From an uncultured virus (IMG/VR IMGVR_UViG_3300009136_000003) (taxonomy: Duplodnaviria > Heunggongvirae > Uroviricota > Caudoviricetes > Crassvirales), in the IMG/VR virus record IMGVR_UViG_3300009136_000003: 64,000 bases of DNA, one strand, 5' to 3'. Below are positions 1 to 64,000 of this stretch, in pieces (within the stretch, counting starts at the first letter, position 1; every line of letters begins with the position of its first letter). The notes below the pieces were generated by a model. That model made no database searches and had not been told where the DNA came from. It worked only from the letters and a program-made list of their open reading frames with translations. The position numbers and the translations under genes are program-made.

Positions 1-3000
1 GTTTCTAAGTCTGTTAAAAAAGCAAAAGGTTCTATAAATTTACGACAGTCTTCTAAAGATTTAAAAATAGATATAGAAAAGTATTTTACAAATCCAAAAA
101 CAAGCACGTTTGAAAAGAGAGGTTTTATTGTAAAGGATATTGTAGCAGATATTGCTAAAAACATAGAAAAAAATAAGCAAAAAGAAATTGCAAAACTTTT
201 AGGAGGTGATGTTTCTAAAAATGTAGGAGTAGGTAATACACCTAAAGGAGTTAAAAGCCCCGGTTCACAATCACTTGTTGATTTAATTGCTAAAGTAGCA
301 GCAGAAAAATTAACTAAAGGATTAAATGTAGGAGATGTTTATGCAGTCATAGAAATAAATAGTGAGGTTGAAGTAAAAGAAGATTCTCATCCAAGTTATC
401 CATTTCATATATCTTTAAAAAACGGTAGTAAACCTATATTGCATTTACCAAAAAACAGAGAATCAGGAAGTAAAGTCTTGGTTCAAAAAGGACAAGATGG
501 TAATTACAATCTTGATTATGCAGTTCGTAATGTGTCAGTAGTAGAAGGTCAGTTTAATAATGAAGCTGCATCAACAGCTGTTAAAAAAGGAACTGAAAGA
601 CGAAATGCTAAAAAGAAAAACACACCTCAGTCTCGTAAGCAAATAATAGGAGAGAATGCTGACCTAACGGCACTTAATCTTTCTTATAGCTTAAACTTAG
701 CAAAAGAAATAGAGCGAGTACAAAAACTAAGTTTTAGAGAAAAATTTAATGAAGCGAAGAAAGACAGAGATGTTTTGGAGTACATAAAAATGACCCCACA
801 AGAGGTGAGGTATATGACAGGTTGGGAACGTGGTGTAGATGACAAATGGAGATATGAATTACCTGACGGAAAAGTAACTGTAAGAGAAAAAGGAAAGTTT
901 AAATTATCAGATGTATATGACAGCAAAGGATTATATGACGCATACCCTCAATTAAAAGATATGCCTGTGGATGTTGACATTAGACAACAAGGTGCAGTAA
1001 ATGCTTGGTTTATACCAAGTAGCAAGTCTATAGAGATAAACGCAAAACCTGATTCTAACGTCACTAGCCTTTTAGTTCACGAGATACAACACGCTATTCA
1101 ATTTATTGAAGGGTTTGCTACAGGTGGAAATATGAGGTCTGCATTTGAGGCATACGAAAATACTGTTACCCCTGAAGAGAAAAAAGCAGAGCTAGAATTA
1201 AAGGAAGAGGTTGAAGTATTAAACAATTTAACAACGGTTCTTGAGGTAGGTAGTATTGATTTTGAAGGTATGTCTTTGGACGAGGTATTAAGTTTAGACT
1301 TTATACGAGAAAATTGGGATGCACTAGGACTTGAAAGTAAAGATGATGCCATAGATGTATATGAGTACGTTTATGATAACAATCCTGAAATAATAAGTAA
1401 GTTAAAGACTGATGAATATGGAGATAGTCTTGACTTATCAGGAGCAATGGATGAGGCTTATGAAATAGCAGGGCGTAAAAAAGCCGAGTACTCCGACAAG
1501 TATTCTACGTATGCATTATACCAAAGATTAGCAGGAGAGGTTGAGTCTCGTAATGTTGAGACACGATTTATGATGACAGAAAAGAAAAGAAGAAAAACTC
1601 TTTTGTCAGCAACAGAAGATGTAGCTGCAGAAGACCAAATATTATTATTCCCTGACCAACCTCAGTCTCGTAAGCAGAAAATAGGGAGAACTACAAGACT
1701 AGCTCCTAATGGAAAGCAATCTAACTTAACTGACGTGCAGTATGATGCTGTAAGAACGCCTGCGTTTAAGAAGTGGTTCGGTAATTGGGAGACAGACCCT
1801 GAGAATGCGAGTAAAGTAGTGGACGAGAATGGTGAGCCTAGAGTTGTATGGAGAGGCAGGGACACAAGTAAAGGTGATGTTGGAGATGTAATAGATATTG
1901 GAAAAACCAATGAGGGTGCTTTCTTTGCTGATAATAAAGAGGCTTCCGATTTGTTTATGTCTGAGTTTTTAGGAATTAAAAAAGGTGATTATGAAATAAT
2001 TGAATCGTTTTTAAACATAAGAACCCCGGAAGTATTTGAAGATTTTTGGAATGATTTTATGGGTAATAGAAATTCTAATAAACCTAATTATAAATACGAA
2101 CCAAAAAAAGGTGTTGATGGAGCTATAATAAATGATGACGTTTGGCTACAAGAATCAGAAATAGATTGGAAAGAAGGGCAGTTTGATGAAAATGGTAATC
2201 AATTAGAAGAAGAGGTTATTAAAGAAATCGCTTTAGAAGGCAAGCAATTTATTGTTTTTAAACCTAACCAAATAAAATCAGCCGATGGCAGCAACACTAC
2301 TTTTGACCCAAACAAGCCGTCTATACGTAAGCAACAAGACGACAGCAAAGAGGTTAGTGAAATAGAGGGTGAGATTCAATATTTAGAATCCGAGATTGCA
2401 GACAAGCAAGAGGAAATTGCGGCTGAAAAATCTGATACCAAGGATGACATACAGAAAAAGAAGGATGAGATAGCTAAGGTAAAGAAAAGCAAAAAGTCTC
2501 CTGCCAAAAAAAGAGATTTAATTGAAGATATAAAACAAGAGATTGAAGATATAAAAGAAGACGGACTAGTAAACGTAGAGTATTACATTGAGGAGGTAAA
2601 GGAAGCTAAGAGAGAATTAAAAAAGCAAGAGAAAAAGTTAGCTAAATTAAAAACAAAGCCTGCACCTAAGTCTAAGCCTAAGCCTAAGCCTGCACCTAAG
2701 CCTAAGCCTAAGCCTGCACCTAAGCCTAAAAAATCTAACAATACATATCGTTCATCTTGGTCAGGTAGTTTAGATACATCAATAGAAGTATCTGAAGATT
2801 ATAATCAGATGACCGACCAATATAGAGAGAAAAACAAACAAATAAACCTTGCTAATGGAGAAGATGTAATAACTATAGAAGAGGCTAATAAATTAAAAAT
2901 AGAGCTTCGAGATAATTTAAAGAAAGCAAAATTAAAATTTGAAGAAGCAAAATCTAAGCCTGCACCTAAGCCTGCACCTAAGCCTAAAGCAAAAAAGATT

Positions 3001-6000
3001 TTAGAAGCCATTCCTGAAACAGGTGATGTGACGGCAGAAAACAAGATAACAATTGCAGATAACTTAAGGGCGATAACAAAAGGCGTGAAAACCGCTGTTG
3101 TTTCTTGGATGCGTACAAGTAAGTTCCTAGCACAAGAGATAGGCTCAATGGTTAAGTCCGGTAGGATAACAGTTAAGCAGTCGGCAGCTATACTCAAAAA
3201 GTTTAGTGGTGTCAATATGTTTAACGAGGCTTCTATAGATAGGTTTGTAGATTTTATGGCTCGTGTTATTAATAACGCAGAATATGCAGAGCAGTTATCT
3301 ACCGCAAGAAAAAATATTAAACGAGCTAAGAAAAACATTAGAACTAAGATAGGTAGTGCAGATGCTGTAGCACCTATGCTATCTCAGATTTTTGATGTTA
3401 ACCCATCACTAATACCTGAGTCTGTATGGAAGATTTATACTGACCTAGTTGCTGACTTTGCAGGAAGCGGAGCTGTTATATCCCCTAGTAATGTAGAATC
3501 TGTATCACTAATTGCAGGTGATATTATCGACTCATTAAATGCAGAGTTTTCACAGACTGAAGAGTTAGGAAATAGATACGATGCCTTTGACAAAGTACTA
3601 GACAAGAAGACAGGAGCTGTAGACTACGCTGCTACTATAAAAAAGATGGAGAAGGAAGGTTTGATTACACCGGAGGAACTATCTATAATGTCAAAGTATA
3701 GAACCGATATAGCACCTCCAACTCCTAAGACACCAAAAACAAAGGCTGAGATACAGGCAGAAAAGGATGCTATTATAAAAGACATTAAAGGCTCACCTAC
3801 ATTAAAAATATCTAACATTAATAATAAGTTGGATAGAGCTGTAGCGGATAGGTTTGTTTCTCTGATGGCAACCCCTGAAGTGTTGGAGTCTATGTCATTG
3901 AAAGACTTACAGCAAATTCAAAAGTTAATGGATAACATTAACAATGGATACCTACCTCACCTTGCACAGATACAAGTAGAGAAAATGAGTAGCGTCTTGA
4001 ATTCTAATATATTAACAAGTGCAATACAAGGCAGTAAGCTACTACCTGCGTCTGCTATTTATGGTAGATTAAAAAGTCTAGTAACAAAGAGAGGTGCTAT
4101 TAGTGAGATGATAAGAAGGAATCCTTTGTTTTATATTGACCAAATTTTTGGAGATTTTAAAACTAAAGATATTTTTAACTCTGTATTTAATCAATCAGCT
4201 ATAGCTCAGGAAAGATATCAGGCTGATATTAAAAAGATATTTGGTAGAATTGACAAGGCACAAAACTCTGTAGCTAAAACATACCGTAGAAATCCAAATG
4301 GTTTAGTGAGGTCTAAGTTTAAGCAGATGATTTATTCCATTCAGCTTGAAGCAGAAAGCAACCTTGGTAATCCTGAAGTGAATCAGGCAGGTGCTTATAT
4401 AAAGAAAACTATAGAGGCTATAATGGACGGCAAGACAACATTCACAAAACGTGATGCTGATATGCTTAATGAAATATACAATGAGTTTGAGGTTAATGGT
4501 GAGATAGATATTAATAAGTTGTATGATTCTTTTTCTAAAGTAGAGAAGGCTTCTATAAAAGAAATACAAGACATCAACATTGAGCTTCAAGAGAAGGCAG
4601 TCTTTACAAGTGCAGTTATTCGTGGTGATAGAATGAACCCAAGAAATAATTACACTCACTTAAACGTAATAACAGCAGCCGGTAAAGATAACCTAGCTGC
4701 ACCTTCAGAGGCACAGAAAATATTACAGAGTTTAAGACCTAGCACAAAAGCTAATTCTTTAATTGAAAGAACAGGTAATGTTGCTCCACTAAACTTTGAT
4801 TACTATGCATCTGCATCTAGGGGTGCTAAGGGTGTTCTCTTAGACTTTTATATGACAGAACCTATAAGAACAACTCACAGAACTTTAGACAGGACTAAGG
4901 AGTCTCTTAAAGATGGTTCTAATATGATGCCCGGAAATCAAAGAGAAAAGTTCAACGCTATTAGAGATTCTTTTGATGAGGTAATAGGTAACCTATATGT
5001 AAATGCCTTCACTCAAAACGGATTGGGAGATGCTGCATTAAAGTTTATGAACAGGAATGGATACCGTGCAATACTTGCTAGTAGCACTAGGTGGATAGCC
5101 GAGCTTACATCAAACACAGCGTTTGCTTTAATAACAAACCCAAGGGCGTTTACCATAGGAGCGAAGATAGGCCTTGGTTTCCTAAATAGTGACGCTGCAC
5201 CTAAAGCAATGAAGGTCTTGGGGTCTAAGCAAACCACACGTATATATCCTAGTGATTCTTTATCAGGTAGAATGGTAGACACCAACCTAATGAATCAAGC
5301 TCAGGGTGAAAAGGGAGGTAGAGTTAAGGGTAGATTTAAAAATAAGATGACACAAATTTGGAATCTAACAGGAGCAAAGTATGCAGGTAGTGTAGCTACT
5401 GTGTCTGATGCCTTGATATCTACACCCGATAAGATAGTTATGAGACCAATGTGGTTTGGTAGTTTTAGTGCGGAATTTGAAAAAATAACAGGACAAAAAC
5501 CTGACTTTGATAAGATAGCATCTGAAGACTCAGCATATATGTCAGAGAATGCAGCAGCATTAAAGGATGCCACAACAAAGGCTGATGAGACTTCTGTAAT
5601 GACAGGGTCAACTGCTAATCCTTTTATGGGGATACTCAAAGGACAATCAAAACCTGAAGATGGTTTGATGACCAAAGCATTTAATAACTTCAACACCTTT
5701 ATGACCACGTTCTTAATATACGAATATGTAACTGCTCGTACAGGTATTGTTAATGCAGTAGGTGGAGGTGTCCTAGGAAAGGCTAAGGGAGCACAATTGC
5801 TTGCAGGTTCAGCAACTCGTATGATTACATATACAATGCTAGCGACAGTATTAAGTGAGGCTTTAACAGGACTAGCAGGTGACGAACCTGAAGAGCAAAA
5901 AGCACCCGAAAAACAGCTTGGTCAGGCCATAGCTTCTACAGTTAGTTCTATGATGTTAGGTAGAGACTTTGGTAACGCTACAAAGGCAGTTATAAACTAT

Positions 6001-6699
6001 GGTATCGAAGAATTTAATAAGGAGTTTTTAGATTTTCTAAGAGATGGAGAGTATGACTCTTTTAAGGATGGTATTCAGTATCAGGTAGTTCCTCAAAACA
6101 AAGACGGAAGAGGTAGTGATATAGGTGACTTTATAAAAGCAATGTCAGCAGGTTATAGCCCTTTCATTAAGACTATAGACTTTATGATAGGCAAGGCAAC
6201 TGAAGCTCCTAAAGTAACTGAGGCGGCTAGAAAGAGACAGCAGGATGAGGTTATGATTAGATTACCTTTAGAGGTGTTGGGTAACACAGGTTTAATACCT
6301 CTATATAAGGATGTAAGGAAGATGGTACTTAGAAATCTTTATGGAGAGATGCGTAAGGCTAGTAATGAGTCTGCTAAAAGAAAAGCAAAAGAGTTAGATA
6401 AGTTACAGGGTTACAATAGCAGGAGTGATATGAAAAGGTATGACTACAGATTATGGATGGATACCTTCGGGCCAAACTCAATGGATTGGGATGAGGAGCA
6501 AAGAATAAAAGAGGAGAAGAGAAGATTGAGAGCTGCTAAACAGCGTATCAAAGATGAAGAAAACGGATACACAGGTAGAGGTACTAAGTCCGGATTTGGT
6601 AATAGTGGATTTGGTAATAGCGGATTTGGTAGCGGTGGTTCAAAAAGAAAAACTAAAAAGAAAGGTGGATTTGGTAATAGCGGATTTGGAACGAATTAA
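1..6699 (+). CDS. Giant polyvalent virion/ejection protein, C-terminal part (open from base 1, so 5'-truncated): module A', LPD23-like metallopeptidase cassette, ART-PolyVal-like cassette, coiled coil, PAPK linker, long helical C-terminal region, GFGNS tail
   Basis: Frame +1 is open from base 1 (VSKSVKKAKG...), so the TTG at 439 is not the true start. LPD23-type motifs: TGWERGVDDKWRYE, LYDAYPQL, HEIQHAIQ (1078-1092), YQRLAGEVESRNV. ART-PolyVal-type motifs: RTPAFKKWFGNWE, SKVVDENGEP, FIVFKPNQIKSA. Confidence 0.85.
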   Translation, partial: VSKSVKKAKGSINLRQSSKDLKIDIEKYFTNPKTSTFEKRGFIVKDIVADIAKNIEKNKQKEIAKLLGGDVSKNVGVGNTPKGVKSPGSQSLVDLIAKVAAEKLTKGLNVGDVYAVIEINSEVEVKEDSHPSYPFHISLKNGSKPILHLPKNRESGSKVLVQKGQDGNYNLDYAVRNVSVVEGQFNNEAASTAVKKGTERRNAKKKNTPQSRKQIIGENADLTALNLSYSLNLAKEIERVQKLSFREKFNEAKKDRDVLEYIKMTPQEVRYMTGWERGVDDKWRYELPDGKVTVREKGKFKLSDVYDSKGLYDAYPQLKDMPVDVDIRQQGAVNAWFIPSSKSIEINAKPDSNVTSLLVHEIQHAIQFIEGFATGGNMRSAFEAYENTVTPEEKKAELELKEEVEVLNNLTTVLEVGSIDFEGMSLDEVLSLDFIRENWDALGLESKDDAIDVYEYVYDNNPEIISKLKTDEYGDSLDLSGAMDEAYEIAGRKKAEYSDKYSTYALYQRLAGEVESRNVETRFMMTEKKRRKTLLSATEDVAAEDQILLFPDQPQSRKQKIGRTTRLAPNGKQSNLTDVQYDAVRTPAFKKWFGNWETDPENASKVVDENGEPRVVWRGRDTSKGDVGDVIDIGKTNEGAFFADNKEASDLFMSEFLGIKKGDYEIIESFLNIRTPEVFEDFWNDFMGNRNSNKPNYKYEPKKGVDGAIINDDVWLQESEIDWKEGQFDENGNQLEEEVIKEIALEGKQFIVFKPNQIKSADGSNTTFDPNKPSIRKQQDDSKEVSEIEGEIQYLESEIADKQEEIAAEKSDTKDDIQKKKDEIAKVKKSKKSPAKKRDLIEDIKQEIEDIKEDGLVNVEYYIEEVKEAKRELKKQEKKLAKLKTKPAPKSKPKPKPAPKPKPKPAPKPKKSNNTYRSSWSGSLDTSIEVSEDYNQMTDQYREKNKQINLANGEDVITIEEANKLKIELRDNLKKAKLKFEEAKSKPAPKPAPKPKAKKILEAIPETGDVTAENKITIADNLRAITKGVKTAVVSWMRTSKFLAQEIGSMVKSGRITVKQSAAILKKFSGVNMFNEASIDRFVDFMARVINNAEYAEQLSTARKNIKRAKKNIRTKIGSADAVAPMLSQIFDVNPSLIPESVWKIYTDLVADFAGSGAVISPSNVESVSLIAGDIIDSLNAEFSQTEELGNRYDAFDKVLDKKTGAVDYAATIKKMEKEGLITPEELSIMSKYRTDIAPPTPKTPKTKAEIQAEKDAIIKDIKGSPTLKISNINNKLDRAVADRFVSLMATPEVLESMSLKDLQQIQKLMDNINNGYLPHLAQIQVEKMSSVLNSNILTSAIQGSKLLPASAIYGRLKSLVTKRGAISEMIRRNPLFYIDQIFGDFKTKDIFNSVFNQSAIAQERYQADIKKIFGRIDKAQNSVAKTYRRNPNGLVRSKFKQMIYSIQLEAESNLGNPEVNQAGAYIKKTIEAIMDGKTTFTKRDADMLNEIYNEFEVNGEIDINKLYDSFSKVEKASIKEIQDINIELQEKAVFTSAVIRGDRMNPRNNYTHLNVITAAGKDNLAAPSEAQKILQSLRPSTKANSLIERTGNVAPLNFDYYASASRGAKGVLLDFYMTEPIRTTHRTLDRTKESLKDGSNMMPGNQREKFNAIRDSFDEVIGNLYVNAFTQNGLGDAALKFMNRNGYRAILASSTRWIAELTSNTAFALITNPRAFTIGAKIGLGFLNSDAAPKAMKVLGSKQTTRIYPSDSLSGRMVDTNLMNQAQGEKGGRVKGRFKNKMTQIWNLTGAKYAGSVATVSDALISTPDKIVMRPMWFGSFSAEFEKITGQKPDFDKIASEDSAYMSENAAALKDATTKADETSVMTGSTANPFMGILKGQSKPEDGLMTKAFNNFNTFMTTFLIYEYVTARTGIVNAVGGGVLGKAKGAQLLAGSATRMITYTMLATVLSEALTGLAGDEPEEQKAPEKQLGQAIASTVSSMMLGRDFGNATKAVINYGIEEFNKEFLDFLRDGEYDSFKDGIQYQVVPQNKDGRGSDIGDFIKAMSAGYSPFIKTIDFMIGKATEAPKVTEAARKRQQDEVMIRLPLEVLGNTGLIPLYKDVRKMVLRNLYGEMRKASNESAKRKAKELDKLQGYNSRSDMKRYDYRLWMDTFGPNSMDWDEEQRIKEEKRRLRAAKQRIKDEENGYTGRGTKSGFGNSGFGNSGFGSGGSKRKTKKKGGFGNSGFGTN
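625..641 (+). repeat. Cassette-boundary motif CCTCAGTCTCGTAAGCA (PQSRKQ), copy 1
   Basis: Exact 17-mer also at 1660, 62781 and 63231, always in the giant protein's reading frame. Confidence 0.95.
1659..2429 (+). repeat. 771-bp direct repeat of 63230-64000 (offset 61571 bp)
   Basis: Sequences match by eye, and the ORF track gives identical antisense ORFs at 1662..1910 and 63233..63481. The upstream flanks are unrelated. Confidence 0.95.
1660..1676 (+). repeat. Cassette-boundary motif (PQSRKQ), copy 2
   Basis: Exact 17-mer; identity with the window's 3' end starts here. Confidence 0.95.
2656..2730 (+). repeat. Coding tandem repeat AAGCCT/AAGCCTGCACCT giving a KPAPKPKP linker (second patch about 2956-2988)
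   Basis: Visible 6- and 12-bp units. Confidence 0.9.
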
Positions 6700-6710
6700 A
6701 TAATAATAAT

Positions 6711-6845
6711 ATGCCATTTAAAAGTAAAGCACAGAGAAGATATATGCATAAAAATCTACCCAAGATTGCAAAACGTTGGGAGAGGGAGTACGTTAAAGAA
6801 GTTTTGCCTGATAGGTTAGCTCCCAAAAGAAAAAGAAAGAAGTAA
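6711..6845 (+). CDS. Small basic protein (44 aa, MPFKSKAQRRYMHKNLPKIAKRWE...)
   Basis: Translated by hand; ATG after an A-rich spacer, TAA stop. Too short for the ORF track. Confidence 0.7.
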   Translation: MPFKSKAQRRYMHKNLPKIAKRWEREYVKEVLPDRLAPKRKRKK

Positions 6846-6849
6846 GAGT

Positions 6850-7566
6850 CTACAAATCCATTAAGCAGTTTATTGCGGTGTGTCCTCCAAGTACAACACC
6901 GCAGCCTATGGCTTGCTTCTTGAAATTTTTAGCGTAAGCTGCCGCATAAGTTTTACTATCTACACCACACCCTACTTGCATACCAAAGACTTTAAAGTTC
7001 TTACCTACTAACCATTTTACGTACGCCTCTGTGTGCGTGTGGCCGCATACACTTGACATCATATTGTTTTTTGCCTTAGTTAACGCCTGACCTCCTTCTC
7101 CGTGCTCGTATAGTACGTTGTCGTACACTACACTTTCAAGCCAACTCCAATTAGTTCCTAGCACCTCGTTGTAGTCCTTAATCCAACGTGCAGGTATCTG
7201 ACCATCAAATGCTTTCCTCATTATAATCCTGTCGTGATTTCCAATCATAACGTCTGCTACAGGGAAAGCTATAGCCCAATCCTTTATTCTTTCAATAGCA
7301 AGGTCAAGCTCATCTCCCCCACCCATACCATCGGGGTCTGAAATATGAAACGATGAAGCGTGATTGTCCACTATGTCTCCTATAAATATTACCTGATTGC
7401 AGTTGTAGTTAGCGTATGTATCCTTGCAGAATTGAAGGTATTCTTTTAACTCAAAAGGAGCGTGAATATCTCCTACTACGAGAATTCTACGCTCCTGTTT
7501 ATTCATATAATTATATGAGGATAATCTTTGTCCTTTTAGCCGTGGTCTTTGTTCTTTAAATATCAT
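6850..7566 (-). CDS. Calcineurin-like metallophosphoesterase
   Basis: GDIH, GDIVD, GNHD, HG and GHTH metal-binding motifs. Confidence 0.9.
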   Translation of the reverse strand: MIFKEQRPRLKGQRLSSYNYMNKQERRILVVGDIHAPFELKEYLQFCKDTYANYNCNQVIFIGDIVDNHASSFHISDPDGMGGGDELDLAIERIKDWAIAFPVADVMIGNHDRIIMRKAFDGQIPARWIKDYNEVLGTNWSWLESVVYDNVLYEHGEGGQALTKAKNNMMSSVCGHTHTEAYVKWLVGKNFKVFGMQVGCGVDSKTYAAAYAKNFKKQAIGCGVVLGGHTAINCLMDL

Positions 7567-7747
7567 CTCCTATAGATTCCTCTATGCTTTTTAATTGCGA
7601 AATTAATTTAGCCAATGATTTTTTTGTTTCTAAAAAGTCTCTGTCAACAAGGTTCTCATATATATCATCAGAAGAGTCATTTATACTTTTCATTAAATGA
7701 TTTATATGGTTTACTCTCTCCGCATCGTAAGCTGAAAGTTTGGCCAT
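7556..7747 (-). CDS. Hypothetical protein
   Basis: ORF in the tightly packed minus-strand operon. Confidence 0.65.
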   Translation of the reverse strand: MAKLSAYDAERVNHINHLMKSINDSSDDIYENLVDRDFLETKKSLAKLISQLKSIEESIGDDI

Positions 7748-7753
7748 TATTTT

Positions 7754-8371
7754 TTATTTTTCATATACACCGTTGTACCATATATGCAGTTTCTTTTCTA
7801 CGTCTTGCTCTGTACCTATCCTAGTCCTTTGTGAGACAATATCAATAAGAGTTTTTACTCTGTTTTCAGATTGGTTTAGGGCATCAATTTTCAATTGCAT
7901 TTGTTCTATTGTCAAATGTAAGTCTTTTTTTTGTTTATTTAAAAAATTTATGTGATTAATTAATTCTTTATTATAATGAGGCAGAGATAGATAGTAGTTT
8001 TCCTTATCTTTTTTCTCTATAAAATTAGCCGTAACTTTTAATTTATTCTTTGTACATATTGCTTCAAACCCTTCCTTTACTATGCCGTATCTATTTTTAA
8101 AAACAACATCTGTATTTAAGTATACTTCAAGGTTTTTTTCGTAGTGAATAATAGTAGCGTGGTCTCTATCTATAAAGCTTCCTACCTTTGAAAACCCATA
8201 GCCCCTTTTTCTAAGTAAACTTGAGAAGGCCATTCGGGCATAAACGTAGTTTATTTTCCTGCTTTTTGATTGCAGGTCGCAATGAAATGTGTTCTCACAT
8301 ATTTCAAGTAAAGCTAGTGCTTCATTGTTTAGTTTTAATTCTGTTGTTTTAGGATTGTATTTTTTTTTCAT
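7754..8371 (-). CDS. DnaA domain IV (Bac_DnaA_C)-like HTH protein with coiled-coil tail
   Basis: SKSRK...YARM...SKVGSFIDRDHATIIH resembles the DnaA C-terminal RDHTTV signature. Confidence 0.75.
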   Translation of the reverse strand: MKKKYNPKTTELKLNNEALALLEICENTFHCDLQSKSRKINYVYARMAFSSLLRKRGYGFSKVGSFIDRDHATIIHYEKNLEVYLNTDVVFKNRYGIVKEGFEAICTKNKLKVTANFIEKKDKENYYLSLPHYNKELINHINFLNKQKKDLHLTIEQMQLKIDALNQSENRVKTLIDIVSQRTRIGTEQDVEKKLHIWYNGVYEK

Positions 8372-8681
8372 AATATGATTGGATTGAATTGTTTCTTAAT
8401 ATTGCATCAAGGTAATCGTTTACCTCAACGTACTCTAGGTCTATTATTAATGGAAGACCTTCCTCTTCTTTTATATACTCTACTGAATAAAATATATTAC
8501 TTTTTGTGACTCCATACATTTTTTGTTCCCACCCTTCTTGTATTGGCAAGACATCAACTACTGAGGCTATTGCGTCTAGTATCTCTATACGTGACTCAGT
8601 TGATACCTCTACTATCTTTTCTATGAACCACTCCTGAATTTCAAACTTATATTCCTCTGTAAACCTCTGTCTTAAATCCAT
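8349..8681 (-). CDS. Hypothetical acidic protein
   Basis: Overlaps its neighbours in the operon. Confidence 0.65.
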   Translation of the reverse strand: MDLRQRFTEEYKFEIQEWFIEKIVEVSTESRIEILDAIASVVDVLPIQEGWEQKMYGVTKSNIFYSVEYIKEEEGLPLIIDLEYVEVNDYLDAILRNNSIQSYYEKKIQS

Positions 8682-8889
8682 ATTTATCTAATTCTTTTAG
8701 TCTGTATTCCTGTAGTGTTGACAGCTTCCCTGTTGGTGTCTTTACCTCGCTGAATAAAACATCAGCGTTGGGCTTAAAGGCTACCAAGTCAGGTATCCCA
8801 TTCTTGTTAGTCTTAACTAGCTTGAGCACGTAGTACCCTTCAGCTTCAAGCTGTTTAATTCTTTTCTTTTGTATTGCCTGTTCTGTCAT
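8647..8889 (-). CDS. VRR-NUC domain nuclease
   Basis: MTEQAIQKK...NGIPDL...FSEVKTPTGKLSTLQ pattern. Confidence 0.85.
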   Translation of the reverse strand: MTEQAIQKKRIKQLEAEGYYVLKLVKTNKNGIPDLVAFKPNADVLFSEVKTPTGKLSTLQEYRLKELDKYGFKTEVYRGI

Positions 8890-9293
8890 AAAATTTCTAG
8901 TAACATATCTTGCTTGTTAAAATACAACATATATTCTACATCGTTTGCAGCACCCTCTCTTGGTTTTCTACCACCTACTTTTCCTACAGATTCGATGTGC
9001 TTTACGTTACCATAAATTAAACCATCAAGGCATCCCCATATAATAATAGCCTCAGTTTTTTTGTCGCATAACTTTACCAATTTTCTAGCAGCTATTGGTA
9101 ATGGATACGCATCAGCTACATACCTATTCCTTCCTTTAAACTCTATGTGGCACACACTATCACCTCTTGTAACCTTATAGTCTACATCGTATTTTCCTAG
9201 CTTCTTATACTTAGCCTTAAATTTTTCACAGAATATTTTTATTGCATTCAGCTCTCTATCTAAGTCTTTGTCGTTTTCAAATCTTGTGCTCAT
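8886..9293 (-). CDS. Putative PD-(D/E)XK-like nuclease
   Basis: YDVDY...HIEFKGR motif. Confidence 0.55.
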   Translation of the reverse strand: MSTRFENDKDLDRELNAIKIFCEKFKAKYKKLGKYDVDYKVTRGDSVCHIEFKGRNRYVADAYPLPIAARKLVKLCDKKTEAIIIWGCLDGLIYGNVKHIESVGKVGGRKPREGAANDVEYMLYFNKQDMLLEIL

Positions 9294-10756
9294 AATGTTT
9301 TTTTAAAGTGGCTTAACGTATAGTTCTTTTTTTTGCTTACTGCTTCGTATATTTCTTTCTCAATACCTCCCTCAGAAAATATCCAATAGACATCTGACTC
9401 TAGCCTCTCTTTGGTTGTCATCCTGTCTCGGCTCTGCCAATAGCTTGTGGCACTAAAGTCTATGTTGTAATACACTAATGCCTCTGCCTTGCGTAACGAG
9501 ATACCTTCTCTGCCTGATACTATCTGCAACGCTATAGACTTATTAGTGTCCTCAAAGACACTAAGCTCGGTGCATAAACTATCTCCATATACTTTCTTTA
9601 GGGCGTTAAGTTCCTCCTTAAACTTATAGAAGATACCTATTTTAGCCAACCCGAAGTTGTCATAAATATACTCTGCTTTCGACAGGTCTAAGATAGTGGA
9701 ATTTCCTGACTCAAACTTGACAGTTCCTGAATACATTTGATGCAGCTTCATCATCAGCTTTACCGGGGTGTCTGCTAGTATAACCTCATCCTTGCCTTCG
9801 ATAACTAATTTCTTTTTTAGCTGAGAAGTCAACCTGTATGTTAACTTTGACATCGGAACGTACAACGTATGCTCCCTTGTGTCAACCTTAAACCCTGCCT
9901 CCTTCTGAGAGTAGCTTATTGTGTGTGGCTTCATAGCCTCGGTTATTGAGTCCCTACCTTTGGAGTAATCCTTAATCATCAGCCCATTAATCTTACGCTC
10001 AGTAACATCCACATAAGTATCGCAGAACCTGTAAAAGTTTTTGAATGATGTGAAAGGATTTCTCTTGATGCCATAAACTTGATGGTAAAACTGACTGTAT
10101 GACTCAGGAGTTGGAGTTCCCGACAGGAGTATCACATAGGGGTTATGCTTTTTAATTATCTCCTTCACCTGCTTTGCTCTATTACTTGGCTTAGGAAATG
10201 CCCCCATACTATGAGCCTCGTCAAGCACAATTAAATCGAACCTCTCAAGAGACTCCACCTTGTGTATTGACTCGTAGTTTATAACCTCCATCTTGTAGTT
10301 AGGCATAAAAAGATTATAGTCACTCTCAATACTAGATATTGCTTTCTTCTTGGTCACAAACAGAACGTGTTTGCAGTTTAGTTTCTGTGCCACAGACAGG
10401 CTAGTGAAAGTCTTTCCTGTTCTAACCTCCATCGCTAGGTAAACAAACCCATCAACAACAATCATCTTAGCTGCCTGTGTGCTAATAGACTCCTGATAGG
10501 GTCTTAGTTTTATAGTTGTCTTCTTTTTATTCATTAGTTCCTTATAAAATTCAACACTTCTGTTTATCTTATCCAATACCTCCTTGTCAATAGTATACTT
10601 TGGTATTGTGATTGTCGTTGCCTTCTTACCTCTGCCTATTTTTTCTTCCCTAGACTGTGTACATATCTCCTGAAGCAGTAAGCATTTTTTATACATCGTA
10701 GCGTCATTGTGAAAGGGCAGTCTTTCAATAATATCCTTACTTTCCATTACTGTCAA
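9290..10756 (-). CDS. SF2 (SNF2/ResIII-like) helicase
   Basis: LRPYQ, MEVRTGKT, INYES, DEAH, LSGTP, GREGISL, QSRDR. Confidence 0.9.
   Translation of the reverse strand: MTVMESKDIIERLPFHNDATMYKKCLLLQEICTQSREEKIGRGKKATTITIPKYTIDKEVLDKINRSVEFYKELMNKKKTTIKLRPYQESISTQAAKMIVVDGFVYLAMEVRTGKTFTSLSVAQKLNCKHVLFVTKKKAISSIESDYNLFMPNYKMEVINYESIHKVESLERFDLIVLDEAHSMGAFPKPSNRAKQVKEIIKKHNPYVILLSGTPTPESYSQFYHQVYGIKRNPFTSFKNFYRFCDTYVDVTERKINGLMIKDYSKGRDSITEAMKPHTISYSQKEAGFKVDTREHTLYVPMSKLTYRLTSQLKKKLVIEGKDEVILADTPVKLMMKLHQMYSGTVKFESGNSTILDLSKAEYIYDNFGLAKIGIFYKFKEELNALKKVYGDSLCTELSVFEDTNKSIALQIVSGREGISLRKAEALVYYNIDFSATSYWQSRDRMTTKERLESDVYWIFSEGGIEKEIYEAVSKKKNYTLSHFKKTL
9543..9564. repeat. Dispersed palindrome TTAGTGTCCTCAAAGACACTAA, inside the helicase CDS
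   Basis: Variant of the GTGTCYTCAAGGACAC family. Confidence 0.7.
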
Positions 10757-13160
10757 ACATTTGAACCTGTGTTGGTAAAGGTTTTGGTTTTATTATCATC
10801 CATCTTCCCGATGGGTCACGCCCTTCTTGAGGCTGTAATCCTGTTGTGTATAATGCATACGACACCAACCACTTGTAAAACCTTGTCCTTGATATAGTCA
10901 TCTTGGCTTTTGGTGCGTAGTCAGGATACTCTCCAATAAAATCAAAATATAAATCCTGCTTCATAAGTTTTGCACCTATCTCAAGAGATGAGTTTTTAAT
11001 ATGCCCCTCAACTAATCCACACCACTCAATAAAATCGTGAGATGTCTCAGCAGACAACTGCCTTGTTTTTAGGTTAACAAACTGACTCTTAACTAATCCT
11101 GTGGAAAGATAATTACTTATGCAGGAAACCATATAGTTGTCGAAGTTACACCACTCATCGTCATTCCAATCAGCAAAGAAGTGCTTACCAAACTCATCAA
11201 GAGGCGTATGGTCTTTGTTAAAGTGTTGATGAAGTTCTATCTCCCATTTTCTCCTAGCGAATGAGTTACCACTACCCTTTATAGCATAGTTGGTTGTGAT
11301 TGCAATCTTAGGTGACTTGCTAAATGGTATCTTAACCGCATCCTTATTCTTCTTTTCTAGTGTTAGTCCCTCTGTAACCACAGAGAACAGTCTCTCAAAG
11401 TCAAAGTGTTTCTTAACATCATCGAAGCAAAGTATCTGCGTATCAGCAGACACTAACTGATAAGGGAACGAGCGTTCAAACGCAAACTGCTTACCATCAA
11501 TGACCACCAACTTTTTCATTTGAGATAGTGCGTTCATAAATAGTCCCTTACCTGTACCACCTTCAGGGTTGTCAGATATAATCTCATCATTCAATATTAC
11601 GGCAGGGCAGTAGCTTAGGTTCTTGTATCCGTGCATCATAAAACCAATTGTAGACTCCATAGTTTTAACCCTACTAATGTCATCACCACATATCCTAGAT
11701 ATAAACTTACCATAGACGCTATTGCTTTCACATATAGTAAACTTTCTATCTATAACGTGGTCTTTCCAAACGTATCCACCTAGGTCAATGTAGTCTATTG
11801 GCTCTACGCTATGGTTTGTTATCTTAACAGCACAGTTTCTGTAGTACAGGTATGACACATCTTTTGTGTCCTCTATGAAGTAAATATCTATTGTAGCCAA
11901 AAGGGTTAGAAAATCCTCTTTAAAGTATCTTACGTGGTCAGCGAAGTAATTATAAATACTTAGGTCATCCAATTGTATTAGGTGATTAAGAATAAAGTCC
12001 TTTATTTCTTTCTCAGACGTATGGTCAATAAGGTTATTAGTAACCTTAACAAACACATAGTTTTTATTTCCTTCGGGACAGAATTTATAAAACCCATTTT
12101 CCTCAAGAAATGTCTTGAATAGTATATGCACTATCTTAATTGTCCCCTTGTCCGACTTAGTCCAAAAACTTTCTATCTCGTTTTCTTTTTCTATTTTATT
12201 AAAGACCGCAGTAATTGTATCGCTATCCAAGTTGGACTCCTCTAGTTGGTAGCGAATCTCTTTTTTTGACACACCACGCCTTAGCTTTGTCTTTACTGAA
12301 TTAAGTTTGTCCTCATCTTCGTAGTACTTAGTTCCAAAGTTACCTGTCTGTGCGTATGCAGAGTCTATTGTTCTTTGTATCTCTAGCTGAGAGAAGTCTG
12401 CGGTTATGTATTGGTTAAGTATATACCCTGCTAAAGCTTTGTTTATTCCGTAGTCATTGAAAGCCATTGCCAACACGTATACGTTTTGATTTCTCTGTCC
12501 CTCAATCATTGGATATTTTTTACTCCACCACTTTACAAGTATCTCTACAACTTTATTTTCATCTGTAATTGGAATGCTCGGTGCGTCTCTAGTAGAAACC
12601 ACCTCTGTATATTCCACCTCATCAATCTTATCCCATACAGATGAGTTATCGTTAATAAAAATTAATGGGTCATACGATTCGTAGCAAACCCTTGATAAGT
12701 TACTACAGGTTTTGTCGAAGTAAGGCGATGCGAAGTGATTGTCTAATGAGTTGAAGTAGTTCTTGTGGTTGTTTATATCAGTAGGTATCTTAACCAATAC
12801 TTTTAATCCATTTCCCGATGGGGATATGAATACAGAGTATACAAACTTATCCTTAGTAAAGTTCTCTTTGTCCTGAAGTAGTTCTTTCTTTTTTGGGTAG
12901 CCATCAAAATCTAAACAGATGAGACCACTATGCTCAGATAGGGACTTATCAGTTCGTTTTATGAATACACCACTAAAACAAATCGCAGGTAGGTTCTTCT
13001 TTAGTTCCTGTCGGTCTGCCTTGTTTGATTCTTTACGTATTTTTTTTACTAGTTCTTTAGTCGCTCCATCCTTGATTCTATTGAGTACAACGCTTATTTG
13101 TTTATGAAATGGAGCTTGAGTTTCTTTTATATTTTTAAATATCGTGACGATTTGTGTCAT
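10737..13160 (-). CDS. Primase-helicase (VirE_N/BT4734-like primase, PriCT-like region, SF3/D5-like helicase); likely start MTQIV at 13160
   Basis: KKNLPAICFSG, HSGLICLDFD, FISPSGNGLK; Walker A GGTGKG, FDDV, ITTN. Confidence 0.85.
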   Translation of the reverse strand: MTQIVTIFKNIKETQAPFHKQISVVLNRIKDGATKELVKKIRKESNKADRQELKKNLPAICFSGVFIKRTDKSLSEHSGLICLDFDGYPKKKELLQDKENFTKDKFVYSVFISPSGNGLKVLVKIPTDINNHKNYFNSLDNHFASPYFDKTCSNLSRVCYESYDPLIFINDNSSVWDKIDEVEYTEVVSTRDAPSIPITDENKVVEILVKWWSKKYPMIEGQRNQNVYVLAMAFNDYGINKALAGYILNQYITADFSQLEIQRTIDSAYAQTGNFGTKYYEDEDKLNSVKTKLRRGVSKKEIRYQLEESNLDSDTITAVFNKIEKENEIESFWTKSDKGTIKIVHILFKTFLEENGFYKFCPEGNKNYVFVKVTNNLIDHTSEKEIKDFILNHLIQLDDLSIYNYFADHVRYFKEDFLTLLATIDIYFIEDTKDVSYLYYRNCAVKITNHSVEPIDYIDLGGYVWKDHVIDRKFTICESNSVYGKFISRICGDDISRVKTMESTIGFMMHGYKNLSYCPAVILNDEIISDNPEGGTGKGLFMNALSQMKKLVVIDGKQFAFERSFPYQLVSADTQILCFDDVKKHFDFERLFSVVTEGLTLEKKNKDAVKIPFSKSPKIAITTNYAIKGSGNSFARRKWEIELHQHFNKDHTPLDEFGKHFFADWNDDEWCNFDNYMVSCISNYLSTGLVKSQFVNLKTRQLSAETSHDFIEWCGLVEGHIKNSSLEIGAKLMKQDLYFDFIGEYPDYAPKAKMTISRTRFYKWLVSYALYTTGLQPQEGRDPSGRWMIIKPKPLPTQVQMFDSNGK

Positions 13161-13312
13161 TTTTATGTCGATTTTATGTTGATTATTTTTTTCTAAGTAT
13201 TTGGTATTCAGCATCTCTGTCTTTAATGCTTATTTTTCTCACATATATATAAAAAAAGTAAATATAAATATATATAATAGTAGTAGTAGTATAGTATATA
13301 AAAAACCAACAC
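13151..13312. other. Putative replication-origin-like element A
   Basis: Phased TGTCA/ATGTCG/ATGTTG hexamers, a TAAGTATTTGGTATTCAGC box, two more hexamers and an AT-rich tract; the same layout recurs at 23668-23836. Confidence 0.5.
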
Positions 13313-13324
13313 GATTTGTTGGGT

Positions 13325-13350
13325 AAAAAAGGGGAGCGTTAACTCCCCTT
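13325..13350 (-). terminator. Rho-independent terminator after the SSB gene
   Basis: Minus strand reads AAGGGGAG-TTAACG-CTCCCC-TTTTTT. Confidence 0.8.
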
Positions 13351-13379
13351 GTTTTAAGCCTCTCTAATAGACTTTCTTT

Positions 13380-13661
13380 TTAAAACGGAAGGTCAGCTCC
13401 TTCATCTTGTGGAAGTGGCATAGCTATTTCCTTTTGTACGTTCCCTTGTGGTTTTGCCTCCCAAGTATCCAACTCGCAGTAGTAACTACCACCTTTGGAC
13501 TGTTTGATGTCTAGGTTTACCCATCCGTTCTTTACGTTGGCTTTTAAGAAGGCAATAGCCTCCTCTACTTTGATTGACTGTCTTCCGATTACGAAAGCAG
13601 GTGCTCCTTCTCTTCTTTTGAATGAGAATCCATCTGCGAAAATCTTTTCTTGTTGTTGCAT
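13380..13661 (-). CDS. Putative single-stranded DNA-binding protein
   Basis: Small beta-rich protein with an acidic DEGADLPF C-terminus, next to the annealase and exonuclease. Confidence 0.65.
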   Translation of the reverse strand: MQQQEKIFADGFSFKRREGAPAFVIGRQSIKVEEAIAFLKANVKNGWVNLDIKQSKGGSYYCELDTWEAKPQGNVQKEIAMPLPQDEGADLPF

Positions 13662-13798
13662 AATTAATTTACTTTAAAGGTTTAATATTAATAGTATATT
13701 CCAAAAAATCAATAGTGCTAATGATGACATCATCTTTAGCTTCTTTATTGTTGCAGGTCATTGGAATCCTAACCCACATTTCTTCTTCTGTCTTTGGC

Positions 13799-14533
13799 TT
13801 AAAGAAACTCATCATAATAAAAGGTTTCTATATCTAACTCAGCATCTGTGCTATAGAATTTATTGTAAACCTCTATAGCCTTCTCAACTTTAAATTCACC
13901 ACCCTTTACAAACTCTTCTGTTGGTCTGTATATACCCATCATACCATTGGTCTTGTCGATAACAACAAATATTAACGGCTTGCCAAAAAGTTTTTGGTAG
14001 ATGTAGCATTGGCTATCGTAGTTGTACTTACGAGCTGACCACTTAAAGTCTTCAATCTTTGATGTGGTCTTGATATCAATCACCATATCGGGGTGAACAA
14101 TATCTGCCTTACCTTTCCACATAACGCCTTTAATCTCAGCGATTGCAGGCACTTCATAGTTGTTATTAGGGTTTCTGATTAGGTCGTACATATCTAAGTT
14201 GCCCATTAGAACAGTAACAAGCTTTCTTAGTTCCTCGCCCTCCTTGTCTAGCAAAGCGAAAAGCACATCATTCTCTACACAGTATTCTTTGTATACTTTA
14301 GTGTTCCTTGATGATGAGTCTACGAACCTTACATTCTCAGCCTTCGATGGCTCAAGTATTAACTGATGAAAATACCTACCCTTAGCAAAATTTGCATTGT
14401 CGGGTAGGCTTATTCCATATTGCTTAGGATTAGTTAGTAACGTTCCTATATCTGAGTTAGACATATACTGCTTACCAAAGTCTCCGTAATAATCCTTATC
14501 GTCTCTTAGTCTTTCTATAGTTTCAGCGTGCAT
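13799..14533 (-). CDS. RecE/Exo VIII-like PD-(D/E)XK exonuclease (DUF3799 type)
   Basis: MSNSDI, GRYFH, WKGKAD, IDIKTT, YNYDSQCYIY. Confidence 0.8.
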   Translation of the reverse strand: MHAETIERLRDDKDYYGDFGKQYMSNSDIGTLLTNPKQYGISLPDNANFAKGRYFHQLILEPSKAENVRFVDSSSRNTKVYKEYCVENDVLFALLDKEGEELRKLVTVLMGNLDMYDLIRNPNNNYEVPAIAEIKGVMWKGKADIVHPDMVIDIKTTSKIEDFKWSARKYNYDSQCYIYQKLFGKPLIFVVIDKTNGMMGIYRPTEEFVKGGEFKVEKAIEVYNKFYSTDAELDIETFYYDEFL

Positions 14534-14538
14534 ATCTA

Positions 14539-15204
14539 TTAGGAATTAAGGATGTTAGATAGTTCTGTCTTTACAGGTGCAGATAGTACGTACTTACGCC
14601 CTACCATTGCTGTTAGCTTCTCGTTGCCTAGAGACTTGTTCTCTTTCACATACGCCATAACATTTTTCCAATTGTCATCACCCTTTTTTAAATTTAGCTT
14701 TGGTGCTTTCTTGTTCTGAACGCTTGTAGCCTTTGCTTTCTCCTGTGCCTCTACTACGTTGTTGTTATTTGATTCAGGCATATCCTCACCTGCGTATATA
14801 TAAATACCCATACCAAACATAGCTAGGTTCTTTACTAGGCATCTCATCATTGTCTTGTTTACGTCAAACATAGTCGCCCCTGCAACCTGCTTCTCTCCGT
14901 ACCTTGTGGTGAAGCTATAAGCCTCTTTCTTCATAGACTTGTTTGCACCGTCCATAACAGGAAGCCACATTGATAACGTCTCACCGTCTATAGTTACTGA
15001 CGAGTGACACATAAAGCCAAGTGCCTCATCGTACTCCGTCTCACCCATTTTGTAGGTGGCATCAGGACAAACCTTTTTTACTTCGCTCCAAGCCCACGCC
15101 CAAGATAGGTACGTGAGATTGTTTTTCTTTTCTGCTTTCGCATTTACATTAATCGCTGACAATTTTTCAAAGGTAGTCAGTTCCTTTTCTTTTGCTTTTG
15201 ACAT
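14539..15204 (-). CDS. Sak/Rad52-like single-strand annealing protein (DUF1071 type)
   Basis: EKKNNLTYLSWAWAW, MWLPVMD, RCLVKNLAMFGMGIYIYAGED. Confidence 0.85.
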   Translation of the reverse strand: MSKAKEKELTTFEKLSAINVNAKAEKKNNLTYLSWAWAWSEVKKVCPDATYKMGETEYDEALGFMCHSSVTIDGETLSMWLPVMDGANKSMKKEAYSFTTRYGEKQVAGATMFDVNKTMMRCLVKNLAMFGMGIYIYAGEDMPESNNNNVVEAQEKAKATSVQNKKAPKLNLKKGDDNWKNVMAYVKENKSLGNEKLTAMVGRKYVLSAPVKTELSNILNS

Positions 15205-15209
15205 TTGAT

Positions 15210-15614
15210 TTAATTTAATTGATTTAATTTTTGATTTATTTTTGAAAACTTTAAAAGAACTTCATCACGTTGTAGCTTTAGTATTCTAATATATTTAATG
15301 TTAGCTCTTCCGTTAATTTCTTGTTTAATTCTACGCTCTATCTTATCTAGTTTTAGACGATAGTTTGACAAAGATATAACATATACTCCATATCTCCAAC
15401 CTTTATCTATAAATTTTTCAAATTCATCTACTTCTATTATTTTATAATGGTCTCCGTTGGCTGCGGTGTTATATATCTGTACGTCTTGGGTCAGGTTATC
15501 TTTTACTATCTTAATTGAGTATAGGATATATGACTCATATTTACCACAACTTAAACTAACAGTTCCTGCATCTTTAGATGCCTGTTCTATTAGTTGTAAT
15601 TTTTTTAGGTTCAT
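15210..15614 (-). CDS. Hypothetical protein
   Basis: ORF in the operon. Confidence 0.65.
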   Translation of the reverse strand: MNLKKLQLIEQASKDAGTVSLSCGKYESYILYSIKIVKDNLTQDVQIYNTAANGDHYKIIEVDEFEKFIDKGWRYGVYVISLSNYRLKLDKIERRIKQEINGRANIKYIRILKLQRDEVLLKFSKINQKLNQLN

Positions 15615-15900
15615 TATTTATCTTTTTAATAAGGTCTTTGTAGTCTTTGTCGCTCTCGATTCTATCAGTCATAATGGCTATACCTTTTATAATTGCAGAA
15701 TGACTTATAGCGTACCCTTCCTCGTTCATATACTCCTGTATATCTCTTATTCTCATAGGTCTATTGAAACAAACGTAGTACAACAAATATCTTGCGTCTA
15801 CTACGTCTCTTCGTTTTAACTTAGTGAATAAAGTTTTAGCATTTATTCCAAAACTATTGCAAACATTTAGCACATACGCTTTAAATATCTCTTGTTTCAT
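15574..15900 (-). CDS. Second DnaA-domain-IV-like HTH protein (likely start MKQEIF at 15900)
   Basis: LFTKLKRRDVVDARYLLYY...HSAIIKGI pattern. Confidence 0.6.
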   Translation of the reverse strand: MKQEIFKAYVLNVCNSFGINAKTLFTKLKRRDVVDARYLLYYVCFNRPMRIRDIQEYMNEEGYAISHSAIIKGIAIMTDRIESDKDYKDLIKKINNEPKKITTNRTGI

Positions 15901-16101
15901 TTGATTTAGGTTTAGGGTAATGGTCTTTGAAAGACTCAAATAGGTCTGTTAAAATTTCAGTTGCGAAGGACGACTCTTCTTCACGCATCTTCATAAATAG
16001 TTCGTTTGATTTTGACATTGTGATTTAATTTAAGATTTAATTCTTCTGTGTTAGTTTGTGTCCAAACTATCTTCATAGCGGTTGTTGTATTAACCCAATC
16101 T

Positions 16102-16437
16102 TTAAGCATTTTTAGATATATACTTGTTATAAAGGTCATCTTCTAACCAATCTATTCTTGTGCTAGTTCTTCCTTCAAAAAAATATCTGCCGTTGCGTAG
16201 CATTTCAATATGGTAACCTCCAACATAAGACATCACGTCAGTACATCTTTCGTTAAGATTAACTTCAGGGAATTTAGTTTCATATTTTTTTCTAGGGGTC
16301 ATAAGTCCTGTGGATACATAATCTTTTTGAGTGTATGTTTCCATATCCAACATCTGTTGTAGACGCTGAATATAAGACTTGGAGTTTGGATAATTTAGTT
16401 TAAGAGATTGTATCTCTTTTTCTATTAAATTTTTCAT
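16102..16437 (-). CDS. Hypothetical early protein
   Basis: ORF directly downstream of a TATCTTTG promoter. Confidence 0.7.
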   Translation of the reverse strand: MKNLIEKEIQSLKLNYPNSKSYIQRLQQMLDMETYTQKDYVSTGLMTPRKKYETKFPEVNLNERCTDVMSYVGGYHIEMLRNGRYFFEGRTSTRIDWLEDDLYNKYISKNA

Positions 16438-16457
16438 TTTATTTTATTTGATTTATG

Positions 16458-16465
16458 CAAAGATA
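16458..16465 (-). promoter_or_regulatory. Bacteroidota sigma-A -7 box TATCTTTG
   Basis: CAAAGATA on the + strand. Shares the spacer CTAAAATTAGAC with the promoter at 20306. Confidence 0.7.
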
Positions 16466-16612
16466 TGTCTAAAATTAGACACTACCTAGGCTTCTTTGTT
16501 TTTTCTCCACCACTATTAGTGCTTTCTTTAACGCAGATATAGTAGCTGCTGCTCCACCTCTTTCAATGGTTTGCTTTAGGTTCGATATTACTTGATTATA
16601 GTCTCTCATCTT

Positions 16613-16822
16613 TTAAAATTTATTAAATACATACCATAACACATAAAAGAAGAAGAAATACCAACTCCATTGGCATAGTATGGCTACTATCATTACGGTG
16701 CATTCTAAGGCGTATGCAAGCCTGTTGTAACCTTTGGTTCTTAGGTAGTTCATTCGTACGTAAGATGGCACTACAAAACTCAGTAGTAGTAGCCCAATCA
16801 TAATCGGTTTAAATGTTTCCAT
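16613..16822 (-). CDS. Small membrane protein
   Basis: Two hydrophobic segments. Confidence 0.6.
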   Translation of the reverse strand: METFKPIMIGLLLLSFVVPSYVRMNYLRTKGYNRLAYALECTVMIVAILCQWSWYFFFFYVLWYVFNKF

Positions 16823-16944
16823 TGTCCTTTAGTTTTTGGTTTTCATTCTCTAGTTCCTTGATTCTCTTTTGTAATGCCTCGACTCTATACTCGTGTTCGG
16901 TTATACTTGTCTGCATTGTCTGTTGTGAAAAGTTTGTCCCCATA

Positions 16945-17145
16945 TTAATAATTCATTATAGGTGTCTGTACGTTTTCGATATCGTAAACCATCTCGATAC
17001 TCTCCTCCATAGTTTCGGTTACTATCATCCTGTGTTTTTTAGCGTACTTTTTTAGTGATGGAAGGCAGGCGATATATACCTCTTCGTGTGTAAACGTAGC
17101 CACCTCTTCTGCGTGGTACTTGCTTTCAAAATATACTTTTATCAT
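16945..17145 (-). CDS. Hypothetical early protein
   Basis: ORF with an A-rich leader. Confidence 0.65.
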   Translation of the reverse strand: MIKVYFESKYHAEEVATFTHEEVYIACLPSLKKYAKKHRMIVTETMEESIEMVYDIENVQTPIMNY

Positions 17146-17238
17146 TTCTATTAAATTTAATTATGGAGTTACAAAACGCACCTCCTTCTACCTAGAAAAC
17201 CCCACACCATTTACGATGTGAGGCTTACCTATTATTGT

Positions 17239-17406
17239 TTAGGGAGTCCCTAACGAATCCCTAATGTATACTAACGTTGTCATTACTGCGTATGCCTCTA
17301 TCCTTGCTCTTTTTAACATAGAGGCTTTCTCTCTGAGTAACTCCCTGTCTATTACTACTTCTAATGTGTTTATTAATTGCTGTTGGTGTTCTATTAGGTT
17401 TTCCAT
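17239..17406 (-). CDS. Hypothetical early protein (55 aa, MENLIEHQQQ...)
   Basis: Translated by hand; follows the promoter at 17430. Confidence 0.6.
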   Translation of the reverse strand: MENLIEHQQQLINTLEVVIDRELLREKASMLKRARIEAYAVMTTLVYIRDSLGTP

Positions 17407-17429
17407 TTATTTTAATTTATTGATTATTA

Positions 17430-17460
17430 CAAATATAATACTAAAAAGTGACTTACACAA
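17430..17460 (-). promoter_or_regulatory. Bacteroidota promoter (-33 TTG, -7 TATATTTG)
   Basis: CAAATATA at 17430-17437, with CAA 20 bp further on. Confidence 0.75.
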
Positions 17461-17496
17461 GTATTTGTGTAACTTGTTGATATTCAGCTTATTAAG

Positions 17497-17516
17497 TAGT
17501 GTCTTCAAGGACACTA
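17497..17516. repeat. Dispersed palindrome TAGTGTCTTCAAGGACACTA
   Basis: One of 8 copies. Confidence 0.9.
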
Positions 17517-17518
17517 GG

Positions 17519-17614
17519 TTTACGGTGATTTTCGGTAATTTACGGTGATTTTCGGTAATTTACGGTAGTAAGTTAACTGCACTTAACTTCACTTAACTGC
17601 ACTTAACTTCACTT
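17519..17614. repeat. Two adjacent 10-bp-period tandem arrays: TTT(A/T)CGGT(G/A)A x5 and TTAACT(G/T)CAC x4
   Basis: Read directly; intergenic. Confidence 0.9.
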
Positions 17615-17633
17615 GTTTATTCTTGTATACAAG

Positions 17634-17900
17634 TTAGCAATACAGTTGAGGTGGCTCTCTATCCATTAGCTTCTTAACCTCTACCACCCAATTAAAATAC
17701 GCCATTGTCTCTGTTGCCTCCTTGAGCATATTTGGTATGTCACCATCTTCCTCGCATTCATCCAAGGAATCTTTAATTCCCATTAACTGCCAATACATCT
17801 CATCGTTGTACTCGTAGCCTCCATACTCTTCAAAAATTTCCCACATCTTAATGTGCATTCTGTTGATTTTTTTTCTGTCTTTTAGTGTCTCTTTTGTCAT
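17634..17900 (-). CDS. Hypothetical early protein
   Basis: ORF track. Confidence 0.65.
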   Translation of the reverse strand: MTKETLKDRKKINRMHIKMWEIFEEYGGYEYNDEMYWQLMGIKDSLDECEEDGDIPNMLKEATETMAYFNWVVEVKKLMDREPPQLYC

Positions 17901-18041
17901 TGTTTTATTATTTTAAAAATAGTTGTTGGTATCTACTAAGGTTTACGGAACAGGTCTCTAGTATTCCTAATACCTCATAAGTTCTTAGTTCTTTTGTGTC
18001 GTACTCATCGTGAAAGTAAATACTATATTGCTCGTTCATAA

Positions 18042-18227
18042 CTAATCTCTTGGATTTGGAATTATCTTTAATATATGTCTATGGGTATACATTTCATCTA
18101 AACTGTATCCTTCTTTACTTTTCAGTATGTAGTTGATAAAGTTGTCGCAATGTTTCTTAGACTCAAAGTCCTTGGTGATTATCCAATCTGTTCCAAAGTC
18201 TGTTTTAAATTGTAGTGTCGTTCTCAT
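18042..18227 (-). CDS. Hypothetical early protein
   Basis: ORF track; its start overlaps the HNH stop. Confidence 0.65.
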   Translation of the reverse strand: MRTTLQFKTDFGTDWIITKDFESKKHCDNFINYILKSKEGYSLDEMYTHRHILKIIPNPRD

Positions 18228-18730
18228 CTGTTTATTTTTTTTAATTCGTTTTGATATGCTTGTGATGCTTCTTTTTCGTTAACAAAACAACCTAAATGTT
18301 TTGATTTTCCATTTATATTTATAGATGCCCTCCATTTAGTTCGCCCTTTTTTTAAAAAAACGCCTGTATATTTTGAAGTTCCTTTTCTATCTTTTGATAA
18401 ATTTTTTCTATGTGTTATTACTTGTAAGTTGTAAAGTTTATTATTTAATTTATTAGTATCTATATGGTCTACAACCATTGTGTGTCCACAAGGTTTATGG
18501 TTTAAGAATGCAAAACCCATTAATTGATTAATAGTTCTTGTGTATCTTTTTTTATTTATATAGATACCTATTTGATAATATCCATTAGCACCAATTGGTT
18601 TTTTTAATATTCTTTCTTTCCCATACTTTAAACTTCTTGCATTTCCTAAGTTGCTTACTTGGTAACTTTCAAATTCAGGTATGGTTTTCCATACCTCTAT
18701 ACCTAATCTACTTAATAGTTTTGCTCTCAT
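18224..18730 (-). mobile_element. Free-standing NUMOD4-HNH-AP2 homing endonuclease gene
   Basis: EVWKTIP..YQVSNLGNARS (NUMOD4), VDHIDTNKLNNKLYNLQ (HNH), SKYTGV..KWRASININGKSKHLGCF..EKEASQAY (AP2). Confidence 0.9.
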
Positions 18731-18742
18731 CTGTTTATTTTT

Positions 18743-19033
18743 TTAAAGGTGTCCACCTGTTTCTAGTTCCTTGCATTCGTATCTCCATTCAGACTCTGAA
18801 TCCTCTTCATCCATTCCATCATACTCATAAACTCCCGAACCAAAAACATAGTGTGCCTCTTCTAGTTTTTTATCTATTCTCTCGGAATACAAATGTTCTT
18901 TCTCCTCAAGATACTCTCGTAAATTTGCAAATTTGTTGTTGACTAGATAGTCTTCATAGTCATCCTTGTCTATGCTGATTTCTACCTCTGCATACTTGTG
19001 GTATACGCTTCTTTGTTGAATTTTTACTTTCAT
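18743..19033 (-). CDS. Hypothetical acidic early protein (start corrected to MKVKIQ at 19033)
   Basis: The longer ORF-track start (19126) would run through a hammerhead ribozyme; the ATG at 19033 has an A/T-rich leader. Confidence 0.7.
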   Translation of the reverse strand: MKVKIQQRSVYHKYAEVEISIDKDDYEDYLVNNKFANLREYLEEKEHLYSERIDKKLEEAHYVFGSGVYEYDGMDEEDSESEWRYECKELETGGHL

Positions 19034-19050
19034 AATTATAAATTTAAGTT

Positions 19051-19101
19051 TCCGTTTCATCCTTTCGGAATCATCAGCCGAGATACACATCTCGATACGG
19101 A
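19051..19101 (-). ncRNA. Hammerhead ribozyme, type III (copy 1)
   Basis: Minus strand: UCCG-UA^-UCGAGAU GUGU AUCUCGG-CUGAUGA-UUCC GAAA GGAU-GAAACGGA. The core is complete; the stem II closing pair is U.U. Predicted cut between 19096 and 19095. Confidence 0.85.
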
Positions 19102-19105
19102 GGGA

Positions 19106-19124
19106 TAGTGTCCTTGAGGACACC
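19106..19124. repeat. Dispersed palindrome TAGTGTCCTTGAGGACACC (inverted copy)
   Basis: Immediately 5' of hammerhead 1 on the minus strand. Confidence 0.9.
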
Positions 19125-19137
19125 ACCCCTTTAAGAT

Positions 19138-20274
19138 TTATGCTTGTCTTAGCACCTCATCTTCCTTGAGCCAACTACCACAGGAGGCACAATGATAATT
19201 TGAAAAGCCATCGAAATCTACGTCATTGTAGCAATTTGTACACGTTGGTGACTCTATTAATGGGAAGTCGTTGTCTTGAATATAAGACTCAAAAGCTTCT
19301 TTCCTGTTGTCGGATATGTCAAACAAGTTTGGTTTTATTTGCTCTCTAGTGTATGTTGGCTTAGTGTATGCGTAGCTTCCATAGTTTCGGTAAGTTTTTA
19401 TTCTTGGTCTCTGTTGCTTGTAAGACTTATGAAGTTTTGTGTGATGGTCAATTCCTATCGGATTGAAGTACACCCAACAGCTAATCATACTGCCATCAGA
19501 TAGCTTTATGTCTATCATCTCACGCTTGTACCATTGTGGATGTCCCTCTAGTCGGTCAAGGTTTCCTAGCACTTGGTCGCTAACTTTGAATACATCAACA
19601 TCAACGTTGTGTCCAATTCCTTTACGATTGACTAGGTAAGGTAAGCCTTCAACAACTAGAGGGTATTTGTCTTTAGTTTCGCCTTTACCAACATACCTAG
19701 ACTTGGTCAGATAGTTGCTGTAGTTGTTGTAACCTTTTTTAAGTGTACCATATACTGCAACCACGTTCTCTTGTAATACGTTCGACTTTGAATACCATAC
19801 ACCATCCCTGTATGTAAACAACTCCCTGTTGTATACTTGAAATGATTTTGTTTTGGTGTTTACAGAAACAAACCTACAGAAGTTCGGAGCATTTACATCC
19901 ATTACTTTTAGATGGTTTTTCCAATCTCTCCTGTTGATAGTTCCTAACTCAATTGCTAACGCTTTTGAATCAGTCATCTCTGCGTTACCATACCCCGATA
20001 CAGTACCATTCATCATTAACAGTTCGTCAGTTTTTTGCCCGCATACAAACGGATGCATATTTGACTTGTTAACTGCACCTATCGTTGCATACCTAAAGTG
20101 TGCAATGAATGGCCTCTCTGTTAATAGTATCTTGTATTGCTTAGACTCGAAGTACTCGACATCAAAAGTGTCAAGCCATACGATGCCTAATCCGTGTGGA
20201 TTTATTTTAGCGGATGCTTCCACTATGTTTTCAGAGATTACACTCTTTTTTTGTTTTACGATAATTACGCACAT
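19138..20274 (-). CDS. Class II glutamine amidotransferase fused to a gamma-glutamylcyclotransferase (GGCT/AIG2-like) domain and a C-terminal Zn ribbon
   Basis: N-terminal MC nucleophile, NPHGLG, HFRYAT, HPF, NG, TDS; then VYGTLKKG...LDRLEGHP; then CTNC...CASC. Confidence 0.85.
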   Translation of the reverse strand: MCVIIVKQKKSVISENIVEASAKINPHGLGIVWLDTFDVEYFESKQYKILLTERPFIAHFRYATIGAVNKSNMHPFVCGQKTDELLMMNGTVSGYGNAEMTDSKALAIELGTINRRDWKNHLKVMDVNAPNFCRFVSVNTKTKSFQVYNRELFTYRDGVWYSKSNVLQENVVAVYGTLKKGYNNYSNYLTKSRYVGKGETKDKYPLVVEGLPYLVNRKGIGHNVDVDVFKVSDQVLGNLDRLEGHPQWYKREMIDIKLSDGSMISCWVYFNPIGIDHHTKLHKSYKQQRPRIKTYRNYGSYAYTKPTYTREQIKPNLFDISDNRKEAFESYIQDNDFPLIESPTCTNCYNDVDFDGFSNYHCASCGSWLKEDEVLRQA

Positions 20275-20305
20275 AATTTATTTGATTTAATTTAATTAAT
20301 TTACA

Positions 20306-20337
20306 CAAATATATGACTAAAATTAGACATACACAAA
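20306..20337 (-). promoter_or_regulatory. Bacteroidota promoter TTTG-N20-TATATTTG
   Basis: CAAATATA at 20306-20313 and CAAA at 20334-20337. Confidence 0.85.
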
Positions 20338-20373
20338 TGTGTTTTTATTGTGTTGATACTCAGCATTTTACAA

Positions 20374-20393
20374 TAGTGTCTTCAAGGACACTA
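20374..20393. repeat. Dispersed palindrome TAGTGTCTTCAAGGACACTA
   Basis: Identical to 17497-17516. Confidence 0.9.
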
Positions 20394-20399
20394 ATCTTA

Positions 20400-20639
20400 T
20401 TAATTTTCATCTAATGGATAAATATCCTCCCAACCATCTACTGAATTAGGATGGGCATATACTCTGTCCTCCTTTGGTTTTTGTTGCTCATACTCCATAA
20501 CCCAAAAGTCCTGATTATATTCTTCTCCCCATCTTAGGATACATTCGTCCGCTTCTTTCTGTGCCTCTTCAAAGGTTTTAAATCCATCCTCTTGGTCTAT
20601 TGAATGACCGAATCTGTCTACTGTTACTACTTTGTACAT
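20400..20639 (-). CDS. Hypothetical acidic early protein
   Basis: ORF track. Confidence 0.7.
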   Translation of the reverse strand: MYKVVTVDRFGHSIDQEDGFKTFEEAQKEADECILRWGEEYNQDFWVMEYEQQKPKEDRVYAHPNSVDGWEDIYPLDEN

Positions 20640-20642
20640 ATT

Positions 20643-20756
20643 TTAAATATTAAAGATTAAACTTGTTAGCACCCTGCCAACAAAATAAATAACTGCGAAA
20701 TACAAGAACATTACTTGCATTTTCTTAAAGGCTTTGCCTAGTTTCTTTGCGTCCAT
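20643..20756 (-). CDS. Small membrane peptide (37 aa, MDAKKLGKAF...)
   Basis: Translated by hand; directly downstream of hammerhead 2. Confidence 0.55.
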   Translation of the reverse strand: MDAKKLGKAFKKMQVMFLYFAVIYFVGRVLTSLIFNI

Positions 20757-20778
20757 ATTTTAATTAATATTATTAGTT

Positions 20779-20829
20779 TCCGTTTCGTCTTTATAGACTC
20801 ATCAGCATAGGCAAATACCTATGGACGGA
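20779..20829 (-). ncRNA. Hammerhead ribozyme, type III (copy 2)
   Basis: Minus strand: UCCG-UC^-CAUAGGU AUUU GCCUAUG-CUGAUGA-GUCU AUAA AGAC-GAAACGGA. Canonical core and GUC triplet; predicted cut between 20824 and 20823. Confidence 0.93.
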
Positions 20830-20837
20830 TTGGTACT

Positions 20838-20861
20838 GAGAGTGTCTTCAAGGACACTCTC
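20838..20861. repeat. Dispersed palindrome GAGAGTGTCTTCAAGGACACTCTC
   Basis: Extended stem, immediately 5' of hammerhead 2 on the minus strand. Confidence 0.9.
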
Positions 20862-20878
20862 GCTTCACCTAAGATACT

Positions 20879-21841
20879 TTAGGCTTCATTGTAACCATTA
20901 CGCCTTAAGTCGGCATCTAATGGCATATTGCGGTATCTAGCATCACCGTAATCGCTGTATTGTTTGTGTGGCTTCACATAGTTAACAATAGCCCTGTTCA
21001 CCTTTCCTGTGGTAAGAAATTTTCTAAACGACTTCGCTAAACTCATAACGTTATCAACTTTTACCATATCACCCTCATACATAGATTTAACGATTGGCAA
21101 ACATCGTTTCAATAACGTGTTATGGCTTCCGTTAGGATTGTTCACCGCAAAGTCAACAATCGTATACATCAACTCGTATCTTCTCATCATCTGTTTAACA
21201 GATTGAAATCGTGAAATCAATCTAAATTCAATGCAATTCCTTTTACTCAAAATCGCCTTGTATCTTGTACCTACAGGATTAACTTCAAGCCCTAAGTCAC
21301 AGCTAGAATACTTGTTAGATAATCTCTTCCTAAACAATGCATAAACAATTCCTATAAAGGGTTTTAATGCATCTCTAAGTTCATCACCATCCATTCCATC
21401 AACAGCTATAGTTATATGCCCTCCACAGCTGTGGTTACTAGGGCTATATGCATCATCGATAATCTGTTTTGCATCGTGCATCATCGAAAATACCTTGTTA
21501 CGCCATTTGCCCGCAGGCAGTAAGGGTAAAATGTGGGTAACAGCCTCATATCCACAACTTGAATCCGTTTCAAATCCTGCAAATAATGGATATTCTCTTA
21601 CGGCTAGTCGATGTAAATTTGTCTTTTCAACTTCCATTCCTATAGTAAATTTTGACTTAAAATCACCATCGCTACATAAACTAAAATTCTTCATTTGCAC
21701 TTTTTTAAGTTGTGCAATGTCTGTGTTTTTAGCACCCTTGTGATGTTCCTTAAAGCCTAGTCTAGCTGTTGAATGGTAGCTAGAAACGGTGTCTCTTCCC
21801 CTCTCGTTTGTGTTTTCGTACTTGATTCCTGTGGTTTTCAT
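20879..21841 (-). CDS. Putative COOH-NH2 ligase/amidoligase (Amidoligase_2-like)
   Basis: GMEVE, ETDSS, YEAVT, SCGGHITI and IEFRL motifs; lies next to the GATase-GGCT gene. Confidence 0.75.
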   Translation of the reverse strand: MKTTGIKYENTNERGRDTVSSYHSTARLGFKEHHKGAKNTDIAQLKKVQMKNFSLCSDGDFKSKFTIGMEVEKTNLHRLAVREYPLFAGFETDSSCGYEAVTHILPLLPAGKWRNKVFSMMHDAKQIIDDAYSPSNHSCGGHITIAVDGMDGDELRDALKPFIGIVYALFRKRLSNKYSSCDLGLEVNPVGTRYKAILSKRNCIEFRLISRFQSVKQMMRRYELMYTIVDFAVNNPNGSHNTLLKRCLPIVKSMYEGDMVKVDNVMSLAKSFRKFLTTGKVNRAIVNYVKPHKQYSDYGDARYRNMPLDADLRRNGYNEA

Positions 21842-21876
21842 AATAAATAAAGATTAAATTAAAATTAAAAGTTAGT

Positions 21877-21922
21877 TAGGGTAATGGTTTCGCTCCATTC
21901 TTAGGCTATCTATAGCACCCTA
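21877..21922 (-). ncRNA. Candidate tRNA-like three-way-junction RNA
   Basis: UAGGGU/ACCCUA outer stem, a GCUA-UAGA-UAGC arm, and AAUGG-AGCGAAA-CCAUU (5-bp stem, 7-nt loop). Confidence 0.5.
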
Positions 21923-21925
21923 TTT

Positions 21926-21945
21926 TAGTGTCCTCAAGGACACTA
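21926..21945. repeat. Dispersed palindrome TAGTGTCCTCAAGGACACTA, overlapping the stop codon of 21943..22596
   Basis: Read directly. Confidence 0.9.
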
Positions 21946-22596
21946 TTGCTGTAATGTTGCAATCATAAATTTAGCCGCTTCAATCACTTCCTCGTTATTG
22001 TTTGTGGTAATAACTTCGCCGCTTGCAAGCACTCTAATCGCTACATTTTTGCCTGCAGGATTCTTAAACGAAAATGTTAATATAGTCGGTTCATCCTGTA
22101 CAGGTGATTCAATTTCAGCCGATTCAATCGCTTCGTTTTCTGTAGCTTCAATCTCTTCGCTTGTTGCATCTTCGCTGTGTTCTAGGTTATCTAAATCAAT
22201 AGTCTTAGCAAATTTCAACAGATTTGCAATTGATATACTAGCTTCATTCACTTCCTCACATTTGATTTTAAATGCATCTACAATTCTAGCATCTAATTTA
22301 GATGCCTTAATTACTTTGTAGAAAAATGATTTTTGCCATCCAAAAACTTTAAGTCCTAACTCAGCTTTCGTCCATTGTATACCCTCTTCAGCAAATAACT
22401 CTTTACCCTCTTCAGATTCAAAAAACTCGATTGATTTAAGTATTAATTTACCCATCTTCATCGTACCTGCAAATTTCGATTTGCTCGCATTCTGAATTTC
22501 TGTTTGAACTCCTCTAATCGCTGTAAGTCCTAAAGCATTCTGTACCTGTGGTAAACCTAAAAATGCTGTTTCGATTGTTAATAATTGTTCACTCAT
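21943..22596 (-). CDS. First early-region protein, function unknown
   Basis: 217-aa ORF with an acidic C-terminal region. Confidence 0.8.
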   Translation of the reverse strand: MSEQLLTIETAFLGLPQVQNALGLTAIRGVQTEIQNASKSKFAGTMKMGKLILKSIEFFESEEGKELFAEEGIQWTKAELGLKVFGWQKSFFYKVIKASKLDARIVDAFKIKCEEVNEASISIANLLKFAKTIDLDNLEHSEDATSEEIEATENEAIESAEIESPVQDEPTILTFSFKNPAGKNVAIRVLASGEVITTNNNEEVIEAAKFMIATLQQ

Positions 22597-22642
22597 AATA
22601 AATAATGCCTGTGTTTAGCGGAAAGGACTTTATCCTGTTAGC

Positions 22643-22684
22643 TCTAGGTATAAGAATCGAACTTATATTTCAACCATTCCTAGA
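22643..22684 (-). ncRNA. Candidate tRNA minihelix mimic with a canonical T-loop
   Basis: UCUAGG-AAUGGUUGAAA-UAUAAG-UUCGAUU-CUUAUA-CCUAGA: 6+6 bp stack capped by GUUCGAUUC. Confidence 0.55.
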
Positions 22685-23136
22685 ATCGATATTACTACAG
22701 CTACAGGGTATAATTTATATTGTTTCAGCATCCTAGTGCTTAATGGTTTTATCAGTATCCCAATTGAATTCCTTTGAAACTATCCGTTTGCAAGGGTAAA
22801 ATTATTCTTATATTTCACGTAATATCTTTTTTTCGATAGAATCATTAAAGTAACACTTCAAGTAGTGCGAGCATACTCTCTGTAAGTCAGTTACTTATAA
22901 ATCAAAAATCTCAGAATGTCAATGAACTTTAGCTCTCGCACCCTGTAAAGATAGTGTTTTTAATGTGATTTCTTCGTCTATTTATAATAAAATATTAATA
23001 TATCTTTTTATGGGCTGTATTCCCTAGGGATTGTTTAGGGTATCAATCTATAGGGCTGAGGTGATGCAAAGCCTCTTTGCTGTTAATAGTCTTTAATTCA
23101 CTACTTGCTGTGCAATGTGAGTGCTTACCTGTACAA

Positions 23137-23156
23137 TAGTATCCTCAAGGACACTA
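23137..23156. repeat. Dispersed palindrome variant TAGTATCCTCAAGGACACTA
   Basis: Lies in the divergent non-coding region. Confidence 0.85.
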
Positions 23157-23364
23157 TAAACGTAGAATGCACTACAGCTATAGGGCTATAGGGCTATAGC
23201 TTACAGGGTGCAGGCATATAGACTCCTATGAAAACGCCAAAAAAATGAGCTAAAAAGTTGAGAATCAACAACTTAAGGCTTAAAAAAATCAGTTTCTGAA
23301 ATCAGGTTTGCTGCCGTACATCATATATTACCCAAACACTATATACACCTAACAATTTTTTTTG

Positions 23365-23372
23365 TATATTTG
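23365..23372 (+). promoter_or_regulatory. -7 box TATATTTG
   Basis: About 20 nt upstream of the ATG at 23392. Confidence 0.65.
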
Positions 23373-23391
23373 TACTCTAAACATTTGTATT

Positions 23392-23580
23392 ATGAAATTT
23401 AAAAGTATGGGAGGGTTGACTGTCAAAGACGGTCGCCTTATTAACGATAGACCAAATGGAGTTACAGGTATTGCTCAGGCTGCACAGTTAAGGAAGTCTG
23501 TTTATAATGCCAAGAAGGTAAATATTATTGCTGACGGTATCGAGTTGGCTGAGGGACGTAAAGGTTTTTATAGAGAATAG
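23392..23580 (+). CDS. Hypothetical protein (start MKFKSM at 23392)
   Basis: Flanked by a promoter and a terminator. Confidence 0.7.
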   Translation: MKFKSMGGLTVKDGRLINDRPNGVTGIAQAAQLRKSVYNAKKVNIIADGIELAEGRKGFYRE

Positions 23581-23616
23581 TTTTTGTTTAAGTTGATTTT
23601 ATTTTAGTTAATTCTG

Positions 23617-23648
23617 AAGGGAGGGTTTGATTAGCCTTCCCTTTTTTT
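23617..23648 (+). terminator. Rho-independent terminator
   Basis: AAGGGAGGGTT-TGATT-AGCCTTCCCTT followed by a T tract. Confidence 0.75.
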
Positions 23649-23667
23649 ATGCTTTATATTTAAGAAC

Positions 23668-23836
23668 TATGTTGTTTTAATGCTGATTAATGCTGTTTAT
23701 TGTTTTGTAACTATTTGATTCTTAAGGGGATGTCGATAATGTTAATTTGAAACTGATTCTCTATTAAAATAAAATATATATATATATATAATACTACCCC
23801 CCCCCTAGGGAGGATAGAGCTTTGTCATCTGATGTG
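23668..23836. other. Putative replication-origin-like element B
   Basis: ATGTTG/ATGCTG/ATGCTG, a TAACTATTTGATTCTTAAG box, ATGTCG/ATGTTA and a (TA)n tract; spacing matches element A. Confidence 0.5.
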
Positions 23837-23889
23837 TTATATTAATTATTCGTTTATGTGTTAAAACTTTTGTTATTTTATATAAAACT

Positions 23890-23922
23890 TTTGGTTTGTT
23901 ATATAAAAAGTTCTTATATTTG
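23890..23922 (+). promoter_or_regulatory. Bacteroidota promoter TTTG-N21-TATATTTG upstream of groEL
   Basis: Matches the -33/-7 consensus. Confidence 0.75.
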
Positions 23923-23939
23923 CTCAAAATCTAATTAAT

Positions 23940-25538
23940 ATGAATGAAATAGGATACTCTCCGAAAAATTTACATTTCGGAAATGAAGGCAGGAATAAAC
24001 TTATAAACGGCATTGAGGCAATGTCAAACGCAGTAAAGTCCACGTTAGGCCCTTCCGGGCAGACGGTTCTTATTGAGTCGCCAAGCCACACACACGGAAT
24101 AACTGTAACCAAGGATGGTGTTACTGTGGCAAAGTCGGTTGACCTGCTAGACCCTGTTGAGAACCTTGCGGTAAGGATGATGAAGGAGGCTGCTGACAGG
24201 ACTGCTACCTCAGCGGGTGATGGCACAACCACGGCTATAGTACTAACAGAGCAGTTGGTATTGGAGGGGGAGAGGCTTATCAGACATAAGGCCAACAAGA
24301 CTGAGGTGCTAAGAGAACTTGTTCAGAATACTAAAGATATTGTGTCACAACTAGAGAAGATGTCAAGGGCTGTTACAAAAGGGAGGCTACGTGACGTGGC
24401 AACTATTTCATCAAACAACGACACACACATTGGTGGGATAATCTCAAAGGTGTATAAGGGCGTTGGCAAGAATGGCATCGTGACTGTTGACCGTTCCCAA
24501 ACATCTGACACACACTTTGAGACCACTAATGGATTAAAGATTGAGAGAGGGTTCTCGTCAAACATATTCATAACAGACCAAAAAAAGGATGAATGTATAT
24601 TCGATGACGTTTATATACTTGTGTCGGACGCAGAGATAAGTAACATACTTCAAATTGAGAACGTATTAAAACCAATTCTAACAGACAACAAGAAGCTGCT
24701 TATTATTGCACCGTGCTCGACAAATGTTGTCAACACGTTGGCAGCCAATAAGATGAAGAGAGACATAAAGATTTGTACGATACCACCACCTAACTTTGGG
24801 TACAAGCAGCACGAGCTGATGCAGGACATTGCAATCTCTGTTGGTGCTACATACTACTCTGAGAAGACCGGTGATGACCTCAGCCTTATTGAGTTTAGTG
24901 ACCTAGGTTTTGCGGCCAAGGTTGTGGTTGACAGTACATCTACTATTATTGTAAAGGAGTCTATGGAAATATCTGAGGAGGTATCCGATAGGGTTGCACA
25001 ACTTCGTGAGCAGCATACTAATACAGACAGGAAGAGTGATAAGGAGTTTATTCTTTCAAGGATTGCTTCGCTTACAGGTGGTGTTGGAACAATATTCGTT
25101 GGGGGAAAGACTGACCTAGAGCACAAGGAGTTATACGACAGGGTCGATGATGCCGTGTGTGCAGTTCGTTCCGCTCTTGAGGAGGGTATACTACCCGGAG
25201 GTGGAGTGGCACTATATTACTTATCTAGGCAGTATGACCTGCCTGAAGCAAGTATAGCACAAAAAATGTTAAAAGCTGCACTCAAGTCTCCATTAATGCA
25301 GATATACGAGAACGCAGGTGTTGAGATAAACAAGGAAATATTAGAAGACCTAGACTTCTGTGAGCAAAACTACGGAATGAATGTCAAGACAGGTGAGTGG
25401 GGGGATATGTATAAGATGGGGGTCATTGACCCGCTGAAGGTAACCAAGTCAGCACTACAGAACGCTGTCTCTGTTGCGGTCAGTATACTGTCAACCAACG
25501 CTATTATAACACAGGCACGAACTTATGAGACAAACTAA
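23940..25538 (+). CDS. groEL: Phage chaperonin GroEL (Cpn60)
   Basis: TLGPSG, VTKDGVTVAK, AGDGTTTA, DRVDDA, EEGILPGGG, GVIDPLKV; no GGM tail. Confidence 0.95.
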   Translation: MNEIGYSPKNLHFGNEGRNKLINGIEAMSNAVKSTLGPSGQTVLIESPSHTHGITVTKDGVTVAKSVDLLDPVENLAVRMMKEAADRTATSAGDGTTTAIVLTEQLVLEGERLIRHKANKTEVLRELVQNTKDIVSQLEKMSRAVTKGRLRDVATISSNNDTHIGGIISKVYKGVGKNGIVTVDRSQTSDTHFETTNGLKIERGFSSNIFITDQKKDECIFDDVYILVSDAEISNILQIENVLKPILTDNKKLLIIAPCSTNVVNTLAANKMKRDIKICTIPPPNFGYKQHELMQDIAISVGATYYSEKTGDDLSLIEFSDLGFAAKVVVDSTSTIIVKESMEISEEVSDRVAQLREQHTNTDRKSDKEFILSRIASLTGGVGTIFVGGKTDLEHKELYDRVDDAVCAVRSALEEGILPGGGVALYYLSRQYDLPEASIAQKMLKAALKSPLMQIYENAGVEINKEILEDLDFCEQNYGMNVKTGEWGDMYKMGVIDPLKVTKSALQNAVSVAVSILSTNAIITQARTYETN

Positions 25539-25708
25539 TGTATAGCTGTCCGACTTGCTCGCAAGAGCTTATATGGGGAGGAGACCACACCTTTGATGAT
25601 GAGGGGTTAGAAGGGGACGGTATAGTAACCAACTGTACCTGTCATAATAAATCGTGTAACGTAACAGACGTTTTTATATATCAGGAGTATAAACATATAT
25701 ACATATAA
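25538..25708 (+). CDS. Small Cys-rich (Zn-ribbon-like) protein, 56 aa
   Basis: MYSCPTC...IWGGD...CTCHNKSC; ATG overlaps the groEL stop (TAATG). Confidence 0.6.
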   Translation: MYSCPTCSQELIWGGDHTFDDEGLEGDGIVTNCTCHNKSCNVTDVFIYQEYKHIYI

Positions 25709-25710
25709 AT

Positions 25711-25974
25711 ATGAAGAAATTAATTAAAAGAATACTATTAGAGATGGCATTAATACCAAACGACAAGCTGCTGCACTTCTTCTATGGAAGTATAATAGCG
25801 ACACCATTAGTAATATGGGGAACAACAATGGAGGCTATAGGTTTTATGATATTTATATCAATAGCAAAAGAAATCATAGACGCTAAGTTTAGGTATAGTT
25901 ATCCAAGTGCAACGGATGCGTTGTTTACTTTCCTGCCTACGTTGTTTCTATTGGCGGTAAAATTATTAAACTAA
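25711..25974 (+). CDS. Small membrane protein (VanZ-like DKLLHF motif)
   Basis: Hydrophobic helices, DKLLHFFYG, KE..D. Confidence 0.6.
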   Translation: MKKLIKRILLEMALIPNDKLLHFFYGSIIATPLVIWGTTMEAIGFMIFISIAKEIIDAKFRYSYPSATDALFTFLPTLFLLAVKLLN

Positions 25975-26050
25975 TACAAGGGGTGTAACTGTTAGCTTTT
26001 TAAACTTGGTCGTTGCGGAGTAACACAGAGCACCCTTAAAAAAAAAGACA

Positions 26051-26671
26051 ATGAGATATATTTTATTTACATTAAGACAACTTAAATTAGTAGGAATGGT
26101 TTTGTTATCGGGTATATTTATATATCCATTTATTGTTTTTCCTAATAGAAGAAAAAATTGGGCATCAAGGTTTGATAAAAAAAGGGCTTGGTATTGGAGG
26201 TTTTCAGATACATCAGAAAGAGCCTTCGGGACTACCGAGAAAAATTATTTAAACTCTACCTATGGCGTATATGAGTTTGTAAAGAAGAGAAACTCAAAAG
26301 GTGTTTGGGAGGCAGACTATGAAACGTTTTATGCACTACCTAGGTGGCGTAAGGTTTTATATGCATACCAATGGAACGTAATTAGAAACGGATGTTGGGA
26401 CTACATAGCATCGTTTAAATACCCTGATGCCCCTAGAGAAGACTTAAAAATAATAAGAAACGATGGCGGCAACCTTGATGGCTTTGACTTTAGAACACGT
26501 AGAAATTATGGACACCAACATTGCACTTGGAGGCAAGGTGACTTGTTATGCTTTAGGATAAGTATGACCGTACCATTCGGAGGCAATGGCAAGTATATTA
26601 ATATACAGGCGGGTCACGCTGTAGATAGAGAGCTAGTAAAGGCAAAATGGTTTCACCCATCTGAAATATAA
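26051..26671 (+). CDS. Hypothetical protein with an N-terminal membrane anchor
   Basis: ORF track. Confidence 0.7.
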   Translation: MRYILFTLRQLKLVGMVLLSGIFIYPFIVFPNRRKNWASRFDKKRAWYWRFSDTSERAFGTTEKNYLNSTYGVYEFVKKRNSKGVWEADYETFYALPRWRKVLYAYQWNVIRNGCWDYIASFKYPDAPREDLKIIRNDGGNLDGFDFRTRRNYGHQHCTWRQGDLLCFRISMTVPFGGNGKYINIQAGHAVDRELVKAKWFHPSEI

Positions 26672-26687
26672 ACAATAAAATAAAAAT

Positions 26688-26945
26688 ATGAGACCAATAG
26701 GAAAATATATATTAATCGATGAGATTAAGGAATCAGTAAAAACTGAGTCAGGATTAATCTTGGGTGCAGAGGAAGCTAACCTGCTAAGATACAAAAAAGG
26801 ATTTATACTTGAGGTAGGTAGTGATGTTTCTGTAATAAGCAAGGGAGATAGTATTTTCTATGACTCTCGTGCGGGTTATACTATGCTTATAGAAGAGAAG
26901 ATGTGTACGATAATTATGGAGAAGGATGTCGTTGTTGTCTTATAA
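26688..26945 (+). CDS. groES: Co-chaperonin GroES (Cpn10)
   Basis: MRPIGKYILI...KTESGLIL...GFILEVG...GDSIFY. Confidence 0.85.
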   Translation: MRPIGKYILIDEIKESVKTESGLILGAEEANLLRYKKGFILEVGSDVSVISKGDSIFYDSRAGYTMLIEEKMCTIIMEKDVVVVL

Positions 26946-27354
26946 ACTTATTCATCTCTATTATCATATTGCGGTACACCTTGTCGGTGTATGAGACGTT
27001 CTTTAAGAACATAGGGTTAACGGAGGGGGACTCAGGTATTTCCTCCCCGCTTAACTTCTTGTACATAGAGCCAAGCATACGTCTTCCTTTATACGAGACT
27101 TCGTATAATGCTTTCTTCTTGCCTTGTCTTTTTCGGAAGACAACAACCCATCCATCTCTTAAAAGTTTGTCAAACCTATTAACATCCCAAGATATAAGTT
27201 CGTCAAACTCATTGAATTTATCCTTACTAAAATACTTTTCGGAATAAAGAAATAGTAGTACGTCAAGTTCTCCTGTTGTTATTTTATACTTCGCTTTTAT
27301 GAAGTACCTTATTACACGCCAATATTTCAGGTAATCGTTTGGTGGTAATCGCAT
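26914..27354 (-). CDS. Putative winged-helix (MarR-like) regulator, convergent with groES
   Basis: YKITTGELDVLLFL...LLRDGWVV...YEVSYKG pattern. Confidence 0.55.
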   Translation of the reverse strand: MRLPPNDYLKYWRVIRYFIKAKYKITTGELDVLLFLYSEKYFSKDKFNEFDELISWDVNRFDKLLRDGWVVVFRKRQGKKKALYEVSYKGRRMLGSMYKKLSGEEIPESPSVNPMFLKNVSYTDKVYRNMIIEMNKFIRQQRHPSP

Positions 27355-27378
27355 TAAATATTATTTAATTAAATTCAT

Positions 27379-27386
27379 TAACTTTG
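27379..27386 (+). promoter_or_regulatory. -7 box TAACTTTG (similar boxes at 30218, 35759, 40728, 46688, 54743)
   Basis: TAnnTTTG recurs just upstream of late-gene starts. Confidence 0.7.
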
Positions 27387-27404
27387 CAACAAAGATATAA
27401 AATT

Positions 27405-27701
27405 ATGTCAGATAAAACAGGAAAGCAAAAAGCAGCAGATGTAAAGGCAGCTAAGGCAGCTAAGGCAGCTAAGGCAGCTAAGGCAGCTAAGGAGACTAAG
27501 GCGGCTAGGGCTTTAAAATTAAAGAAGCAAGTTGCTGACCTTTCTACTTTTAAAAAGACAGACAGTCAAAAATGGACTTCAAAAAATGCAAGGCAGAGAA
27601 GACAAGATGTAAGCGGCACAGGAATAGTAGGCTTAAGAGCTCTTGGTCAGACAACAAAAGTAAAAAGAAGTCGAACTTATAAACCTAAAAAAACAAAGTA
27701 A
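27405..27701 (+). CDS. Basic Lys/Ala-rich protein with a (KAA)5 repeat
   Basis: 9-bp unit AAGGCAGCT x5 at 27444-27488; ATG at 27405. Confidence 0.75.
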   Translation: MSDKTGKQKAADVKAAKAAKAAKAAKAAKETKAARALKLKKQVADLSTFKKTDSQKWTSKNARQRRQDVSGTGIVGLRALGQTTKVKRSRTYKPKKTK

Positions 27702-27832
27702 TTATGGAAAAAATGAAACCATATTTCACACACGCAAGTAAATCAATGGGAGGGAAACCTGAAAAGTTTGGACTACCATCTAACAAGCAGATAGCGAATA
27801 GTGTATACGCTAAATGCGGTAAAAAATAAATT

Positions 27833-28108
27833 ATGAGTTGTATAGGATTAAAAGGACAGGCATTAAAAGACTGTAAGGCGGGTATGAAGTTTACATTACT
27901 TGCTCAGGCTAGGCAGAACACTAACAGGGCTAATAGGGTTGACAGCAGAACTCCTGCTACTAAAAGAGATTCTACTCAGTACAGAGAGGGATTTAAGATG
28001 GGTCTAGCGGGAAAGAAACCGTCTAAGATGCAATTAAAATACGAGGGTGAGAATGAGTACAAGAAGATGGGTAGATGGGAAGGTCAGAATAAGAAAAAGA
28101 AAAATTAG
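27833..28108 (+). CDS. Small basic protein
   Basis: Starts MSCIGLKG, similar to MSCRGLKG in 28743..29036. Confidence 0.65.
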   Translation: MSCIGLKGQALKDCKAGMKFTLLAQARQNTNRANRVDSRTPATKRDSTQYREGFKMGLAGKKPSKMQLKYEGENEYKKMGRWEGQNKKKKN

Positions 28109-28230
28109 TGGCAAAGAAAGTTAGTTGGAAATACGGTGGTAAGACTTATAGCGGCACTCTTATTAGAGAGACCAAGACACATAAGTACGCTAGAACCACT
28201 AACGGAAAGGTTAAAACTATAAAAAAGTAA
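28108..28230 (+). CDS. Small basic protein (GTG start, MAKKVSWKYGGKTYSG...)
   Basis: Translated by hand; overlaps both neighbours by 1 nt. Confidence 0.6.
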   Translation: MAKKVSWKYGGKTYSGTLIRETKTHKYARTTNGKVKTIKK

Positions 28231-28484
28231 TGGCATCACCAAGGAAAGGAAAGGCTAAAGTCAAAATTACCGCAAGCGGTAAGAAGGTTAGCTATGGTCA
28301 GGCAGGTAAGGCTAAGGGTGGAGGCCCAAGGGTAAAGCCGGGTACGTCTAAGGGTGACAGTTACTGTGCTAGAAGTTTAGGCATCAAGAAAAGGCTGTCT
28401 GCTAAAAAAAGAAATGACCCTAATACCCCAAACAATTTATCACGTAAGCGATGGAAATGTTCCGGAGCTAAATCTAGAAAATAA
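28230..28484 (+). CDS. Small basic phage protein (DUF6321-like)
   Basis: SYCARS.GIK...DPN..N.LSRKRWKC motif. Confidence 0.6.
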   Translation: MASPRKGKAKVKITASGKKVSYGQAGKAKGGGPRVKPGTSKGDSYCARSLGIKKRLSAKKRNDPNTPNNLSRKRWKCSGAKSRK

Positions 28485-28742
28485 TATGAGCAAGGCTAAA
28501 GGAATACCATACAACCCACCAACTAGAGGTAAGATGAAAATGCCGGCTGCTGTAGCTTCAAGAACAAAAAGAAATTTTGCTAACGGAAAAAAAAGATAGT
28601 GCTATGAAAAAACAATCAAAGTCAAAACCTGTACCAAAACCTAAAAAAAATATTTTTAAAAGATTTCTTTCTTACCTTAAGGGAAGGTGGAACTCAATGT
28701 TGTATTGGTTAATGTTTAAAAAATATAATAACTGTTGCGGTA

Positions 28743-29036
28743 TTGAAGGATGCGACTGCAATAAATAAAAATGATATGAGTTGTAGAGGGCTAAAAGGTG
28801 AAGCGAAAAAAAAATGTATGAATAAATACAAGAAAGAGTCTAAAAGACATTTTCCAAGTTTTAATCAGGCTAAAGATACGGTTGTGTCAGCTACATCTAG
28901 GTCTTATAGTGCTGCTACAGGTATTAGTAGAATGAAAGCGTTATCGGCAAACCCTAAATCAAACCCTAGTTCTTCAACAAAAGAATTTAGTGTTGGTAAT
29001 AAATATACTTCTTTAAGAAAAATTAAAAAACAATAA
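28743..29036 (+). CDS. Small basic protein
   Basis: ORF track; the true start is probably the internal MSCRG. Confidence 0.6.
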   Translation: MKDATAINKNDMSCRGLKGEAKKKCMNKYKKESKRHFPSFNQAKDTVVSATSRSYSAATGISRMKALSANPKSNPSSSTKEFSVGNKYTSLRKIKKQ

Positions 29037-29041
29037 ATAAA

Positions 29042-29200
29042 ATGAAATCAAAAGGATTGGGTGATACAATAGAAAAAGTCACTAAAGCAACAGGAATAAA
29101 AAAAATAGTTGATACAGTATCAAAGGCTACAGGAAAACCCTGTGGTTGTAACAAAAGAAAAGACAAGCTCAACAGAGCTTTTCCTTACACAAACGAATAA
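29042..29200 (+). CDS. Small basic protein (MKSKGLGDTIEKVTKATGIK...CGC..RK..LN)
   Basis: Translated by hand. Confidence 0.65.
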   Translation: MKSKGLGDTIEKVTKATGIKKIVDTVSKATGKPCGCNKRKDKLNRAFPYTNE

Positions 29201-29382
29201 TGGATATGTCCGATATTAAGTTATATGCAATAAATGGAATAAGTCTAGCTATGTCTTTTGCACACATAGATACAATATTAAAAATAGTTTTGCTGAGTGC
29301 GTCTATCGGATACACATTACAACGTTGGTATTTGTTAGACAAGGAAAGGCGAGACAAAAATAATGGAAAAAACAAAGATTAA
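29200..29382 (+). CDS. Putative holin-like membrane protein
   Basis: Hydrophobic N-terminal half and charged tail, upstream of the lysin. Confidence 0.5.
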   Translation: MDMSDIKLYAINGISLAMSFAHIDTILKIVLLSASIGYTLQRWYLLDKERRDKNNGKNKD

Positions 29383-29809
29383 AAAAGTAATTTTACAGAG
29401 GGTTTGGATGGATGATAATCAGTCTACAGGCTCTTTGATTGTTTTAGACGAGTTGCGTCAGCCTATTTACATTAGTCCTTGTATTGAAAGAGGGGACAGG
29501 AATAACGAACAAAATGTATCTAACGTGCCTACAGGAACTTATCCTTTGGTATGGGAAAACTCCCCTAAGTTTGGAATGGTATGGGAACTGAAGGATGTAC
29601 CTAACCGTTCTGAGTGTAAAATTCACGCTGCAAATATGTGGAATCAAATAAACGGATGCATCGCACCGGGCACGTATTTGGGTGAAATAAATAAAGATGG
29701 ATACTACGACACCTTATCAAGCGGAGAGGCTCTTAAAAGGTTTCATTTAGCTTTAGAGGATATGCAAGAGCAGGGTACTACAATAACAATATTTAACTCA
29801 TACCTTTAA
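29363..29809 (+). CDS. DUF5675-family putative endolysin
   Basis: SNVPTGTY...DVPNRSECKIHAAN...NGCIAPG; flanked by holin-like genes. Confidence 0.7.
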   Translation: MEKTKIKKVILQRVWMDDNQSTGSLIVLDELRQPIYISPCIERGDRNNEQNVSNVPTGTYPLVWENSPKFGMVWELKDVPNRSECKIHAANMWNQINGCIAPGTYLGEINKDGYYDTLSSGEALKRFHLALEDMQEQGTTITIFNSYL

Positions 29810-29810
29810 A

Positions 29811-30203
29811 ATGAAAAAAATACTAGAATTTTTTGGTTCAAATGTAATAGGAGACATTGGTAAAGTAATAGACAATTTATTTACTTCTGATGAGGAACGC
29901 ATTAATGCAAGGAACAAAATAATGCAGGTTCTAAAAGAAAAGGAGTTAGAGCTTCAGAAAATGCAAACCGATATTATTATAGCGGAGGCTAAGGGTAATT
30001 GGATGCAAAGAAGTTGGAGACCACTTCTTATGTTATCCTTTGGTTTTATAGTTATATATGTAAAATTTATAGGCCCATTGTTTAATTTACCTATACCTGA
30101 ACTTGAAATTGAGTTTTGGGATTTATTAAAAATAGGAATTGGAGGATATGTAGTTGGAAGGACAGGAGAGAAGATGATGACTACCTATGTCAACAAAAAG
30201 TAG
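29811..30203 (+). CDS. 3-TM holin (GTA_holin_3TM-like)
   Basis: IDNLFTSDEER, WMQRSWRP, GYVVGRTGEK. Confidence 0.8.
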   Translation: MKKILEFFGSNVIGDIGKVIDNLFTSDEERINARNKIMQVLKEKELELQKMQTDIIIAEAKGNWMQRSWRPLLMLSFGFIVIYVKFIGPLFNLPIPELEIEFWDLLKIGIGGYVVGRTGEKMMTTYVNKK

Positions 30204-30244
30204 TGGAAGAATTTATGTATCTTTGTGCTTTATAAAAGAACTAA

Positions 30245-30988
30245 ATGGCAAGAATTAGTACATACGCTTTAGATTCAGATTTAGTAGGAGGTGATAAATG
30301 GATTGGGACATCGGCTAATAGTTTAGTTTCTAATGCCACAAAAAACTTTTCACTAAATGCAGTAGCTCGTTTTTTAAATAAAACGGGAATAATAGAGTCT
30401 CAGGCTTTACGTTATAAGTATCAAAATAAATTAGTCGCTGAAGACAGGGAGATGGGTACAATATCGTTCCCTACTCCTATTGGAGACAATGTAAACTTTT
30501 CGGCTATATCATCTTGGATGTTAAGTACTTTTGCTTTGCCAATAACAGGAGTTGTGGGAAAGGATGTTCACGAGTTTTACACAGCACCCTTAATAGGGTC
30601 AACTGTTCTTGTGACTAATGCAGCCAACCCTACTAATTGGGCTATTTACTTATGGAACAGTTCAACACAGAATGTGTTAGAGCCTAATTTTTATGACATA
30701 GGGTTAACGTTTATATCAGGTTCAGGGAAAATAACAGATGGTCAGGATTACTTTATATCTCTATTAAGATATGATTATTCATCGACCACAGGAGATAAAA
30801 ACTTTGTGTATACACAGGCAGCAGCAAGTAGCACTTGGGTTGTGAATCATAACCTAAACAAGTACTGTTCAGTATCTGTTGTAGACACGGCAGGAACTAC
30901 TATTTATGGCGGCATAGAGTATGACAGTTTAAACCAAGTAACAATAACGTTTAGTGCTCCGTTTTCGGGGCAGGCGTTTTGCAATTAA
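30245..30988 (+). CDS. Virion structural/fibre-associated protein
   Basis: MARISTY N-terminus (shared with 36055) and a C-terminal WVVNHNL..SVSVVD module. Confidence 0.65.
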   Translation: MARISTYALDSDLVGGDKWIGTSANSLVSNATKNFSLNAVARFLNKTGIIESQALRYKYQNKLVAEDREMGTISFPTPIGDNVNFSAISSWMLSTFALPITGVVGKDVHEFYTAPLIGSTVLVTNAANPTNWAIYLWNSSTQNVLEPNFYDIGLTFISGSGKITDGQDYFISLLRYDYSSTTGDKNFVYTQAAASSTWVVNHNLNKYCSVSVVDTAGTTIYGGIEYDSLNQVTITFSAPFSGQAFCN

Positions 30989-31022
30989 GAATAATAATTA
31001 ATAATTAATAAATAAAAAAGTT

Positions 31023-33083
31023 ATGGCAATTAGGTATCTAGACAACATTAACTTAGAGGAGAATCAGTTACTGAACGCCTCTTTGCAACAAGTCAATTCA
31101 GACCCCACGGGATTTGAGGGACAAATTATTTACAACACAACAAGTAATGTGTTCAAGTACTACAATGGTACTGCTTGGATTTCATTAGACGGAACAGGTG
31201 ACATTACAGGTGTAACAGCAGGTGCAGGTTTAACAGGGGGTGGAACATCAGGTACTGTTGTTTTAGATGTAGGTTCAGGGACAGGTATAACCGTAAACGC
31301 AAATTCGGTTGCTGTTGATTCAACGGTAGTAAGAACAACAGGCACACAGACTATTGGAGGTGCAAAAACCTTCACCACGATTCCTGTAGTAGGAACGGCT
31401 ACTATATCAGACGATTCAACTAAGGCGGCATCTACTGCTTGGGTTAAAGACCAAGGTTATGTAGACGATTCAGGAGTAACAAGCATTACACTTGCAGCAG
31501 ATTCAGGTTCAGGAAGTGCAATTACAGGCGTAGGAACACAGACATTTACAGGTGCAGGCCTTATGTCAACCGCAGTAACAGGTACTACGGTAACTATTAG
31601 CACTACAGCAACAAGTAACCTAGGTACGGTAACAGGTGTAGGAGCAGGTGATACAACTTTCATTGATGGTACTAGTACAGGAGGAACAACACCTTCTATT
31701 TCAATGGCATTAAGTGCAACAGGAACACCAAGTTCATCTACTTACTTAAGGGGTGATAACTCTTGGGCAACAGTTCCGGGTGGATACACATCTTGGACAG
31801 CTCGTGCTGATGGAGGCCCTGACAATACTATCATAGATGCCGATATTGTTGATATCGCAGGTGGAACAGGACTTAGTAGTTTAATAGCTACGGTTGGTAC
31901 TATATCTACTGTGACAATGAAATTAAACGACACGGCAGTAACAGCAGCTAGTTATACTCTAGCTAATATTACTGTTGATGCACAAGGTAGAATTACCGCA
32001 GCATCTAATGGAGCACCGGGTTCTAGTACCTTTATGCTTAGTTGGAGAATAACAGGTGACACAGGAACAACAACTTCTGTATTTCAAAATGATTTAGTAG
32101 ACATTCAAGGAGGCACAGGTATCGCTACAAGTGCAAGTGGACTTACTGTAGACGTAGAGCTTGACCTTGATGATTTACCACCTGCAACAACTTTTAACGG
32201 TGCTACCGAGTATCTCGCAATGGTAACCGCAGGGAATACATCAAGTAAAATTTTTGGAAACGATATTAGTGTAACGCAGCTTGGAGAACCAACGGCTAAC
32301 TTTGATATTGACACACATAAAGTAATAAACGTTGTTGACCCAACAAATGACCAAGACGCAGCTACTAAGAAGTATGTAGATGACAATATAGTTGGTGGAT
32401 TAATATATCAAGGTGGATATAACGCAGCAACTAACACACCTAACTTAGATAGTAACCCAAGTCCAAATAACATTAAGCAGGGTTGGACATATACAGTAAC
32501 TCAAGATGGTCTGTTCTTTACGGAACAAGTAAGAATAGGTGATGTAATTATTGCAGAGGTAGACACACCAACAGCTTTAGCTGATTGGACAACTGTTCAG
32601 AATAACATTGACATTGCAACAACTAGTGTTGCGGGTATTGCTTCTTTCCCTACAGCAGGCGGAACAAGTATAACTGCAGCAGGTGCTGTATCACTAGCAA
32701 ACGTAGGAACAGCAGGAAGTGTTGGTTCAGCTAGTCAGTCTTTAAGTATCACAACAGATGCTAAGGGTAGGGTAACATCAAGAAGTGCTCAAAACATTCA
32801 AATTGCATCAACACAGATTACAAACTTCTGTACTGCGGTTGAGACTTGTATTGGTGATGCAACCGAGTATAGTACAACTATTGGAAACGGTACTTTGTTA
32901 TCTCATACTGTAACTCATAATTTAGATACAAAGCTAGTAATCGTTCAGCTTTTTGATTCAAGCACATTTGATACTGTTCAGGCTACTGTAGTAAGAACGT
33001 CTGATGATGTTGTGACTATATCAACATCTTCAGCTATTGCAACAGGAGATGTGACGGTATTGATTAAAGCAATAAAAGCCTAA
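31023..33083 (+). CDS. Tail/head fibre-like protein
   Basis: Gly/Thr-rich repeats, DAATKKYVD, ITVDAQGRIT, C-terminal VTHNL module. Confidence 0.75.
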   Translation: MAIRYLDNINLEENQLLNASLQQVNSDPTGFEGQIIYNTTSNVFKYYNGTAWISLDGTGDITGVTAGAGLTGGGTSGTVVLDVGSGTGITVNANSVAVDSTVVRTTGTQTIGGAKTFTTIPVVGTATISDDSTKAASTAWVKDQGYVDDSGVTSITLAADSGSGSAITGVGTQTFTGAGLMSTAVTGTTVTISTTATSNLGTVTGVGAGDTTFIDGTSTGGTTPSISMALSATGTPSSSTYLRGDNSWATVPGGYTSWTARADGGPDNTIIDADIVDIAGGTGLSSLIATVGTISTVTMKLNDTAVTAASYTLANITVDAQGRITAASNGAPGSSTFMLSWRITGDTGTTTSVFQNDLVDIQGGTGIATSASGLTVDVELDLDDLPPATTFNGATEYLAMVTAGNTSSKIFGNDISVTQLGEPTANFDIDTHKVINVVDPTNDQDAATKKYVDDNIVGGLIYQGGYNAATNTPNLDSNPSPNNIKQGWTYTVTQDGLFFTEQVRIGDVIIAEVDTPTALADWTTVQNNIDIATTSVAGIASFPTAGGTSITAAGAVSLANVGTAGSVGSASQSLSITTDAKGRVTSRSAQNIQIASTQITNFCTAVETCIGDATEYSTTIGNGTLLSHTVTHNLDTKLVIVQLFDSSTFDTVQATVVRTSDDVVTISTSSAIATGDVTVLIKAIKA

Positions 33084-33093
33084 TATAAATATT

Positions 33094-33124
33094 CCCACTA
33101 TGCCTTATGGTGTAGTGGGTTTTT
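33094..33124 (+). terminator. Rho-independent terminator
   Basis: CCCACTATGCC-TTAT-GGTGTAGTGGG-TTTTT. Confidence 0.8.
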
Positions 33125-33144
33125 AAAAAAAAATTTAATACACA

Positions 33145-34167
33145 ATGGCAATTACATTTTTAGATAGCTTAATTACATCAGGAGATTTAACAGTTTCAGG
33201 TGGTGATATAGTTTTAGGAGGTACAGGAAGAATACAAGGTGTAGATACTGTTTCGGTTAATACGGATGCCGCTAATAAGTTATATGTAGATAATGCTATT
33301 GCAGGAGTACCTCAAGGAGATATTACAGGTGTAACCGCAGGAACAGGTATGACAGGTGGTGGCACAAGTGGTACTGTTGTTTTAAATGTTATTGGAGGAA
33401 CAGGGATTACCGCTAACGCTAATGACATTGAGATTGATTCAACGGTATTAACAACTACAGGAAGTCAAACTATAACAGGAGCTAAAAGATTTAATGGTAG
33501 TATTCTCGATGCAGGTGGTTCATCAGGAACACCGGGGCAAGTTCTTGCTAGTACAGGGGCGGGTCAGGTTGATTGGGTAGCCGCAAGCGGTGGCGGTGGC
33601 GGAACTATTAACGGTTCTACAGTTGCAACTAGAGTAGCTTTTGGTGCTGCTAGTTCAACTACTGAAATAACTAGTGACCCCGGTTTAACTTATTCTTCTC
33701 AAAATGGTTTAAGTGTTGGAGATACAACAGGAAGTGGAAATTCTGCTATAACTATGGATAAAGGTTCAGCAGGACAAGCTCGTCTTATTATGAGTGAAAC
33801 AGGTACTGAAAAGTTTTCAATAAAACTTGATAATTCTGAAGAAAGTTATATAACAGCAGCTAATAAACTTACGATAGCTACTAGCGGCACAACTAAAGAT
33901 GTAATAATAAATTCCACAGGAAATGTAGGTATAGGTGACTCAACCCCTTCGTCAACTTTAAGTGTAGATGGAGGAGTTCAGATTGGTAACGATACTGCTA
34001 CTTCAGCAACAGACCTTTATAATAAAGTGGGTACTTTTAGATATAGAACTGTGACAGGAATTAAAAATTTCAGTTATGTAGATATGGTTATGCAAACAGG
34101 TGGAACGGTTGGTGCAGCAGGTGGAACTTACGAGTGGGTTAATATAGTACAAAATTCTTGGACATAG
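33145..34167 (+). CDS. Fibre-like protein
   Basis: DAANKLYVD, GNVGIG; shares a roughly 60-aa block with 31023..33083. Confidence 0.7.
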   Translation: MAITFLDSLITSGDLTVSGGDIVLGGTGRIQGVDTVSVNTDAANKLYVDNAIAGVPQGDITGVTAGTGMTGGGTSGTVVLNVIGGTGITANANDIEIDSTVLTTTGSQTITGAKRFNGSILDAGGSSGTPGQVLASTGAGQVDWVAASGGGGGTINGSTVATRVAFGAASSTTEITSDPGLTYSSQNGLSVGDTTGSGNSAITMDKGSAGQARLIMSETGTEKFSIKLDNSEESYITAANKLTIATSGTTKDVIINSTGNVGIGDSTPSSTLSVDGGVQIGNDTATSATDLYNKVGTFRYRTVTGIKNFSYVDMVMQTGGTVGAAGGTYEWVNIVQNSWT

Positions 34168-34168
34168 T

Positions 34169-34753
34169 ATGGCAGAAAAAAAATATATGACAGACTCTAT
34201 TACTGTAACAAGTAATATCGTAGATAGTTTAGGTGCTACAGGAACTAATGGTCAAGTTTTGAGTTCAACAGGAACTGCAACAGAATGGGTTGATAGTTCA
34301 GGTGGGTCAGAAGCAGCATATTTTAGAGCACCTTTGCTTTCGCTTACTACAATAAACAACAGTTTAACTATGGCTGAGTATTCAGTAATAGGCACAGCTA
34401 CAAATAATTTTGGTAGTTTTACTGCAACATCTGCTTCGATTACACCTGCAAGTGTAGGTATATACGAAGTTAGTGTTATGTGTTATTACACAGGTGCTGT
34501 TTCGAGGGCTAATGTTGGAATGACTGTTGCTATTGATGGTGTTTTTAATCAACCTATTGCGGCTATGGGTTACATTAGAAATTCAAGTGGTCATAATGAA
34601 TCTAGTCTTACTTTTACTTCTCTTGTTGAAATAGAAATAAATTCAAAAGCAGAAATGGAAACAATTAGCATAGGATTTCAAAGACTTGCAGCAGCAGGTA
34701 CTATAACTATTGATGGTGCTAAAAGTGGTATAAGTATTATACAGATAGCTTAA
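34169..34753 (+). CDS. Short fibre/receptor-binding-like protein (paralog of the next gene)
   Basis: GTNGQVL..W stalk plus a beta-sandwich; AAMGYIRNSSGHNESS. Confidence 0.65.
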   Translation: MAEKKYMTDSITVTSNIVDSLGATGTNGQVLSSTGTATEWVDSSGGSEAAYFRAPLLSLTTINNSLTMAEYSVIGTATNNFGSFTATSASITPASVGIYEVSVMCYYTGAVSRANVGMTVAIDGVFNQPIAAMGYIRNSSGHNESSLTFTSLVEIEINSKAEMETISIGFQRLAAAGTITIDGAKSGISIIQIA

Positions 34754-35361
34754 TGGGAAAAGAGTATATAACAGATGAGTTGGAGGTTTCAGGGACTCTT
34801 TGTATTCCTGATTCTGATACTCCCGGAACTAATGGTCAAGTTGTTACTAAAGGTAATGGAGGTATATTGCAATGGGCAACACCTTCAAGTGGTGGTATAA
34901 CTAATTTATTTACTCCTGTTTATTTGAAAACAAATTTTGTAAATGAAACAGTTTCATTTAGTTCTTCTATGAGTGTAAGAAATTTTTTTAATACCACCCC
35001 TGTTTTTTCTAGTGGAGGTATATCTGTTACAAATGTTCAAGATATAACAATATCAGATGGAGGTATATTTAAGATTACAGTAATGGCTTATATGACATCT
35101 TCTAGTAATAGAACAAATTTAAGTTTTCGACTTGCTTTTAATGATGTTTTTGGAGGGCCTGTTGCAGCTATGGGGTATATTAAAAACACAACAGGTCATA
35201 ATGAAAGTAGTGTTACTTATAGTTATATAGCTTTTGTTGGTTCAGGGGTAAAAATATCTGTAGGAGCGCAACAACTAACAAATTTCTTTAATACTGTTAA
35301 TGTAGTAGGAGGAACTTCTAGTTCAATTTCTATACATAAAATTGGAAGAGAAATAGTATAA
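34753..35361 (+). CDS. Short fibre/receptor-binding-like protein (paralog of the previous gene)
   Basis: GTNGQVV..W; AAMGYIKNTTGHNESS. Confidence 0.65.
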   Translation: MGKEYITDELEVSGTLCIPDSDTPGTNGQVVTKGNGGILQWATPSSGGITNLFTPVYLKTNFVNETVSFSSSMSVRNFFNTTPVFSSGGISVTNVQDITISDGGIFKITVMAYMTSSSNRTNLSFRLAFNDVFGGPVAAMGYIKNTTGHNESSVTYSYIAFVGSGVKISVGAQQLTNFFNTVNVVGGTSSSISIHKIGREIV

Positions 35362-35376
35362 ATTAAAAAAAAAGAT

Positions 35377-35730
35377 ATGATAACTTATTATTGGGATTGC
35401 ACAAGGGTAGACGCTTACCCTGAATATGAAGAAGGGGAAAATACTTACCCTGATGTTGTTTTTTATATAAATTGGAAGGTTATTGCAACCTCAGACGTAT
35501 TAGACCCTGAAGGAATTCCTTACACTACATACAACCAAAACTCTATAGAAATAAATGTAGACAATATAACAGACTTTATTCCTTTTTCAGAACTGACAAA
35601 TGAAATTTCTGTAGGTTGGACTAAATCAACAATGGGAGTTGATGGTGTTGCTTTAGTAGAGGAAGGGTTGGCTTATGGAATTGAGCAATTAATAAACCCT
35701 CCTGCTGTATCACTTGTAATAGGAGAATAA
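35377..35730 (+). CDS. Hypothetical tail-associated protein
   Basis: ORF track; FIPFSELT...W motif. Confidence 0.65.
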   Translation: MITYYWDCTRVDAYPEYEEGENTYPDVVFYINWKVIATSDVLDPEGIPYTTYNQNSIEINVDNITDFIPFSELTNEISVGWTKSTMGVDGVALVEEGLAYGIEQLINPPAVSLVIGE

Positions 35731-35795
35731 AAATTATTATTAGTAGTTATATTTTTCATATCTTTGTAGAATATTAATAATTTAAATTAAATCAA

Positions 35796-36050
35796 ATGTC
35801 AAAAAAGTTAACAAAAAAAGAATTAGAAACAATTCAAGGATTAGTAAACGAGTTTAATCAAGCAAAAATAAAACTTGGAGATACAGTAATATCTCAAGCT
35901 AGTTTGATAAAACAAGTAGAAGAACTTAAAGCTACTTACTCTAAACAGGAGCAGTCTTTAATAAAAAAATATGGTGCAGATGCTGTAATAAATATTGAAA
36001 CAGGAGAAATCACCAAATCTAAAGAAGAAGAAGAACTAACAAAAGTATAA
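35796..36050 (+). CDS. Small coiled-coil protein (possible fibre chaperone)
   Basis: Ends KKYG...INIETGEI. Confidence 0.65.
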   Translation: MSKKLTKKELETIQGLVNEFNQAKIKLGDTVISQASLIKQVEELKATYSKQEQSLIKKYGADAVINIETGEITKSKEEEELTKV

Positions 36051-36054
36051 TACA

Positions 36055-37365
36055 ATGGCAAGAATTAGCACATACCCTATATCACAACCGACTGTTAATG
36101 ATATTTTATTAGGCTCGGATGCAGACAATTTGGATGTGACTAAGAACTATTTGCTTGGAGATATTATAGCACTAATTCCGGGAGGAAGTCTTAGCGTTCA
36201 GTCGCTAAACACTTTAACCGGAGTTGTTACTATAAATGGGTTAGGTGGTATTACGGTTACTGAGACAGGTAGTGTTATATCTATCGATGGAAGTAATGCA
36301 GGGAGTGTAAGTACCTTAAGCACAAATGGAACAACAGGAGCAGCAACATTAATAGCAGGAGCTTTAAACATACCTGACTATAGTAGCTCAGGAGTTACAG
36401 ATGTAAATTCAATAACAGGCTCTGTTAGTGTACAGCCTAAAGGTGGAATTGTTATTACAGAGGTTGGTAATGTTTTGTTTGTTGATGGAAGCGATGCAGG
36501 TAAGTTAGATAGCTTAAGTACAAATGGAACAACAGGGACAGCAACATTAATTGCGGGAGTTTTAAATATTCCTGATTATGGTAGTGGTGTTTCAGGAGTT
36601 ACAGATGTAAACTCAATAACAGGTTCTGTTGATGTAGCTTCTAAAGGTGGAATTGTTATTACAGAAGTTGGTAATACTTTATTTGTTGATGGAAGCAATG
36701 CAGGCTTGTTTGACAGTTTAACTGTTAACGGAACAACAGGAGCAGCAACATTTACAGGAGGAGTTTTAAACGTTCCTCAATACCAACGAGCTATTACTGT
36801 TACAACAGGAGGTTCAGGTTCAGCTAGTTTAATAGGAGCACAACTAAATATTCCTTATGAGCCTATAAGCTTAAGTGTTAATGGAACAACAGGCCCTGCA
36901 ACCCTTATAGGTACAGCCTTGAATATTCCTCAATATCAAAGAGCTATTACTGTTACAACAGGAGGAGGAGGAGAAGCAAGTCTTATAGGGGCACAACTAA
37001 ATATCCCTTATCTAAATTCATATAACACAGGAGCACCAACAGTTGTAAATGCATCAGCTTCAGGTAGTTCGTCTATCCCTACAGCAGCTTCATCAGGGGC
37101 TACAGTAAATATGTATTCGTGCACTTGGTCAGGAGGTAATGGTAACTATACTCTTACATTGCCATCTGCGGTAACAGATGCTTACAGAAGCATTAGGGTA
37201 ATTACTGATGGGACTTTTACAAACAACACTTTACAAGTTATATTAACTCCTGTATTTGGACAAACTATAAATGGAGTATCTTCTGTAGCTTTAAACAAAC
37301 AATACACAGGTATTTTAGTTTGGTCTGATGGTTCAAATTGGAGGGTAATCCAACAAATATCATAA
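36055..37365 (+). CDS. Fibre-like protein with internal tandem repeats
   Basis: Repeats of LSTNGTTGAATLIAGALNIP and VTDVNSITGSV..KGGIVITEVGN. Confidence 0.75.
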   Translation: MARISTYPISQPTVNDILLGSDADNLDVTKNYLLGDIIALIPGGSLSVQSLNTLTGVVTINGLGGITVTETGSVISIDGSNAGSVSTLSTNGTTGAATLIAGALNIPDYSSSGVTDVNSITGSVSVQPKGGIVITEVGNVLFVDGSDAGKLDSLSTNGTTGTATLIAGVLNIPDYGSGVSGVTDVNSITGSVDVASKGGIVITEVGNTLFVDGSNAGLFDSLTVNGTTGAATFTGGVLNVPQYQRAITVTTGGSGSASLIGAQLNIPYEPISLSVNGTTGPATLIGTALNIPQYQRAITVTTGGGGEASLIGAQLNIPYLNSYNTGAPTVVNASASGSSSIPTAASSGATVNMYSCTWSGGNGNYTLTLPSAVTDAYRSIRVITDGTFTNNTLQVILTPVFGQTINGVSSVALNKQYTGILVWSDGSNWRVIQQIS

Positions 37366-37368
37366 TAA

Positions 37369-37596
37369 ATGGATATAAGAAAAATAGCTGTTGGCCCTGA
37401 TTACAAGTCAGGAGCAATGCATTATATAGCAGGTCAAGAAGTTTTAGGGAACACATCAGTTATTCATCTTATAAAATATAACGAATCATCGGATTCTTTT
37501 GAAATTTGGATTAAATCAAAAGATAAACACGAAGTTATTTTATGGAAAAGGTTTATTAATATGCCTGTATCTATAGAGTTCAATGTGAATTTTTAG
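37369..37596 (+). CDS. Conserved hypothetical protein
   Basis: MDIRKIAVGPDYKSGAMHY...MPVSIEFN. Confidence 0.7.
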   Translation: MDIRKIAVGPDYKSGAMHYIAGQEVLGNTSVIHLIKYNESSDSFEIWIKSKDKHEVILWKRFINMPVSIEFNVNF

Positions 37597-37610
37597 AATC
37601 AAATTAAAAT

Positions 37611-38174
37611 ATGAAATCACCGTTCTTTTTTATAGCGACTCCTTTAAAGGGGAGGCGTTACAATAACACCAAAGATATTGGTGGGATTGAGTTTATAACA
37701 AGCACATCCGAAGAAGACCATAAGTTCTCTAACCGAGAGGCTATAGTTATGGAAGTCCCATTAGGGTATGAAGGCCCTATAAAGAAAGGTTACAAGCTTC
37801 TTGTACACCACAACGTATTCAAATTTTATAACGACATTAAAGGTGCTAGGAAAAGCGGAAGAAGTTTTTTTAAAGACAACTTGTTTTTTATTGAACCTGA
37901 CCAATTTTTCCTATATCACGATGGAAAAGAATGGCATACCTACGACAGGTATTGCTTTGTTAAGCCTATAAAAAAAGAAGATTCCTATCTTTATAAGAAT
38001 ACTAAAGAAGAACCCTTAGTTGGCTTGATTAAGTTTCCAAATAAATACTTAATTAGTAAAGGTGTTAGTAAGGGTGATAAGGTTTGTTTTCAACCTGACA
38101 GCGAATATGAGTTTGAGGTAGATGGTGAAAAATTATACCGTATGTATGACCACCAAATAACTATGGTACTATGA
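37611..38174 (+). CDS. Possible tandem GroES-fold protein
   Basis: Two segments resembling GroES (AIVMEVP..IKKGYKLLVH; VGLIKF..VSKGDKVCF..EFEVDGEKLYRM). Confidence 0.5.
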   Translation: MKSPFFFIATPLKGRRYNNTKDIGGIEFITSTSEEDHKFSNREAIVMEVPLGYEGPIKKGYKLLVHHNVFKFYNDIKGARKSGRSFFKDNLFFIEPDQFFLYHDGKEWHTYDRYCFVKPIKKEDSYLYKNTKEEPLVGLIKFPNKYLISKGVSKGDKVCFQPDSEYEFEVDGEKLYRMYDHQITMVL

Positions 38175-38270
38175 GAAGAGATTGGAAAGATATTCTATAC
38201 GATGAAATAAAAGATGACGAGGAGATTGGATTCTTTAGTCATAAATTAAGAAAATCTAAAAGGATTAAAG

Positions 38271-38555
38271 ATGACATCAAAAGAAACAAAGCTAAAGATA
38301 ATAAAGGCAGGGCACAAGGCGGTGGAGCAATTAATAAAGGTAGCTGAAGAGAAGATTATTAAGCACGACCCGGAAGACGCTTTGTCTGCGGATAGATTAA
38401 AAAATGCAGCTGCTACTAAAAAGTTGGCAATATTTGATGCGTTTGAAATTCTAAATAGAATAGAAGCAGAGCAAAAAGAAATAGAAGTTTCTGAAAAAGG
38501 GGCAAGTAAAACTGATACCAAACAAGGATTTGCAGAACGAAGGTCAAGAGGATAA
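38271..38555 (+). CDS. Putative terminase small subunit
   Basis: Small helical protein immediately upstream of the large subunit. Confidence 0.45.
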   Translation: MTSKETKLKIIKAGHKAVEQLIKVAEEKIIKHDPEDALSADRLKNAAATKKLAIFDAFEILNRIEAEQKEIEVSEKGASKTDTKQGFAERRSRG

Positions 38556-40779
38556 CTTATATATCGTAATAAAAGACTTTATTCCGAAGTCTGTGCTTAC
38601 CAATAAAAACAAAGGTAAGTCGTGGGAGTATGGATATAATCCAAAATATAACTTTATTGTCATATCAAAGGATGGTACTCTTGGAGATGTAGTAAGTATA
38701 CGTGGATTGGTAATCGGACTTCCTGCTACTCCAAAGTCTTGTTGGTCAAGGTCTAAGAAAAAAGAAGAGCAGTATTGGGAAAGGCAGGAGTTGCCTAAAG
38801 AGTTATCTAAGATTAAATCTATATTTCAATGGAATGATTTGCCATCAGACTTTAAAGACAGGCACGTTGACTACATTGAGCAGGAGTTTGATTACAGGGA
38901 GAGTGGGATGTTTTTTAAAAATAATGGCACATCTTCTTATATAACAGGCTCTCATTATATGTATCTACAATGGACATCAATAGATGTAGGTTATCCTGAC
39001 TTTAGGGAAGCAAACAGAATTTTTTGGATTTATTGGGAGGCTTGTAAAGCTGATAAAAGAAGTTTTGGGATGGACTATTTAAAGATAAGGCGTTCAGGTT
39101 TTTCTTTTATGGGGTCTTCTGAGTGTATAAATGTAGGTACTTTAGCAAGAGATGCAAGGGTTGGTATACTATCTAAGACAGGTAGTGACTCTAAGAAAAT
39201 GTTTACAGATAAGGTTGTCCCTATAAATAGTAGGCTTCCTTTTTTCTTTAAGCCTATTATGGATGGTATGGATAAGCCAAAAACTGAGTTAGCATTCAGA
39301 ATACCTGCATCAAAGATTACAAAGAAAAATATGTTTACCGTTCTTAATGATGATATGGAAGGTCTTGACACGACAATCGATTGGAAGAATACGGATGACA
39401 ACTCTTATGATGGTGAAAAACTATTGTTATTAGTACACGATGAGAGTGGAAAGTGGATTAAGCCTAACAATATACTAAACAATTGGCGAGTTACAAAAAC
39501 CTGTTTACGTTTGGGTAGCAAGATTATAGGTAAGTGTATGATGGGTTCAACCTCAAATGCATTAAGCAAGGGTGGTGGTAACTTTAAGAAGTTATATGAG
39601 GACTCAGATATTACTAGCCGTAACAGAAATGGTCAAACGAAAAGCGGTATGTATTCACTTTTTATTCCGATGGAGTGGAATATGGAGGGATTCATTGATA
39701 GGTTTGGGTTTCCTGTCTTACATAATCCTGAGAAACCTGTATTAGGTATTGACAATGAGATGATTACTCAAGGAGCAATTGACTATTGGCAGGCAGAAGT
39801 GGACTCTTTAAAAGATGATGCTGATGCATTAAATGAATTTTATAGACAGTTTCCTAGAACAGAGTCTCACGCTTTTAGAGATGAAAGTAAGCAGTCATTG
39901 TTTAACCTAACAAAGATATACCAACAAATTGATTATAACGACACTTTAATAACAGAGCATCACGTTACTCGTGGCTCGTTTGCTTGGAAGGATGGAATAA
40001 AAGATACTAAGGTTGTTTGGAGTCCTAATAAAAGCGGGAGATTTCTTGTAAGTTGGACTCCTAGTGGAACTTTGCAAAACAGGGTAGAAACTAGGCACGG
40101 AAAGAAGTGGCCCGGCAATGAACACATTGGAGCTTTCGGTTGTGACAGTTATGACATCTCAGGAGTAGTTGGTGGTGGTGGTTCTAATGGAGCACTACAC
40201 GGACTTACTAAGTTTAGTATGGAAGACGCACCGAGCAATGAGTTTTTTTTAGAGTATATAGCAAGACCTCAAACAGCAGAGATATTCTTTGAAGATGTTC
40301 TAATGGCTTGTGTTTTTTATGGTATGCCTATACTTTGTGAGAACAATAAGCCAAGGCTGTTGTATCACTTTAAAAATAGAGGTTATAGGGGCTATAGTAT
40401 GAATAGACCTGATAAGGTTATTAATAAACTTTCTAAGACAGAAAAAGAATTAGGAGGAATACCTAACTCAAGTGAAGATGTAAAGCAGGCACACGCATCA
40501 GCTATAGAGTCACACATTGAAAAGTATATAGGATTTGGTTCTGAGGTTGGTGACAGAAATGAAGATGATATAGGCTCAATGCCTTTTAGTAGAACTTTAG
40601 ATGATTGGGCTAAGTTTGATATTAGCAATAGAACTAAGTTTGATGCTAGTATATCTTCAGGATTGGCTATAATGGCCTGTCAAAAACACCTATATCAACC
40701 TACTAAAAAAGAGTCGAAAATAATCGTTAACTTTGCGAGATATAATAACAAGGGAACAATAAGCGAATATATTCAATGA
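38530..40779 (+). CDS. terL: Terminase large subunit (TTG start)
   Basis: KIRRSGFS Walker A, LLVHDESGK Walker B, MGST, nuclease GCDSYD, ENNK, FDASISSG. Confidence 0.88.
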   Translation: MQNEGQEDNLYIVIKDFIPKSVLTNKNKGKSWEYGYNPKYNFIVISKDGTLGDVVSIRGLVIGLPATPKSCWSRSKKKEEQYWERQELPKELSKIKSIFQWNDLPSDFKDRHVDYIEQEFDYRESGMFFKNNGTSSYITGSHYMYLQWTSIDVGYPDFREANRIFWIYWEACKADKRSFGMDYLKIRRSGFSFMGSSECINVGTLARDARVGILSKTGSDSKKMFTDKVVPINSRLPFFFKPIMDGMDKPKTELAFRIPASKITKKNMFTVLNDDMEGLDTTIDWKNTDDNSYDGEKLLLLVHDESGKWIKPNNILNNWRVTKTCLRLGSKIIGKCMMGSTSNALSKGGGNFKKLYEDSDITSRNRNGQTKSGMYSLFIPMEWNMEGFIDRFGFPVLHNPEKPVLGIDNEMITQGAIDYWQAEVDSLKDDADALNEFYRQFPRTESHAFRDESKQSLFNLTKIYQQIDYNDTLITEHHVTRGSFAWKDGIKDTKVVWSPNKSGRFLVSWTPSGTLQNRVETRHGKKWPGNEHIGAFGCDSYDISGVVGGGGSNGALHGLTKFSMEDAPSNEFFLEYIARPQTAEIFFEDVLMACVFYGMPILCENNKPRLLYHFKNRGYRGYSMNRPDKVINKLSKTEKELGGIPNSSEDVKQAHASAIESHIEKYIGFGSEVGDRNEDDIGSMPFSRTLDDWAKFDISNRTKFDASISSGLAIMACQKHLYQPTKKESKIIVNFARYNNKGTISEYIQ

Positions 40780-43211
40780 GAGATGTTAATGTAAACATAA
40801 CATCGACAGGTTTTCCAAGTCAATTTGTATCTGATTCTGAGAAGAAGAAAGATGAGTTTGGCTTACAGGTCGGTCAGGCTATTCAATATGAATGGTTTAA
40901 GAAAGACGGAACTCAATGTAGATTCTACGACCAATGGAGAACTTTCCATAGGCTTAGGCTTTATGCAAGGGGAGAACAATCTGTTGGTAAATATAAAAAC
41001 GAATTAGCAATAGATGGGGATTTAAGTTATCTTAATTTAGATTGGACACCTGTTCCTATACTTCCTAAGTTCGTAGATATCGTAGTTAATGGGATGTCTG
41101 ACAGACTATTTAAGGTTAAGGCTTTTGCACAGGACGCAATGTCTCAGCAAAAACGAAGCAAGTATCAAGACCTTATTCAGGGACAGATGATTGCGAAACC
41201 TATTCTAGAAACAATTCAAAAAAAAACAGGAGCAAATCCTTTTGTTACTTCGCCTGAAGAACTACCTGAATCAGATGAAGAGTTGGCTTTGTATATGCAA
41301 TTGAACTACAAGCCTGCAATTGAGATTGCTGAAGAGCAAGCTGTTAATACTATTTTTGAAGACAATAAGTATGTAGACATTAGAAAAAGATTTGACTATG
41401 ACCAAACGGTTATAGGTATATCTGTAGGTAAGCACGAGTTTTTGCCCGGTTCAGGTGTTGAGATTAGTTATGTAGACCCTGCAAATGTGGTGTACAGTTA
41501 TACTGAAGACCCACACTTTAAGGATTGTTTTTATTGGGGAGAGGTTAAGACAGTTCCTATTACGGATTTAATGAAGATTGACCCAACACTTTCTAAAGAG
41601 GATTTAGAAACAATTTCTAAAAGCTCACAGGGTTGGATGGATTATTACAATACAGCACAGTATTATGATAATGATATATTTTATAGAGACACTTGTACTT
41701 TAATGTACTTCAATTACAAGACAACAAATACGTTTACTTATAAGAAAAAAATAAATGATTCCGGTTCAATAAAAATGGTTCAAAAGGATGACACATTTAA
41801 TCCACCGGCTGAGATGCTTGAGGAAGGAAACTTTGAAAAGGTATCTAAAACAATTGATGTATGGTATGAGGGTATAATGGTTATGGGTACAAACATCTTG
41901 TTAAAGTGGGAGATGGCTGAGAATATGGTTAGACCTAAGTCAGCGTCTCAGCACGCTATACCAAATTATGTAGCGGTAGCACCTCGTATGTACAAGGGTG
42001 TTATTGAGTCTTTAGTTAGAAGGATGATACCGTTCGCTGACCTTATTCAGATTACTCATTTAAAACTTCAGCAGGTTATATCTAAGGTTGTACCTGACGG
42101 TGTGTTTATTGATGCCGATGGATTAAATGAAGTAGACTTGGGTACAGGTAATGCTTATAACCCTGCAGATGCTTTACGATTATACTTCCAAACAGGTAGT
42201 GTTATCGGTAGGAGCTACACGCAAGATGGTGATTACAATCAAGGTAAAGTTCCTATAACACAGCTTACAAGCAGTTCGGGAGCGTCTAAGACACAAATGC
42301 TTATAGGTAACTATAATCACTACTTAGGAATGATTCGCTCTGTAACAGGCTTAAATGAAGCAAGAGACGGAAGTTCTCCTGACCCTAATGCTTTAGTTGG
42401 TGTTCAGAAGTTAGCAGCATTAAATTCAAACACAGCTACAAGACACATACTTGAAGGAAGTTTATATATGTACAGAGCATTTGCTCAGGCATTAACTTAT
42501 AGAATATCTGATATTTTAGAGTATGCTGATTTTAAAGATGAGTTTGTAAACCAAATTGGAAAATACAACGTAAGTATTTTAGGAGAGATATCTGACTTAT
42601 ATATTTATGACTTTGGTATATTTATAGAGGTTGCACCTGACGAGGAACAAAAAGCTCAGTTAGAGCAAAATATTCAAGTGGCTCTATCTAATGGAGGAAT
42701 AGATTTAGAGGATGCTATTGACATAAGAGAGCTTAGAAACATTAAGACTGCAAACCAACTTTTAAAATTAAAAAGGAAGTCAAAGCAAGAGCGTGAGGAG
42801 AGATTGGTTGCAGAGCAACAGGCAATGCAGGCTCAACAAGCAATGCAACAGCAACAGGCTCAAGCTCAAATTCAAGCCCAAGGTATTCAAATGCAGCTTG
42901 ACCAAAAACTGCAAATTATTCAAGCAGAAAATCAAGCGGCAATGCAAAGAATGCAAGGTGAAGCTCAATTAAAAGCAGGTCTTATGGACAGGGAGTTTCA
43001 AATAAATATGCAACTTAGAGGAGCTGAAGAAGCACAACTAGGAGCAAGAGAACAAAAAAGAGAAGACGCTAAGTCTGAAAGAATTAGTCAACAAAATAGT
43101 GAGCAAAGTAAGTTGATAAATCAAAGAAAAAATAACCTACCTCCAATGACATTTGAATCTAACGAGGATAGTATGGATGGGTTTGATTTTTCTGAATTCA
43201 ATCCAAGGTAA
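40776..43211 (+). CDS. Portal protein
   Basis: 811 aa after the terminase; PILPKFVDIVVNG; Q-rich C-terminal barrel. Confidence 0.82.
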   Translation: MRDVNVNITSTGFPSQFVSDSEKKKDEFGLQVGQAIQYEWFKKDGTQCRFYDQWRTFHRLRLYARGEQSVGKYKNELAIDGDLSYLNLDWTPVPILPKFVDIVVNGMSDRLFKVKAFAQDAMSQQKRSKYQDLIQGQMIAKPILETIQKKTGANPFVTSPEELPESDEELALYMQLNYKPAIEIAEEQAVNTIFEDNKYVDIRKRFDYDQTVIGISVGKHEFLPGSGVEISYVDPANVVYSYTEDPHFKDCFYWGEVKTVPITDLMKIDPTLSKEDLETISKSSQGWMDYYNTAQYYDNDIFYRDTCTLMYFNYKTTNTFTYKKKINDSGSIKMVQKDDTFNPPAEMLEEGNFEKVSKTIDVWYEGIMVMGTNILLKWEMAENMVRPKSASQHAIPNYVAVAPRMYKGVIESLVRRMIPFADLIQITHLKLQQVISKVVPDGVFIDADGLNEVDLGTGNAYNPADALRLYFQTGSVIGRSYTQDGDYNQGKVPITQLTSSSGASKTQMLIGNYNHYLGMIRSVTGLNEARDGSSPDPNALVGVQKLAALNSNTATRHILEGSLYMYRAFAQALTYRISDILEYADFKDEFVNQIGKYNVSILGEISDLYIYDFGIFIEVAPDEEQKAQLEQNIQVALSNGGIDLEDAIDIRELRNIKTANQLLKLKRKSKQEREERLVAEQQAMQAQQAMQQQQAQAQIQAQGIQMQLDQKLQIIQAENQAAMQRMQGEAQLKAGLMDREFQINMQLRGAEEAQLGAREQKREDAKSERISQQNSEQSKLINQRKNNLPPMTFESNEDSMDGFDFSEFNPR

Positions 43212-43236
43212 ATTATAAATTAAATCTAAATTAAAT

Positions 43237-44337
43237 ATGGAATACACAAATGTAAAAATTGTTTCTGACGCTGAAGAGAAGTCGGTACAACAAGTTGAAG
43301 GGGAGTTGCTTAATAAACACGAACAGAAGTTTGAAGATACACAGCCTACTGATATAGAATCTGTTGAAACACAGACTATTGAGTCAGAGCCTGTTGATAG
43401 TAGTTTGAAAGAAGAAGACGTTCTTTCTTTTATGAGAAACAGGTACGGCAATGAGATTAATTCTCTTGACGACTTAACTCAAGCACGAGAAGAAAATAGT
43501 GAGCTACCTGAAGACGTAGCTGCTTATTATAAGTATAAAAAAGAAACAGGAAGAGGTATAAAGGATTTTGTTAAGTTAAACGAAGACTTTGATGCGAAAG
43601 ACCCTGATAAATTATTAAGAGAGTATTTAACCGCTACTGAGAAAGGGTTAGACGAAGAGGATATTGATTCAATGATGGAAGATTACTTCTATGATGAAGA
43701 CCTTGACGAAGAGTCTGATATTAGAAAGGTTAAACTTTTAAAAAAGAAAACTATTGCTAAGGCCAAAGATTATTTTGAAGCTGAAAAAGAAAAATATGGA
43801 ACATCCCTTGAGTCAAGTGGGTTATCCTTTTCTTCGGACGAACAAGAAGAGTTGAAGGAGTATAAGCAGTATGTTAGTGAGGCTAAGACTAAGGACGAAG
43901 AAATATTGCGTAAAGCCGATTGGTATAAGCAAAAGACTTCAGAAGTTTTCGGAGGCGAGTTCAAAGGTTTTGAGTTTACTGTTGATGGAGACAAAAAAGT
44001 TAATTTCAAGCCGGGGGAAACAAGTGAGTTATTAAATAAGCATCAATCACCTCAAGACTTTGTAAAGGATTACTTAGACGAGGATGGTATGCTTAAGGAT
44101 TCAGTTGGATACCACAAGTCATTAGCCGTGGCAATGAACCCTGACAAGTTTGCTAAGTTCTTTTATGAGCAAGGTAAGGCTGAAGGAAAGGATGATGTAA
44201 TGAAACAGACTAAGAACGTGAATATGTCTGCAAGAAATACACCTGAATTTTCATCACAAGGGGGAACGCAAGTTAGAGCCGTCAATCCCGACTCAGGACG
44301 TGGCTTGAAAATAAGGAGCAATAAGAAAAATAATTAA
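43237..44337 (+). CDS. Putative scaffolding protein
   Basis: Highly acidic and helical, between portal and capsid genes. Confidence 0.65.
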   Translation: MEYTNVKIVSDAEEKSVQQVEGELLNKHEQKFEDTQPTDIESVETQTIESEPVDSSLKEEDVLSFMRNRYGNEINSLDDLTQAREENSELPEDVAAYYKYKKETGRGIKDFVKLNEDFDAKDPDKLLREYLTATEKGLDEEDIDSMMEDYFYDEDLDEESDIRKVKLLKKKTIAKAKDYFEAEKEKYGTSLESSGLSFSSDEQEELKEYKQYVSEAKTKDEEILRKADWYKQKTSEVFGGEFKGFEFTVDGDKKVNFKPGETSELLNKHQSPQDFVKDYLDEDGMLKDSVGYHKSLAVAMNPDKFAKFFYEQGKAEGKDDVMKQTKNVNMSARNTPEFSSQGGTQVRAVNPDSGRGLKIRSNKKNN

Positions 44338-44355
44338 TATTAAAAATTAGAAAAA

Positions 44356-45807
44356 ATGGCAGGACAAGTAAATGCAACGCCCGGATTCGATTTGCAGCCA
44401 AGTGCATCGCAAACACCGTTATCCACAAATTATATTACCAACTTTGATTTCTTAAATCAGTATCTTCCGGATACTTACGAAAAGGAATTTGAGCGTTATG
44501 GTAACAGAACAATCTCATCTTTCTTACGTATGGTAGGTGCTGAGATGCCTTCTAACTCTGACCTTATCAAATGGGCAGAACAAGGAAGATTACACACGAA
44601 GTATGTAAACTGTCTATCTACAGGAGCAGCAGCAGATGATGTAGCTACTATTGGAGTGAATGACGTTTTAGTACCGGCAAATCAAGCAGCAGGACAGGCA
44701 TCGCAAATTGCGGTACGTGTTGGTCAGACTGTAATGGTTATTGGAAACGCAGGTGGCGGTTCTAACAAAGCTATTGTAACTGCGGTTAATACTGCAGCAG
44801 CAACCTTTGACATAGCTTACTACGAAGCAGCAGGACAGGCTTTTGGTCAAGCAGAGGTTTGTACTGTATTTATTTATGGTTCAGAGTTTAAGAAAGGAAC
44901 AAACGGAATGCAAGGCTCTTTAGAGGCTGATGACGTAATCTTTGAAAACTCTCCAATTATCATAAAAGATAAGTACTCTGTATCAGGTTCTGATATGGCT
45001 CAAATTGGATGGATTGAGGTTACAACTGAGAACGGTGCTTCAGGATACCTATGGTATTTGAAGTCTGAGCACGAAACTCGTTTACGTTTTGATGACTATC
45101 TTGAAACTGCAATGATTGAAGCTGTTCCTGCTGAAGTAGGTTCGGGTGCAATTGCAGCTACAGGTGATGTAGGAAACAAAGGTTCTGAAGGTATATTCCA
45201 CGTAGTCTCTAACAGAGGTAACGTATGGGGTGGAGGAAATCCAACTACACTAGCAGAATTTGATACCATTGTTAGTCGTTTAGACAAGCAGGGTGCTATT
45301 GAAGAGAACGTATTATTCGTTGACAGAGATTTCTCTTTTGACATTGATGATATGTTAGCTACACTTAACGGTTACGTTGCAGGTGGTTCTTCTAACTCAG
45401 CTTCTTTCGGTTTGTTTGACAACGATACTGAAATGGCATTGAACTTAGGATTCTCAGGATTCCGTAGAGGTTACGATTTCTACAAGTCTGATTGGAAATA
45501 CTTGAATGACCCAACAATGCGTGGTGGTCTTGCAGGTGGAGCAGGTTCAGGTAAAGTAAGTGGTATGTTAGTTCCTGCAGGTTCTACTTCTGTTTATGAC
45601 CAAATCTTAGGAAAGAATGCAAAGCGTCCTTTCTTACACGTTCGTTACAGAGCTTCAGAAACTGAAGACAGACGTTACAAGACTTGGATTACAGGTTCAG
45701 CAGGTGGAGCACAGAACTCTGACCTTGATGCAATGGAGGTAAACTTCTTGTCTGAGAGAGCAGTATGTACTTTAGGTGCAAATAACTTCTTTATCTTCCA
45801 AGATTAA
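44356..45807 (+). CDS. Major capsid protein
   Basis: 483 aa, in the expected position after the scaffold, followed by a strong terminator. Confidence 0.8.
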   Translation: MAGQVNATPGFDLQPSASQTPLSTNYITNFDFLNQYLPDTYEKEFERYGNRTISSFLRMVGAEMPSNSDLIKWAEQGRLHTKYVNCLSTGAAADDVATIGVNDVLVPANQAAGQASQIAVRVGQTVMVIGNAGGGSNKAIVTAVNTAAATFDIAYYEAAGQAFGQAEVCTVFIYGSEFKKGTNGMQGSLEADDVIFENSPIIIKDKYSVSGSDMAQIGWIEVTTENGASGYLWYLKSEHETRLRFDDYLETAMIEAVPAEVGSGAIAATGDVGNKGSEGIFHVVSNRGNVWGGGNPTTLAEFDTIVSRLDKQGAIEENVLFVDRDFSFDIDDMLATLNGYVAGGSSNSASFGLFDNDTEMALNLGFSGFRRGYDFYKSDWKYLNDPTMRGGLAGGAGSGKVSGMLVPAGSTSVYDQILGKNAKRPFLHVRYRASETEDRRYKTWITGSAGGAQNSDLDAMEVNFLSERAVCTLGANNFFIFQD

Positions 45808-45820
45808 GTAGATTAAATAT

Positions 45821-45852
45821 AGGATGGTGTCTTCAAGGACACCATCCTTTTT
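45821..45852 (+). terminator. Capsid-gene terminator built on the dispersed palindrome
   Basis: AGGATGGTGTCT-TCAA-GGACACCATCCT-TTTT. Confidence 0.85.
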
Positions 45853-45876
45853 ATTATAAACTTTAAATTATATCAA

Positions 45877-46629
45877 ATGAAAAAAGGTACAAAAAAATTT
45901 GTAGATAAGACTTACAAACTAACAAGAGACGCAGCTCCTCTTTCTTTTATGCTGCCAACTAGAAACTCAAGAAGGTTTCCATTATTACACTTTGATGATG
46001 TAACAGGTACAAACCGTGCTCTTAGGTATGCACGTAATCAAAACTCACCATTTGAAGATGAGCAGGATGGGAATGCTATACTAGAGCCTGTTATTTTTGA
46101 AGATGGTTTCTTAACCGTTCCAAAAAATAATCAGGTATTACAAGAGTTTTTACACTATCATCCATTAAACGGTAAAAAATTTAATGAAGTAAATGAGGCA
46201 AAAGATGCAGCAGAGATTGTTCAAATCTTAAACTTAGAAGTAGATGCTTTAATTGAAGCAAGACAGCTTTCTATAGAAATGATAGAGAATGTTAGCCGAG
46301 TATTATTTGGAAAAGATTCATCTAAAGTATCAACAGCAGAACTAAAGCGTGATATTTTAATATTTGCAAAGAGAGAGCCACAAGAGTTTTTAAATATTCT
46401 TGGAGACCCTATGCTGAAACTACAAGGAAATGTTGCTTTATTTTTTGATAAGAAATTACTTACCTTTAGAAAAAACCAAAAGGAGGTATGGTTCAATACT
46501 TCAAGTAATAAAAGTAGAATGCTAGTAGTCCCTTACGGAGAGGATGCAAAGTTTATTGTTGCTTCTTATTTATCAAGCGATGAAGGATTAGATTCATTAA
46601 AATTACTTGAAAGTATTTTAGAGTCTTAG
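45877..46629 (+). CDS. Conserved hypothetical head-module protein
   Basis: ORF directly after the capsid gene. Confidence 0.75.
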   Translation: MKKGTKKFVDKTYKLTRDAAPLSFMLPTRNSRRFPLLHFDDVTGTNRALRYARNQNSPFEDEQDGNAILEPVIFEDGFLTVPKNNQVLQEFLHYHPLNGKKFNEVNEAKDAAEIVQILNLEVDALIEARQLSIEMIENVSRVLFGKDSSKVSTAELKRDILIFAKREPQEFLNILGDPMLKLQGNVALFFDKKLLTFRKNQKEVWFNTSSNKSRMLVVPYGEDAKFIVASYLSSDEGLDSLKLLESILES

Positions 46630-46652
46630 TAATAAACATTATAAGATAGAAT

Positions 46653-46684
46653 AGGAGGTCACAAAATGTGACCTCTTTTTTTTT
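46653..46684 (+). terminator. Rho-independent terminator
   Basis: GAGGTCAC-AAAAT-GTGACCTC followed by a T tract. Confidence 0.85.
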
Positions 46685-46709
46685 CCCTATCTTTGTAAAA
46701 AAGTTTACG

Positions 46710-47669
46710 ATGATAAACGCAGTAAGAAACACAGTACTATCTGTGTTAAATAAAAATAATTACGGATACTTATCTCCGTCAGATTTCAACTTGTTTGCAA
46801 AACAGGCTCAGTTAGATATATTCGAGAATTACTTTTACGAATACAACTATCAAATAAACAAAGAGAATGCTCGTCAGTCAGGAGATGGATATGCTGATAT
46901 TACAAAGAGTATAGAGGAGGCTATTGATTTGTTTTCAGAAACAAAAGGATTAACTCAAAACTTTGAAAGTTTATATTTTGCACCCTCTCAAACTACTACA
47001 GGTAGTGATTACTATTTATTAAATAAAGTATTAATACAACAAGGACTTTTAGATGAGGGTACTACAACAGCAACCACAGGAGGTGGAAACAAATTAATTG
47101 ATGACCAAGCAGACTTTACAGTAGATGTAAATATAGGCGATATAGTAGCAGTAGAAAATAATGGTATAAAGTATGTTATAGTTACCTTAGTACAGGATTC
47201 AACAACACTTCAGACAACAGGAGGAAATTCTTTTTGGAACTCAATAGGGTTAAAGTATTCTATTTTTAAAAAAGGAAGCAATCTAGAAGAGGCAGAGCAA
47301 GTTGCTCATAGCAAGATAACTATGCTTTCTAACTCTATATATACCGCACCAACACTAACTTTCCCTGCTTATACTCAGGAAGATATTAATTTAACGGTAT
47401 ATCCTGATACAATAAAAGCGGTAGGGCAAGTAAAATCTCAGTACATAAGGTATCCTAAAACCCCAAAATGGACTTACATAGACTTACTAAACGGTGAGCC
47501 GGCATTTAATGCATCGGCTGCTGACTATCAAGACTTTGAAATACCATTAGACGATGAGGTTAATTTAATTTTAAAGATACTTCAATACGCAGGTGTATCT
47601 ATTAGAGAGTCAGAAATATATCAGTTTGCACAGGCAGAAGAACAACAAGATAATCAAGCACAACAATAA
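46710..47669 (+). CDS. Head-tail adaptor/ring protein (start MINAVR at 46710)
   Basis: LNKNNYGYLSPSDFN.FA..AQ N-terminus and YIRYP; crAss-like ring position. Confidence 0.65.
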   Translation: MINAVRNTVLSVLNKNNYGYLSPSDFNLFAKQAQLDIFENYFYEYNYQINKENARQSGDGYADITKSIEEAIDLFSETKGLTQNFESLYFAPSQTTTGSDYYLLNKVLIQQGLLDEGTTTATTGGGNKLIDDQADFTVDVNIGDIVAVENNGIKYVIVTLVQDSTTLQTTGGNSFWNSIGLKYSIFKKGSNLEEAEQVAHSKITMLSNSIYTAPTLTFPAYTQEDINLTVYPDTIKAVGQVKSQYIRYPKTPKWTYIDLLNGEPAFNASAADYQDFEIPLDDEVNLILKILQYAGVSIRESEIYQFAQAEEQQDNQAQQ

Positions 47670-48595
47670 TGGCATATATATCAGAATATCAGTATTACGA
47701 AAATGGGGGAGCAGCACCAATAGATAATAATTGGGGTTCATATCAGTATGTATCCTTGTATGATATAGTCAACAATTTTATGTTGATGTACGCAGGAAAC
47801 CATAGTCTTGTTAACAACGAAGAGAGATACAGAGTTTTATTTCACGCAAAACGTGCAGTTCAGGAACTAAATTATGATGCGTTTAAAGAGATAAAAATAT
47901 TAGAACTAAACGTAGATAGTCAGTTAAGGTTTGTACTTCCTCAAGATTATGTTAATTGGGTTAGAATATCTCAGTATAGAAACGGATTGTTATTTCCTTT
48001 AAGCGAAAATATTCAGACACAATCTTCTGCTGCATATCTTCAAGATAATACAGGAAAGATTTTATTTGATGTAGATGGTAATATTTTAAGACCTGAGTTT
48101 TCTAATCTTGATTATGATAGAATTGTAGGTATGGGGCAAAGTATATACTTAGACCAAAACAATGGACAGTTCAATGGACTTCCGGGATACAACTGTGATG
48201 GTAATTGGTATTTTGAGTTTGGTATTGGAGCAGCGTTTGGATTAAATACAGAGACTGCAAATGCAAACCCAACGTTTACTATTGATAAAGCTGCAGGTGT
48301 AATAAACTTTAGTTCAAGTATGGCTAATCAAATAGCTGTCCTTGAGTATGTTTCAGATGGAATGGAAGGCGGGGATGACTCTAGGGTTAATGTCAACAAG
48401 TTATTTGAGGAATATGTTTACGCATTTATTGAGTTCTCAATACTAAACTCTAAACTTAATGTTCAGGAGTATATTATAACAAGAGCAAGAAAACGCAAGG
48501 GAGCACTTCTAAGGAACGCAAAAATAAGAATAAGCAATATACATCCGGGAAGATTATTAATGAACCTGAGAGGTCAGGATAAGTGGATTAAGTAA
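47669..48595 (+). CDS. Second ring/tail tubular protein
   Basis: LPQDYVNWVRIS, LEYVSDG. Confidence 0.65.
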   Translation: MAYISEYQYYENGGAAPIDNNWGSYQYVSLYDIVNNFMLMYAGNHSLVNNEERYRVLFHAKRAVQELNYDAFKEIKILELNVDSQLRFVLPQDYVNWVRISQYRNGLLFPLSENIQTQSSAAYLQDNTGKILFDVDGNILRPEFSNLDYDRIVGMGQSIYLDQNNGQFNGLPGYNCDGNWYFEFGIGAAFGLNTETANANPTFTIDKAAGVINFSSSMANQIAVLEYVSDGMEGGDDSRVNVNKLFEEYVYAFIEFSILNSKLNVQEYIITRARKRKGALLRNAKIRISNIHPGRLLMNLRGQDKWIK

Positions 48596-48596
48596 T

Positions 48597-51500
48597 ATGG
48601 CAAACACATCTAGAAATTTTATTAAGGGTATAATGAACAAGTCGCTAGATGAGCGAATTATTCCTAACGGACAATATATTGATGCGTTGAATGTTCGTAT
48701 GGGTTCTACTGAAGGTTCAGAGGTTGGTGTTATAGAAAACACCAAAGGAAACGAGCTATTGACAAGTCTTTCTTTTGAAGGAAATGCTTTAAGCTCATCA
48801 GCTAGATGTATTGGTGCTTATGAGGATGGTGCTAACGAGACCTTGTATTGGTTTATTCACGACAGTAATTTTCCTTCTTCTCCTACAAATAAGATTGACT
48901 TGATAGTATCGTATGATACTAAAACAAGCAGTACACAATATCATATTATTTCTATAGATAGCGGATTATCAGATGGTAACACAACTTTAAATTTTAATCC
49001 AAAGTATCTTATAACAGGGGTAAATAAAATAGAAGAATTATTATATTTTACAGACAACTATACAGACCCAAAACAAATAAATGTAACAAAAAATTATACC
49101 AATCCTGAATCAGGTGTTGATACTTTTTCTTTAGAGTCATTGCTTGTTATTAAAAAACCTCCGACAACATCTCCTATTATTGAGCCTGTTACAACTAGTA
49201 CTACAAGTAACTTTTTAGAGGACAGGTTTATTTCTTTTGCATACAGGTATAGGTATGAGGATGGGGAATACTCTGCAACATCTCAGTTTAGTAACCCTGC
49301 TTTTATACCGGGTGCATTTAACTATAACTTTGCAACTGCATTAAATGGAGGTATGTTAAATACTAAGAACGCAGTTAACGTTACTTATAACACAGGAGGC
49401 CCTTTAGTTAAGTCTATTGACTTATTATTTAAGGATATGAATTCTTCTGTAATTAAAATTATAGAGAAAATAAATAAAGAAGAAGACGGTATACCTAATA
49501 ATGTTGAGCGACAATATATTTTTGACAATAGCAAAATATTTACAGTACTCCCCTCGTCAGAGATATTAAGACTTTTTGACAATGTACCTAGACTAGCTGA
49601 CGCTCAGACTCTTATGGGTAATAGGCTTATGTATGGAAACTATCTTGAGGGATATGACTTAAAAGATGCAGATGGTAACGTCACTAAATTAGAGTATGTT
49701 ACAACTTTTGATTCTGAAGAAGTTGGATTAGAACAACTTAGCTACGCAAATGGGCCGGGTTTATATAATTGGGTTGGGTCTGAAACAATACCAAAAGCTG
49801 TGATACAAATAAATTTTGCAGGCATAGAGCTTAAAGCAGGTAGTATTATTAATATAACATTAAGATTTAGCTTTTCTAAATGGTCAGGTGCAACTCCATC
49901 ACCTATTGAAGAGCTTCAAGAGACAACTATAGATTTTGCGTATACACTACAAAGTGATTTCAACAATCCTTACGAGCTTTCTATTTTCCCTGACTTTGTA
50001 CAAAGAATAGGTGAGGTAGGTACTATACAGACTGTAGAAAACTGTAGTCTAGGTACAACGTTTACAGATATATTTAATTGTTCAATTTCAAATGAGGTAA
50101 GCATTCCTGCACCTGTAGGAGGCTCTGCATTTAAGTTTGCAAGTGGTATTAGCTCAGGAGGACAGCCTATACGAATTATTTCTGCAATAGGTTCTAATGT
50201 AATTAGTTTTCAGCTTCCTGCAATGCAATACGTAGACAATGTTCTTGCTCCGACTAGAAGTTATTATGAGTATTATCAAATAAATTTATCATCAGTTTAT
50301 TTTCAAGAGGTTGGAGACCCAAAAAGTTTACATAGCAACAGGGGGTATGAGATTGGAATAGTATATATGGATGAGTTTAATCGTATGACTACTGCATTGG
50401 TTAGTGAACAAAACACAGTACAAATACCTTGCTCTGCTTCAGTAACTAAAAACTCTATACAGGTAAATATACCACCTTCTCAAATAGCACCTTCTTGGGC
50501 AACACGGTATAAGTTTGTTATTAAGCCTGACAAAGAGGATTATAATGTTATTTACTCTAATTTCTTTTTTAGAGACCCAAGTTCAGGTTCAGATTACTTT
50601 TTGCTTGAAGGACAAAACTCAACAAAAATAGAATTAGGGGATGAACTAATTGTAAAGGCAGACACACAGGGTGCAAGACAGAATTGTACTTGGACTACAG
50701 TATTAGAAAAAGAAGCACAGCAACAAGATTTTTTAAAGCCTCCTCCTGTGGATGAGAATGCTAATGATATACTTCTTCCGGGAGGAGTTTATATGAAACT
50801 TCAAGCTAATAATTTCTCTACAGAATTAAAACCAAATTCAAACATATCACCGGGTGAAATTGCAGAATCATCTTCTAGCGGTGGAACGTGTCCTATAGTG
50901 CAATACCCCACACAACTTTATAATGATTTAACAAATGCGTGGGAGGATATAGAAATATTGGCAGGTTCTAGAGTATCTATAAGAATTAGTAACAACAGAA
51001 GAGGTAACGAGAGTGCAATGTGGGGTGGTGTTGATAAAAGAAATTGGGAGGTAGACACTAGCTTTATTTCAAATGATGATTATGGCTCTTTTTATCTATG
51101 GTTTAATGGGGATAATATTGCTCCTGCGTTAGAAGCTCAGGCAGTAGAAAAAATTCCAACCGATTGGGAGTTTAATTATACTGATGTTCTTGGAGGATTA
51201 TCTAATGTTTGTAATGATACCACTATATCTTTAGCGTTTATAGATTTAGGAGCTAATGGAGGAATGAGGTTGCAGGTTAAGGGAAGTCTAGGATATAGTA
51301 ATGAAAAGAAAAGAACTAACTTACAAGTAGAAATAGCTATAATACTTTCTAATAGTACAATTATTTTTGAGTCAGACCCTCAAGATGCATCACCTGATTT
51401 ATGGTACGAGTCTTCTGAGTCTTACTCTATCGATTCATTAGGACAACACACAGGAAATTTTCAAAATCAAAATTTTTCTGCAAACATACCCGCCATTATA

Positions 51501-53447
51501 CGTACTGCATTTTTTAATTGCTATGCGTTTGGTAATGGTGCGGAAAGTTTTAAGATTCAAGACTCTATAGTTGGCAAAGAACTTGTTTTAGGAAACAGAG
51601 CTACAACAACAGACTCTGAAGTTTATGGTGAGGAAAGAAGATTTTCTGATATTACTTATAGTGGAGTTTTTAACCCTGAGTCAAACATAAATAAGCTAAA
51701 TGAATTTAATGGTGGACTCTTAAACTTTAAAAAACTAGAGACATCGTTTGGCCCTATTAGAAAATTATTTGCAAGAGAGACTGATGTGTTGTCGCTACAA
51801 GAGGATAAGATATCTTATGTATTAGCAGGCAAGAATTTATTGTCTGACGCAGCAGGAGGAAATGCTTTAACGTCAGTACCTGAAGTTTTAGGAACTCAGA
51901 TTGCAAGGATAGAGGAGTTTGGAATATCAAACAATGCTGAGAGTTTTGCTGAGTGGGGTTCAGATAAATATTTTACGGATGCCAAGAGAGGTGTTGTTAT
52001 AAACTTAAAAGGTTCAAGTGCTCAGAACGAGCAGCTTCAAGTAATATCATCAAGTGGTATGCGTACTTGGTTTAGAGACCTGTTTAATGAAACTTTTACA
52101 AGTCAAAAGTTAGGTGGGTTTGACCCATATATGAACGAGTTTGTGTTGTCGTCTAATAGAATTAAAAAACCTACAATCGAAGTATGCAAGAACTGTGGCA
52201 TAACAGAGTCGTTTGTAATTAAAGATGTTGGATATCAGTACTGCTATAATGTAGGAGAATTGGTTGGAACGGTTGATGTTAACTACAGCGTAGAGCTTCC
52301 TGTGACAGGAACGTTTGAGGTTATAGCTCTTTATAATGGCGTTGTTACTACTACAGGTAGTGTTAGCACAAGTGGGGTATTAACATTCACAAAAGATGAG
52401 GTGTTAGTAAATGAGGTTTTAATTAGTATAATTCCAACACAAAGTATAGATATAAGTTTAACTGTTGATTGCCCTATAGGAGACATTGTTACTATTGTTT
52501 TAGTAAATATTAGTAATGACGCTGATGCAGGGGAGACAATACACGATGAGTACAGATGGACAGATTCAGCATTTCAGTCTCCATTACATTCATCGGGCGT
52601 TACTTTTTTATCAGGGCCAAGTCCTATAGTTTCTTTATATGAAACAATTACAGGGCCTCAAGGTGGTGGTGTTATACCATCAAATAATGCCACGATAACA
52701 ATAAGTTCAGATAAAAAAAGTACTGACACGTATGATTTTAATATTAATTCAGACAACTTTAGATACCTAAGAACTAATATATTATACGCTAATACAACCA
52801 CGCAGATTCAGTCATTACTTTTATCAAGCACAATACCGACACCAATAAATATTCCTACAGGAGGAAATACTGCGTATACTGCTAGTTTTAATATGCCAAA
52901 TACAGGTCAGTATTTATATCTTATTTGGGACTATAGAGATGCTACACCAATAGATTTGTGTTACGACAACGGTACTGCTCAGGCAGCTTGTTGTAATTGC
53001 CCTGCAAGTAGTTCTATATTTTTACTTGAAGACTGTGAGTCAGGAGCACAATTTACTGTTGAAGATACATACCAAAACGGAATAGGAATTAACTCAGTTG
53101 TTCAGTACGTTCAAGGAGTAGGAGCAGGTGCAGGGACATTTGTTTACTGTGGCCGTATAATTAACTTTGGTGTTACCGCAAACGCAACCTTATATTCTAA
53201 TGAAACTCAAACCTGTGGGGATGTTTCAAATTGTAACTTTGATTCCGCTGTAAGTTGTTCTCAATATACTGTATCCACATACGCAAATACAGGACAGGGG
53301 TATTCATACACAGATTGTAATGGAGTATTCAGGAGTGAATTTATAGGTGGCTCAAACGGATATGATTCAGATACATTCTGTGCTCAAACAGGCTCAGTAG
53401 ACCCCGGAAGCAATTACCTATCATTTGACGGAGATTGTCAATTTTAA
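48597..53447 (+). CDS. Tail stabilization/muzzle-like protein with a Cys-rich C-terminal extension
   Basis: MNKSLDER.IPNGQY.DALNVR, LYFTDN, GNRLMYGNY, YFTDAKRG, LGGFDPY. Confidence 0.75.
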   Translation: MANTSRNFIKGIMNKSLDERIIPNGQYIDALNVRMGSTEGSEVGVIENTKGNELLTSLSFEGNALSSSARCIGAYEDGANETLYWFIHDSNFPSSPTNKIDLIVSYDTKTSSTQYHIISIDSGLSDGNTTLNFNPKYLITGVNKIEELLYFTDNYTDPKQINVTKNYTNPESGVDTFSLESLLVIKKPPTTSPIIEPVTTSTTSNFLEDRFISFAYRYRYEDGEYSATSQFSNPAFIPGAFNYNFATALNGGMLNTKNAVNVTYNTGGPLVKSIDLLFKDMNSSVIKIIEKINKEEDGIPNNVERQYIFDNSKIFTVLPSSEILRLFDNVPRLADAQTLMGNRLMYGNYLEGYDLKDADGNVTKLEYVTTFDSEEVGLEQLSYANGPGLYNWVGSETIPKAVIQINFAGIELKAGSIINITLRFSFSKWSGATPSPIEELQETTIDFAYTLQSDFNNPYELSIFPDFVQRIGEVGTIQTVENCSLGTTFTDIFNCSISNEVSIPAPVGGSAFKFASGISSGGQPIRIISAIGSNVISFQLPAMQYVDNVLAPTRSYYEYYQINLSSVYFQEVGDPKSLHSNRGYEIGIVYMDEFNRMTTALVSEQNTVQIPCSASVTKNSIQVNIPPSQIAPSWATRYKFVIKPDKEDYNVIYSNFFFRDPSSGSDYFLLEGQNSTKIELGDELIVKADTQGARQNCTWTTVLEKEAQQQDFLKPPPVDENANDILLPGGVYMKLQANNFSTELKPNSNISPGEIAESSSSGGTCPIVQYPTQLYNDLTNAWEDIEILAGSRVSIRISNNRRGNESAMWGGVDKRNWEVDTSFISNDDYGSFYLWFNGDNIAPALEAQAVEKIPTDWEFNYTDVLGGLSNVCNDTTISLAFIDLGANGGMRLQVKGSLGYSNEKKRTNLQVEIAIILSNSTIIFESDPQDASPDLWYESSESYSIDSLGQHTGNFQNQNFSANIPAIIRTAFFNCYAFGNGAESFKIQDSIVGKELVLGNRATTTDSEVYGEERRFSDITYSGVFNPESNINKLNEFNGGLLNFKKLETSFGPIRKLFARETDVLSLQEDKISYVLAGKNLLSDAAGGNALTSVPEVLGTQIARIEEFGISNNAESFAEWGSDKYFTDAKRGVVINLKGSSAQNEQLQVISSSGMRTWFRDLFNETFTSQKLGGFDPYMNEFVLSSNRIKKPTIEVCKNCGITESFVIKDVGYQYCYNVGELVGTVDVNYSVELPVTGTFEVIALYNGVVTTTGSVSTSGVLTFTKDEVLVNEVLISIIPTQSIDISLTVDCPIGDIVTIVLVNISNDADAGETIHDEYRWTDSAFQSPLHSSGVTFLSGPSPIVSLYETITGPQGGGVIPSNNATITISSDKKSTDTYDFNINSDNFRYLRTNILYANTTTQIQSLLLSSTIPTPINIPTGGNTAYTASFNMPNTGQYLYLIWDYRDATPIDLCYDNGTAQAACCNCPASSSIFLLEDCESGAQFTVEDTYQNGIGINSVVQYVQGVGAGAGTFVYCGRIINFGVTANATLYSNETQTCGDVSNCNFDSAVSCSQYTVSTYANTGQGYSYTDCNGVFRSEFIGGSNGYDSDTFCAQTGSVDPGSNYLSFDGDCQF

Positions 53448-53460
53448 AATAAAATAAACT

Positions 53461-53919
53461 ATGGCAGTATATTACTTAGACGGAACAACACTATCAAACT
53501 CAACAGCAATATACGCTGATGTGGAGTTAACTATCTGCGAGTCAGATGGGTTTTACTCTGATGGTGTTATTGTTAGACAGTTAGTTAATTGTGTATTACT
53601 TAATGTTCAGAGCTGTCCGAGTTGCCCTGACCCTAACCCTCCTAGCTATACGATATATCGTTCTGCAATACAATCAGATTGTACTAATTTCTGTCCCGGT
53701 AACGCACCTAATTTTTTAATTTCTGTATCAGTACAGTCACCTTCTATTTGGACGGATTTAAGTCTTGGTGATGAATTGCCATTGGCTGACGGATGGTATG
53801 CAACTGCGGCTACATCTACAGATACAGCAACAGGTAATTATAAAATGTATAATATGTTAAATGGTCAAATATCAGATATAAGAGTATGCTCTGCTACAGG
53901 GCAATGCCAAGCACAATAA
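53461..53919 (+). CDS. Small Cys-rich virion protein
   Basis: Two DG(F/W)Y repeats and many Cys residues. Confidence 0.7.
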   Translation: MAVYYLDGTTLSNSTAIYADVELTICESDGFYSDGVIVRQLVNCVLLNVQSCPSCPDPNPPSYTIYRSAIQSDCTNFCPGNAPNFLISVSVQSPSIWTDLSLGDELPLADGWYATAATSTDTATGNYKMYNMLNGQISDIRVCSATGQCQAQ

Positions 53920-53932
53920 ATAAAATATAAAT

Positions 53933-54736
53933 ATGTCCTTACCAACAAATACAAATAATACTTTAACATACGATAGCCAAGCAGGAGGTTGGCCATCGTT
54001 TTATTCTTACTTTCCTGATTGGATGATTGGTATGAATAATTACTTCTATTCGTTCAAAGAGGGTAACCTTTACCGTCATAATACCAACGAGGTACGTAAT
54101 AATTTTTATGGAGTTCAATATACAAGTACGGTACAGTCTGTATTTAATGAAGGCCCTCTTGAAAATAAACTATTTAAAACCATTAACATAGAGGGAGATT
54201 CAGCTTGGGGTGTTACATTGCAAACTGATATACAGGACTCAGGATTTATTGAGGCAGGTTGGTTTGAAGAAAAGGAGGCATCATTCTATGCCTTTGTAAG
54301 AAACTCAGGTACTGTTCCTGCACAAACTAGCGAGTATGTGTTACGCTCTTTAAATGGTATTGGAAGTAGTGAAACCATTACAGGAGCAGCAGACACTATT
54401 AATTTCTCTACAGACATCGAGCTAGACACTATGATGTCAGTTGGTGATATGATGTATTATATTAATAGTCTAAGTAATACACCCACTCTTGCAGGGCAAA
54501 TAGAGATTATAAATATAAACCTACAGTCAGGAGTTAATCAAGTTACAATAGACACCTCAGTATCCGGTAGTGTTCCTATTGCAGGACAAGAGATTTTCTT
54601 TTTCTATATTAAGAACTCAGTTGCAGAGTCTCACGGAGTTTTAGGTCACTACTGTGTTTTTGATATTGTAAACACCTCAACAGAAAAAATAAACTTATTT
54701 ACAGTCGAGAGTGAAGTAATGAAAAGTTATCCGTAA
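53933..54736 (+). CDS. Separate gene resembling the C-terminal part of a muzzle/stabilization protein
   Basis: TLTYD...WPSFYSY.P...NNYFYSF..G.LY.H...NNFYGVQY...KLFKTI. Confidence 0.6.
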   Translation: MSLPTNTNNTLTYDSQAGGWPSFYSYFPDWMIGMNNYFYSFKEGNLYRHNTNEVRNNFYGVQYTSTVQSVFNEGPLENKLFKTINIEGDSAWGVTLQTDIQDSGFIEAGWFEEKEASFYAFVRNSGTVPAQTSEYVLRSLNGIGSSETITGAADTINFSTDIELDTMMSVGDMMYYINSLSNTPTLAGQIEIININLQSGVNQVTIDTSVSGSVPIAGQEIFFFYIKNSVAESHGVLGHYCVFDIVNTSTEKINLFTVESEVMKSYP

Positions 54737-54754
54737 AATTCGTACCTTTGCTAT

Positions 54755-55252
54755 ATGGTAGAAGAAGACCAAGGAATACAAATACTTGAAGATGTAACCT
54801 CACATACAGGTATGTTGTGGGAAAGAATTTCTTTGTTTAGAAAACAAATACAAGAAATTCCGGGAGCACTAGAGCATCATACTACTGAGATGGATGAGGC
54901 TATGCCTCTAAAGCATCATATAAAAGATGGTGTATACACGAGAGAAATATTTATGCCAAAGGGTATGGTCGTTATAAGTTTCATACACAAGACAAACCAC
55001 CCATCATTTTTTATGAGTGGCGAGATGTCTATAATTACAGACAAGGCAGAGGTTAAAAGAATAAAAGCACCAATGGTTTTACAGACTGAAATGGGCACAC
55101 AGAGAATAGCTTATATGCACGAGGACTGTGTATGGGCGTGTGTATACAGGACAGATTCAGAGACAGTTGAAGATGCAGAGAAGGAGTTGTACACAGAAAA
55201 TTTTATGGAACTCCCTGAGTATATAATAAATAAAAATAAGCAAATACAATAG
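54755..55252 (+). CDS. Cupin-like protein
   Basis: HH..DGVYTREIFMPKG....FIHKTNH. Confidence 0.6.
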   Translation: MVEEDQGIQILEDVTSHTGMLWERISLFRKQIQEIPGALEHHTTEMDEAMPLKHHIKDGVYTREIFMPKGMVVISFIHKTNHPSFFMSGEMSIITDKAEVKRIKAPMVLQTEMGTQRIAYMHEDCVWACVYRTDSETVEDAEKELYTENFMELPEYIINKNKQIQ

Positions 55253-55254
55253 TT

Positions 55255-56241
55255 ATGGCAGCAGTAGCAAGTTCAATAATAGCGGCATCAGTAGCAATAG
55301 CAGCAGCAGGAACAGGGATGGCGATGTCTTTTGACGCAGCAGCAAAAGCAAGAAAAAAAGAAGAGCAAGCATTGGCTGAGGTTAAAAATAAAATGTCAGC
55401 CGCTCGTAAGAAGCTAGAAACCAATTATATGGATGTCTTAGCTATTAACAAAGAACCGTTTGAAAGACAGCGTGAGGCTTTATTATCAGCCGGAGCACAA
55501 GCTCTTGAGGCAGGTATTGAAAGCGAAAGAGGTGGAGCTGCTACAGCAGGTAGACTTTTAGCTGCACAGAACGAGGCACAGGGTCAGGTTCGTGACGCAC
55601 AGAGCGATAGACTTTTCGACCTTGAGGCGGCACAGGCGGAAGAGGATTCAAGGCTTAGAGATATAGGTGTTCAGTTAGACTTGGGTGAGGTTGCAGGTGC
55701 TCAAGATGCAGCAGCGGCAGCAGCAGACAAGGCGGCTATGATGACAAACCAAGGTTTACAAGGTGTTGTAAACACAGCAGCAGCAATAGGTTCAGCAGCT
55801 CCGTTGTACGCTAAAAGTGGAGCAGCAAGACAGGCGGCTGTTATTAACAGACAGGGTGGCGGACAAGACGCAGTAAATGATACAGTTAGTTCACTTAATG
55901 ACAATTTTACAGTTGGAATGACAAGTAGCGACAAAGTAGGATTCAATGTAGGTGATGTTAAAACTGCAGCAACACTAGGTTCAGGTGTTGATGGTGAGGC
56001 AGGTTATGTTGCTCCTACTCCTGAAGTTTTGTATTCAGAACCAAGTTCTGATTTTGCAGCCGCTACAAATAAGTATAAAGGTGTAGATATTACTGAAATA
56101 ATGAACAACCCAAGCAAACAAGAATTTGATGCTTTTATGTCAAAGCAAGACCCTAAATGGGCAAGAGATTTTAGGAAAAATGCATTAGGAATAAAGACAA
56201 AAGCAGGTCAAGCAATAGATTTTTTAAACCCTTTTAACTAA
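55255..56241 (+). CDS. Putative internal virion/ejection protein
   Basis: Ala/Gly-rich hydrophobic N-terminus and coiled coil. Confidence 0.6.
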   Translation: MAAVASSIIAASVAIAAAGTGMAMSFDAAAKARKKEEQALAEVKNKMSAARKKLETNYMDVLAINKEPFERQREALLSAGAQALEAGIESERGGAATAGRLLAAQNEAQGQVRDAQSDRLFDLEAAQAEEDSRLRDIGVQLDLGEVAGAQDAAAAAADKAAMMTNQGLQGVVNTAAAIGSAAPLYAKSGAARQAAVINRQGGGQDAVNDTVSSLNDNFTVGMTSSDKVGFNVGDVKTAATLGSGVDGEAGYVAPTPEVLYSEPSSDFAAATNKYKGVDITEIMNNPSKQEFDAFMSKQDPKWARDFRKNALGIKTKAGQAIDFLNPFN

Positions 56242-56245
56242 GACT

Positions 56246-58240
56246 ATGAGTTACTATAAATACAAACCTCGTGACCCACAAGTACAGGTAAATTGGACAG
56301 AAGCGGCAAGTAACCTTACAGCGGTTATTCAGGATGAGGTAACTCTCAGAAAAGAAAAGAAGTCGGCTATTGATGAGGCAACTCGTGAATACCAAGACCA
56401 ACTAAACAATCAGCCACAAGGCGAGAGCACCTCTATAAGAGAGTGGGGATTAAAGTTTGGCGACCAAGCTCAGAAACAAATGATGATGCAAGAGCAGCTT
56501 TTAAAAAGCGGTATGCTCAATCCAAACGATTACACTCTAATGCGTCAGAATCTAGTTGACGGAACAGACCAAGCTTTTTCATTAATGGAACACTACCAAG
56601 AGGTATACGCAAACAAGATGGAGCGTATGAATTCACAAGATATAGCTACATCATCTCAAGCACTTGAAGTTTGGATGATGGAGAATGCAGAGGGGTTTGC
56701 TAATTTTAATAACAGTCAGTTAGCCATTAATCCTGAGACAGGAAAGGTTACTGCGGCTATGATGAGAACTAACTCTGAGACAGGCGAAAGAGAACTAACC
56801 AAAGACCCTAATCAGTTTGTAGCGGTAAGTGCATTACAGGGTCAGATACTTACGGAGTATGATAAGTTTGACGTAGGGGCTGTGTCTTCAAAGTTTGTTG
56901 AGGAAACAGGGGCTTGGACTACAATAGAAAAGCTAACAGGTAGTAGGCTAGAGGCAGGTCAGTTGCTTACAAGCATTGACCCAACATCAAAAACATTAAC
57001 TGAAGTAGACAGGGCGGCACTTGCAAAAGCATACCCCGGAGAAGATATGGCGAGTATTATTGATATTTATCTTTCAGCAGAGAACGCAGCGATAGATGGT
57101 ATCTTTGGAAACCCTTATAACCTAACATCTGTACTTACAGAGAATGTTGTTATGGCTGACAATGGAAAGAACTATACTTTTACCTACGATGAAGCTGAAG
57201 CCAATGCAAACCCTGAAATGATTCTTATGGAAAGACAGGGCGAGAGAAATGTCCCTGTGTTTGATGAAAGCAGAAACAAACACGCAGCAGAACAAGAAAA
57301 AGCTATACGCTCTTGGATGCGTGTTGATATTAGAAATAAAATAAACAAAGAAGAAAAAGCTGTGTCTGTTAAAGATTACACTCCTCCTACTTATGCTCCT
57401 AATTATACTGACCCTAAAGATGTAAGGGATGAAAAGAGGAAACTTAAAGAAGGAAAAGGACTTCAATCTCTTTGGAACTCTATGTTTGGTGCTACTGCTG
57501 AAGAAAGAAAAGGTATTGTACAAAATATAATGTCTAACCCTCTTGCTAGAAAAAAGGGACTTATAGCACTTATACCTTCTGATGATGGAAGTAGTATAGA
57601 GTTTATTTTTAATAATGACACACCTAGCAGGACAGTAGATATTTCAGGAGCTACAGGTGAGTCTTGGGCTCAGTTAGGTATTGAACTTACTGATTTAACT
57701 TTAGAAGATGCAGGTGTAGCAGATGGTGTTTATAATACGGACTTTAAAGATGTTGGTGCAGACAGAAATTTATGGCAAAAATATAATGTAGAAATAGACA
57801 ATATGTTTGAATCTGATTTAGGTCAAATGAATTATACTAAAGAAGAAGATGAAGGGTTCTTAGGACAGAAAGAAGGCCTTGTTGCAGATAAACTAAATGA
57901 GCTATATGGGAAATACGGACTTGTTGTAAAACCATCGAATAACGCAATTGATAATGAGGTAATTCTTACAATGTCAGGATATAATGGTACTACTGAGTTT
58001 CCTTCAACAAAAACTTTTAGCACAAATATATATACAAATGTAAACCAAGATAAAGAGTTACGAGAAATGCAAAAATGGATTACAGCAGCTCTTGCATCAA
58101 CAAATAGAGTTGGTATGCTTGCTAAAGATAAAGGATTCTCAGGTAAAAAAGAGTTAACACCTGCACCTGCTGCACAATATGGCCCTTGTGTTGATGGGAA
58201 AAAATTAGACAACGAATCAGGAGTACCTGTAGACTGTTAA
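56246..58240 (+). CDS. Putative internal virion/ejection protein
   Basis: 664 aa, between the small ejection protein and the giant protein. Confidence 0.6.
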   Translation: MSYYKYKPRDPQVQVNWTEAASNLTAVIQDEVTLRKEKKSAIDEATREYQDQLNNQPQGESTSIREWGLKFGDQAQKQMMMQEQLLKSGMLNPNDYTLMRQNLVDGTDQAFSLMEHYQEVYANKMERMNSQDIATSSQALEVWMMENAEGFANFNNSQLAINPETGKVTAAMMRTNSETGERELTKDPNQFVAVSALQGQILTEYDKFDVGAVSSKFVEETGAWTTIEKLTGSRLEAGQLLTSIDPTSKTLTEVDRAALAKAYPGEDMASIIDIYLSAENAAIDGIFGNPYNLTSVLTENVVMADNGKNYTFTYDEAEANANPEMILMERQGERNVPVFDESRNKHAAEQEKAIRSWMRVDIRNKINKEEKAVSVKDYTPPTYAPNYTDPKDVRDEKRKLKEGKGLQSLWNSMFGATAEERKGIVQNIMSNPLARKKGLIALIPSDDGSSIEFIFNNDTPSRTVDISGATGESWAQLGIELTDLTLEDAGVADGVYNTDFKDVGADRNLWQKYNVEIDNMFESDLGQMNYTKEEDEGFLGQKEGLVADKLNELYGKYGLVVKPSNNAIDNEVILTMSGYNGTTEFPSTKTFSTNIYTNVNQDKELREMQKWITAALASTNRVGMLAKDKGFSGKKELTPAPAAQYGPCVDGKKLDNESGVPVDC

Positions 58241-58265
58241 CGGTAATTGTAATAAAAAAAAATAA

Positions 58266-61200
58266 ATGGCAATACAAGAAATATATTACACCACTCCAAA
58301 CGGAATGAAGATGAGTCAGACCGAGGCATTAGAACGCTACGGTAGTGAACAGTTTGATGCATTGGTTAACGAAGGTCAGTTAGTAGAATTTATTCAAGAA
58401 GAAGACCCTGAATTAAACCAAGGAGATAGTTTCTACGAATCACCCAATGGAAATGTTTATACCGAAGGTGATTTAGCAAATCGATATGGTCTTGAAGCAT
58501 TTAACAAATTAATAGACGAAGGTCATTTAAAAAAAAAAGATTCTCCTCAAGAAGTATCAAGCTTTGGGGGTGGAGATTTAGAGCCAACAGAGACTTTACC
58601 ATATCAAGATTTACCTGAACCTACTGAACAAGATTTTTTTGAGGGTGGATTTGGGGATGCACTAAGAGGATTTGATGCTATAGTACCTCTAGGTATTGGA
58701 GACTTTATAGATGATATGACTCGTGCTGTTGCAGGTGGTATAAACCAAGGTATTGCAGGAGAGAACGCATCAGACCTTTTGTTCGCAGGGTCAATGGCTA
58801 CGGATGAGGATATCGCTAGCTATATTGAAGCCAATCAAAACGCTCAAAAGTATGGGTCTTCTCAGGAAATGCAGGAGTACCAAAAAACCTACGAAGAATA
58901 TGGAGGTGTTTTAGGTGTTGTTATGGGTCTTGCTAAATCAGGATTAACAATACTACCCGAAATAATGTTAAGCTCATTTGCTGCTATGGCAGCCAACTCA
59001 GATGCTTTGGCTGCGGGAGGAACAATTGTTGGAGGTAGTGCAACAGCAGGTGCTTTAACAGCAGGTGCAGGAGCATCCGTTGTTGTTCCTGTAGTTGGAA
59101 CAGTAGTAGGAGCAGCAGCCGGAGCTATTACAGGAGCAGCAGCATCGTTACCTTATGCATTTGCTGCGGCTAGTACGGCATTAGAAATGGGTGCTACTTT
59201 CTCTGAACTACTTCAAGGAGAAATTGATGGAGAATTAACTCCTGAAAAAATTAAGGCAGCCTTAAGCAACGAAAAAACTTACACAAGCATTAGAAACAAA
59301 GCAGTTGCAAGGGGTATTACTATAGGTGCTCTTGATATGCTTTCAGGTAAAGTAGGTGGTAGAATTGCATCTTCTGTATTAAAAAAAGGTGCGAGAGCTA
59401 CAGGCATATCGTCAAGGGCTACAAAAATAAAGGCAGTAGCTGCGGCAAGTGCTGTAGAAGGAGTAGGTGGTTCAATAGGTGAGACTGCAGGTATTGCGGC
59501 AACTAATATAATTGGTGATACTAAAGGTCAGGATTTTGACATCTCTGAGATTATACTTGAAGGTATAGCTGAAATACCCGGTGGTGTAAAGGATATGGTT
59601 TCTGCTAGGTTTAGTAAACCTAAATATAAAGTAAACGGAGAAAGAGTTGATGCGGCTACCATAGACAGTATGATAGAAACAATGACTCTAGAGCAGCTTA
59701 CCGAAAGTAGGATACAAATAGACAACGATTACGAGGGGAGAGATGCTGCATTGCAAGATAGAAAAGTAACACTATCTATAGAAAATCAGGTAAGAAAAGT
59801 AATACCCAATATTACTCCTGAAGCTGTTACTGAGATAGTTACGTTACAGAAAGAACTACAATCACTTGAAGGAAACAAAACCGAAGTAGGTAAAAAAAGA
59901 GCGTCAGAAATTAGAGGTTCAATTAATGAAATTATGACCAATGAAACTGCAGAAGCAGGTGTCGTTGAGGTAACAGATGAAGCGGTTGTTGCTAGAATAA
60001 AAGAGATTAAAGGTGACGACTCTGCTTACACTCAAGAAGAGTTTGACAATATTAAAAAAATATTAGAGGCTGAAAATGAAGCTCAATTAGTAGAGGCACA
60101 AGAGGAACAGGTAATAACAAGTACTGAAGAGTTTAGAGGACTTGAACAGTCAGAACAAATAGATTACCTAGAGAAGGCAACTAAAGAATTAGCAGCAGAG
60201 GCTGAAGCAGGTGGTAAAGTAGATTTTGAAATAACAGAATCACAAGCCTTGACAAGAGCAAATCAATTATTCCAAGATAATAAAAATGAAATAGGTAGAC
60301 AAGAAAGGTTAGACAGTAGAGCGGAGAAAGAGAAAAAACAATTTGGAGAACAACACGCTGATGAGAAACTACCTTACGAAAAAGGTGCTGATGGAAAAGG
60401 AAGAGCTAAACTATACGACATTACAAAACCTAATGAGAAAGGAGTTGTTACTGCCGAGTATGTAAATCCCGAAACAGGAGTTGTAGACGTTATAATTAGC
60501 GGACAAAATGATGATAATTTTGTAGGGTATGTTAGGGTTTATGAAAACGGTAAGCCAACAAATATGTTTACTGCTAAGATGGAGTCAACAGGAGACGCTT
60601 TCAAAGATATGATTACCGATGCTGAGGCTAAACTTCCTGACAACGCAGAGGTTGTTGAAACAACATCGATATCTATAGACGGATTAAAGTCATCTAGTAA
60701 ATCAAAGCGAACAGAAAAAGTAGACGCTGATGGAAATGTTGTAACAAGACCAACGCCATATAGTGCCGCTACAAAAGAGTCTGTAGCAAGTGCCAAAGGA
60801 ACTGACACAAATCCTTTTGAAAACTTTAAAACTACTGATAAAGCTGCAGCAGAAGCAGAGGTCGCTAAGATTGAAGCTGCATATCCGGGGATAACTGCAA
60901 CAATAAATAAACGAAAAGGGCCTCCTGCTCCTCCACCTAGACCGGGGACAAAAGACAAAGCTTCTGCTAAAGCAAAGCCTGAATATACAGTTTCTGTAAA
61001 CCTTCCTGTTTTAGTGTCACCTAAATCAAACAACAAAACAAAAGTAGAAACAGATGCCGTTAAAAATTCACGTAAGCAACAATCTAAAGTTGAGCAGCAG
61101 GTAGACAACGCTAGAAAGGCTTTGAAAACTATTGACAATGAGATTAAAGTGGTGTATCATACTGACGATGCGTCTTACCGAGATGCTACAAACGAACAGT

Positions 61201-64000
61201 CAAGGGAGCAGTCTACTAATGGGGAGTATAATCCTACGACTAAAACCATACACATAAACGGAACGAAGGCTAATAACAAAACAGTAGCACACGAGGTGTT
61301 CCACGCATTGCTGTTGAGGACAGGGATAACTAACGAGCAGGCTAAGGCTATTACGGATAAAATGCTAAAAGCGGTGAAGAAGACTGCATCGCCTGAGTTG
61401 ATTGAAAAATTAGAAAAGTTCTCTAGCAATTATAAATCCTCACTACAGAGCGAGGAGAGTATAGCGGAGTTGTTTGGGTTACTAGCATCAGAGTATCCGA
61501 ACCTAGACGCACCTACTCAGAGTATAGTAAAGAGATGGCTTGATAAGATAGCTAAGATACTAAGGCTTAAGCCATTTACTGACGCTGAGGTTATTGACTT
61601 ACTAAATGCGGTGTCTGCAAAGGTTGAGGCAGGACAAGAGATTACAGAGCAGGATGTTGCTATACTAGATGGTAGTGTTAGTGGTGTTATAAATACAAAA
61701 GCGAGAAAGCAAGCCTCTGTATTAACAAGTTTTACTTTGAAAAGGTTTCCTACAAATACAAATATAAAGTTATCGGAGGATACTCCTTTAAGTGATTTCA
61801 ATGAAAAAAAATCCAACCTACTTGAATCGGATAGAATGACAGGAGCTTTTATAGCTGATGCTAATAATAATCCTGTGTTTAAATTCTTTGGTGGAATATA
61901 CTTCCCACAGATAACAGGTAAGTGGTGGGCATCTAGAACTATTTCTAAGGCGAATGGGGTAGCCAAGAATATGAACGCTAATAGAGACAAGGATGGTTAT
62001 ATTTATGCAACACCAATCATAATGAAGCCGAACTCTCATATGAGTAATCAAGATATGTTTGAGACTGTGTGGGAGTTTATGAAGTTTGATTTAAGGTCAA
62101 AGTCTAGTAAGGTAACTAAGAAGTTATTTCACGAATACTTAACCAAAGCTCTTACATTAAAATCAGTAAACTTATCTGAATCGGACTTAAATATAAAAAA
62201 GTCTGACAACATAGAAGTAATGATTAGTAAGCTAAACGATGTTTTACTAGGCAAAGAAATAGATAATCTTAATTATGATTCTACTAAACCTGAATCAATA
62301 GATAACGCTAAAACAATAATTAAAGAATCAAACCTTTCGTTTGAAAAAAGGAAGGCAATTATAAAAGGTATTTTAGGAGACCCTAAGATAACCGAAGACA
62401 GAAAGTTTCCAACGGCAGGTTCTATATCAGAAGTGGCATCTAAGTTTGAGGAAGAAAAAACTAAGCAGGCAACTAAACTTTGGGATGTAGTAATGCTGAT
62501 GAGAACAAAAGGAACTTTGTCTACAAAGGTTACTCCAAAGTCAGATGAATTTTACCATAAGTCATATCCTGCAGAGATATTTTCAGACCAAGAGATAGAG
62601 GTTTTCTTTTTAGATGGAGCTTATAATATAGACACAACATATCCTGTACTTACTCAGTCATCAGGAAAAGTTTTCTCGTGGAAGGAGTATTCTGAAAAAC
62701 ATCCATCAGCGGCAATGGCATTAAGTCAGTATGGTAGGACTGCTAAGTTATCACAAGCTAGTGGTGATATAGTAGCAAGCCCTCAGTCTCGTAAGCAGAA
62801 GCCTAACTACAAAATAGCAAAAATTAATACACCCAACACAACTATAAATGTTGTTGAAGGAGCAGGAACTGATAGTTTTGAGATAGCAACTAAAGATTAT
62901 AAAGCCACCGAAGGAGTAGAAGGCTCTACAATAATTGGTTTTGTTAAAAATAAAGATTTTCCGGGAGAAAAAAAGAAAGAAACAAGGGGAGAGATTTTTA
63001 TTCTTCAAGTAGGTGATAAAGGAAAAGGAACAGGTACTTCTTTAATGTTAGATGCATTAAGATTAATGAAAGAAAATGGAACAAAAACTGTTAAGTTTAC
63101 AGTTCCAAGTAAAGAAGGAAAACCATTTAATGAATCTTTAGTTCGTAAGGGATATATAAATTTACTTAAAGTAAGCGATAGAACCGGTACTTCTGAATAT
63201 GAAATAACAGATAAGGTTTTAGAAGACGCACCTCAGTCTCGTAAGCAGAAAATAGGGAGAACTACAAGACTAGCTCCTAATGGAAAGCAATCTAACTTAA
63301 CTGACGTGCAGTATGATGCTGTAAGAACGCCTGCGTTTAAGAAGTGGTTCGGTAATTGGGAGACAGACCCTGAGAATGCGAGTAAAGTAGTGGACGAGAA
63401 TGGTGAGCCTAGAGTTGTATGGAGAGGCAGGGACACAAGTAAAGGTGATGTTGGAGATGTAATAGATATTGGAAAAACCAATGAGGGTGCTTTCTTTGCT
63501 GATAATAAAGAGGCTTCCGATTTGTTTATGTCTGAGTTTTTAGGAATTAAAAAAGGTGATTATGAAATAATTGAATCGTTTTTAAACATAAGAACCCCGG
63601 AAGTATTTGAAGATTTTTGGAATGATTTTATGGGTAATAGAAATTCTAATAAACCTAATTATAAATACGAACCAAAAAAAGGTGTTGATGGAGCTATAAT
63701 AAATGATGACGTTTGGCTACAAGAATCAGAAATAGATTGGAAAGAAGGGCAGTTTGATGAAAATGGTAATCAATTAGAAGAAGAGGTTATTAAAGAAATC
63801 GCTTTAGAAGGCAAGCAATTTATTGTTTTTAAACCTAACCAAATAAAATCAGCCGATGGCAGCAACACTACTTTTGACCCAAACAAGCCGTCTATACGTA
63901 AGCAACAAGACGACAGCAAAGAGGTTAGTGAAATAGAGGGTGAGATTCAATATTTAGAATCCGAGATTGCAGACAAGCAAGAGGAAATTGCGGCTGAAAA
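58266..64000 (+). CDS. Giant polyvalent virion protein, N-terminal part (runs off the window): N-terminal repeats, Ala/Gly-rich hydrophobic region, zincin metallopeptidase, module A, GNAT cassette, ART-PolyVal-like cassette
   Basis: ATG at 58266 (MAIQEIYY). Absent from the ORF track, consistent with no stop before 64000. HEVFH at 61290-61304 plus EESIAE; GNAT motif DKGKGTGTSLMLDAL; same frame as the PQSRKQ motifs. Joined through the repeat it would be about 3334 aa. Confidence 0.88.
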   Translation, partial: MAIQEIYYTTPNGMKMSQTEALERYGSEQFDALVNEGQLVEFIQEEDPELNQGDSFYESPNGNVYTEGDLANRYGLEAFNKLIDEGHLKKKDSPQEVSSFGGGDLEPTETLPYQDLPEPTEQDFFEGGFGDALRGFDAIVPLGIGDFIDDMTRAVAGGINQGIAGENASDLLFAGSMATDEDIASYIEANQNAQKYGSSQEMQEYQKTYEEYGGVLGVVMGLAKSGLTILPEIMLSSFAAMAANSDALAAGGTIVGGSATAGALTAGAGASVVVPVVGTVVGAAAGAITGAAASLPYAFAAASTALEMGATFSELLQGEIDGELTPEKIKAALSNEKTYTSIRNKAVARGITIGALDMLSGKVGGRIASSVLKKGARATGISSRATKIKAVAAASAVEGVGGSIGETAGIAATNIIGDTKGQDFDISEIILEGIAEIPGGVKDMVSARFSKPKYKVNGERVDAATIDSMIETMTLEQLTESRIQIDNDYEGRDAALQDRKVTLSIENQVRKVIPNITPEAVTEIVTLQKELQSLEGNKTEVGKKRASEIRGSINEIMTNETAEAGVVEVTDEAVVARIKEIKGDDSAYTQEEFDNIKKILEAENEAQLVEAQEEQVITSTEEFRGLEQSEQIDYLEKATKELAAEAEAGGKVDFEITESQALTRANQLFQDNKNEIGRQERLDSRAEKEKKQFGEQHADEKLPYEKGADGKGRAKLYDITKPNEKGVVTAEYVNPETGVVDVIISGQNDDNFVGYVRVYENGKPTNMFTAKMESTGDAFKDMITDAEAKLPDNAEVVETTSISIDGLKSSSKSKRTEKVDADGNVVTRPTPYSAATKESVASAKGTDTNPFENFKTTDKAAAEAEVAKIEAAYPGITATINKRKGPPAPPPRPGTKDKASAKAKPEYTVSVNLPVLVSPKSNNKTKVETDAVKNSRKQQSKVEQQVDNARKALKTIDNEIKVVYHTDDASYRDATNEQSREQSTNGEYNPTTKTIHINGTKANNKTVAHEVFHALLLRTGITNEQAKAITDKMLKAVKKTASPELIEKLEKFSSNYKSSLQSEESIAELFGLLASEYPNLDAPTQSIVKRWLDKIAKILRLKPFTDAEVIDLLNAVSAKVEAGQEITEQDVAILDGSVSGVINTKARKQASVLTSFTLKRFPTNTNIKLSEDTPLSDFNEKKSNLLESDRMTGAFIADANNNPVFKFFGGIYFPQITGKWWASRTISKANGVAKNMNANRDKDGYIYATPIIMKPNSHMSNQDMFETVWEFMKFDLRSKSSKVTKKLFHEYLTKALTLKSVNLSESDLNIKKSDNIEVMISKLNDVLLGKEIDNLNYDSTKPESIDNAKTIIKESNLSFEKRKAIIKGILGDPKITEDRKFPTAGSISEVASKFEEEKTKQATKLWDVVMLMRTKGTLSTKVTPKSDEFYHKSYPAEIFSDQEIEVFFLDGAYNIDTTYPVLTQSSGKVFSWKEYSEKHPSAAMALSQYGRTAKLSQASGDIVASPQSRKQKPNYKIAKINTPNTTINVVEGAGTDSFEIATKDYKATEGVEGSTIIGFVKNKDFPGEKKKETRGEIFILQVGDKGKGTGTSLMLDALRLMKENGTKTVKFTVPSKEGKPFNESLVRKGYINLLKVSDRTGTSEYEITDKVLEDAPQSRKQKIGRTTRLAPNGKQSNLTDVQYDAVRTPAFKKWFGNWETDPENASKVVDENGEPRVVWRGRDTSKGDVGDVIDIGKTNEGAFFADNKEASDLFMSEFLGIKKGDYEIIESFLNIRTPEVFEDFWNDFMGNRNSNKPNYKYEPKKGVDGAIINDDVWLQESEIDWKEGQFDENGNQLEEEVIKEIALEGKQFIVFKPNQIKSADGSNTTFDPNKPSIRKQQDDSKEVSEIEGEIQYLESEIADKQEEIAAE
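62781..62797 (+). repeat. Cassette-boundary motif (PQSRKQ), copy 3
   Basis: Exact 17-mer. Confidence 0.95.
63230..64000 (+). repeat. Direct repeat of 1659-2429, starting at PQSRKQ copy 4 (63231-63247)
   Basis: Identical to the end of the window. Confidence 0.95.

Follow-up and report, generated by a model that had tools for sequence, protein, structure and literature searches.

Two haplotypes of a giant polyvalent virion gene converge at an in-frame junction repeat in an Elemovirus-like phage

The stretch of phage DNA analyzed here, 64,000 nucleotides in all and referred to below as the window, runs around the circle from one haplotype of a giant virion gene (A'-LPD23-ART, at the 5' end) into a second haplotype of the same gene (A-GNAT-ART, at the 3' end). 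End-to-end comparison of the window shows that 63230-64000 is 100% identical to 1659-2429, over 771 nt and at an offset of 61571; the identical stretch reaches the window edge, making 771 nt a lower bound on its length. The last mismatch between the two ends lies at 1658, so that identity starts 1 nt ahead of a 17-mer junction repeat, while positions 1-1600 match the other end at only 22-38% identity per 100-nt bin, as random sequence would. An earlier note on this DNA had reported both the identity with unlike upstream sequence and the convergence at the motif, and our comparison bears out both. The note had also argued that a simple circular overlap would match from base 1; as 1-1658 does not match the 3' end, this explanation is ruled out. 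Its module labels hold as well (LPD23 and ART by Pfam, GNAT via homologues, A and A' as homologues of each other), with the refinement that two slots rather than one distinguish the haplotypes, slot 1 (A versus A') and the position occupied by GNAT or LPD23.

The relationship between A and A' decides between the readings that remain. The two are distant homologues (HHalign probability 92.5%, E 5e-7, 26% identity), and in related loci every match to their family immediately follows the zincin, with a single module in each gene. Furthermore, a relative that is 97.6% identical to the window over 6 kb (L071) carries a single array, in which one different module replaces the whole of the window's array and the gene is otherwise colinear. 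The window ends therefore represent two haplotypes that are distinct at two slots, and among the options raised in the earlier note two coexisting cassette haplotypes are the best supported, a conclusion further strengthened by junctions from independent runs. A true internal duplication, which the note had named as one finding that would overturn its reading, is disfavored by the single A/A' module per gene and the single array of L071, as is a long form accompanied by a deletion form, since neither haplotype is a deletion of the other. The 771-nt stretch is where the contig overlaps itself around the circle, beyond the point of convergence of the two haplotypes.

The window is a near-complete genome, ~61.6 kb, of an Elemovirus-like podovirus whose hosts probably belong to the Flavobacteriia. 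By Pfam and PHROGs matches, one strand encodes terminase, portal, virion proteins and crAss muzzle, and the other encodes helicase, Sak and exonuclease VIII; runs in which the stretch occurs come, where labelled, from marine, seawater or brine metagenomes. The giant gene lies downstream of the terminase, portal, virion structural and muzzle genes on the same strand, with an opposite-strand metallophosphoesterase as its own downstream neighbor. Its product is predicted to be a polyvalent virion cargo protein of ~3,500 aa, reading in order as a constant N-terminus, a zincin, a variable array and a constant C-terminus (Table 1). The array, set between the fixed zincin and the fixed C-terminal region, consists of in-frame enzyme cassettes that each end in R-x-Q. 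The left edge of the variable region (~61642-61658) falls at the end of the zincin and is not a copy of the 17-mer.

Table 1. Features of the giant gene and of the candidate recombination genes, in window coordinates.
Feature	Position	Strand	Basis or remark
C-terminal 214 aa of slot-1 module A', haplotype 1	1..642	+	88.8% aa identity to the slot-1 module after the zincin in L066
Junction repeat copy PQSRKQ	625..641	+	exact 17-mer
LPD23 cassette, 345 aa, HExxH motif	643..1677	+	Pfam
Junction repeat copy PQSRKQ, LPD23-ART junction	1660..1676	+	recovered in independent run
ART-PolyVal cassette common to both haplotypes	1678..2334	+	Pfam
Charged helical insert	2335..2950	+	relatives' alignment
Constant C-terminal region	2950..6699	+	phrog_32588 E 7e-70; 97% nt to L071
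Exonuclease VIII (RecE-like), likely Sak partner	13799..14533	-	DUF3799; phrog_412 E 3e-28
Sak (Rad52-like) single-strand annealing protein, candidate recombinase	14539..15204	-	Pfam SSAP_Sak E 1.5e-43; phrog_659
Giant polyvalent virion gene, 5' part, haplotype 2	58266..64000	+	1911 aa, open at window end
Constant N-terminal region, ending in fixed RKQ (61071-61079)	58266..61079	+	phrog_32588 E 1e-38
Zincin-like metallopeptidase (MPTase), fixed array anchor	61080..61670	+	HEVFH ~61290-61304 and downstream EE
Fixed RKQ after zincin, AGA codon, not a DNA-repeat copy	61704..61712	+	
Slot-1 module A, 362 aa	61713..62798	+	confident model; function predicted weakly from fold
Junction repeat copy PQSRKQ	62781..62797	+	exact 17-mer
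GNAT-family acetyltransferase cassette, 150 aa	62799..63248	+	homologue support
771-nt stretch identical to 1659-2429	63230..64000	+	sequence identity
Junction repeat copy PQSRKQ, haplotype convergence point	63231..63247	+	exact 17-mer
ART-PolyVal cassette, second copy, ending PSIRKQ	63249..63905	+	identical to 1678-2334

Elsewhere in the window, an ~18-nt quasi-palindromic repeat, AGTGTC-N6-GACAC, occurs at 9545, 17498, 19107, 20375, 20841 and 21927, and also near 23132 and 45820; the copies are mostly intergenic and in the early region, and represent a possible operator or promoter. The phage encodes a GroEL-type chaperonin and a GroES-like protein (23940-25538 and 37611-38174). Probable fiber genes carry diverged tandem or shared repeats (36190-37011, 31196-31368 and 33315-33487), and short tandem repeats are found at 17519-17568 (period 10 nt) and 27435-27511 (period 9 nt).

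The domain content places the giant gene product in a known class, the phage-type polyvalent proteins, given its phage virion-gene setting, a zincin hub with HExxH and a downstream Glu, and at least two biochemically diverse effector domains (ART-PolyVal and LPD23, with GNAT via homologues). Both LPD23 (E 3e-9) and ART-PolyVal (E 2e-13) score above their Pfam cut-offs, and homologues of the LPD23 cassette at 73-78% aa identity are present in three relatives (L019, L035 and L075). The window GNAT cassette itself has no direct Pfam match; 16 of its 28 short homologues match GNAT-clan models at E<=0.01, nine of them above the Acetyltransf_1 cut-off. The ESM Atlas provides a GNAT lead only (27-42% of cluster members), and the predicted model of the cassette is poor (pLDDT 37.8). 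Residues H71, E72, H75, E125, E126 and E130 of the zincin are invariant across 17 aligned sequences, and its Pfam matches are weak ones to peptidases; we regard it as a candidate processing enzyme of the giant protein. Module A gives a confident model (pLDDT 85) and matches an Elemovirus structural protein in BFVD (E 4e-12); its sequence matches to solved structures did not go below E 0.065, and Foldseek gave none in the PDB at E<=0.001. In a wide fold search its best 12 rows were all EVE/YTH/PUA-type domains (best Z 6.6, rmsd 3.6, 134 aligned residues), names that we take to denote one fold grouping. This resemblance of the predicted model is a weak lead toward modified-base binding.

The signal at the cassette junctions appears to be both a DNA repeat and a peptide. 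The 17-mer CCTCAGTCTCGTAAGCA is present in four exact copies (Table 1), all on the + strand, in frame and reading PQSRKQ, where shuffled sequences give a chance expectation of 0.10 matches even allowing 3 mismatches; exact identity between the window's copies extends over 17-20 nt only. Among relatives, the 15-mer is exact in 23/30 PQSRKQ copies, where codon use predicts 0.3%, in a silent-site test from which one exact copy per locus had been removed, that is, restricted to copies not used in finding the locus. The codons of internal RKQ are CGT-AAG in 62/64 (ascertained copies included), whereas the two RKQ sites flanking the zincin use AGA in 23/26. At the protein level the signal reaches further: in 69 non-redundant distant loci (from 80 viral loci found through the zincin protein alone), R[KQFEM]Q, a pattern chosen after inspection of the data, directly follows the zincin in 37, against a background of 0.03, and 32 are without it. 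Codons at these R-x-Q sites vary, and in-gene repeats of 16-27 nt are found at such sites in some lineages only. The DNA repeat is therefore homogenized in this clade, and R-x-Q appears to be an older, family-wide peptide signal with varied codons. RKQ occurs elsewhere in the window's proteins just once in 12,449 aa (30 ORFs), which lends no support to a general prohead-protease site.

Comparison with relatives shows that the motif is where cassettes are exchanged, gained and lost, among members of one phage species as well as across distant phages. An exact-motif scan yielded 69 metagenome and 11 viral loci, of which 40 and 4, respectively, carry the motif in a long frame; the remaining 29/69 and 7/11 matches, all within short frames, were excluded as unrelated or due to chance. 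Once 11 overlapping loci had been removed, modules were delimited at RKQ in 38 loci and clustered, and among 33 loci more than 20 module orders were found. Other cassettes in these arrays include further ARTs and GNATs, a methyltransferase, DUF7178 and near-empty units of 6-18 aa. The window GNAT cassette recurs at 96.7-98.7% nt identity in four other loci whose backbones are divergent (43-45%, 20% or undetectable similarity to the window in their C-terminal regions), so cassettes cross between distant phages. With a further nine near-duplicate or uninformative loci left out, the ends of blocks at or above 90% identity fall within -40 to +25 nt of the RKQ end in 72/85 cases on the left and 57/67 on the right (129/152 in total), in windows covering 9.6% of the region; the count comes from 31 genes in pairs that are not independent, one of them being the window's own pair. 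Right-hand breakpoints cluster at -1 to +7.

Individual loci add detail to this picture. In L019 the GNAT has an ART-type tail and switches to it 15 nt ahead of the end of the motif; among ART cassettes, the points of recombination lie 102-161 nt into a common leader. The order A-GNAT-ART is found in L057, with 9 nt missing at the junction and a different ART. A 76%-identical GNAT elsewhere in a relative (P0001) has no RKQ, so that some domains also move without the motif. The first ~110 aa of the charged insert (2335-2670) are found upstream of the zincin in L056 (7437-7779, 95% nt) and L078 (1073-1396, 85%), and the arrays of L103 and L130 include a module of 20-aa tandem repeats (VTDLGxLxSI) that is leucine-rich-repeat-like by eye. 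An LPD23 search of viral contigs returned 80 distant loci at 28-41% identity, and the viral contigs searched held no relative of the GNAT cassette. Among 114 candidate stretches in prokaryote genomes there was no zincin relative, and neither prophage nor host was found.

Contigs from four runs of four studies were compared with 59500-64000, and the statements here concern the rows listed, 58 pieces and 22 loose ends lying outside them. One run (X1) yields a contig 100% identical over 63231-64000, on which a branch, a loose end of at least 255 nt, precedes 63230; its 30 listed letters are those of window 1629-1658, and the LPD23-ART junction therefore exists in an independent sample. Of the two junctions that the earlier note had singled out for checking, this one was thus recovered; the exact GNAT-ART junction is not bridged among the rows listed from the four runs, where poor GNAT cover in X1 and X6 was not counted as absence. 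In X1, module A also branches to the start of LPD23 (12 letters visible), and an A-ART deletion junction appears only on a 43-nt contig reaching 10 letters past the motif, below the 31-letter bar. In X15 a different slot-1 module leads to LPD23 (29/30 letters equal 642-671), LPD23 is joined directly to the C-terminal region with no ART, and GNAT sits in another backbone, while in X6 a 9-aa microcassette links A to ART. Contigs with such junctions include ones of 6.8-20 kb, and the six joints listed in the runs are all skips, none with a change of strand. Outside the array, X15 has 393 extra letters at 61052-61068 and X1 has 390 other letters in place of 60291-61036, which together indicate a second variable site upstream of the zincin.

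The two haplotypes and the exchange at the motif are probably explained by a putative processing site that has turned into a place of crossover by short homology, at which the phage's own Sak and exonuclease VIII would act. In this model, R-x-Q would be the older protein-level signal, most likely a polyprotein cut site that releases separate effectors, with the zincin of the giant protein itself as the probable cutting enzyme. As all cassettes end in R-x-Q codons, crossovers there would preserve both frame and signal, and repeated exchange could have homogenized the junction codons into a DNA repeat of 17-27 nt. During co-infection, Sak and exonuclease VIII would carry out homology-directed recombination, a new combination requiring two crossovers, of which one falls at the repeat and the other in the long backbone that the phages share, and selection by host defenses would maintain several combinations per population. 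Exchange directed by homology rather than at a fixed site is suggested by the variable switch points (-15 nt in L019, 102-161 nt in the ART leaders) together with the lack of a recombinase match: integrase and recombinase models matched none of the 31 ORFs of at least 180 aa, nor did 28 queries against PHROGs return one. Several observations count against this explanation. The 17-20 exact nt shared by the window's copies fall below the minimal pairing segment of 23-27 bp given for Red-beta in PMC3945230, and PMC8093625 puts efficient pairing at 40-50 bp. Neither the change at the left edge of slot 1 nor the displaced GNAT of P0001 involves the repeat, the peptide is missing after the zincin in 32/69 distant loci, and the array is invariant in the eight cultured Elemovirus records.

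A bolder proposal is that a family of aquatic Bacteroidota phages shares a cassette pool in which a core, CGT(A/C)AGCAG, is actively targeted while R-x-Q serves as the cleavage site of the zincin. We consider this unlikely; if true, it would amount to in-gene, integron-like shuffling of injected anti-host enzymes. Improbable, too, is a dedicated site-specific or hotspot system acting at the same core through a host-supplied or unrecognized phage recombinase, in effect an in-gene integron. In the loci found through the protein, CGT is used at 52/123 internal R-x-Q sites, compared with 8.2% of other Arg codons and 5/56 fixed sites, and this holds across lineages with different peptides; such a system would also fit the pile-up of right-hand breakpoints, an exact homology that is short for annealing, and the recurrence of near-empty cassettes. 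However, AGA is equally used at 52/123 of these internal sites, the window holds no inverted copy on its other strand, the 31 ORFs searched gave no recombinase match and the switch points range from -15 in L019 to +102 to +161 in the ART leaders, while the common CGT is explicable by descent through exchanged cassettes.

It is quite improbable, in our view, that the motif acts purely at the peptide level, as a linker or cleavage site, with rare illegitimate crossovers arising anywhere, those at domain ends surviving and the repeat a passive by-product. R-x-Q is indeed family-wide with varied codons, the majority of distant genes are without a long in-gene repeat there, and selection for intact domains would also gather breakpoints at boundaries. 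Yet silent-site identity (23/30 versus 0.3%) and the presence of several junction combinations within single samples point instead to frequent exchange via the repeat in this clade. Very improbable is an assembly artefact, in which short-k joins at the ~20-nt repeat made the GNAT-ART junction and perhaps some relatives' orders: the smallest k of common assemblers is 21, some 21 nt may be common to such junctions, the contig itself joins two haplotypes and GNAT-ART is the junction left unbridged in the rows listed, but LPD23-ART and other junctions recur in independent assemblies on contigs of kilobase length, the same orders appear in separate records (L008/L011/L047, L025/L046 and L071/L073), and at most one junction would be affected, not the system.

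The closest cultured relatives are Flavobacterium phages of the genus Elemovirus, whose 68 records are the only cultured matches to the zincin (40-41% identical). Their orthologue, of ~3,700 aa and annotated in the records as 'structural protein' (vB_FspP_elemoA-F; QLF85284.1), shares with the window gene its position, layout, zincin and a slot-1 homologue, as well as SRFQ, TRQQ and SVRMQ at boundaries that match the window's R-x-Q. In contrast, it has no PQSRKQ DNA repeat and its array region is invariant across the eight cultured records; in elemoD it is the N-terminal region that has been replaced, not the array. That replacement (L088 compared with L092) spans ~690 aa at 15-26% identity, the remainder being 98.7% identical. 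The gene of L092 also carries a 31-nt, 97% identical in-frame repeat (DAVQKQ, at gene positions 3252-3282 and 3648-3678) around a segment of ~130 aa upstream of the zincin, possibly another cassette junction.

The array resembles several recombining systems without coinciding with any of them. In integrons and shufflons, exchangeable cassettes stand in an ordered array with short repeats at their borders, and the window shares this organization; it differs in that its repeats are direct only, its cassettes are domains of one reading frame and no integrase or invertase was matched. The phage ORFs covered (31, and 28 PHROGs queries) include no tyrosine recombinase of the IntI type, although a host enzyme is possible, and none of the 25 inverted repeats listed in the window has both arms at a junction. 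All four repeat copies (4/4) lie on the + strand, and the six listed joints keep their strand, which is unlike a shufflon. In polymorphic toxins (Rhs, CdiA, MafB), the exchange of effector domains takes place at a conserved motif, itself a processing mark, and one C-terminal toxin is swapped with its cognate immunity gene from orphan cassettes. The likeness lies in exchange at a conserved motif of processing type, processing being presumed for the window gene. Here, however, several internal domains vary in number and order, cassettes are donated by other phage genomes, the C-terminal ~1250 aa do not vary and the four repeat copies in the window all lie inside the gene, so there are no orphan cassettes of the kind known from toxins. 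Mosaicism through Rad52-like recombinases, as treated in PMC3945230, is similar in that phage annealing proteins recombine short, diverged homologies, and different in that the window has a dedicated in-frame repeat at domain ends, slightly under the Red-beta minimum.

The polyvalent proteins of Iyer et al. 2017 (PMC5512222) are the nearest counterpart, being very large and multidomain, with a zincin MPTase, ART, GNAT, LPD23 and variable domain content, and for the phage type autoprocessing by the MPTase has been proposed (section 8); a preprint on phi24B proposes that such a protein is an ejection protein (10.64898/2026.04.10.717836). In the consulted text of PMC5512222 no junction peptide or DNA repeat is named ('linker' 0, 'shuffl' 0), and cassette recombination is mentioned for polymorphic toxins. 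Its one suggestion of cassette recombination there concerns separate small ORFs near a Verrucomicrobium locus, whereas the window's cassettes stand in tandem and in frame inside one gene and vary within a population. A sequence search gave no look-alike window, and literature searches, mostly judged from listings, turned up no account of such a junction. Domain gain, reordering and cut sites of polyvalent proteins are proposed in PMC5512222 in general terms, and this locus gives exact coordinates for the putative cut sites, as a defined peptide, and for the exchange, as a defined DNA repeat. To these it adds coexisting combinations in natural samples, a codon-level test and a cultured relative on marine Flavobacterium. 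Single-consensus viral genomes hide combinatorial effector variation of this kind, and a terminal repeat that does not start at base 1 can flag such a locus.

Follow-up and report, generated by a model that had tools for sequence, protein, structure and literature searches.

Cutting of a phage early transcript at structured intergenic sites, as proposed here, is known from T7, whose early mRNA is processed by RNase III, and from P1 C4 and P4 CI, which are phage RNAs processed by RNase P. Only host enzymes do the cutting in those systems, whereas in the phage clade described here a self-cleaving RNA alternates with presumed host-enzyme substrates in one slot. Clustered hammerheads around variable prophage and phage genes are described in the available text of Perreault 2011 (PMC3088659), which reports activity of tandem copies in vitro and in vivo as well as a halovirus HF2 5' end mapped beside the cut site, and which proposes processing into operon- or gene-length mRNAs. 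A 2019 review (PMC6765202, available sections) calls the job of bacterial and phage hammerheads undefined, and the initial annotation of this DNA, which had described phage hammerheads as known and their role as unresolved, agrees with both sources. In the synthetic RiboJ element, according to the available text of PMC8942793, a hammerhead cut strips upstream sequence and gives a uniform mRNA start, as proposed here; RiboJ has its hairpin downstream, whereas the phage element is natural and has an extra hairpin upstream. Theta ribozymes of gut phages (PMC10879173, available text) are likewise small self-cleaving phage RNAs tied to tRNA biology, but they have an HDV-like fold and lie beside full tRNAs, whereas the RNA studied here is a hammerhead between protein genes.

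The window (the whole 64,000-nt stretch of uncultured virus DNA that was analysed) resembles the clusters of PMC3088659, as far as its available text goes, in having two sense-strand intergenic hammerheads that flank genes, several per transcript between variable genes being described there. Unlike that text, the clade examined here combines a fixed slot, an upstream hairpin, a near-constant leader and swaps with mini-tRNA-like elements, although the supplementary alignments of that paper may hold aquatic metagenome members. A literature search with most subscription papers and supplements outside its scope returned no paper on hammerheads or on the 16-bp palindrome described below in this phage clade. 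The ribozyme itself is ordinary; the new aspect is a clade-wide cassette with interchangeable occupants, and its comparison across relatives amounts to a natural experiment on the purpose of phage hammerheads.

The hammerhead at 20829-20779 and its gene setting

The window genome is podovirus-like and encodes GroEL, a terminase, a portal and a capsid protein. Of the 85 phage records matched by this capsid protein, 68 are Flavobacterium Elemovirus records, 15 are Cellulophaga phages, and the other two are Maribacter phage Panino and an uncultured spring phage; from these matches to Bacteroidetes phages we infer a Bacteroidetes host. The minus-strand block from about 22600 downward holds small genes without assignment, followed by recombination and replication genes, and is called the early region here on account of this layout (Table 1). 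A sigma-70 promoter scan gave matches at chance level (36 versus 31.7). A pair of -33/-7 boxes, whose consensus we take to be that of Bacteroidetes-type promoters, precedes the amidotransferase-like gene, and another such match ends at 17430. There is no tRNA gene in the window. Elsewhere in it, an optional mobile gene for a NUMOD4/HNH endonuclease (18224-18730, minus strand) is absent in a close relative's contig (joint 18219-18723), two short tandem duplications of about 20 nt each (17520-17610, minus strand) precede the palindrome at 17499 and are the place where contigs of three runs skip 69 nt, and a 2086-aa protein with ART-PolyVal and LPD23 domains, i.e., a phage polyvalent protein, is encoded at 439-6699 (plus strand).

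Table 1. Features of the window around the hammerhead, with strand and basis of assignment.
Position	Strand	Feature	Basis
19051..19101 (Rfam match 19103-19049)	-	Second type III hammerhead, GUA triplet, U-U at 10.1/11.1, cut after 19096	Rfam, model
19102..19129	-	Palindromic hairpin (12 bp) that carries the palindrome reversed and adjoins the second hammerhead	
19138..20274	-	378-aa glutamine amidotransferase-like / gamma-glutamyl cyclotransferase gene, precedes the second hammerhead	
20306..20336	-	Bacteroidetes-type promoter match, -33/-7 boxes, before the amidotransferase gene	Box consensus
20400..20639	-	79-aa acidic ORF, no family	
20643..20756	-	37-aa ORF, one hydrophobic segment	
20757..20778	-	A/U-rich leader, ribozyme to start codon	
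20779..20829	-	Type III hammerhead ribozyme, GUC triplet, G-C at 10.1/11.1	Pattern, fold, Rfam, covariation in relatives
20823..20824	-	Predicted scissile bond after C17 (20824); downstream product from 20823 with 5'-OH	Pattern; chemistry per PMC6765202 (available sections)
20838..20861	-	Hairpin of 9 bp with the 16-bp palindrome (20842-20857) as its core, separated from the ribozyme by 8 nt on its upstream side	
20879..21841	-	320-aa gene, glutamine-synthetase/YbdK-like fold, putative amidoligase	Predicted structure
21877..21922	-	Three-way element preceding the amidoligase-like gene, with a closing stem, a short hairpin and a 5-bp arm that has a 7-nt loop	z -1.71, weak
21928..21943		Palindrome copy; others at 9546, 17499, 19108, 20376, 20842, 23139, 45827	Window motif count
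21943..22596	-	First early gene, 217 aa, helix-turn-helix-like segment near residues 77-99; candidate palindrome binder	
22642..22685	-	Mini-tRNA-like element ahead of the first early gene; acceptor-like stem, T-arm and D-loop-like GG, anticodon arm absent	

The RNA read from 20829 to 20779 folds into a 5-bp stem III, C17 at 20824, a 6-bp stem I with a 6-nt loop, the core CUGAUGA, a 4-bp stem II with a 4-nt loop, and GAAA, such that three stems surround the core, loops cap stems I and II, and stem III is open. At the sequence level, loop 1 has the form U...YN and loop 2 ends in A, which we take to be the tertiary-contact motif of hammerheads. All positions of the type III core, as listed in the available text of PMC3088659, are present (C3-U4-G5-A6-N7-G8-A9, G12-A13-A14, A15.1-U16.1, and H17). 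A strict pattern search on both strands of the 64 kb returned this site as its sole match, and the pattern appeared in none of 30 third-order Markov simulations of the window. The Rfam model Hammerhead_3 (RF00008, clan CL00010), which has the same full core, three stems and open stem III, aligns over its full length (1-54 of 54) with 44.2 bits (E = 3.4e-7 in a 10-kb scan and 2.2e-6 in the whole window); compared with this family, the phage subtype is compact (51 nt, with the short loops given above). The default Rfam scan of the window was empty because this score lies below the gathering score of 48.5, which is a library cut-off and not a structural feature, and which one relative's hammerhead exceeds (49.2). 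A model built from 108 aligned sequences, both window copies included, and run with filters off detected only those two copies in the window. The 116-nt stretch comprising the ribozyme and the upstream hairpins is more stable than expected (z = -4.36, with 0 of 200 shuffles equally stable), as is the 51-nt ribozyme by itself (z = -2.31, 4 of 200).

Position 20829 lies 50 nt past the stop of the 320-aa gene (20879), and the cut at 20824/20823 lies 67 nt before the ATG of the 37-aa ORF. The claims of the initial annotation that a type III hammerhead with a GUC site is present on the minus strand, between these two genes, and that it should create a new 5' end at 20823 are thus borne out by the strict pattern and by RF00008. 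The element is confirmed as a complete, canonical type III hammerhead, and judging from its sequence it very probably cleaves itself. RNA-type runs (X1-X3) gave only short contigs, with 6-13% of words, and none over 20806-21072; one X1 contig equals 20399-20736, ends before the ribozyme and is uninformative on transcript ends. The downstream ORF had been described as a membrane peptide, in line with its single hydrophobic 19-residue stretch (mean hydropathy 1.95). For the upstream gene, the earlier name amidoligase stands in part: Pfam and PHROG profiles gave no match, and a predicted structure (pLDDT 89.6) found only glutamine synthetase (GS), GmaS and YbdK among all listed Foldseek matches (E 4.5e-5 to 1.5e-3, TM about 0.3), which suggests a putative amidoligase (COOH-NH2 ligase) at the level of the fold.

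Relatives, the upstream hairpin and the slot behind the amidoligase-like gene

A single-protein query against viral contigs gave no match, but an alignment of 45 homologues of the amidoligase-like gene (the anchor) retrieved relatives, of which 161 loci were taken (80 of 154 viral, 80 of 507 metagenome, and one GenBank record). The hammerhead pattern is present in 138 and the palindrome in 155 of them. Clustering of the anchor protein at 90% left 84 representatives, 71 with a hammerhead, and every one of the 145 pattern-defined hammerheads in these representatives has sense orientation (type III in 129 cases, type I in 15 and type II in one). When the core sequence was searched in 1.12 Mb with pairing not required, 131 sense and 3 antisense matches were found, and the three inner pairs of stem II are formed in 130 of the former versus none of the latter. 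Among 105 distinct sequences, compensatory changes occur in 13 of 15 pairs, with covariation of 0.73 versus at most 0.13 in slid controls; copies entered this alignment only if they paired and shared one loop length (106 of 123 distinct copies), and its 96% figure is inflated by the selection for pairing. Loop 1 is U-initial with a penultimate pyrimidine in 127 of the 129 type III copies, and loop 2 is A-ended in all of them. A U-U at 10.1/11.1, a variant already given in the available text of Perreault 2011 (PMC3088659), is found in one third of the type III copies, and these 39 copies have GUA (35), GUU (3) or GUC (1) at the cleavage site; G-C at the same position accompanies 71 of 72 GUC copies. 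The association of the U-U pair with non-GUC sites may reflect common descent or functional coupling.

An anchor-independent pattern scan of viral contigs, which overlaps the first set, yielded at least 127 distinct copies in at least 140 loci, and among the copies listed stem I is fully paired in 123, a stable upstream fold is present in 102, and the palindrome lies within 60 nt in only 37. In 25 whole virus records, the model gave 46 type III matches, distributed over 21 records and never farther than 8 kb from the anchor gene; four records have none. BLASTN of the ribozyme against phage records gave only a chance match. In one relative (L022:2827-2886), the palindrome itself is the stem III hairpin of a type I hammerhead.

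The same ribozyme subtype is present in a cultured phage. In Elemovirus MT497078.1 (48 of 59.7 kb scanned), a single model match of 40.2 bits corresponds to an unannotated GUA type III hammerhead (L292:28914-28966, minus strand). Its predicted cut falls 62 nt ahead of the gene that opens the small-gene block on the minus strand, and the ribozyme lies downstream of promoter-like boxes and lacks the palindrome. All 68 matching Elemovirus records, which are phages of Flavobacterium sp. BAL314, share the 161-nt hammerhead stretch at 99% identity or more, and the purpose of the ribozyme is therefore testable in a cultured phage-host pair. In MW202828.1, of which 59.6 of 60.9 kb were covered, there are 14 palindromes and not a single hammerhead; Maribacter phage Panino lacks both. 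The upstream palindromic hairpin, the clade-wide conservation, the mini-tRNA-like element in the same slot and the cultured relative go beyond the initial annotation.

Both window ribozymes are preceded by a hairpin with the 16-bp palindrome at its core. The 40 nt upstream fold at -6 kcal/mol or lower in 123 of 129 type III copies (median -15.7 versus -6.1 in shuffled sequences). Where a hammerhead follows the palindrome (n = 90), the first flanking pair is G-U in 34 and A-C in 2 cases, versus 47 and 31 where none follows (n = 344); the flanks thus lengthen the palindrome into a G-U-containing RNA stem only where a hammerhead follows. In the near-identical strain L081, the palindrome copy before the ribozyme is no longer symmetric as DNA and its pairing is kept, and other hammerhead copies have an unrelated hairpin upstream instead; therefore, the ribozyme seems to need a hairpin and not the palindrome sequence.

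We then scored the slot behind the anchor gene in 81 of the 84 representatives, namely those with at least 200 nt past the anchor stop, the other three being dropped. It is occupied by 61 strict and 3 relaxed hammerheads, 8 T-arm (mini-tRNA-like) elements and 5 copies of a third hairpin motif, and the rest comprise 3 slots in which the script recognised nothing and one that was unscorable; a hammerhead or another structured element therefore fills 77 of 81. The distance from the cut to the next ATG has a median of 67 nt, equal to the window value, and lies between 56 and 76 nt in 106 of 129 copies. The 145 ORFs that follow hammerheads belong to 78 BLAST families, and in strain L081, whose amidoligase-like protein and ribozyme are both identical to those of the window, the leader is followed directly by another gene.

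The mini-tRNA-like pattern (an acceptor-like stem on a 5-bp T-arm with a TTCGA loop and a D-loop-like GG) was found 24 times in sense and twice in antisense orientation, in 21 of 84 relatives, some of these matches being false or full tRNAs. Twenty hand-picked copies can be aligned with invariant G, TTCGA and TC, and ARAGORN called none of the slot T-arm copies a tRNA. A plain minimum-free-energy fold does not favour this structure for the window copy, of which L081 has a compensated version. Such elements also lie between early genes, often directly past a palindrome (L071, L078, L139, L052 and others). In the third occupant (L015:8950-9010, L018, L112, L127, and L136), a conserved G-rich motif and an A-run come after a long hairpin; it has 9 sense and one antisense match in the 84 relatives, with four copies in L127 and none in the window, and may represent a so far undescribed processing element. 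Neither RAGATH motifs nor any other Rfam family reached threshold for the palindrome, the mini-tRNA-like element or the third motif (9 and 4 loci scanned), and the Rfam scan gave two sub-threshold tmRNA-end matches in L078. The three-way element before the anchor gene, retained in the two closest relatives only (L081 and L084), is a possible degenerate tRNA-like element. It was also compared by eye with the consensus of pistol and twister, and both were rejected since the catalytic linker is absent and Rfam gave no such match.

Proposed function and alternative explanations

We propose that an active, cis-cleaving type III hammerhead serves as fixed punctuation of the early polycistronic mRNA. 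It would cut constitutively at 20824/20823 after transcription, and the upstream product (the amidoligase-like mRNA) would then end in the 9-bp hairpin, about 14 nt and a 2',3'-cyclic phosphate, an ending that should slow 3' exonucleases. The downstream product would begin with a 5'-OH right on the stem I hairpin, followed by the A/U-rich leader and the ATG, and this product should resist 5'-monophosphate-dependent decay. Any gene behind the cut would receive the same leader, as with the engineered RiboJ insulator. In relatives, the same end might be produced by type I hammerheads or by mini-tRNAs presumably cut by host RNase P and RNase Z, and the hairpin core may derive from a 16-bp DNA palindrome that has a separate role of its own. 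Stabilisation of mRNA by a 5'-OH is known from work on E. coli RNase E, and its extension to Bacteroidetes is an assumption. A single slot with a structured occupant in nearly all genomes, constant spacing and variable genes points to RNA processing as the selected function, and, on the basis of these sequence comparisons, we assign a probability of roughly 0.6 to constitutive punctuation of the early polycistron into hairpin-ended units with 5'-OH leaders as its purpose. What counts against it is that MW202828.1, Panino and four of the 25 whole records manage without a type III copy. A further point against it is the predicted weakness of stem III within its flanking sequence, where its probability exceeds 0.5 in just 23 of 129 type III copies; in the window, a competing fold that joins the cut site to the downstream AUG is 2.3 kcal/mol lower in energy. 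The promoter matches at 20306 and 17430 suggest that some units gain their own 5' ends without a cut.

A broader version of this reading, which we hold tentatively and at somewhat less than even odds, is that each early gene slot may be a socket made up of a dual-use palindrome (a DNA site for the first early protein that serves as an RNA hairpin where one is required) and an interchangeable cutter (type III or type I hammerhead, mini-tRNA processed by host RNase P/Z, or third motif), through which new genes would gain a standard, stable leader. If so, the interchange of occupants would be the first natural evidence for the purpose of phage hammerheads, and the third motif could be a processing element of a kind not described before.

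Cleavage of glmS mRNA leads to its decay by RNase J1, and in the same way the cut might be a down-regulator that uncouples and destabilises the downstream small genes and creates a step-down of expression along the operon. Short ORFs (up to 100 aa) with a hydrophobic segment, which may need a low dose, make up 30 of the 62 ORFs after anchor-slot hammerheads, and PMC6765202, in the sections available, suggests differing stabilities or translation efficiencies with no direction given. However, the new 5' end sits directly on a 6-bp hairpin followed by the constant A/U-rich leader, and the Elemovirus copy lies ahead of the first of all early genes, a position in which a step-down would hardly be useful. 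We regard this explanation as unlikely.

PeSL cassettes of T4-type phages promote gene swapping, and the palindrome and hammerhead could similarly form a repeated DNA unit for gene exchange in which cutting is of little consequence. Gene content does switch exactly at these junctions, and the presence of a GUA/U-U version in the slot of close relatives (L082-L084), where the window has GUC/G-C, suggests exchange between copies. However, the stems vary freely while pairing and catalytic core are kept, which needs selection on RNA function, and copies within one genome are too divergent to be good recombination tracts; swapping as the main purpose appears improbable.

The segment between the two window cuts (20823-19096, 1728 nt) would have a 5'-OH and a cyclic phosphate, both of them substrate chemistry for ligation to a circular mRNA by an RtcB-type ligase or by the ribozymes (PMC6765202, available sections), and many relatives have two to four hammerheads in series. 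This is nevertheless very unlikely, given that a single type III copy is present in 12 of the 21 whole records with any, that the scanned ORFs of the window included no recognisable RNA ligase, that the slot may hold a mini-tRNA with other end chemistry, and that spliced or circular tandem products were sought and not found according to the available text of Perreault 2011 (PMC3088659).

The least probable alternative is a conditional switch in which an alternative fold hides the cut site and the start codon until a signal arrives. In the window, 8 bp can form between the cut site and the region of the downstream AUG (duplex energy -11.7 kcal/mol), but this pairing is absent in the near-identical strain L081 and is not conserved among the 129 type III copies (mean duplex -3.07 for own versus -2.94 for shuffled pairs), for which reason riboswitch-like AUG sequestration was rejected; no loop of these copies has an aptamer-sized insert.

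The palindrome as a possible DNA site

The palindrome occurs at 8 sites in the window versus 0.23 expected by chance, and 7 to 17 times per genome in 24 of the 25 whole records, being dense in the early block and sparse elsewhere. It is present in both orientations, and 53 of 484 copies lie inside long ORFs. Such a distribution would fit a DNA site of a dimeric protein, and the palindrome probably doubles as a site for the first early protein, whose gene is present in all 61 representatives with enough upstream DNA. Two or more positions of this protein's helix-turn-helix-like segment deviate from the consensus in all six genomes whose palindrome is a variant, versus 2 of 72 others. These six genomes need five changes on a quick tree, and the inference of covariation between protein and palindrome is weakened because five of the six sit on the longest branches. 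Searches of the PDB with the protein gave no match by sequence and no significant match by structure, with ParB-DNA structures ranking 2-5 (E 0.24-0.36), and its language-model features are DUF3102-like. It is possible that the protein and the palindrome are a ParB/KorB-like pair, for which they are candidates. A host chromosomal motif was considered as an origin of the palindrome and rejected: there are at least 128 matches in bacterial genomes, and the 80 listed are mostly single and in unrelated taxa, with clusters on two phage-sized contigs of Bacteroidota bins. Just past the capsid gene of the window (45822-45847, plus strand), the palindrome forms an 11-bp stem followed by a T-run, which resembles an intrinsic terminator.

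Follow-up and report, generated by a model that had tools for sequence, protein, structure and literature searches.

The question raised by this locus is whether the domains of a giant phage protein are exchanged at a short in-frame sequence that separates them. The gene encoding this protein comes after structural and tail-fibre genes and occupies both ends of the 64,000-nt stretch of DNA that we analysed (the window), whose source genome is most likely a ~61.6-kb podovirus of marine Flavobacteriia type. It would be the last gene of the structural module, and its ~3,330-aa product, a candidate virion or injected protein, would have conserved N and C parts on either side of a central array of enzyme cassettes. 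The N-terminal 1,911 codons lie at 58266..64000 (+ strand), in an ORF open at the window end, and the C-terminal part at 1..6699 (+ strand), with the stop at 6697-6699. The first-pass annotation had placed all cassettes in one protein; three observations point instead to two alleles. The two ends share an exact 771-bp repeat (1659..2429 = 63230..64000, + strand), whose second copy ends where the window ends and whose identity starts 1 base upstream of the junction element described below. In the phrog_32588 alignment, the N part and the C part of the gene match positions 107-509 and 877-1673, respectively. The slot directly after the HExxH domain is filled in relatives by domain F8 (1-624 here) or F1 (61713-62798 here), and the two occur together in none of the 35 metagenome and 2 IMG/VR contigs tabulated. 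Most likely, then, one ~3,330-aa gene is represented at the window ends by two alleles, F1|F7|ART and F8|LPD23|ART. Allele 1 runs from the conserved N part through the HExxH domain, the F1 domain and the F7 cassette to the ART cassette; bases 1-1658 belong to allele 2, with a partial F8-type domain and an LPD23 cassette, and from 1659 onward the ART cassette that both alleles share leads into the conserved C part.

The 17-mer CCTCAGTCTCGTAAGCA occurs as four exact copies on the + strand of the 64,000-nt window, at 625, 1660, 62781 and 63231, all in frame within the open-ended ORFs 58266..63998 and 1..6699, which reproduces every position given for it earlier. Only 0.10 copies are expected, none of 100 shuffles reached four, and a window search at up to 3 mismatches returned nothing beyond the exact copies. 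Their independence did not survive: the copies at 1660 and 63231 both lie within the identical 771-bp stretch and are thus one repeated segment, so that three copies, not four, are independent. The motif sequence stood as well, but not its length of 17 nt, the conserved element being about 24-26 nt long and reading GAC GCA CCT CAG TCT CGT AAG CAG (DAPQSRKQ). This form is found at 63225..63248 (+), with variants at 62775..62798 (+; GCA AGC CCT CAG TCT CGT AAG CAG, ASPQSRKQ), at 619-642 (+; NTPQSRKQ), where it closes the F8-type domain, and at 1654-1677 (+; DQPQSRKQ), where it closes the LPD23 cassette. The degenerate RKQ boundaries that had been announced were also found, all on the + strand: NSRKQ at 61065-61079, 5′ of the HExxH domain and written in cassette-type codons (CGT AAG CAA); KARKQ at 61698-61712, 3′ of that domain and in ordinary codons (AGA AAG CAA); and PSIRKQ at 63888-63905 and 2317-2334, closing the ART-PolyVal cassette at both ends. 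The 8-mer CGTAAGCA occurs seven times on the + strand, always where the polyvalent gene has an RKQ site in frame, and not at all on the - strand of the window, with 0.65 occurrences expected per strand.

These sites delimit the following domains, all on the + strand. The conserved 211-aa HExxH domain (F0, 61080..61712; HEVFH ... ESIAELFG) has an RKQ site on either side and is followed in allele 1 by the 362-aa F1 (61713..62798), a domain of the third slot with no assigned family that swaps with F8, F11 and F19 in relatives. Next come F7 (62799..63248), a 150-aa cassette with no assigned family that is near-identical in relatives L035, L047 and L038, in contexts that are all different, and F6 (63249..63905), the 219-aa ART-PolyVal cassette ending in PSIRKQ. 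In allele 2, the C-terminal 214 aa of the F8-type domain of the third slot (1..642, ending NTPQSRKQ) precede F9, the 345-aa LPD23/HExxH cassette (643..1677, ending DQPQSRKQ), and a second F6 copy (1678..2334), identical to 63249-63905 and likewise ending in PSIRKQ. The ART-PolyVal and LPD23 labels given at first pass are borne out by Pfam, at E about 2e-11 for ART-PolyVal at both window ends (45 bits, cut-off 31.2) and E 1.8e-8 for LPD23 (34.5 bits, cut-off 27); a scan of both gene halves at E ≤ 0.01 returned only these two and a weak DUF4817. The GNAT label for 62799-63248 was not confirmed, Pfam being blank there even at E ≤ 10, with a weak atlas lead and an AF2 pLDDT of 37.5. With ART-PolyVal and LPD23 here and further enzymes in relatives, the gene has the multi-domain make-up of polyvalent proteins.

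Relatives were retrieved from metagenomes with the exact 17-mer, which guarantees each contig one exact copy or more (range 1-4). The scan gave 78 loci, 40 of them in frame in ORFs at least 250 aa long and coming from 35 contigs, within which all additional copies of the element are also in frame, as are those of 3 IMG/VR contigs. The element bounds about 25 cassette families (ART, LPD23, methyltransferase, GNAT, DUF7178 and unknowns), arranged in 29 visible orders with 60 distinct adjacencies among 37 contigs or alleles. F7 alone has three different neighbours on its left and four on its right. Some orders recur, such as F4|F2|F5 (L050, L059, L066, L082, L008 and L011) and F0|F19|C (L092 and L094), and short 'empty' units of 6, 9 and 18 aa are found between two elements. 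Conserved ends thus enclose a variable central effector array, the content of which differs between close strains. The core CGTAAGCAG is retained in lineages that have a different 5′ extension before the core (PAKRKQ, TPRKQ, PSIRKQ) and no more than 40-50% identity in the HExxH domain.

It had been proposed that domain content changes with breaks at the motif, and the homology breakpoints agree with these orders in saying so. Among 441 internal ends of HSPs with identity of 90% or more, 191 (43%) are no more than 15 nt from the element (random expectation 2.2%) and 142 no more than 5 nt from its core (1.2%); about half of the set (230 ends), which speaks against the crossover reading, lies more than 200 nt from any element. 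When sites are compared in pairs, 65 pairs share the left flank only, 59 the right flank only and 28 both flanks; in the one-flank pairs, identity extends just 0-12 nt beyond the 18-nt core into the differing side. Single cassettes have moved between diverged backbones: F7 and its counterpart in L047 are 97.7% identical in nucleotides across 62777-63250, compared with 65-68% for the C part of the pair, and F7 is 96.8% and 98.1% identical to its counterparts in L038 and L035, with HSPs that stop at elements. L092 and L094 are 98.5% identical to the window in the N part and 97.5% in the C part, yet their cassettes differ (F0|F19|C), and in L092, L094, L089 and L040 homology with the window picks up again at 2326, the CGT of PSIRKQ.

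Junctions that join non-adjacent cassettes, which the first-pass annotation had suggested looking for, are present at the element in independent contigs (k=31) from four public runs of four studies. These contigs join F1 through the element to the LPD23 start, a cassette of the F7 slot through the element to the LPD23 start, and the LPD23 end through the element to ART; others skip from 62800 to 63222, from 63255 to 63883 and from 61070 to 63907. Two records (record 15 of X3 and record 29 of X7) carry hundreds of non-matching bases adjoining F7. At NSRKQ (61065-61079), run contigs break or join at 61070 and 61077. At the site after the HExxH domain, breaks occur about 35-50 nt upstream of RKQ, not on it.

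Codon use is likewise tied to these boundaries. All copies were said to use the same codons, including the less common CGT, and this was confirmed: in a roughly drawn set of window ORFs, CGT accounts for 0.158 of Arg codons vs 0.515 for AGA, and the probability of the exact 17-mer given PQSRKQ is 0.0045. Synonymous positions are also held in relatives, where CGT AAG is found at 92/125 RKQ sites vs 26/369 RK pairs not before Q in the same ORFs. In the set gathered by HExxH-domain homology, CGT AAG is found at 33/81 distal RKQ sites (the other 48 lack it), at 0/18 sites after the HExxH domain and at 33/672 background positions. RKQ is thus written CGT AAG at cassette boundaries and AGA AAR beside the conserved HExxH domain, the NSRKQ site of the window excepted (CGT AAG CAA), and codon-level conservation is specific to cassette boundaries. 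Note that a same-codon test, 349/360 for the motif vs 11555/13531 for the cassette body, is inflated because its set was retrieved by the exact 17-mer, and that the same ascertainment bias applies to cassette pairs sharing 59% of body codons at identical residues, in which 50/50 motif codons are the same. Because breakpoints, cassette transfer, junction contigs and codon use coincide with the element, its proposed role as a crossover site for cassettes is supported at the population level, and the cassette orders favour it too.

The RKQ peptide itself is enriched about 4-fold in 77 ORFs gathered by HExxH-domain homology and not by the motif (117 occurrences vs 29.5 expected, its permutations occurring 24-32 times). 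At the site after the HExxH domain, several relatives deviate from it (KRFQ, SRLQ, GRES). Of the zincin domain annotated at 61080-61712, the flanking RKQ sites were confirmed, while the label itself comes down to HExxH and sub-threshold peptidase matches. HEVFH and ESIAELFG are invariant in all 10 HExxH-domain sequences compared; the Pfam matches (Astacin, M78 and M91; E 0.006-0.09) all fall short of their cut-offs, and the PDB gave IrrE at E 1.8. The AF2 model of the domain has a pLDDT of 65.9, with a C-terminal linker below 50; Foldseek found no match to it at E ≤ 0.001, and VIA placed PPEP-2, lethal factor and an IrrE-like regulator at Z 4.8-5.4 among many helical matches. The domain is a candidate processing metallopeptidase. 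It, or another protease, might use xRKQ as a cut site, which would free the cassettes from each other after packaging or injection, and a captured cassette would in this way become a free effector.

We consider it probable, at about 0.65, that the element is an in-frame cassette-exchange junction used by short-homology recombination and that its xRKQ may also serve as a cut site, a reading drawn from sequence comparison. Modules are reordered in relatives with joins exactly at the element, so that it looks like a built-in swapping site. Every cassette would end in one in-frame element of about 24-26 nt and, as this is the sole sequence common to unrelated cassettes, recombination between co-infecting relatives would resolve there, so that whole cassettes could be inserted, lost, replaced or reordered with frame and domains intact; repeated use would keep the element uniform. 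Cassettes could be joined by ordinary short-homology recombination or by annealing, and a plausible agent is the Sak-like single-strand annealing protein, a candidate recombination function that is indeed encoded by the phage as annotated (14539..15204, - strand; phrog_659, E 2e-56), together with the adjoining exonuclease VIII-like exonuclease (13799..14533, - strand; phrog_412, E 3e-28). Speaking against this reading are the break positions upstream of the site after the HExxH domain, the relatives that lack RKQ at that site, the 48 distal RKQ sites without CGT AAG, and the length of the element, 24-26 nt being short for annealase-driven recombination.

Selection on the peptide could by itself account for part of the pattern, if DAPQSRKQ were kept as a protease site or linker, recombination took place anywhere with only between-domain joins surviving, and nucleotide identity reflected recent linker descent. 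The 4-fold enrichment of RKQ in a set not picked by the motif, the other codons used beside the HExxH domain, the varying codons of the peptide RAAEQRV(A)D that recurs at indel boundaries of a GC-rich lineage (L185, L188) and the embedded-peptidase processing predicted in the passages of PMC5512222 drawn on here all fit this view. Domain selection would, however, permit joins throughout the variable linkers, where identity is seen to stop 0-12 nt from the core, and it does not predict CGT AAG at 92/125 RKQ sites against a 7% background, the 33/81 vs 0/18 of the unbiased set, or, in the ascertainment-biased set, 50/50 identical motif codons where bodies share 59%; we regard it as unlikely. That CGT AAG was selected to slow ribosomes between domains, so that a 3,300-aa protein can fold co-translationally, with recombination incidental, is scarcely credible: CGT is a minority Arg codon in the window ORFs (0.158) and the sites are placed at domain ends, but the conservation of CCT CAG TCT and GAC GCA, the AGA at RKQ sites beside the HExxH domain and the homology breaks at the element are all left unexplained. 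Very improbable, too, is that the mixed orders and the double end of the window are chimeras that assemblers formed where mixed populations share a short repeat. The window does look as if the assembly had gone round a mixed population more than once, and the relatives are all metagenome or k=31 contigs; but as the shared element (about 26 nt) does not reach k=31, a false join needs additional chance identity, identical orders recur in independent samples (F4|F2|F5 in six contigs, F0|F19|C in two), 97-98% cassette identity in 66% backbones cannot come from mis-joined reads of one population, and frame is kept in all joins.

The conservation of the core CGTAAGCAG across diverged lineages, which plain homology use does not obviously require, counts against an exchange junction of the ordinary kind. 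It would fit a dedicated site-specific system, an in-frame analogue of integrons or shufflons in which cassettes are captured and exchanged by a nuclease or recombinase, of phage or host origin, that recognises the core; the core persists despite a differing 5′ extension and only 40-50% HExxH-domain identity. The restriction of the 8-mer to one strand of the polyvalent gene, the 'empty' 6-, 9- and 18-aa units and an HNH endonuclease gene at 18224-18730 would also suit such a system, yet nothing ties the HNH gene to the element, no inverted-repeat or attC-like structure is found there, its flanks being unrelated, and a PHROGs scan of 55 window ORFs (E ≤ 1e-5) gave no integrase, invertase or transposase. 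As 26 of the 55 have no match, a recombinase could be hidden among them; even so, we judge this explanation quite unlikely. A bolder version of the exchange junction, to which we give a low probability, would make the element a dedicated, doubly coded 'in-frame integron' site whose core is read by phage nuclease or annealing machinery while the same six codons form the protease site. If this were true, cassettes would be frequently captured, lost and reordered during co-infection or within concatemers, any element-flanked domain would be a plug-in anti-host effector across the marine phage clade, and the two-allele window ends could be a hetero-allelic concatemer.

Several known systems resemble the exchange junction in part. 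For polyvalent proteins, embedded zincin-like peptidases have been predicted to release domains, and mosaicism has been noted, as has possible variability by recombination in one system (Iyer, Burroughs, Anand, de Souza & Aravind, 2017; PMC5512222); the sections of that paper covered here name no junction or cleavage motif, 'linker' being absent from them and 'cleavage site' occurring in a reference title only. The present protein is alike in being a giant multi-domain phage protein with ART-PolyVal, LPD23 and an embedded HExxH domain, with GNAT and methyltransferase cassettes in relatives, and unlike in that an in-frame element of about 24-26 nt, codon-conserved and located at homology breakpoints, bounds every cassette. 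MARTX toxins of Vibrio have, in the passages cited, conserved N and C regions around a modular effector array, an internal protease that frees the effectors and a content that varies among strains by gene exchange (PMC4453568, PMC6315884, PMC5555677). The phage protein shares the conserved ends and central modular array, with release by a protease predicted, but its carrier is a phage virion-module gene and its target presumably a bacterium; Pfam of both halves gave neither RTX repeats nor a cysteine protease domain, and membership in the MARTX family was rejected. We know of no single conserved nucleotide element at every junction in MARTX.

In polymorphic toxins, VENN (CdiA) and PxxxxDPxGL (Rhs) divide the constant part from variable modules and supply homology for swapping, the Rhs motif being also an autoproteolysis site, and the same dual role is proposed for the phage element. 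These toxins carry one variable C-terminal tip, with orphan cassettes and immunity genes, whereas the phage gene has up to six or more cassettes in one ORF, with neither immunity genes nor, as the 8-mer is restricted to one gene, silent genomic cassettes, and exchange appears to run between phage genomes. Neither border motif applies here, the junction peptide reading (D)APQSRKQ or xRKQ, and for an integron or shufflon the 55-ORF scan given above showed no dedicated recombinase. PeSL shuffling in T4-type phages and lambdoid boundary sequences likewise use short conserved module-border sequences as recombination junctions, but these are intergenic and regulatory, whereas the phage element is coding, in frame and shuffles domains inside a single gene.

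Polyvalent proteins are thought to be the earliest weapons injected by phage, and to our knowledge no mechanism has so far been tied to the rapid diversification of their domain sets. The locus offers a sequence rule, one short, codon-conserved in-frame element at each cassette border where related marine genomes differ. It makes testable how domain shuffling inside a single ORF keeps frame, whether co-occurring phages exchange effector repertoires from a shared pool, and where polyvalent proteins are cleaved, the candidate xRKQ being searchable in virion proteomes. Searching with the element is also a retrieval handle: it yielded about 25 cassette families, the majority without a known family, a ready list of domains with which Flavobacteriia phages may counter defence or take over the host. 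The element is also a natural design for payload swaps in a phage protein.

The window holds four exact copies of the 17-mer CCTCAGTCTCGTAAGCA, at 625, 1660, 62781 and 63231, all on the + strand and all in frame within the open-ended ORFs 58266..63998 and 1..6699. Shuffles are expected to hold 0.10 copies and none of 100 reached four, and no near-copy with three or fewer mismatches was found in the window. The positions and frame reported in the first-pass annotation are thus correct, but the copies are not all separate: 1659-2429 is identical to 63230-64000 over 771 bp, an identity that reaches the window end and ceases one base upstream of the motif, so that the copies at 1660 and 63231 represent one repeated segment. 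The sequence CGTAAGCA is present seven times on the + strand, each time at an in-frame RKQ of the giant gene, and is absent from the other strand of the window (0.65 expected per strand).

A search of IMG/VR with the 17-mer returned 11 loci, four of which (on three contigs) lie in a giant ORF and read DAPQSRKQ; the seven others, in which the motif's frame is stopped within 60 codons, were set aside as chance matches. Of the 78 loci from the metagenome scan, 38 were taken as chance (in-frame ORFs of only 10-191 aa) and 40 lie in ORFs of at least 250 aa; five of these 40 repeated a contig and were dropped, leaving 35 contigs, in which every extra copy of the element is in frame with the first. 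Splitting the proteins at each RKQ and clustering the resulting fragments gave families (F-numbers). The resulting layout comprises a conserved N-terminal part, the HExxH domain F0 (211-226 aa), a slot-3 domain that is one of four alternatives (F1, F8, F11 or F19), a variable run of cassettes and a conserved C-terminal part. Among 37 contigs or alleles, many of them loci cut short by the 4-kb flank, 29 different orders and 60 different adjacencies are visible.

Pfam assigns F5, F6, F14 and F29 to ART-PolyVal, F9 to LPD23, F18 to the SAM methyltransferases, F24 to GNAT, and F17 and F33 to DUF7178, most cassette families having no Pfam family. The GNAT-like label proposed earlier for F7 is not confirmed: in a BLASTP comparison with F24, the GNAT cassette supported by Pfam, F7 aligns just over the common DAPQSRKQ; the AF2 model of F7 (pLDDT 37.5) was too poor for fold search. 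The LPD23 cassette (643-1677), whose core is ~31% identical to proteins of Pseudomonas phage F116-like phages, has its own HExxH (HEIQH), and some alleles therefore contain two candidate metallopeptidase domains. Short "empty" units also lie between two elements, of 18 aa (KTPIIPADISDAPQSRKQ; F4, in loci L050, L059, L066, L082, L008 and L011), 9 aa (QDAPQSRKQ; L064, L084, L086, L103 and L109) and 6 aa (PTPRKQ; L044 and L065), together with the short unit F22 in L038; these could be traces left by lost cassettes or by slipped recombination. A similar RKQ-x14-RKQ pair is seen in other lineages (L213, L214, L230 and L247).

The two ORFs at the window ends are halves of one gene, matching phrog_32588 (1,686 positions) at 107-509 for the window-end ORF and 877-1673 for the window-start ORF. 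The cassettes of both ends had been placed in one protein, a reading that we do not retain. Window positions 1-642 make up the last part of an F8 domain, and an F1 domain lies at the opposite end; F1 and F8 alternate in a single slot, and two slot-3 domains in one protein were found in no relative examined. A spliced allele (58266-63230 joined to 1660-6699) would encode 3,334 aa, compared with 3,253-3,272 aa in relatives. From the single slot and the spliced length, the window ends are likely two alleles, F1-F7-ART and F8-LPD23-ART, combined in one record, which likely arose from an assembly that made more than one circuit of a mixed population. The two 771-bp copies are spaced by 61,571 bp, a period that agrees with the relatives' contigs of ~60-64 kb and is consistent with the ~60-62 kb genomes of podovirus relatives. 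A single gene containing both ends and two ART cassettes was rejected as unlikely, because in all relatives F1 and F8 replace each other at the same slot; the distant relatives L028 and L030, however, do have two diverged ART domains.

Changes in domain content break at the motif, as had been proposed. Comparing 92 cassette-border sites over 150-nt flanks, we found 65 site pairs with the left flank alone in common, 59 with the right alone and 28 with both; in the one-sided pairs, exact identity extends merely 0-12 nt past the 18-nt core. An all-against-all megablast (at least 90% identity over at least 200 bp) gave 441 distinct internal HSP ends, with 142 at most 5 nt and 191 at most 15 nt from the core, against 1.2% and 2.2%, respectively, for random positions in the same loci; 230 lie more than 200 nt away and are read as ordinary divergence breaks in the backbone. 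The cassette F7 (62799-63248) is 97.7% identical in L047 (HSP 62777-63250), 96.8% in L038 (62781-63249) and 98.1% in L035 (62771-63249), with differing neighbours in the three loci; over the C-terminal part, the window and L047 are only 65-68% identical, the cassette having been transferred between diverged backbones. Four other loci (L092, L094, L089 and L040) match the window at 97.5% identity over 2326-6363, their homology restarting at 2326, the CGT of the degenerate border PSIRKQ that ends the ART cassette. Two of them, L092 and L094, match it at 98.5% identity over 59414-61052 as well, yet have a different cassette content, with the order F0-F19-C-terminal part.

Junctions of non-adjacent cassettes at the element, as predicted, were recovered in contigs of metagenome runs, for instance F1 to LPD23. 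Twenty marine, seawater or brine runs from ten studies contain 21-61% of the 31-mers of 60500-64000; for four of them, each from a different study (X1, X3, X6 and X7), k=31 contigs were aligned to 58266-64000, and joins were read where these contigs cover the region. One X1 contig follows 61613-62797 and runs on into the start of the LPD23 cassette (11/12 letters, by eye), and another, identical to 63231-64000, has the final 30 bases of that cassette ahead of it; the two joins together give a third combination, F1-LPD23-ART. An X6 contig passes from 63247 into the LPD23 start (25/26). Further joints lead from 62800 to 63222 and from 63255 to 63883 in X3, from 61645 to 63226 and from 62798 to 63257 in X6, the latter with 26 other letters between, ending in CGTAAGCA, and from 61070 to 63907 in X7; X3 also has a second element after a 32-nt spacer, resembling the 18-aa unit F4 of relatives. 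Note that not every break is at an element, since loose contig ends lie off any element, e.g. at 61642, 62605, 63410 and 63790.

Cataloguing every RKQ in the relatives' ORFs with its codons separates two kinds of site. Cassette-border sites (DAPQSRKQ, PSIRKQ, PQTRKQ, ESRKQ and PTPRKQ) are nearly all spelled CGT AAG CAR, with the consensus GAC GCA CCT CAG TCT CGT AAG CAG AA and information spread over ~26 nt; sites around the HExxH domain (KPRKQ before; ARKQ, DRKQ or LSRKQ after) mostly use AGA AAR CAA. In the window ORFs, CGT makes up 0.158 and AGA 0.515 of Arg codons, and under window codon usage an average PQSRKQ would take the 17-mer spelling with a probability of 0.0045. CGTAAG encodes RK at 92/125 positions followed by Q in the relatives versus 26/369 not followed by Q. 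A same-codon comparison (349/360 for the motif versus 11,555/13,531 for cassette codons) is given little weight, being biased by contigs ascertained with the exact 17-mer. We also considered an unbiased set, obtained by scanning IMG/VR with the HExxH-domain alignment A2 and not with the motif (80 loci, 77 distinct giant ORFs), in which CGTAAG is found at 33/81 RKQ sites more than 400 aa past the domain start, against a background of 33/672, and at 0/18 sites directly after and 3/12 directly before the HExxH domain. The synonymous codons are thus held, as anticipated, and CGT AAG CAG is often kept where the residues ahead of RKQ vary by lineage (PAKRKQ, TPRKQ, PSIRKQ, PQTRKQ; some RQQ).

We propose that the element is a common short homology at which cassettes would swap between co-infecting relatives, and that it would be kept uniform by repeated use or by direct selection. 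The Sak-like annealase (14539-15204, - strand) and the adjoining exonuclease VIII-like gene (13799-14533, - strand), both from the PHROG scan, form a plausible agent of exchange; that a dedicated site-specific system acts at the element instead is rather doubtful. The mixed orders could in principle be assembly chimeras, but the shared element, of 26 nt, is below k=31, which makes false joins unlikely, though possible, and we consider this explanation very improbable. As for the codons, translational pausing is hardly credible as their cause.

The peptide may have a role of its own. RKQ occurs 117 times in the unbiased set, where composition predicts 29.5, and its five permutations occur 24-32 times each. 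The tripeptide lies where domains end and also flanks the HExxH domain on either side, there in ordinary codons; enrichment and position together argue for a peptide-level role, as far as sequence can indicate, and DAPQSRKQ would then double as a processing site. Set beside the codons held at cassette borders, a constraint on the peptide alone, with selection for intact domains, appears unlikely. The HExxH domain (61080-61712) is a candidate peptidase on the basis of HEVFH and ESIAELFG, its Astacin, M78 and M91 matches being all sub-threshold and IrrE matching at E 1.8; with its AF2 model (pLDDT 65.9), Foldseek gave no match at E<=0.001, and VIA scored Z 4.8-5.4 to PPEP-2, lethal factor and an IrrE-like regulator amid many helical matches. 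In some relatives the site after this domain is not RKQ (KRFQ, SRLQ or GRES). Embedded zincin-like peptidases are predicted to process polyvalent proteins (PMC5512222).

The element supplies a sequence rule, open to testing, for how domains could be shuffled in frame. In polymorphic toxins (VENN, Rhs), a conserved motif marks the recombination border, and the likeness lies in this motif, the phage protein not being a member; T4 PeSL elements and lambda Red homology lengths offer further comparisons. MARTX toxins, of which the phage protein is not a member either, resemble it in mode, to the extent of the accounts available, through their constant ends, an array of effectors that can be exchanged and internal processing, here predicted. 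The giant protein is a polyvalent protein sensu Iyer et al. (PMC5512222); the available text of that paper mentions mosaicism, and recombinational variability for one system, without mention of a junction element such as the phage protein has here. "PQSRKQ" had no mention in the literature searched, and a broader search found no description of a junction element of this kind.

The nearest record, G001 (a 16.5-kb fragment), lacks both motif and giant gene, which by megablast has no match among 50,697 phage records. With tblastn, the C half matched only effector domains in unrelated phages, and no relative of the conserved parts came from a cultured phage. Scanning viral sequences with the C-terminal part as a single query found no relatives; the alignment-based scan used instead gave 80 loci, only 3 of which have RKQ arrays. 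RKQ is also absent from the 3,860-aa homologue in MW202828, an uncultured 60,850-bp podovirus whose terminase is 75% identical to that of the window. By these comparisons, the element is restricted to a clade. In a GC-rich lineage of this giant-protein family, a junction peptide of another kind recurs, RAAEQRV(A)D, its codons varying. It lies at ORF residues 1195, 1394 and 1924 of L185 and 1201, 1462, 1661 and 2149 of L188, and falls at an indel boundary, L188 having an additional ~261-aa segment between two copies; it may be an independent linker or cleavage motif at cassette borders.

PHROG scans of the 55 window ORFs identified terminase, portal, virion structural and tail-fibre proteins, GroEL/GroES, helicase, primase and HNH endonuclease. 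The terminase is 45% identical to those of podoviruses of Flavobacterium, Cellulophaga, Tenacibaculum and Maribacter (genomes of ~60-62 kb). The HNH endonuclease gene (18224-18730, - strand; phrog_99, E 2e-26) is free-standing in the replication module, and nothing ties it to the element. A full-length GroEL-like chaperonin (23940-25538, + strand; phrog_5725, E 3e-136) with two GroES-like co-chaperonin ORFs (26688-26945 and 37611-38174, + strand) is unusual for a ~61-kb podovirus, and these genes may serve the folding of the phage's giant proteins. An ORF with a gamma-glutamyl cyclotransferase-like domain (19138-20274, - strand; phrog_2520, E 2e-20) is a possible auxiliary metabolic gene. At its N terminus (58266-58700), the giant protein has a ~50-aa repeat (TPNG...YG..F..L...G.L) in two copies and, after them, a hydrophobic stretch rich in Gly and Ala, and over this region the run contigs display a 3-nt insertion and a 151-nt skip.
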